This document shows positions 1 through 20,000 of a stretch of DNA of 20,000 bases, piece after piece. The notes beneath the pieces were generated by a model. That model searched no databases and had not been told where the DNA came from. It saw only the letters and a list, made by a program, of their open reading frames with translations. The first letter of the stretch is position 1; every line of letters starts with the position of its first letter. The DNA is from an uncultured virus (IMG/VR IMGVR_UViG_3300008117_000028) (lineage: Duplodnaviria; Heunggongvirae; Uroviricota; Caudoviricetes). The position numbers were made by a program, and so were the translations under genes. The stretch lies in IMG/VR virus record IMGVR_UViG_3300008117_000028, one strand, 5' to 3'.

Positions 1-41
1 TGTTGATCTGATGACAACATCCATTTTAGATCATTAGACAT
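1..41 (-). CDS. 5' end of a probable calcineurin-like metallophosphoesterase (runs off the window edge)
   Basis: Manual translation from ATG at 41 gives MSNDLKWMLSSDQ(Q). SD-like TAAGGA at 48..53. The hydrophobic strand followed by SDxx resembles the first metal-binding motif (SDxH/Q) of phage metallophosphoesterases. Only 13 codons are visible. Confidence 0.5.
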   Translation of the reverse strand, partial: MSNDLKWMLSSDQ

Positions 42-57
42 CTATTATCCTTAAATT

Positions 58-82
58 AAAAAAGTCACGGTTTCGTGACTTT
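58..82 (-). terminator. Terminator-like hairpin / palindrome
   Basis: Perfect 9-bp inverted repeat AAAGTCACG (61..69) - GTTT - CGTGACTTT (74..82). It reads into a T6 run on the minus strand and lies downstream of the last tail-module gene. Confidence 0.65.
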
Positions 83-96
83 GTGCAATATGCTAT

Positions 97-124
97 ATTT
101 TAACATATTGTTATATCCTGTCAA
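97..124 (-). promoter_or_regulatory. Sigma70/sigmaA-type promoter
   Basis: Minus strand TTGACA (119..124) - 16 bp - TAAAAT (97..102), with a TGn extension (TGTTAAAAT). Confidence 0.7.
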
Positions 125-127
125 GCA

Positions 128-556
128 TTATATTGTTTTAAGTTGGGCTGCCATCCAATTAATTTTTATATCTCCAGTTGCTTTAGCATTGCTAGTAGCA
201 ACATAAATAGTTCCGCCTGTACCTGTAGAATTTTTAACTGCTGACACTGAGACTATTCCTAATGCTGCTGTTAATGCTTGTCCTACAGACGCTACAAATC
301 CAGTATCTGTTCCAGCAACAAATGATGATGTAAATGTTACTGTTTGATTTACTGGGGTGGTGCCTTTCAATGTTATTGTTACAAAACCTTGATCAACAAT
401 TGCAACTCTATTTTGACCACTAGAATCTCTTGTAGCATTTAATAAAGACTTAGATGTTGTAAATACATCTGTTAGATTAGATTGTAATTGATTTAAATCA
501 TTTGGGTCAAATGGAGCACCCTCATTAAATGTTACTGCTTTCCATTTTTCGGTCAT
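128..556 (-). CDS. Small virion-associated protein with a C-terminal beta-sandwich (H-type lectin / tail-fibre C-terminus-like)
   Basis: 142-aa ORF coupled to the upstream gene by TAATG. N-terminal 'PFDPNDLNQLQSN' resembles tail attachment motifs. The beta-rich C-half ends in 'INWMA', typical of such folds. Confidence 0.6.
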   Translation of the reverse strand: MTEKWKAVTFNEGAPFDPNDLNQLQSNLTDVFTTSKSLLNATRDSSGQNRVAIVDQGFVTITLKGTTPVNQTVTFTSSFVAGTDTGFVASVGQALTAALGIVSVSAVKNSTGTGGTIYVATSNAKATGDIKINWMAAQLKTI

Positions 557-960
557 TATAAATTTTCTCCTAATTCATGCGAATTTGCTTCTGATTCGCT
601 TACCTCTATAACCTTTGATCTATCTATTCCATATTTAATAAATGAATCTGGGTCTACTATATGCCTCTTTTTATTTTGAGATATTAAATACATTTTACCA
701 TCTGCTATGTTTTTTATCAAAGTTCCATCTCTAAATCCAAGCTTGCCAGCCAATTTAGTTAAACTTAATGCTTCTTCTGTTGCATTTACGGTATTAAATG
801 CCCATGACTCCGCTGCTCTTTTAGATATAAGCCTATATCGTTTATTATCTTTTATCCAATAAACATCTTTAGATGTTTTAACAGCAATTCCAGATGGAAA
901 ATTAGTTGGTGAGGTTACTAAGATGCTCTGAGTATTCTTCTTTAGCCTGTAATTTAGCAT
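556..960 (-). CDS. Hypothetical phage protein with two tandem ~55-aa repeats
   Basis: Internal duplication: 'SGIAVKTSKDVYWIKDNKRYRL...VNATEEALS' versus 'DGTLIKNIADGKMYLISQNKKRHI...VIEVSESEAN'. Start moved from 1038 to ATG 960 (preceded by GGAAG) to reduce overlap with 902..1090. Confidence 0.7.
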   Translation of the reverse strand: MLNYRLKKNTQSILVTSPTNFPSGIAVKTSKDVYWIKDNKRYRLISKRAAESWAFNTVNATEEALSLTKLAGKLGFRDGTLIKNIADGKMYLISQNKKRHIVDPDSFIKYGIDRSKVIEVSESEANSHELGENL

Positions 961-1090
961 TTTTTTCTTCCATAAGTTGAGTAATCTCTGCCCGTAAAAT
1001 TGCAATTTGAGTTTCATAATTAGATACCATTTCTCCAATACGCTGTTGTAGGGCTGTTATTACTAAATTTGCCTTATTCTCCTGACTCAT
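902..1090 (-). CDS. Small coiled-coil hypothetical protein
   Basis: 62 aa with a heptad pattern (ITALQQRIGEMVSNYETQIAILRAEITQL); in the operon direction. Confidence 0.7.
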   Translation of the reverse strand: MSQENKANLVITALQQRIGEMVSNYETQIAILRAEITQLMEEKNAKLQAKEEYSEHLSNLTN

Positions 1091-1298
1091 TATTTACTTT
1101 CTCTAGTTCTGCTTGTAGCGCTTCTTTCTTTAAAAAAGCATTTTCTAATTGTATATTTAATGCATCTACTACTTCTTGATTAATTGGTGTGATAGCAGAC
1201 TCTTGAATTATTAACATATTTATATTATAAATATTATTTACTACACTTTTTAAATGTTCATTTATAATAGCATTTTTTTCTGGTACTGATAGCTCCAT
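1074..1298 (-). CDS. Small helical hypothetical protein
   Basis: 74 aa amphipathic helical hairpin; TAATG coupling to the upstream gene; AAGGA upstream. Confidence 0.75.
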   Translation of the reverse strand: MELSVPEKNAIINEHLKSVVNNIYNINMLIIQESAITPINQEVVDALNIQLENAFLKKEALQAELEKVNNESGE

Positions 1299-1573
1299 TA
1301 AATAACATCCTTTGTTTCAGTTATTGCTCCCCATTTACCCAAAGGACAACTAGCGTGTGGCAATTTAGCTTTTTCTGTCATAAAACATCCACATTTTTTA
1401 CAAGTTTTTGATGCTTTAATTAATGATGGACAATTTAAACAATGATTTTCATATCTATATTTAAATGTTTCTTCATCTACTCTTCCAATTTTTGGATTTA
1501 ATAAGTCCCAAGGGCGAACTTTGTCACCAGCATTTTTTTCTTTCCAAATTTGAAAAGGTGTTTTTTCTGACAT
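1298..1573 (-). CDS. Small 6-Cys putative metal-binding protein (DUF6171-like)
   Basis: Motif R-x4-CLNC-x9-CKKCGC-x12-CPLGKW matches the recalled DUF6171 pattern. GAGGA SD upstream. Confidence 0.75.
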   Translation of the reverse strand: MSEKTPFQIWKEKNAGDKVRPWDLLNPKIGRVDEETFKYRYENHCLNCPSLIKASKTCKKCGCFMTEKAKLPHASCPLGKWGAITETKDVI

Positions 1574-1574
1574 A

Positions 1575-1823
1575 TTATTCCTCTATTGGTTTAGGGCTAA
1601 AGGTATCAGTTTCTGCATCGTACAGTGCTCCTACTGAAACTATACCGCCTTCATCTGTATATAAATTTCCAGTTACATTTTTTATAATTGGATTACTTGT
1701 AAATATTGCACCTAATCTTTCATCTGTGTGTAAAATATCTACAACTTCTCCATCAATAACAAATGCTATTTTTACTGGTGGTAGTTCTGGTCTTTGACCA
1801 GGCTCTAGTATTTCTTCTGCCAT
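1575..1823 (-). CDS. Small acidic protein, possible tail-fibre assembly chaperone
   Basis: 82 aa with AAGGAG SD. The pattern 'AFVIDGEVVDI ... VG.LYD..T..F' resembles small proteins encoded directly after phage fibre genes. Function is inferred. Confidence 0.65.
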   Translation of the reverse strand: MAEEILEPGQRPELPPVKIAFVIDGEVVDILHTDERLGAIFTSNPIIKNVTGNLYTDEGGIVSVGALYDAETDTFSPKPIEE

Positions 1824-1840
1824 TTTTCTCCTTTTTATAT

Positions 1841-1869
1841 ATTATACATAATATATTTATTTTTGTCTA
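1841..1869 (-). promoter_or_regulatory. Internal sigma70/sigmaA-type promoter for the small-gene cassette
   Basis: Minus strand TAGACA (1864..1869) - 17 bp - TATAAT (1841..1846), within a 52-bp intergenic gap. Confidence 0.75.
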
Positions 1870-1875
1870 CAGCAA

Positions 1876-4326
1876 TTATGCTGAGAAATTGTCTAATTGA
1901 TTACCTATTTTTTCAACTGCTGGAAGGCTAACTAGTCCTACAGATGTTCCTTTAGTGCCAGTATTTGTGGCAGATGTAGTATCAAAATATGTGCCTACAT
2001 ATCCTAAAGCATTTATTGTATTTCCAGTAGTAACTGCAGCTACCTTTGTAATTGTTGGATACAATAGTTCGCTGTATTCAGATCCTGCTTGTGCAGCATA
2101 AGAACTAACAACGATTGAATTTTGTAATGTTAATGTTCCAGAAGAATATGAATATATACTTAAATTTGAATTATATGTATATGCATCAGATTGTACTTCT
2201 TCTACCTCTTTCCAAGATTTATAAATTACTGCTCCTAAATATTGTCTAGTTTTATAATTATTATATGTTAATGTTGTACTTGTTTTAGTTTTCCATCTTG
2301 TTTGAGTTTCAGCAATTCTTGTTTTATATAAACTTGTAGTTGTTGCTGTACATGCTCCGCATCTTTGTCCTGGTCCAGATCCTTCTCCTGGACAATTTGA
2401 TTGTCCAGTTATATAATTTGAACATAAATAACTTGAACTTGAACTAGATAAAGTATATGTAGAAGTATATGTAGTGGTAGTAGAAGTTGAACATGATGTA
2501 CATCTTTGTCCTGGTCCAGATCCTGTTGCTGGTAATGGCGATGGACAAGAACCAGAACCAGAGACTTGTACGTTACATGAATAAGTTGTTGATGAAGTGC
2601 TAACTGTATACGAATATGTTGTAGTTGTAGATGGACATCTAACAAATCCTACGGCACATGCTGTATATCCAGCAGGTGCTCTAACGCATCCAGATGGGTC
2701 ATTAGCGCCTGGAGTTTTACATGAACCATATGTTGTAGTTGTAGATGATGTACAACCACTACAGTTTTGTCCAGCACCAGTTGGATCTGGTCTATACGTT
2801 GGGCAAGTAGCTGATCCAGTAATAGTAGATCCATTACATGGATATGTAGTGCTTCCAGTGCTTGATCTTACAAAATAAGAATATGTAGAAGAACTTGTAG
2901 AAGTTTCATTACAAGTGCTACATCTTTGACCGCTACCAGTTGGATCTGGTCTATATGAAATTCCTTCACAACAACCTTGTCCGTTACATGATGCTGGTGA
3001 ATTACATGGATAAGTTGTAGTTAAATAAGAATCTCTATAGCTATAGGCATATGAAGTTGAAACATTGCAATAACTACATTGATCACCTATTGCTGATCCG
3101 CCATAATTAGAATCATTGCAAGGACCACTATTATTATAATATGATGGACATATTGCTACTACTTCACTATAACTTTCACATGCACAAAGTTGATTTGGTC
3201 CTGTTGGATCTGGCCTTATTAATAATCCGCTACAATCTGGCTGATTCAATGCCCAATCAGATGTACATACATATTCATAAGATTCTGTACAGGATCCTGA
3301 ACAAACTGTATTTTCTCCGCCAGGCATTGCAGAGCTCCAATTTTCATATTCTGGACACGGATCTCCTGCATTTAATACTCTTACATCATTAGTACATGAA
3401 TAATTATATAAGCTAGATGTTGTTGTACATGCTGTACATCTTTTGCCTACATCAGAAATTGTATATGCAGATCCTTCAATATTAGCTGAAACATATGAAA
3501 CGGCATTACATTCTTCTTCTGTTCCAGTTTTATTACTAGTACAATTGTATGCAAGTCCTGGTTCAATTTCATAAGAGTACTCTGGTACTACTGCCCACCA
3601 AGAATTTGCAGATGCAACCCATACAGCAAGTCCTAGTCCACCACCTGATGTATCTATTGATGTATTTTGATTAGAAGAATTTAAATCAACACTTTGTAGG
3701 GGATAACCACTTCCATTACTATTGTTTATTGCTTTTCCACCACTTACACTCCATGAACTTGTATTTCTAGCATAGGAGCTATAAATAAATCCTCCGCTTG
3801 CAATACCTAATCCGCTTGTAGTTGTTCTATTGTTAAAGTTATCTTCTATACCTTGCATGGTAGCAGTCAGTGGATCACTGTAATAATAATATTTAGTTAT
3901 ACCATCTGTTCCAGTAACTTCATCTCTTGAATAAAAAATGTTTGGTGGTGGAGTAGCATCTGTTTGGTCTATTGTATATGAAGATGTTGATTTAGTATTT
4001 CCATAAATTACCTCTTCGCTATATCCATCTCCTGGCAAAGTTTCATCTGTGGTATAAAATATTTTATTTACAATTGAATCATAATTGCTATATGTTCCTG
4101 GTGATTTGGTAATGCTTGTTCCAACTCTACCCGTTCCTGATAATGTAGGTCTAGTTAATTGTGTTGGTGAGTCAACTGTTCCAAATGTTTTTGTCCACTC
4201 AGTTGGAGATATTTTTACATATATATTTTTTACTTTTTTCCAGGTACTTTGTGTTACTTTAACATATATATATTTTACAGCTTTCCATGTACTTGGAGTA
4301 ACCTTTAAATATGTTTTTGCTGTCAT
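1876..4326 (-). CDS. Putative tail fibre / receptor-binding protein: lectin-like beta-sandwich with a large Cys-rich insertion
   Basis: 816 aa. Three N-terminal Y(L/V)K(V/I)xxxxW repeats, an Ig-like segment (PTLSGTGRVGTSIT), then a 'DNFNNR...GLAVWV...WWAV' half-domain, a 398-aa Cys-rich block and a 'GTSVGLV...LDNFSA' half-domain. It is the last large gene of the tail module. Confidence 0.75.
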   Translation of the reverse strand: MTAKTYLKVTPSTWKAVKYIYVKVTQSTWKKVKNIYVKISPTEWTKTFGTVDSPTQLTRPTLSGTGRVGTSITKSPGTYSNYDSIVNKIFYTTDETLPGDGYSEEVIYGNTKSTSSYTIDQTDATPPPNIFYSRDEVTGTDGITKYYYYSDPLTATMQGIEDNFNNRTTTSGLGIASGGFIYSSYARNTSSWSVSGGKAINNSNGSGYPLQSVDLNSSNQNTSIDTSGGGLGLAVWVASANSWWAVVPEYSYEIEPGLAYNCTSNKTGTEEECNAVSYVSANIEGSAYTISDVGKRCTACTTTSSLYNYSCTNDVRVLNAGDPCPEYENWSSAMPGGENTVCSGSCTESYEYVCTSDWALNQPDCSGLLIRPDPTGPNQLCACESYSEVVAICPSYYNNSGPCNDSNYGGSAIGDQCSYCNVSTSYAYSYRDSYLTTTYPCNSPASCNGQGCCEGISYRPDPTGSGQRCSTCNETSTSSSTYSYFVRSSTGSTTYPCNGSTITGSATCPTYRPDPTGAGQNCSGCTSSTTTTYGSCKTPGANDPSGCVRAPAGYTACAVGFVRCPSTTTTYSYTVSTSSTTYSCNVQVSGSGSCPSPLPATGSGPGQRCTSCSTSTTTTYTSTYTLSSSSSSYLCSNYITGQSNCPGEGSGPGQRCGACTATTTSLYKTRIAETQTRWKTKTSTTLTYNNYKTRQYLGAVIYKSWKEVEEVQSDAYTYNSNLSIYSYSSGTLTLQNSIVVSSYAAQAGSEYSELLYPTITKVAAVTTGNTINALGYVGTYFDTTSATNTGTKGTSVGLVSLPAVEKIGNQLDNFSA
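2350..3543 (-). repeat. Nine degenerate Cys modules (coding repeats)
   Basis: Exact 24-bp direct repeat catctttgtcctggtccagatcct at 2360..2383 and 2501..2524 (141 bp apart). Exact 21-bp repeat accagttggatctggtctata at 2776..2796 and 2935..2955 (159 bp apart). RPDPTG occurs 3 times and GQRC 3 times. Confidence 0.85.
4183..4311 (-). repeat. Three 15-aa tandem repeats at the fibre N-terminus
   Basis: YLKVTPSTWKAVKYI / YVKVTQSTWKKVKNI / YVKISPTEWTKTF; 45-bp periodicity. Confidence 0.8.
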
Positions 4327-4329
4327 TAA

Positions 4330-6330
4330 TTACCAACTTATCCAAAGGTCTCCGACAAAGCCTGTGCTTGCTGATGGTGGGTTATTGGTTCCGCTACGAA
4401 CTCCATAATAAACTCCAAGTCCACGTTTTAATTTATTATCATCATATGGATCTGCAATAATTACTCTATATCTTGCAGCCTTTCCATAATTATATGTTGG
4501 GCCATTTGTACCAGTACTTGGATATCCACCACTAATATATTGTGTTATAGCAGTATTAGGTGCTCCGCTATTATTATATTCAAGGCTTCCTAAAGCTGTT
4601 AATCCATTTCCAACCCCAGGTATATTTTGAATTTCAACTCCGTCTGGAGTTAACTCTATTCTGGACAATGGAGTGTACGTAGATCCAGAACTTCCAGTAT
4701 CTCCAGATTCTGTATCTATTTCAGTTGATGAAAATTCTAGTGGAACTACACCAGAGTATAAAGTAATTACATTACTACTAGATAATGATTCTATTCTTGT
4801 ATTAGCATCTCCTACAGTAAACTTTTCAGAATTCCATTTATTATATGATTCTTCTACAACAAAAGATGATCCTGTTATCGTAGACGCAGTAATATTTCCA
4901 GACATGCTAAGGTGTGAGCTATCATTTCCAGGGCTTGCTGTTAATGTAAATTTTCCAGTAGGAGATCCACCATTATAATGTGATATTGATGAAGGGGTTA
5001 ATCTAAAATGATATCCAGAACTACTTCCTAAAAATATATTTGGATCGCTTCCGCTATTAATTTTTAATGTTCCTGTTGAGTTTTGTAAATATGAACTTCC
5101 TAAATTCCAACCACCAATTTCTCCATAGGTTGATGTTAAGTATCCACTTTTTGAAACACTAAATGGAGCACTTGCAAAATCAGCATGTCCTAGCCAAATT
5201 CCTGTTGCTGGTACCGCTTTAAATATGTCATTGCTAGAACCTATTTCTAAACTTCCAGTAAATGTTCCTGATCCTTTTATAGCAAGTGTTCCAGCTGTTC
5301 CGCTTGCCAAATATTCTAATAGTTTTGTTGTTCCATCTGTTCCATAAATAATAAATGGAGATGAACTGCCTGATATAACTACTCTTTGTCCGCCTGAAAC
5401 ACCTGCAGTAATTGATGCATCTGCAGTTATTATTCCAGTACTAATTTCGCTTGCTGGTAATTTAGAAACCGTAATAGGGTTTCCATCTGCTGCTACTGGT
5501 TGTCCGTTTGCAGTACCACTAGCATTTACTGTGTCTATTTTTACATAATATGGAGTATTATAATCTAATGTTGTACCTAAAGATTTATCAATAATAGTTC
5601 CAACACCTATTGAAACTTTATTTGATCCATTTGCAAAATTTAATGTATGCACCCAGTTATCATTGCTTGGAGTAAATCCTGCTGTAGTACCTATAAATAC
5701 TTTTGCACCAGCAAAACTTCCTTTAGTAAAATCTACTGGATCTCCGTTTTCATCTAATCTTTTTCCATTCCATTCAACAATTACAGAAGCTAATCCAGCG
5801 GTTACTATTGGAATATCTGGATCTTCTGGGGAAAGAATTGTTTCTGTTATAGCTGGAACAATTACTGATCTTGGTAAACTTACAGCAGACTTAGCACCGT
5901 AACTTGATATAGCATATAACGCAACGGCATATTGTCCTGCAGGTGCGGCTATTGTTTGAGTTCCAGCTGTTTTAAAACTTCCTGCCGCTTTTTCGCCATC
6001 AAATGGAGAACCATCAATATAAATATCAACTCTATCTATATTTGTTATTGCTCTTCCTGCTGCGTCATTACCATTCCATGTTATTTTTATTAAACCTGGT
6101 TCTGCAGAAACGCTTCCTACTGGAAGATCTGGTGTTCCTGGTAATGTTTCTCCTGGGGTAGTTAATGTTTTTGATGCAGACCAAAGACCAAATGTTCCAT
6201 CTTTATATTTCCATCTAAATTGAATTGGATAATTTTTATTTAATTCAAGATCTGTAATAGTTACAACAAAATAGTTACCATTTTCGATAGCTACTGATGT
6301 ATCTTTTAATAGATCCTGATATGTTGTCAT
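4330..6330 (-). CDS. Minor tail protein / central fibre-like protein with FN3-like domains
   Basis: 666 aa. FN3-like segments (IKITWNG, VIVEWNG...YYVKIDTVN) followed by Gly/Ser-rich beta repeats (APFSVSKSGYL, GEIGGWNL). It ends in 'PSASTGFVGDLWISW', a common phage fibre-junction motif. Confidence 0.75.
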   Translation of the reverse strand: MTTYQDLLKDTSVAIENGNYFVVTITDLELNKNYPIQFRWKYKDGTFGLWSASKTLTTPGETLPGTPDLPVGSVSAEPGLIKITWNGNDAAGRAITNIDRVDIYIDGSPFDGEKAAGSFKTAGTQTIAAPAGQYAVALYAISSYGAKSAVSLPRSVIVPAITETILSPEDPDIPIVTAGLASVIVEWNGKRLDENGDPVDFTKGSFAGAKVFIGTTAGFTPSNDNWVHTLNFANGSNKVSIGVGTIIDKSLGTTLDYNTPYYVKIDTVNASGTANGQPVAADGNPITVSKLPASEISTGIITADASITAGVSGGQRVVISGSSSPFIIYGTDGTTKLLEYLASGTAGTLAIKGSGTFTGSLEIGSSNDIFKAVPATGIWLGHADFASAPFSVSKSGYLTSTYGEIGGWNLGSSYLQNSTGTLKINSGSDPNIFLGSSSGYHFRLTPSSISHYNGGSPTGKFTLTASPGNDSSHLSMSGNITASTITGSSFVVEESYNKWNSEKFTVGDANTRIESLSSSNVITLYSGVVPLEFSSTEIDTESGDTGSSGSTYTPLSRIELTPDGVEIQNIPGVGNGLTALGSLEYNNSGAPNTAITQYISGGYPSTGTNGPTYNYGKAARYRVIIADPYDDNKLKRGLGVYYGVRSGTNNPPSASTGFVGDLWISW

Positions 6331-6331
6331 A

Positions 6332-7399
6332 TTAGTTCCAGTCTAAATCCAATTTATATTCTATATCTAAAGATCTGCCAGCAACTTTTTTAATTCCATA
6401 AAAAGACCCATTACCAGAAACTGCTGCTGTATTGTTGCTTGATAAGGTTATGGTATTATCTTCAATATTTGTAATGGTTGCACCAGTTGCAATTCCAGTT
6501 CCTGATACCTTTTGTCCTATAAATAGGTTATTTATAGAGTCAACCTCTATTGTATTTTCTCCAGAAGATCCAGATATTGTTGTAGTATTTATAACTACAG
6601 ATCTACTGATTAATCCAAAAAATGGATCAAAGGTATCTTCATCATTAATTCTTAATCCGTCAAAACCAACATAGGTAGTGTCAGTTCCAGATGGAGTAAT
6701 TGTAATACCAATTTTATTTATTAATGATTTATCTGGTGCTGGATTAGTTGCTCCTGCATATATTAATGACATGGAGATATCCTCTGTAATTTGATCTCCA
6801 GTTCCAGCAGGTGGTGTAATTTCATATTCAAAATATTCAGTGCTTGAGCTATAAAATTTAATTATTATAGATTCTAGATTATCGTCTATTTTTCTATATG
6901 CTAATCTTAAAGTATCGTTTACGCTATATCCAGATAAATCTAAATTTTCTATATTATAGAAATATTCATTTGAGGCTGGTCCATCTGACTGCATAACTAT
7001 TATATTATTTCCTATTTTAGGATTATTGGTAGAAAAATCTGCTTTGAATAAGTCTTCATCTGTCCAGTCTAAATAGTTAGAAAAATCTGTTAAAAATTTA
7101 CTATCAAAATTATTAATTGAAGATCTATCAGATGGATACAATCCTATTTCATTTATTTCCCCTTCAACATCTTGAGGAATAGATGCTTTAAATATTACAG
7201 AATATGTCGATACATTATCAACTGTTTGAATTTCTGTTGATCCAAATAAAGCAGGTACTCTATAAAATTCAAATCCAAGTCTAGTATCGTTTTCTGTTGC
7301 TTCTGTAAGATCTATACCTATTGCAATATCTTTATTTAAACTTTTTGTATTTCCTGCAATTAGATTAGTTAAAAATCTTTTTCCAAATTTTGTAATCAT
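6332..7399 (-). CDS. Minor tail / baseplate protein with a probable inserted carbohydrate-binding-like module
   Basis: 355 aa with AAGGAG SD. 'MITKFGK...IAIG...ENDTRL..EFYR...INEIGLY' is a tail-collar/baseplate-type N-terminus. The central beta module ends in 'YVGFDGLRI'. Confidence 0.7.
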   Translation of the reverse strand: MITKFGKRFLTNLIAGNTKSLNKDIAIGIDLTEATENDTRLGFEFYRVPALFGSTEIQTVDNVSTYSVIFKASIPQDVEGEINEIGLYPSDRSSINNFDSKFLTDFSNYLDWTDEDLFKADFSTNNPKIGNNIIVMQSDGPASNEYFYNIENLDLSGYSVNDTLRLAYRKIDDNLESIIIKFYSSSTEYFEYEITPPAGTGDQITEDISMSLIYAGATNPAPDKSLINKIGITITPSGTDTTYVGFDGLRINDEDTFDPFFGLISRSVVINTTTISGSSGENTIEVDSINNLFIGQKVSGTGIATGATITNIEDNTITLSSNNTAAVSGNGSFYGIKKVAGRSLDIEYKLDLDWN

Positions 7400-7407
7400 T
7401 ATTCTCC

Positions 7408-8217
7408 TTAAATTGGTGTAGAATATGATGAAGAATATTCTATTCCATTTGTTCCTGTAACTACTGCTTGTACTCTAAGCCATCTAAATGATGAAGTTGC
7501 ATCAACATCTCCATCCCTTGAACTTACTCTATATGTTTTCATAACTCCACTATTTCCTATATTATAAGAACTAGTAGTTGAATATGTTTCTGATCCGCTT
7601 TCGAGTGCAGGAGCAGTGGGAGAGCTTGAAGAACTTATAATCCAATCATATCTTACTTCTGAAAATGATCCAAGTCCAGAAACATTGTTCCAACCCCAAG
7701 CTATTGATGTTCCATTTCGTTTGAAATAAACTGAAGGTGTTCCTGGTGTAGGCGCTGTAAACGCAACTGATTTATTTGTTGATTGTGGTGTTATTGCTGT
7801 AACTATAACACTTGGATTAAATATTCTAGCATCTACACCGTCAATATTTGATGGATTCTTGCTAGAGTTTCTTATTTTTAATATAGCTCTAATTTTTTGT
7901 GATTTAGTTGCTGCGTCAAAATATGGCTCATATGTAATACTTTCAATATCTGTTAGCTCTGGTATATCTAGGTATATCTCCTCTAGATCTCCTCCATCAA
8001 CAGGTCTTTCTCCATCTTCATTTACATAATTTTCTCCGTCTGATTCTCCTGAATATAAACTAGATGCTAGATATTTAGAATAATCAATTGACCCGCCTTT
8101 TATGGTTAAATATTCAGTTGGATAGGCAATAATCCTATCTACACTATCTTCTGAAAGGACTATTACTTGGCCTCTATTTAAGTCCTTTAAGTCTTTTCTT
8201 TTATTTGAATTTACCAT
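7408..8217 (-). CDS. Minor tail protein with a C-terminal FN3-like domain
   Basis: 269 aa; acidic linker, then 'PGTPSV...IAWGW...Y.W...WLRVQAV...SSSYS'. Confidence 0.7.
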   Translation of the reverse strand: MVNSNKRKDLKDLNRGQVIVLSEDSVDRIIAYPTEYLTIKGGSIDYSKYLASSLYSGESDGENYVNEDGERPVDGGDLEEIYLDIPELTDIESITYEPYFDAATKSQKIRAILKIRNSSKNPSNIDGVDARIFNPSVIVTAITPQSTNKSVAFTAPTPGTPSVYFKRNGTSIAWGWNNVSGLGSFSEVRYDWIISSSSSPTAPALESGSETYSTTSSYNIGNSGVMKTYRVSSRDGDVDATSSFRWLRVQAVVTGTNGIEYSSSYSTPI

Positions 8218-8224
8218 ATTTTTT

Positions 8225-8233
8225 ATTATACCA
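8225..8233 (-). promoter_or_regulatory. Extended -10 promoter, probably producing a leaderless mRNA
   Basis: TGGTATAAT on the minus strand, 7 nt upstream of ATG 8217. No SD and no recognisable -35. Confidence 0.65.
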
Positions 8234-8241
8234 TTTTAAAA

Positions 8242-9897
8242 CTATAAAGTTCTACAGGATAACTCCGTCTCCAATCCTTCAGAATATCTATGCTTTACCT
8301 CTGTAACAATGAAGCTTTCTGTTCCTGCTAGTCCTTGATAAGTATATTTAATTGAAACAATGTCTCCTACAGAAATTAAAGGGTTTCCAAATATTTTCAT
8401 ATTAACTATTTTACCTCTGTTAATAACATTGTTTTTAATCCAATTTGCTAAAGACTTTACATCTGCCTCATTTTGTAACCAAAATGATTTAAATGTAACT
8501 GGTTCTTTTGTAACATAATCATTTAGTTCATCTGTACTATATATTAGTTCTCCAGAGTCTCCTAGATCATTACCCCATAAAACAAATGCCGCTTCAGCCC
8601 CGTTTGATAAAGGAATAGTGGTAGATGTATTATTCATAACAAATGCTTGAGATCCAAAGTTAGAAACTTTTTGCCCAAGTATTTTAGCAAAAGGATTTAT
8701 TCCTGTACTCCATTTTACTGGATATGATGGTCTCTTAGAAAAAGAAACATCTGTTTTTACAATTTCTCTTATTACGGTTCCAAACTCATCAACAGCAGTA
8801 GCCCTTTTATTACCTGAAGCAATCTCATCTTCTCCGTAATTTGCCATGTAAGATAAATCTCCGTATGAAGTATTTATTAAATCATTACTAAATTGTCCTT
8901 GATATATATTTAATTCTAAAAATCTGTCATCATATTGATAATCTTTTAAAGTATTTGCATATGCATAATCAAATGCAACTTGACCTCTTGAACAGACTAA
9001 TCCAATTTTTTTACTTGGTGCTAAAATAACAGATTTAACTTGAACAGCATTATTAATTTTATATGTTGTATCTGTGGCTGATATTCTGTAGCCATTTATA
9101 AAAGCATCAATAAATACTGTTTGATTATCAATCTTAACTTTAATATCAATATTATATGTTCTTCCTCCATAAATACCCTCTATAGTAGATTCAGTTCTTG
9201 TACCTATTTCTTTTAATGGAATTTTATTGCTTCCAACCCATTTTTCTATTCTTACTGATTTTTTATCTAATACAGCTGAAGCTGAAGTAGTTGATTCTAA
9301 AATTAAGTAATAGCCACTAGTTCCAGAGCTATTTAAAAAGAATCCTATCCCACCAGACTGTTTGGTATTATCTAAAATATTATCCATTAATATACTAGTT
9401 CCAAAAGAAAAGTATCCAGTATTATATGAGTTTCCATTAACAGAAGATACTGTTTTAACTGTAGGTACCTCTATTGAATCAAAATCTCTATAAAATAAAG
9501 CAGATTGTTTTTTTGCATATTGAGTTTCGGTTACTGCTAGTTGTAAATAAGATTTGCTGACTTTAAAATCTTGCCTTGTTGGAGAAACCGTTTGTCCTCC
9601 ATAATTTGTTAAAGTGCTAAATCTTTTTTCCCAACGACCTCTTGGATCAAACACTCCATTTAAAGATGGTATAACAACTGCTTTATAAGAAGTTCCACTT
9701 AATAAATTACTTATTGTAATTGGTTGAGATTGTGTATCAAAATTTTGTATTGTCGTTTCATATTGATCAAATTCTCTAATAATAAGAACATTATAATTAG
9801 TAGGATCGCTTAAACCTGGATATGTTTCTGCAGTAATAACTGCTCCATTTTCAGATGGATTTATAACTAAATCAAGTATTGCTGTATACGTACTCAT
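8242..9897 (-). CDS. Minor tail protein carrying the C-terminal part of a baseplate hub (Tal-like), plus FN3-like and lectin-like domains
   Basis: Start placed at ATG 9897 (TAATG overlap with the upstream stop; AGGAG at 9908..9912), giving 551 aa. C-terminal 'GNPLISVGDIVSI...FIVTEVKHRY..GLETEL' is the characteristic final hub beta-domain. Confidence 0.7.
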   Translation of the reverse strand: MSTYTAILDLVINPSENGAVITAETYPGLSDPTNYNVLIIREFDQYETTIQNFDTQSQPITISNLLSGTSYKAVVIPSLNGVFDPRGRWEKRFSTLTNYGGQTVSPTRQDFKVSKSYLQLAVTETQYAKKQSALFYRDFDSIEVPTVKTVSSVNGNSYNTGYFSFGTSILMDNILDNTKQSGGIGFFLNSSGTSGYYLILESTTSASAVLDKKSVRIEKWVGSNKIPLKEIGTRTESTIEGIYGGRTYNIDIKVKIDNQTVFIDAFINGYRISATDTTYKINNAVQVKSVILAPSKKIGLVCSRGQVAFDYAYANTLKDYQYDDRFLELNIYQGQFSNDLINTSYGDLSYMANYGEDEIASGNKRATAVDEFGTVIREIVKTDVSFSKRPSYPVKWSTGINPFAKILGQKVSNFGSQAFVMNNTSTTIPLSNGAEAAFVLWGNDLGDSGELIYSTDELNDYVTKEPVTFKSFWLQNEADVKSLANWIKNNVINRGKIVNMKIFGNPLISVGDIVSIKYTYQGLAGTESFIVTEVKHRYSEGLETELSCRTL

Positions 9898-11891
9898 TAT
9901 AATAAAACTCCTGTCCATGCATACTGAGTTGATGGAACACCACTAGAATTATGTGCTGCGGCTGTAGTACCTAAAGCTCCTCTAGTTTTAATTCTATATC
10001 TACCATTTGGTTTAATATAAATATCCGACGCTATATTTTCTGATCCAGGTTTTGCAAAATTTGTATATTTATTTAAATCAGCAGCATTTTCAATCCATAT
10101 GTTAATAAATGTTAAGTCGTTTGAATCTTTTGGAACATATTGATATCCCATTGCATCATACTCAATTATTTCAGAATCTACTAAAAAGTATCCATTAAAA
10201 TTAAATCCTGATTGAAATTTACTATACTTATCTAATGTTTCAAATTTAATTGCTAGATATTGATTACCAGAAGCGCTTAGAGGTTCCAGAAGTCCTCCTG
10301 CTACTAAAAATTTAGTAGGTGATTGCCAAAGAGGTCCAGATGTTCCTAAATATGAAGTAGATGTTGGAGTAGACCAAATTACTTTAACTTGATTTGCAGA
10401 GGCTATTTCTTTTTGTGAAAAATCAACTATGTTTGGCAAAATACTAGATTCTGCTTCGTAATAAAAATTCCAATCTTTTGTTGTACGACCATACATGTAA
10501 TTTCTGCTATAAAATTGTAAAATATCATTTTCATCAACAATAGCATTCATTTGTATATCTCTACATATTTCCTGGATATACTCCCAGACTGTTTTTGATC
10601 CATCTGTCCAAAAATAATTAATTAAGGGAACAGAAGAGTCTGTTTCTGATGTAAGATTAAATTTATAATTTGTATATCCTACAGAATCTAAAAGTCTACG
10701 TATTACTGCTGTAGCTGGGTAAAATTCACATAGAACATCTGGGCATATCACTTCCATTAAATACTTTGCCGAATCTAATGCATTAACAGAAACCTCTCCA
10801 TATGCACCGATATTCCATTCATCTACATAAAATTGACCTTGATATATTTTGTCATATTTTTCTAAACCTTCAGTTATTGCTCCGTCAGCATGATATATTT
10901 TAAAATAAGGAGTTAATTTTGCATTCTTTACCATATAAGTTAAAGAAGAATTTAAGGCAACAGATCTATTGTAGGAAGCATATTGCAAAGATGTTTGATT
11001 GTATTTAATTAAATTTAAAGATATATTATTTGATGTTACCTTGCCAACTGGCAATAAATCTTCTGAGCTTGATGATGCCTCTTTGCTTATATCAAATGAC
11101 TCAACATCGTCAGATATATCTTTTACCCATCTTGCAGAAATTTCAATAAGACCAATAATTCTATCTGTTCCTGCGCTTGGCGTTGTGATATTAATTGATT
11201 TTATAGATACTGGGTTAGCAAATGAATATGGTTCTGATAATTGATTTGCTGACCATGTAGTTCCATTATAGTATAAATTTACTATTCCATTTGCTGGGGT
11301 AGATAAAGAACTTGCAATTGTTTCTTGAGTATTATCTGATTTAGTTATTTTAATTGTATATGAAGATGGCAAGCTATGTGTCTTTTCAAATTTAATAACT
11401 ATTTTATTTGTTAGGGCAAATTTTGTACCAGATGTTAAATAATTAACTGTTACATCTACTCCAGTATTTTGTGGAGTAACCCAATATTTATAATAGGTGC
11501 TTGCTCCTGGATAATATATTCTTGGCTGGCTTTCTGGATAGCTGACTGATCTATATGAAGAAAAACTATTTTTAGGAACATCTGTTCCAGATCCGTTGCT
11601 AACTTTTTCTAATATAAAATATTTAATTCCTGAATTTTCTGGTCTAAATGGTTTTACTATAGAGTCTACAGGAAATAATTTTTTATATGGATTTGGTCTA
11701 CTTGCTGGCCATACCTGTTGATCTGCTGCGTTAACAATTTGTGAAGTATATAAAGAGTCTGATATATTATTTGTAACAGATATTCCATCTAACATAGTAT
11801 TCATATTATATTCAATATAACACCCAGATTTAATAATAACGCTGGCTTTATTATAAAATATATTTTTTAATGCAGTAGAAGAAGTTATCAT
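9897..11891 (-). CDS. Baseplate hub / Tal-like minor tail protein (N-terminal part)
   Basis: 664 aa, second gene after the TMP. Hub-like motifs 'GQFYVDEW...VNALD..KYL' and 'TVWEYIQEICR......VDENDILQF'. Confidence 0.7.
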   Translation of the reverse strand: MITSSTALKNIFYNKASVIIKSGCYIEYNMNTMLDGISVTNNISDSLYTSQIVNAADQQVWPASRPNPYKKLFPVDSIVKPFRPENSGIKYFILEKVSNGSGTDVPKNSFSSYRSVSYPESQPRIYYPGASTYYKYWVTPQNTGVDVTVNYLTSGTKFALTNKIVIKFEKTHSLPSSYTIKITKSDNTQETIASSLSTPANGIVNLYYNGTTWSANQLSEPYSFANPVSIKSINITTPSAGTDRIIGLIEISARWVKDISDDVESFDISKEASSSSEDLLPVGKVTSNNISLNLIKYNQTSLQYASYNRSVALNSSLTYMVKNAKLTPYFKIYHADGAITEGLEKYDKIYQGQFYVDEWNIGAYGEVSVNALDSAKYLMEVICPDVLCEFYPATAVIRRLLDSVGYTNYKFNLTSETDSSVPLINYFWTDGSKTVWEYIQEICRDIQMNAIVDENDILQFYSRNYMYGRTTKDWNFYYEAESSILPNIVDFSQKEIASANQVKVIWSTPTSTSYLGTSGPLWQSPTKFLVAGGLLEPLSASGNQYLAIKFETLDKYSKFQSGFNFNGYFLVDSEIIEYDAMGYQYVPKDSNDLTFINIWIENAADLNKYTNFAKPGSENIASDIYIKPNGRYRIKTRGALGTTAAAHNSSGVPSTQYAWTGVLL

Positions 11892-11892
11892 G

Positions 11893-12366
11893 TTAAACCT
11901 CTACCATTGTTAAGGAAACGTTCCAAAATGGCTGTAGGCCTCTTTTTAGTACGATAAAATTACATTCTCCAAACATTACACTGTATTGTTCGTAATTAAC
12001 TGATTCCTGATTTGTTCCATCTTTTGCAAAATTTATCCTAATATTAAAAGAAGATTTTCCTTCTGTGCTATTATAGAATGTCCTTAAGTCTTCTGCTCCC
12101 CAGGCTCCATCTACAGTTAATGTTCTGTATGATGGCAACATATCCCATGATAAATTAAAAGTTTTTTTATCTGCAACGAAGTATTTTCTTAATGTACCAT
12201 TTCCCATTCTTGTTTGTTTTTCTATTCTTTCTGGAGTGATATCAAACTGGGATCTATTATGTTCTGTTACTTTATTATATTTTAATGTGCCATCGCCGCC
12301 ATTAGTGGTTGAATCGTAACCTTGTATTTGAAGAATAGATCCTCTTGGAACAATTAATGCGCTCAT
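11893..12366 (-). CDS. Distal tail protein (Dit-like)
   Basis: 157 aa directly after the TMP with ATGA overlap. Tail-tube-like pattern 'RMGNGTLRKYFVADKKTFNLSW...WNVSLTMVEV'. Confidence 0.75.
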   Translation of the reverse strand: MSALIVPRGSILQIQGYDSTTNGGDGTLKYNKVTEHNRSQFDITPERIEKQTRMGNGTLRKYFVADKKTFNLSWDMLPSYRTLTVDGAWGAEDLRTFYNSTEGKSSFNIRINFAKDGTNQESVNYEQYSVMFGECNFIVLKRGLQPFWNVSLTMVEV

Positions 12367-15300
12367 ACAAATAACCTATTTCTTCCTTCTTTAGTTTCAA
12401 TCATTCTCATTCTAGCTTCAATTGCTTTTGCAACATCGTCTGGCGATAGGTTGCTTCCATTAAGTGTAACATTAATATTATATAATGAATTAGATGTAGA
12501 GGCTAATCCAGCTTGATTCATATTAACTCTTCCACCCATGGACATTCTTGGAATATTGTATTTTGTTGCTAAGCCACCCATTGCCATTTTATTAATTCTA
12601 TCTAGTGTTGGGGTTCCTATAGATTTAACTGCTGCTGCTCTAATTACATATTCACCATTAGAAAGCATTGCTGGAATAGAATCGGATGTTCCTGTACCTG
12701 GACCAGATACATATCCTGCAGAAGAATATCTCTTAACCATTCCGCCTAATGCAAGTGTGGCTACGCCAACATTGCTCTTAGAAGTTGTATTTTTATTTGT
12801 ATCAAATTCATATATTAATCCGTCAACAGTGCTTACTGCATAGGTTTTACCGCCAAAACTAAATAGCCTATATGACTTACCAACGCCTGCTGCTGATGCT
12901 GAATTTCTATCATTAAATGCTTTTCCTGCTGCTGCATTTAATGTTTTAGCATCATAAACCTTAGCTGTACCAGTAGTATTTAATCCACCAGCTGCAGTCT
13001 TTCCAGATACAGAATCATATGATTTATCTGATGCTGTTTTTCCTGCATCTAGATTAACTCCTTCATTTTTAATTGCAGCTAAAATATCTTTTAGATATTG
13101 ATTTGATTTTCCAATTGCATTTACAACAAGGTTATCTGATCCTTTTTGTAGTGCTTTTAATAAAGCAGCGCCTTGTGTTGTATTAGGATCAATATCTGTT
13201 CTTCTAGTTTCTCTATCTTCACGAACTAAGTTTCCTGCTGATCCTGTTACACCTAGATCTGCTAAGTACTTCTTTCCGCCTGGAGTTTGCTCTAACTGTC
13301 TAATTAAATCATTAAGCCTCTTCATGGCTTCTTTTTCATCTATATTACCTAATGAGAATTCTTTGTATACTCCCTGAATTTGTTGATATGTAGAAGCATA
13401 TGGAGATTCTTTTGGTTTATTATTTGCAGCAGCATTTGATGCTGCTGTTGATTTTTTATTTAATACATCTATTTGAGCTTGTAATGCATCTATCTTTGCC
13501 TGTACTGCTGCATCTATAGCATCTTCGGCTGCCTTTAATTGTTGCTGTCCTACAAGTCTTTGAATATTTATTTGAGCCTGTGCAGCAGATGCCATGTCTC
13601 CAGAAGCAAGAGCTATTTGATAATTTAATTGCTCTTGTTGAATTTGTAATTTAACATCTTCAATTTGTTGCTGGTCTCTTAAGGCTTTCTTTCTTGCTTC
13701 GCCTTCTTTTTTAATTTGATCAATTTGTTTATTTTTTAAATCAATTTGATCTTGTAAATTTTGTACAGTTATTTTACCTGCAGATTGTTGCTTTTTATTA
13801 AATGCATCAATATCTTTTGCAAGTTTGCCAGTCATAATATTGCTTTGAGCTTCTTTACTTGATACATCAAGCAATTTATTATAATAAGCACCTATTGCTT
13901 CTGATGCTGCTGCAAAATCTTTTAGTTGTTGATTTGTTAATCCATTTAAATCTCTTTGAACTCCAGCAAGGGATAGTCTCCATTTTGCCAAAGCTGTTCC
14001 TATGTCATCAGATGTGCTTAATATTGCAGCAAGCATAGGGTTTGTTTTAGCTATTTCATTTATTTGCTGTTCTGTTAACTTAACATTAGCCTGATTAGAT
14101 TTTCCTATTGCATCGAATTGTTCTTTTAATGCAGCTGATTTATCTTTAGCATTACCAATATAGTCTCCCATAGATGTAAATATTTGTAGCATTCCTGCTG
14201 CTCTATCTTTTGCGTCTTTAAACCTTGACATAGACTTGAGCATAGAATCTATAGCAGTTTTTGCATCTGTTATTCCAGCTAAACCTTGTCCGCCTAATAC
14301 TACTTGTATAAATCCAGCCTTACCTGATTCTGCAAGCAATGCTGCAATTTTAGCATTTGCTTTTGCAGCTGAGTCTCCTGCTGCAACAAATTGAGCTTTT
14401 AATCCTTCAGCAACTTGACTTAATTTATCTGATGGTGTTTGATTAAATAGCTTAACAAGTTCTGGATGTGTAGATTTAACTTTTTCTCTTAAATCTGCAA
14501 ATTGTTTAATTGTTAATGTTAATCCAGAAATTCCAGCTGAATTCATTTGAGCATGTAATAATTCTGCAGTTGCTCTTGTATCTTCAATATTTTTAATAAC
14601 CTGCTTTAATTCAGAATCAAAATCTTTAATTGGCTTTACTCCGCCAGAAAATGCCAATCTATTTATTCTTGAAAATTCTTCTACTCTTGATTTTAATTTC
14701 ATTAATCCAGCGGTTACGCCAATTACTGCCGCACCAGCCATAACATATGGATTTGATATTATTGGACCTAATCTTGAAAAGATTCCTGCAGAGGCCATTC
14801 CTTGTTTGTTTACTGCAGATATTTTTTGAGTAAGTGATGTGAATACTGCAGGAGCAAGAATAGAACCAGCAATTGATCCCATTGTGCCACCAAATTGTCC
14901 ACCTAATGTTGCTCCGCCCATCATGGCGCCCATATATCCTAAGTTTTGTCCAATACCACCAAGCATTGAAGGTTTAACTGGTCCACCGTCTTGATATCCT
15001 GGAACAAGTCCTCCAGAATTCATTCTGAGTCTTCCGCCAAATAATTTAGTTGTTAGAGGTAATAGATTTGACCATCTACCTCCACCATATCTTGCAGCTT
15101 GTCTTGCTGAATACTCTTCTGATCCTCTATTTATTGAGTATGGTACAGATTGTCCTGTTCTAACCCTTACTCTTTGTCTTGATACATTTGTTACATAAGC
15201 TTTCTTTAATGCGTCAGGTCTGAATTCAGAAGTTTTTGGATCAACAATAAATTCATTAATTAAGCCTCTTGTAATTGCTTGATGAGTTGCTCCTTGATTA

Positions 15301-18300
15301 AATGCTTTTGTGGTTTTAGCTAATTCTTCTTGATAGAATAAATTAAAATCTTTTGTTGAAGAAACACCTCTAGCTTTTGCGCTTGCAACAGCAATTCTTT
15401 TTATTAAATCAGATTGATAATCTTTACGGTCAAAGAAAGAAGCAACAGCAGGGATACCTATTGCTTTATAGAATTTTGACACCCTTTGTGCATCAGAATT
15501 TGTAAGTGGAATTATGTCTCCACGTAAATGCCTTGGAAGCTTCATATTTTCTGCTATTCTGATTGATCTTTCTGCACTACTTCCATCCCAAGCCATAGCC
15601 ATTAAATTATTTATATTTCTAGGTATCGCTGCAGTTGTTCCCTGACCAAATCCTTGGAATGTTAAGCTGGTCAATCTCTTTGGATCTTGTCCTGCTGCAA
15701 CTAATGCCTTTTGAATTGCTGGGTCTTCTAACAATTGATAAGATCTCATTAAGTGTGCTGATTGTAAATCAGATAGTCCGCCATCATTAAAGTTTGGTCC
15801 GCCTTTTCCATAACCCTCATTGATCGCAGTCAATAAAGGTAAGTTAGCAGCAGTAGCTTCTTTATTTACAACAAACTCTCCAGGAGTAAGAACTGCTGGG
15901 ACGCTGTCTGTATTTCCTGTTCCTGGAACTATGCTTCCACGATTCATTCTCTTTGGGTTAGTAGTTTCTATAGAATATCCGCCACCCCAAGTCTTTACAC
16001 CAGTTGCTCTAGCAATTGCATCAAGCATTCGTTTTACTGGTCTTCCTGATCTAAACAATTCTCTTAAATTAGATTTACCAGATTTATCAACTATAGGTTG
16101 ATTTAGTAATGGAACTGCTGTTAAGTTTGCAGTTCTACCCATTTGCTGTGCTGTTTGTGTTGTAGTCTGTATCATTGCTTGTTCTAATTGTGCATTGATA
16201 CGAATAATTTCTGCTTGTGCTTGATCTACACGCATTTTACCAGCCATTGTTTGTCTTACAATTGCTTGAGATTCAAGTACTGCATTATCTATTACTCTAG
16301 TCATTGCTGGTAATATTGTAGAATAGCTTGTCAAAAACTCTTGACTTACTGTTCCTGTTGTTGAAATTTCTTTCTTTAATGTTGCAACTTCTTGCTTAGT
16401 TTGCATAGAAAGAGCTGCCATTAATGAGTGCCACTTAGCTGCTTCTCCAGCAACAATACCTGTTGATACTCCACCTTGTGTTGTCAATCCAGGAATATCT
16501 GGCATATTTTGATATGTAAAGATTTGTGGTGCCTGTCCTATTTTTTGATTAACAAGTATTGGATTAGGAGTAACAGAGTGAATTGTTTGTGCGTCTCTTT
16601 GAGACTTTGTCATTCTTCCTCTTGGCCTAGAATGAGCAGCAGCTCTTTCATCTATTTTACCAATAAGAGGATGCGCTGGATTTGCAATTCTTTCTTGTTT
16701 ACTTAATACTAATGGTGTTCCGCCTACTGTTGATACTCCTGGATTTGTTGCTATAATTGCATTATTTGCATCCGCTGCAAGTTTTGTATATGAAGCAGAT
16801 AGTCTAGTTATTGCTTGATTTAATATATCTGCAGCTTTTGCATCGCTATAGAATGTTGTTTCTGCAAGTGCACCTGCTTTATTAGCAGCTAATATTTCTG
16901 GTGTGAGTAATCTCCATCCTTCTCCACCTTTAAATAGTGCTCTAAAATGTGATACACCTTTTATGATATAGCCAAAGAAGTTTCCAAGTACACCAGTTAA
17001 CATAATAAGTGGACCAGCTACAGCCGTTAGTCCGCCAAATAAACTTAATATAGATTTAATTGGTCCTGGTAGTTTATTAACAAATTGTAAAATTCCATCA
17101 ACCATATTAATTAAATGAGTATTAATAGTTAAAAATTGTTCGCCAACGCCAGCTAGATCTGCTTTTAATCCTTCTAATGCTCTACGGTATTTACCAGAAG
17201 CAGATTCTGTAACCATACTTAATTCTCGACCTGCAATATTAGCCAGGTCTGCAGCGCTTGCATTCATTAAATCCATTACTTGTAGTGTCTGACTTCCTTG
17301 TTTTCCAAGATTTTCAAACAAAGCATTCATTCTTGAAAATTGGAATTTACCAAACAATTGTTCAATAGCCTGTTGTTTTTGTAAAGGATTTAATGTATCT
17401 AATGCTGCCTGTAAAGCCAATATAGTTTTAGTTGTGTCTCCTGCATTTTTTTGAACTATACCCTTTAAATCTATTCCAAATCCTGCAAACATTTCTGTTG
17501 CAACTTTTGTTGGATTAATTAAAGAAGCAAGGCCTGACTTTAATGCGTTAGCTCCTTCTGATGCGCTAATTCCACCTTCACGCATAGCTGTAAGATAAAG
17601 TGCAAGATCTTGTACGTCTCCACCAAGTCCTTTAATAATTGGACCAGCTTTAGGAATTGCTTCTACCAAGTCATTAAGAGTTGTTGATGTTTGGTTTTCA
17701 ACTGCGTTTAAAAAGTTAATTGATTCTGCTAATTGATCTGTATTTGATTTAAATGCAGATTGAATTGCAAGAGTTGCTTTCATTGCATCTTGACGATCTA
17801 CTTCACCAAGTACAGCAAGACGTGTTGTTTCTTTTATAGATCCAAGTAATTCATTTCCTTGTTTACCAGTTGCAGCAATATCAGCACCTAGAGCTAATGT
17901 TTCTTTAAATGATGATCCATATGCTTTAGATAATTCAGTTGCAGTTGCTGTTACGTCTTGTCTTACTTTTGCTAATTCTGCTGCTGAAGTTGCAGCAAGT
18001 CCGCCGTATACCTTAGTTAATCTTGTTAATTCTTGATCTGCTGCTCTAAATGCATCTGCTGATGCTTTACCAAATGCTGCTAACGGTATTGTTAAGCCTA
18101 CTGTTAACTGACGACCTGCCCACTGTGTATTTTTACCCCAGTTAATTAATGAATTAGCACCTTCTTGAACTACACGATTCATGATCTGTAATTCTTGTCT
18201 TGCTAATGCTGTTTTACTCTTTACTTTATCAAGTCCTGTTGGAATATGCACATTATATTGCATTAATCCTTCAGCATTTTTACCTAATGGCTGGAGTACT

Positions 18301-18743
18301 GCGTTCTGTAGCTGCACCTGTTGTTGTGCTAATTGCCTGATTAGTCCGCCGTTAGTTTTTAAATGACTTTGATATACTTGAAAAAACTGTCTTAATTTAA
18401 TTTGGCCCTTATCTAATTGAGAGCCAAACTTATCTACATCAGATGTTAAATTAACAAAATGTGTAGAAAATTGTCCAGTGCTTCGAAGTGTCTCGGCAAA
18501 AGAACGATTCATTACAGCAACTTGTGCTGATAAGTTTTTATTTAAAGCAAACTGACCTTGAAGTGACACTATATCATCTCCTTTTGCATTTATTCCTAGG
18601 GCCTTTCTTCGTATATCATCAAATGTAGGACCTTCTGTTTGTTCTTCTTCATTTAAGTTAACACCTTGAAGTGATGCTAAGAATCTTCTTTTTTCATCTT
18701 CAGTTTTTTGCATTGCCTTAAATGTTTGTATTAACTCTGGCAT
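12363..18743 (-). CDS. Tape measure protein (N-terminally fused to the chaperone T segment in this sequence)
   Basis: 2,126-aa Ala/Gln/Leu-rich helical ORF with a TP901-type TMP core (LAVLGEVD...GISASEGANALKSGLASLINPT...LFGK). It lies between the chaperone and the Dit-like gene and has a C-terminal GPGTGTSDSIPAMLSNGEYV motif. Confidence 0.9.
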   Translation of the reverse strand: MPELIQTFKAMQKTEDEKRRFLASLQGVNLNEEEQTEGPTFDDIRRKALGINAKGDDIVSLQGQFALNKNLSAQVAVMNRSFAETLRSTGQFSTHFVNLTSDVDKFGSQLDKGQIKLRQFFQVYQSHLKTNGGLIRQLAQQQVQLQNAVLQPLGKNAEGLMQYNVHIPTGLDKVKSKTALARQELQIMNRVVQEGANSLINWGKNTQWAGRQLTVGLTIPLAAFGKASADAFRAADQELTRLTKVYGGLAATSAAELAKVRQDVTATATELSKAYGSSFKETLALGADIAATGKQGNELLGSIKETTRLAVLGEVDRQDAMKATLAIQSAFKSNTDQLAESINFLNAVENQTSTTLNDLVEAIPKAGPIIKGLGGDVQDLALYLTAMREGGISASEGANALKSGLASLINPTKVATEMFAGFGIDLKGIVQKNAGDTTKTILALQAALDTLNPLQKQQAIEQLFGKFQFSRMNALFENLGKQGSQTLQVMDLMNASAADLANIAGRELSMVTESASGKYRRALEGLKADLAGVGEQFLTINTHLINMVDGILQFVNKLPGPIKSILSLFGGLTAVAGPLIMLTGVLGNFFGYIIKGVSHFRALFKGGEGWRLLTPEILAANKAGALAETTFYSDAKAADILNQAITRLSASYTKLAADANNAIIATNPGVSTVGGTPLVLSKQERIANPAHPLIGKIDERAAAHSRPRGRMTKSQRDAQTIHSVTPNPILVNQKIGQAPQIFTYQNMPDIPGLTTQGGVSTGIVAGEAAKWHSLMAALSMQTKQEVATLKKEISTTGTVSQEFLTSYSTILPAMTRVIDNAVLESQAIVRQTMAGKMRVDQAQAEIIRINAQLEQAMIQTTTQTAQQMGRTANLTAVPLLNQPIVDKSGKSNLRELFRSGRPVKRMLDAIARATGVKTWGGGYSIETTNPKRMNRGSIVPGTGNTDSVPAVLTPGEFVVNKEATAANLPLLTAINEGYGKGGPNFNDGGLSDLQSAHLMRSYQLLEDPAIQKALVAAGQDPKRLTSLTFQGFGQGTTAAIPRNINNLMAMAWDGSSAERSIRIAENMKLPRHLRGDIIPLTNSDAQRVSKFYKAIGIPAVASFFDRKDYQSDLIKRIAVASAKARGVSSTKDFNLFYQEELAKTTKAFNQGATHQAITRGLINEFIVDPKTSEFRPDALKKAYVTNVSRQRVRVRTGQSVPYSINRGSEEYSARQAARYGGGRWSNLLPLTTKLFGGRLRMNSGGLVPGYQDGGPVKPSMLGGIGQNLGYMGAMMGGATLGGQFGGTMGSIAGSILAPAVFTSLTQKISAVNKQGMASAGIFSRLGPIISNPYVMAGAAVIGVTAGLMKLKSRVEEFSRINRLAFSGGVKPIKDFDSELKQVIKNIEDTRATAELLHAQMNSAGISGLTLTIKQFADLREKVKSTHPELVKLFNQTPSDKLSQVAEGLKAQFVAAGDSAAKANAKIAALLAESGKAGFIQVVLGGQGLAGITDAKTAIDSMLKSMSRFKDAKDRAAGMLQIFTSMGDYIGNAKDKSAALKEQFDAIGKSNQANVKLTEQQINEIAKTNPMLAAILSTSDDIGTALAKWRLSLAGVQRDLNGLTNQQLKDFAAASEAIGAYYNKLLDVSSKEAQSNIMTGKLAKDIDAFNKKQQSAGKITVQNLQDQIDLKNKQIDQIKKEGEARKKALRDQQQIEDVKLQIQQEQLNYQIALASGDMASAAQAQINIQRLVGQQQLKAAEDAIDAAVQAKIDALQAQIDVLNKKSTAASNAAANNKPKESPYASTYQQIQGVYKEFSLGNIDEKEAMKRLNDLIRQLEQTPGGKKYLADLGVTGSAGNLVREDRETRRTDIDPNTTQGAALLKALQKGSDNLVVNAIGKSNQYLKDILAAIKNEGVNLDAGKTASDKSYDSVSGKTAAGGLNTTGTAKVYDAKTLNAAAGKAFNDRNSASAAGVGKSYRLFSFGGKTYAVSTVDGLIYEFDTNKNTTSKSNVGVATLALGGMVKRYSSAGYVSGPGTGTSDSIPAMLSNGEYVIRAAAVKSIGTPTLDRINKMAMGGLATKYNIPRMSMGGRVNMNQAGLASTSNSLYNINVTLNGSNLSPDDVAKAIEARMRMIETKEGRNRLFV

Positions 18744-18863
18744 TGAAAGATTTTCTTCTAGTTCTTCGTAGTTTTTCCAATTACCTAAAAGAAAAACCTC
18801 TCCTAATAATGCGGCTAAATCGAGTTCTGCCCAGCCAGAACCGCTGCCGCTAGAAGGTTTGGG
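18546..18863 (-). CDS. Tail assembly chaperone frameshifted (T-like) segment
   Basis: The -1 frame opens after a TGA two codons before the slip site and reads PKPSSGSGSGWAELDLAALLGEVFLLGNWKNYEELEENLSMPELIQTF...SLQGQFA with no stop. It is the same frame as the TMP. Confidence 0.7.
18811..18863 (-). other. Programmed -1 ribosomal frameshift signal
   Basis: Heptamer C CCA AAC (X XXY YYZ) at 18857..18863, in the chaperone frame. After a 6-nt spacer comes a stem-loop: GCGGC/GCCGC (18846..18850 with 18811..18815) and inner stem GTTCTG/CAGAAC (18836..18841 with 18824..18829). Confidence 0.85.
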
Positions 18864-19153
18864 TCGTCAAGTTTAATTCCACCACATACTTCTAGAATGC
18901 GATTAATGGTTGGCATATCTAGTGCATCTTCTAATTTATCTCTATCTGCTACCAATTCTGGTACTTGTGATTTAATTGCAATACCACATGCTGTAGTTAG
19001 AATTGTTAATGTTTCATCTTCTGTTTTTGAGTTTTCAGTTTTCTTTATTTCAAGCATGAACTCTCTTAGGGCTTTAATTGTTAAAGGCTTTAACTTAATT
19101 TTAGAGCCATTTTGTAGTTCAATTTCTTCTACATCGTATACTGTTGTAGCCAA
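18815..19153 (-). CDS. Tail assembly chaperone (lambda gpG-like)
   Basis: 112 aa; TTG start with GAGGAGG SD (19159..19165); located between tail tube and TMP; slippery site near the 3' end. Confidence 0.85.
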   Translation of the reverse strand: MATTVYDVEEIELQNGSKIKLKPLTIKALREFMLEIKKTENSKTEDETLTILTTACGIAIKSQVPELVADRDKLEDALDMPTINRILEVCGGIKLDDPNLLAAAVLAGQNSI

Positions 19154-19180
19154 TTTATCCTCCTCGGATTTGTCTTAATT

Positions 19181-19209
19181 ATTATAACATAATGGCATTA
19201 TCACTACAA
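19181..19209 (-). promoter_or_regulatory. Promoter for the chaperone-TMP operon
   Basis: TTGTAG (19204..19209) - 17 bp - TATAAT (19181..19186), with a TGn extension. Confidence 0.7.
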
Positions 19210-19237
19210 ATAGAAAAGCCCCCAAATTAATGGGGGC
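19208..19237 (-). terminator. Intrinsic terminator after the major tail gene
   Basis: Minus strand GCCCCCA-TTAATT-TGGGGGC followed by TTTTCTATTT. Confidence 0.85.
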
Positions 19238-19261
19238 CTCTACAATTTAAATTAATTAAAT

Positions 19262-19909
19262 TTATGCTACCAATACACGGTCAATAATCTTGCCGTATTC
19301 TGAGCCAGCAAGTGAGAATTGTGACTGTTGTACAGACAAAACTCGACGTGCATAGTATACACGCTCAGATGCAGTTGAATTTGCGGTTGGAGCTAATCCT
19401 ACTGCAATAAGTTGACGCTCTGTTGGAGATTCTCCAAGAGCACCTGCAACTAAACCTAATGTATCTTTCTTAGATGTTCCAGTTCCTGTTGTTGAAATTG
19501 ATGATGCCTGTTGTCCGAATACTGCTACGATGTTTTCTAGAGTACCTTCTGACATTTCTGTTGCGATCATAACTTCCATTGCAGACTTGAACAGCTTAGC
19601 TGTATCAAGCAACTGATCTACAGTTACTGAATCGTATGTTGGATTATAAGTAATTTGAAGACCGTTGTTAGTAAAACCAACGTTACGATATCCAAACTTA
19701 CCTGCTTCCTGATCTACTGCATTAAGTGTATCTGTGTAAGATACGCCTGTTGCAAAAGCTGGGACACCAACTGTTCCAGCACTTGAAGCAATTGCTACAC
19801 CTGCTTCTGCGTTTGCGATGTAATCTGAGTCGTTTACGTCAATTGTTGACAAGAACAACGGAGATGCACCAACGAGAATATTTTTAGCATTACCTACGGA
19901 TTGTGCCAT
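19262..19909 (-). CDS. Major tail (tube) protein
   Basis: 215 aa with AGGAGGT SD (19920..19926). Siphophage tube motifs 'NILVGA..LF', 'VGFTNNGLQITYNP......VDQ' and 'T.MSEGTLENI'. Followed by a terminator and the chaperone gene. Confidence 0.9.
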   Translation of the reverse strand: MAQSVGNAKNILVGASPLFLSTIDVNDSDYIANAEAGVAIASSAGTVGVPAFATGVSYTDTLNAVDQEAGKFGYRNVGFTNNGLQITYNPTYDSVTVDQLLDTAKLFKSAMEVMIATEMSEGTLENIVAVFGQQASSISTTGTGTSKKDTLGLVAGALGESPTERQLIAVGLAPTANSTASERVYYARRVLSVQQSQFSLAGSEYGKIIDRVLVA

Positions 19910-19929
19910 AGTATTTGTTACCTCCTGTG

Positions 19930-19957
19930 TTTTAAACTATATATATATATTTTAAAA
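19930..19957. repeat. AT-rich imperfect palindrome containing a (TA)6 tract
   Basis: TTTTAAA-C-TATATATATATAT-TTTAAAA, immediately upstream of the major tail SD. Confidence 0.6.
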
Positions 19958-20000
19958 ACCAAAGCTGGCTAGGCTTCTTTCCTCATAGCCTATAATACGG

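Follow-up and report, generated by a model that had tools for sequence, protein, structure and literature searches.

The distal tail gene and its cysteine array

The stretch of DNA analysed here (the window, 20,000 nucleotides) comes from an uncultured tailed virus (IMG/VR IMGVR_UViG_3300008117_000028). An ORF on its minus strand codes for a protein of 816 aa (P0001). The gene is the last large one of a siphovirus tail module, located after the tape measure gene (PF10145, phrog_10030) and genes for PHROG "tail" proteins. The features of the locus are the following:

1876..4326, minus strand: whole gene of P0001, distal tail fibre and putative receptor-binding protein (from the ORF and the gene position)
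4177..4326, minus strand: putative N-terminal anchor, aa 1-50, with a 15-residue repeat (xYVKVxxxxWKxVKx type) in three tandem copies
3859..4176, minus strand: spacer domain, aa 51-156
3571..3858, minus strand: head domain, first half, aa 157-252 (EDNFNNR...WWAVVPEYSY), HMM match at aa 160-252
2188..3570, minus strand: inserted cassette, aa 253-713, 461 aa (463 aa between the two HMM matches)
3427..3543, minus strand: module 1, aa 262-300, 4 Cys
3289..3396, minus strand: module 2, aa 311-346, 4 Cys, Cx3C end, the least variable module
3178..3267, minus strand: module 3, aa 354-383, 4 Cys, RPDPTG, CxC end
3067..3150, minus strand: module 4, aa 393-420, 4 Cys
2911..3006, minus strand: module 5, aa 441-472, 6 Cys (two of them adjacent, CC), RPDPTG, highest variability of the nine (1.18 bits)
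2752..2838, minus strand: module 6, aa 497-525, 4 Cys, RPDPTG
2635..2721, minus strand: module 7, aa 536-564, 4 Cys, a divergent and variable module (0.96 bits) that lacks CxxC
2491..2577, minus strand: module 8, aa 584-612, 4 Cys, GSGPGQRCTSC
2350..2424, minus strand: module 9, aa 635-659, 4 Cys, GSGPGQRCGAC
2188..2349, minus strand: Cys-free cassette tail, aa 660-713, with YKTR, WKTK, YKTR and YKSW about 11-13 residues apart (putative "return strands")
1879..2187, minus strand: head domain, second half, aa 714-816 (...TKGTSVGLVSLP...LDNFSA), HMM match at aa 716-816
1575..1823, minus strand: 82-aa gene immediately downstream, conserved alongside the family, phmmer relatives in 70 of 80 loci
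1298..1573, minus strand: 91-aa DUF6171 gene, six conserved Cys (CxxC...CKxCGC...CP), relatives in 75 of 80 loci

The terminal position of the fibre gene was maintained in nine related loci. A gene like that of the 666-aa protein precedes it in six of these nine, a relative of the 82-aa gene follows it in all eight loci extending past it, and one of the 91-aa gene in all seven that reach far enough. Phage NootNoot has a 2000-aa "minor tail protein" at the equivalent last position and, among the neighbours of small members of the family, 11 of the 30 scanned had a PHROG "tail" match. The sequence-only reading had taken the product for a phage receptor-binding protein, and this role fits its location, distal in the tail module and after the tape measure and baseplate-type genes. 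Judging from the sequence data, P0001 would be a component of the virion and would bind the receptor. Which bacteria a phage can kill depends on its receptor-binding proteins, and those directed at freshwater Actinobacteria, a group both abundant and mostly uncultured, are practically uncharted. The phage itself is probably a freshwater siphovirus of ~113 kb with an actinobacterial host. In the nearest record, the portal shares 58% identity with its counterpart in Streptomyces siphoviruses, and the same record encodes WhiB, used as an actinophage marker (PMC10202952, PMC10914622). The GC content of the phage (33%) is far under the 46.5% of the one cultured freshwater host named in PMC10202952. 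The sequencing runs holding the gene, all of them flagged as possible sources, were labelled lake or fresh water (11) or "fungus metagenome" (7). One metatranscriptome contig covers positions 3846-3996 of the window and cannot be told from DNA.

The first 50 residues, to which an attachment role may be assigned, include a 45-nt repeat at the DNA level (4189-4278, 76% identity), and W-K repeats of the same kind open most relatives of P0001. For the spacer (aa 51-156), identity amounts to 95-98% in P0003-5, P0015 and P0017 and only ~50% in the other clade; it had no sequence relative in the PDB at E<=10.

All 38 Cys of the protein are found from aa 262 (window 3541-3543) to aa 659 (2350-2352), in nine aligned modules of 4, 4, 4, 4, 6, 4, 4, 4 and 4. 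This confirms the counts and coordinates given earlier, i.e., every Cys within 2350..3543 in nine even-numbered groups; the broader span that had been marked, 2180..3600, corresponds to aa 243-716. By chance, all 38 Cys would fall within 398 of the 816 residues with a probability of 1.4e-12. The Cys content of the block is 9.5% vs a mean of 0.99% over the 149 ORFs of the nearest record, and the 35 other ORFs of the virion-gene region in that record have 0-5 Cys each (none in the 2099-aa tape measure). The alignment of the modules gave the consensus (S/T)xTTYxC-x9-12-C(P)-xn-GxG(Q/D)RC-x1-3-C. The form proposed before, YxC-xn-C-(RPDPTG/GSGPG)-QRCxxC, describes the general pattern but is too strict, the exact QRCxxC being present in three modules. 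A CxxC is found in six of the nine; module 2 has Cx3C, module 3 CxC, and the divergent module 7 no close Cys pair. The positions of the other motifs named from the sequence were all confirmed: RPDPTG at aa 371, 459 and 512, GSGPG at aa 602 and 649, TTTTYSY at aa 567, YAYSY at aa 426, the closing motifs at aa 667 and 691 (YKTR), 678 (WKTK) and 702 (YKSW), and, in the flanks, DNF at aa 162 and 812, WWAV at aa 243 and LDNFSA at aa 811-816. The linkers between modules are 75% Thr/Ser/Tyr (91 of 121 residues) and the loops within the modules are rich in Gly, Pro and Asn. The modules are recognisable in the DNA too, as diverged repeats of 61-80% identity. The composition of P0001 as a whole is biased (S 15%, T 15%, G 9%), as could be expected if the array were an artefact of low complexity, of a misassigned frame or of an ORF arisen by chance. 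Such an artefact has next to no probability and was rejected, given full-length homologues 60-83% identical that retain all 38 Cys, the presence of the exact protein on 22 contigs and the conserved gene order.

The split head domain and the exchange of its cassette

HMMs made only from small relatives (20 of them for the first half of the head domain) match P0001 on both sides of the array, at aa 160-252 (E 1.8e-24) and 716-816 (E 1.4e-8). With phmmer, the first half matched 17 of 17 small relatives. P0001 carries the signatures of both halves, D-x-F-N-R...G-x-G-x-A-x-W-V...W-W-A in the first and K-G-T-S-V-G...D-N-F-S at the end of the second. In the 80 other viral loci, all 83 ORFs with the first half also carry the second; in the first protein set the HMM of the C-terminal half missed 21 of 87 proteins with the N-terminal half, close homologues included, and its sensitivity is therefore limited. 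Three relatives carry the ~200-aa domain unbroken, with only "SDG" at the site of insertion, and in the L092 ORF the second half is contiguous with the first. The split matches, the co-occurrence and the three unbroken relatives bear out the earlier proposal that the Cys block interrupts a single domain. The block is not a one-off graft: a split head domain with a Cys-rich insert is a trait of a large phage family (partly phrog_25859). Family-wide the insert holds 1620 of 1674 Cys (first protein set) and 1144 of 1302 (viral loci). The small relatives, located after fibre genes, consist of little beyond the head domain and its Cys insert.

The description of the flanks as a lectin-like beta-sandwich found no sequence support in Pfam, NCBIfam and PDB profile searches or with hhalign. 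P0001 had no Pfam match, the ConA-like clan included (Laminin_G_3, DUF1080, GH16 and others), nor had its parts at E<=10, 39 relatives at E<=0.01 or the 20 A3 members at E<=10. The comparison with the Laminin_G_3 protein of the same phage by hhalign gave a probability of 0.04%. Searched against Pfam (E<=10) and NCBIfam (E<=1), aa 262-659 matched no profile of the known Cys-rich repeat families (EGF, TNFR, hevein/CBM18, furin-like, VSP, DnaJ zinc finger). The sole PDB match of the block was to Ser-rich low complexity, with no aligned Cys.

The 38 Cys are invariant in 13 homologues of the same type, while the other positions of the cassette vary by 0.61-0.65 bits. Close relatives have 36-48 Cys, and module 7 is the site where P0005, P0007 and P0014 carry additional Cys pairs and one additional module. 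A conserved scaffold with modules variable in number and sequence, as had been anticipated, is what we found. The N-terminal part of P0003, P0004 and P0005 is 98-99% identical, but the cassette only 77-79%; in P0015 and P0017 the flanks keep 80-100% identity and the cassette only 22-30%. The cassette is exchanged as one unit between otherwise near-identical proteins. The clade formed by P0001, P0003, P0004 and P0005 was retained in the trees of all three partitions and, beyond whole-cassette replacement, only unequal branch lengths suggest recombination.

We favour, with moderate confidence, the interpretation of P0001 as the distal tail fibre and receptor-binding protein, with a cassette that splits its head domain and with its Cys engaged in disulfides. 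From N to C terminus it would be built of a three-repeat anchor, a spacer and a head domain of ~200 aa bearing the cassette in one loop, the cassette being a tandem array of nine units of ~47 aa. Each unit would comprise a Gly/Pro/Asn-rich loop of 25-39 aa held by four invariant Cys (the "knob") and strand-like Thr/Ser/Tyr linkers. Disulfides would yield a rigid, protease-resistant binding surface rich in Tyr, Ser and Gly, and the cassette as a whole would act as an exchangeable specificity determinant. Such a protein amounts to a modular design for a binding surface, with a constant head domain and plug-in, Cys-stapled units that are variable and exchangeable wholesale. The insertion of nine modules into a conserved end domain is an undescribed build, most likely the part that recognises the host, and our literature search found no description of such Cys-array fibres in print.

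The cassette might instead be a passive shaft, spacer or shield, either rigid or glycosylated on its Ser/Thr-rich stretches, with another protein binding the host. Candidate binders are the 666-aa protein and, elsewhere in the genome, proteins with Mtd_N, FN3 and Laminin_G_3, and the nearest record includes other candidate fibres. The Thr/Ser/Tyr content of the linkers would suit a glycosylated shield, one public source labels a relative "mucin-2", and glycosyltransferases number at least five in the nearest record and two among 30 neighbours of small relatives. However, replacement of whole cassettes on a constant scaffold, together with the faster change of the cassette, is the behaviour of a specificity determinant. 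The gene is also terminal in the tail module, and the small relatives keep the head domain and Cys insert after fibre genes. We consider a passive cassette improbable.

The organisation of the cassette as repeated units is also reflected in its length. Among eight cassette types, the Cys span plus the tail amounts to 46.6 aa per four Cys with a CV of 3%, and the tail alone ranges between 4.9 and 12.1 aa per module (CV 35%). Cassette types with longer linkers have shorter tails (Pearson r -0.89, p 0.003; Spearman rho -0.69, p 0.058; three of the eight types are variants of one type), and compact arrays have ~12 aa of tail per module. A constant length per module, with strands either between modules or at the end, gives indirect support to the "return strands" proposed from the sequence. 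Each module appears to require one further Cys-free strand. For modules 5, 6, 8 and 9 it would adjoin, within double-length linkers, and for the others it would come from the 54-aa Lys/Arg/aromatic tail (YKTR, WKTK, YKTR, YKSW), so that aa 660-713 may form strands pairing with modules. The same Cys-free tail would also return the chain to the head domain, whose second half follows it. A different geometry, an out-and-back hairpin stalk with two arms pinned by matched Cys pairs (a "mirror cysteine ladder"), would agree with P0086, a small relative within the super-family whose Cys spacing is mirror-symmetric (0.94, reached by 0 of 2000 shuffles). For P0001 it is very unlikely: the Cys spacing has no mirror symmetry (0.14, p 0.84), the returning segment contains zero Cys, and the repeats are direct at both protein and DNA level.

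Disulfides or metal in the modules

Of 59 representatives, 53 had an even number of Cys in the insert (p 2e-10), as had 57 of the 61 distinct proteins taken from the viral loci (p 5e-13); three of the four odd-count proteins in this second set were even over the whole protein. Even counts showed no preference for multiples of four (25 vs 28, p 0.78, and 35 vs 22, p 0.11, respectively). Parity in the absence of such a preference favours disulfide pairs over Cys4 metal sites, without being proof. Each four-Cys module could alternatively bind one Zn (or Fe) in a ribbon- or knuckle-like fold, leaving the fibre, the insertion and the swapping unchanged. This we regard as less likely. It would allow the array to fold without an oxidase in the reducing cytoplasm, where the protein is made, and a scan of 135 of the 149 ORFs of the nearest record for oxidases of the Erv or DsbA type found none at E<=1e-5. 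Each four-Cys module has a conserved C-P-x-x-G turn after its second Cys and usually ends in a CxxC, both of which resemble zinc knuckles. Among the module-type cassettes, most have 36, 40, 44 or 48 Cys (the exceptions 38 and 42), and the companion DUF6171 protein has two CxxC-type motifs. A zinc ribbon or knuckle site comprises two CxxC-type knuckles, in which His can stand in for Cys; a module of P0001 contains one CxxC at most. Against metal, P0001 itself has 38 Cys and the family as a whole lacks the multiple-of-four excess. The first and second Cys of a module are separated by 9-12 residues, a spacing that does not suit a knuckle, module 7 has no close pair, and no zinc-finger family was matched in Pfam even at E<=10. 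His is absent from the whole of P0001, the spacing between the third and fourth Cys is 1, 2 or 3 residues, module 5 includes a CC, and P0007, P0005 and P0014 gain Cys in twos, all of which fits disulfide modules better than zinc knuckles.

We infer about 19 disulfides, which would form once the protein reaches an oxidising medium, lake water being the last opportunity. If the Cys are indeed paired in this way, how a cytoplasmic product acquires so many correct bonds is a clear and testable question. Disulfides have been documented in tailed-phage virions, in Milano (PMC10491603) and in a siphovirus tail tube (gp39; PMC13576161). These are functional disulfides in virion proteins of cytoplasmic origin, but they are a few inter-subunit cross-links stabilising capsid, neck and tube, whereas P0001 has an intrachain array of 38 Cys in a fibre.

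Companion genes and known systems

The fibre gene and the two small genes downstream form a conserved trio. In 70 of the 80 loci of small family members, a relative of the 82-aa gene lies 0-290 nt downstream of the family gene; the protein had no Pfam or PHROG match and belongs to no known family. The DUF6171 protein encoded in the window scores 21.8 against the PF19668 cut-off of 27. It and 11 relatives all matched PF19668 (12 of 12 sampled, seven above the cut-off), and 51 of 54 distinct members have exactly six Cys. DUF6171 is also present in 37 isolated phages lacking any relative of P0001 and, in Stenotrophomonas phage Moby, its gene is not beside fibre genes. A literature search found no paper mentioning this uncharacterised family. 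Both small proteins are candidate helpers that probably assist in folding or assembling the cassette. A bolder and doubtful extension is that freshwater actinophages possess a self-contained three-gene kit that produces disulfide-rich adhesins within a reducing cell, i.e., a head domain with plug-in units and two dedicated helpers, which up to the time of release would keep the Cys protected, oxidise them or shuffle their bonds. The four-Cys units, each a knob plus two strands, could then be added, lost or swapped, resulting in a combinatorial, antibody-like platform. Poxviruses, which run their own cytoplasmic disulfide pathway, are the model for this proposal.

Among actinophages, the central fibre protein and BppU of mycobacteriophage Douge (PDB 8zdo; PMC13033339) and gp23 of TM4 (PDB 9n6a) are distal tail proteins that, like P0001, end in compact domains. 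The CBM-like domains of Douge bind cell-wall glycans and are taken as receptor binders (PMC13033339). A Cys-rich insert is a feature of P0001, and the partial descriptions of these proteins available to us include none. None of them has sequence or profile similarity to P0001 (hhalign probability 0.25% for the C-terminal domain of TM4 gp23; no PDB match at E<=10).

As a string of small Cys modules, the array resembles wheat germ agglutinin and hevein, TNF-receptor, EGF/laminin-type and Giardia VSP proteins. Their modules have 25-45 aa, 4-8 Cys and little hydrophobic core, the Cys of a CxxC pair with different partners, and the arrays form rigid extracellular binding surfaces. To our knowledge all of them are secreted through an oxidising compartment. 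The modules of P0001 differ in alternating with Thr/Ser/Tyr strands, in being nested within another domain and in having no Pfam match at E<=10. The bovine ultralong CDR-H3 is a disulfide-bonded mini-domain, variable in Cys number and sequence, carried on paired beta strands that emerge from a beta-sandwich. Its likeness to P0001 is an analogy only: the antibody has one knob on one stalk and P0001 nine modules in series, whose partner strands would come in part from the distant Cys-free tail. Engineered binders could also be based on this design, as a scaffold that is small and rigid.

The adhesin tips of T-even phages, gp37-gp38, have a conserved scaffold with exchangeable variable segments that set the host range, and small helper genes beside the fibre gene. 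P0001 shares the constant scaffold, the exchangeable segments and the small neighbouring genes, with no sequence relation to gp37-gp38. The variable parts of gp38 are short loops between Gly-rich motifs, unlike the arrays of four-Cys modules of P0001. In Synechococcus phage S-SRM01 a DUF6171-like gene directly follows a gene annotated as "gp37-gp38 adhesin tip complex" (11 Cys in 362 aa).

The cysteine array and the domain that carries it

All 38 cysteines of P0001, the 816-aa product of the ORF at 1876..4326 (minus strand) and a putative distal tail fibre or receptor-binding protein, are found at aa 262–659 (2350..3543 in the window), in nine groups of 4, 4, 4, 4, 6, 4, 4, 4 and 4. Such confinement of 38 Cys to 398 of the 816 residues has a p of 1.4e-12. 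The array described by the sequence-only reading was recovered in full, and each motif it had named was found at the position claimed. The interpretation given with it is partly supported, namely for the interrupted domain, for a scaffold that is kept while the modules vary, and for a gene position that fits receptor binding. Once aligned, the modules follow the pattern (S/T)xTTYxC-x9-12-C(P)-loop-GxG(Q/D)RC-x1-3-C, module 7 being divergent. The protein has no His. The other 35 ORFs of the virion-gene region of G001, the nearest database record, code for 0–5 Cys each, and the mean Cys content over its 149 ORFs is 0.99%. Five copies of ‘GQRCxxC’, together with longer stretches of modules 5, 6, 8 and 9, are repeated at the DNA level with 61–80% identity, and therefore the array grew by internal duplication. 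We found no paralogue of P0001 within the phage, and no other context for the cassette (aa 253–713) among longer (1429–4080 aa) or shorter (30–447 aa) proteins, which is weak evidence.

The same reading took the array to be a graft, a view that had to be abandoned, as P0001 belongs to a family with 35 relatives of similar length in public collections and 65 clusters at 50% identity. Their public names are ‘hypothetical protein’, with the exception of one ‘mucin-2’. It is the N-terminal 250 residues that are widely shared. Many of the relatives that measure 270–650 aa contain little beyond three pieces: a segment like aa 157–252 with the motif D-x-F-N-R...W-W-A, a middle rich in Cys whose length varies greatly, and an end like aa 714–816 with ...K-G-T-S-V-G-I-I-K...D-N-F-S. 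HMMs built from these small relatives alone matched P0001 at 160–252 (E 1.8e-24) and 716–816 (E 1.4e-8) and no other protein of the phage. In a first protein set both halves were detected in 66 proteins and the first only in 21, some of them obvious full-length homologues, the second-half HMM being less sensitive in this set. Over 80 further viral loci the two halves were together in all 83 ORFs that had the first. In three distinct proteins (from loci L090, L092 and L093) the halves are contiguous, with only ‘SDG’ in place of the 463 residues of P0001. The flanks therefore make up a single domain, into which the Cys block has been inserted. Halves that do not form one domain were named as a refutation in the sequence-only reading, and at the level of sequence the finding withstands it. 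The ORFs of these three proteins (686–688 aa) have 45 Cys, most of which are in an extension at the C-terminus where small pieces rich in Cys are spaced by long poly-proline runs. The insertion site can also carry quite different Cys designs, for example that of the small relative P0086 (411 aa), in which Cys recurs at roughly every sixth position (CNAYQCNATQC...).

The fold of this head domain was searched for in several ways. Pfam, PHROG and NCBIfam gave no match to P0001 or its parts, and no relatives of the head domain were found in Pfam, NCBIfam or the PDB at permissive thresholds. In PDB profile searches the alignment of 20 small members had no match, the other alignment of relatives retrieved only FN3 from inserted domains of distant relatives, and the spacer domain (aa 51–156) had none. 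The single PDB match of the cassette, 9fia_B9, was rejected as a Ser-rich artefact. The small-member alignment had no profile similarity by hhalign to the Laminin_G_3 protein of the same phage (probability 0.04%) or to gp23 of phage TM4 (0.25%), for which the structure of the C-terminal domain has been solved. The ESM Atlas provided no usable match with P0001, and for the relative P0091 nothing beyond viral clusters without names and one weak lead (SO2946-like_C, 0.89).

No published description of such a Cys-array fibre was found in full-text literature searches. In function, the nearest systems are CBM-like domains of actinophage fibres that bind glycans, as in Douge (PMC13033339), and, by analogy, T-even adhesin tips. 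In design, the nearest analogues would be secreted proteins with disulfide-rich modules in tandem and the ultralong CDR-H3 of bovine antibodies.

Probable disulfides, possible metal sites and strands

Evenness of the Cys number is a property of the whole family. It was found in 53 of 59 Cys-containing cluster representatives (p 2e-10) and, for the insert, in 57 of 61 distinct proteins of the viral loci (p 5e-13), three of the four exceptions being even over the whole protein. The modules might be metal sites instead of disulfides, since the ‘CPxxG’ and CxxC turns resemble zinc knuckles and most module-type cassettes hold 36, 40, 44 or 48 Cys. However, the 38 Cys of P0001 are not divisible by four, and multiples of four are not preferred to other even counts across the family (25 v 28 and 35 v 22; p 0.78 and 0.11). 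The last two Cys of a module are 1, 2 or 3 residues apart, module 5 has an extra local pair that includes a CC, and relatives add Cys by twos. These features fit disulfide pairs better than Cys4 sites, so that the cassette of P0001, as judged from its sequence, probably contains disulfides, metal coordination being the less probable of the two. Disulfides are documented in tailed-phage virions, in phage Milano (PMC10491603) and in a siphovirus tail tube (PMC13576161).

With regard to enzymes, a scan of 135 of the 149 ORFs of G001 detected no Erv- or DsbA-type oxidase at E≤1e-5. The thioredoxin of G001 (89269–89571) has a WCRPC site, and there is also a peroxidase, an unusual cargo for a phage:

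G001 95249–97291: KatG-like catalase-peroxidase, 680 aa (PF00141, E 5e-70)

A connection of the peroxidase or the thioredoxin with thiol oxidation would be speculation.

The linkers between modules are 75% Thr, Ser and Tyr and almost devoid of Gly or Pro, while the loops within modules have 16% Gly, 10% Pro and 9% Asn. Short single linkers (7–10 aa) precede modules 1–4 and 7 and double-length ones (19–24 aa) modules 5, 6, 8 and 9. The cassette ends in a Cys-free tail with four aromatic-x-x-basic motifs, spaced by about 12 residues. In cassette types with short linkers only, the tails measure 107–120 aa, i.e., 11.9–12.1 aa per four Cys. Across the eight cassette types compared, the Cys span plus tail is 46.6 aa per module with a CV of 3%, vs. 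35% for the tail per module alone. This length trade-off has a Pearson r of -0.89 (p 0.003) and a Spearman rho of -0.69 (p 0.058), over types that are not independent because three of them are variants of one. The extra module of the relatives P0005 and P0014 is accompanied by an extra ‘...IRYSYSVRQ’ strand segment. The simplest reading of these lengths would be a structural unit of one knob and two strands, the second strand coming from nearby or else from the tail. This would be a more general form of the earlier proposal that the closing motifs are return strands pairing with the first modules. A mirror ladder of Cys was rejected for P0001, where the mirror score was 0.14 (p 0.84) and the array is a direct repeat; the small relative P0086 scored 0.94.

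Variation and replacement of the cassette

Among 13 homologues with the same type of cassette the 38 Cys are invariant, and the other cassette positions vary at 0.61–0.65 bits. Variability is highest in modules 5 (1.18 bits) and 7 (0.96) and lowest in module 2 (0.21). Three close relatives (P0003, P0004 and P0005) are 98–99% identical to each other over the N-part and 77–79% over the cassette. P0015 and P0017 maintain 80–100% identity to P0001 over the anchor (aa 1–50), the spacer and both domain halves but only 22–30% in the middle; their scaffold is thus shared with P0001, and their cassette is of another kind. The opposite was seen in P0006 and P0008, with only 52% identity over the anchor and 83–87% over the cassette. 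The scaffold is conserved and its modules vary, in line with the sequence-only reading. The clade of P0001, P0003, P0004 and P0005 was recovered in all three tree partitions, and inter-clade exchange is thus indicated only by cassette branch lengths (inter-clade branch 0.07 vs. 0.55, median of terminal branches 0.10 vs. 0.011). On these comparisons, the cassette varies in the way a specificity module would. The variation is unlikely to come from a diversity-generating retroelement, no reverse transcriptase having been detected at E≤1e-5 in 135 of the 149 G001 ORFs.

Genomic context, downstream genes and host

On the minus strand, the window covers the last part of a siphovirus structural module, in which the P0001 ORF is the last of the large genes, the location proposed for a receptor-binding protein. 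Several further proteins had PHROG ‘tail’ matches, and a 666-aa protein precedes P0001.

12363–18743, minus strand: tape measure, 2126 aa (PF10145, phrog_10030), with zero Cys
8242–9918 and 9897–11891, minus strand: two adjacent ORFs of 558 and 664 aa, matching the C-terminal and N-terminal parts of phrog_10359, a 1081-aa minor tail protein
1575–1823, minus strand: 82-aa gene of no known family, directly downstream of the P0001 gene
1298–1573, minus strand: 91-aa DUF6171 gene with six conserved Cys, downstream of the P0001 gene
82..61, minus strand: terminator-like hairpin with nine pairs and a T run behind them, past the last small gene

The neighbouring tail proteins of 666, 355 and 269 aa are also free of Cys. 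By their sequences, the pair of ORFs matching phrog_10359 look like one gene that has been split, or two that are fused in other phages. In Streptomyces phage NootNoot a 2000-aa ‘minor tail protein’ follows the homologue of the 355-aa tail protein and ends the module, a slot that here is occupied by the 666-aa protein and P0001. The 666-aa protein has a weak match to the N-terminus of the NootNoot protein (E 0.001); P0001 had no detectable similarity to it. The hairpin is the sole strong one in the first 7.5 kb, and the tail genes, the fibre gene and the five small genes that come after it therefore look like one transcription unit. The scan for promoters and terminators did no better than chance (39 promoter-like sites, 40.2 expected). 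One metatranscriptome contig of 151 nt matches the P0001 gene (3846–3996), but being indistinguishable from DNA it is not proof of transcription.

In nine related loci the genes around the fibre keep their order, while the Cys count of the fibre goes from 18 to 44. A 666-like gene precedes it in six of the nine, an 82-like gene follows in all eight that extend past it and a 91-like gene in all seven that extend far enough. By single-pass phmmer (E≤1e-3) over the 80 loci fetched through small family members, relatives of the 82-aa protein were found in 70, of the 91-aa protein in 75 and of the fibre itself in only 50, so that both small genes are better conserved than the fibre. They are located 0–290 nt after the family gene. 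All 12 sampled proteins of the 91-aa family match DUF6171, seven above the Pfam cut-off, and 51 of 54 distinct members have exactly six Cys, in the pattern C-x2-C...C-K-x-C-G-C...C-P. The four HMMs of the trio comparison each matched G001 once, and all matched a single family-bearing MAG contig; none matched the examined tail regions of NootNoot or TM4. DUF6171-like genes are also present in 37 isolated phages devoid of any P0001 relative. In the freshwater cyanophage S-SRM01 one comes directly after the gene of a ‘gp37-gp38 adhesin tip complex’ whose product has 11 Cys, and in Stenotrophomonas phage Moby it is away from the fibre genes. We found no mention of DUF6171 in the literature searched. 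It is a reasonable hypothesis, rather than a result, that the 82-aa and DUF6171 proteins help Cys-rich fibre tips to fold or assemble. In S-SRM01 a tryptophan halogenase gene separates the tail fibre gene from the adhesin-tip gene (2390–5336 of the locus).

G001 (113,072 bp, estimated complete, GC 33%) holds 96% of the sampled 31-letter words of the window and an identical P0001. It encodes WhiB, DNA polymerase III alpha, RecA and many 2OG-Fe(II) oxygenases and glycosyltransferases, and its portal is 58% identical to those of Streptomyces siphoviruses of ca. 127–132 kb. Two reports take WhiB as a marker of actinophages (PMC10202952; PMC10914622). No relative of P0001 was found among 50,697 isolated phage records, nor a prophage copy in genome contigs, save for the MAG contig already mentioned, which is labelled Bacteroidetes and is probably a binned phage contig. 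The words of the P0001 gene were complete in 18 runs from 11 studies (11 lake or fresh water, 7 ‘fungus metagenome’), labels that are a hint of habitat only because all 18 runs were flagged as possible DNA sources. Three more fibre-like proteins are encoded upstream of the portal, apart from the tail module:

G001 12280–15890 and 21557–23335: proteins of 760 aa (Mtd_N), 438 aa (FN3) and 592 aa (Laminin_G_3)

Eight paralogous oxygenases of the prolyl-hydroxylase type (PF13640) are found in G001 at 15955–21524, 1813–2460 and 62132–63088, six of them clustered just upstream of the Laminin_G_3 protein and portal genes; the modules of P0001 contain RPDPTG motifs. The Ser/Thr-rich linkers could be glycosylated. 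Glycosyltransferases number at least five in G001, and among 30 neighbours of small relatives in the family there are two (loci L033 and L067).
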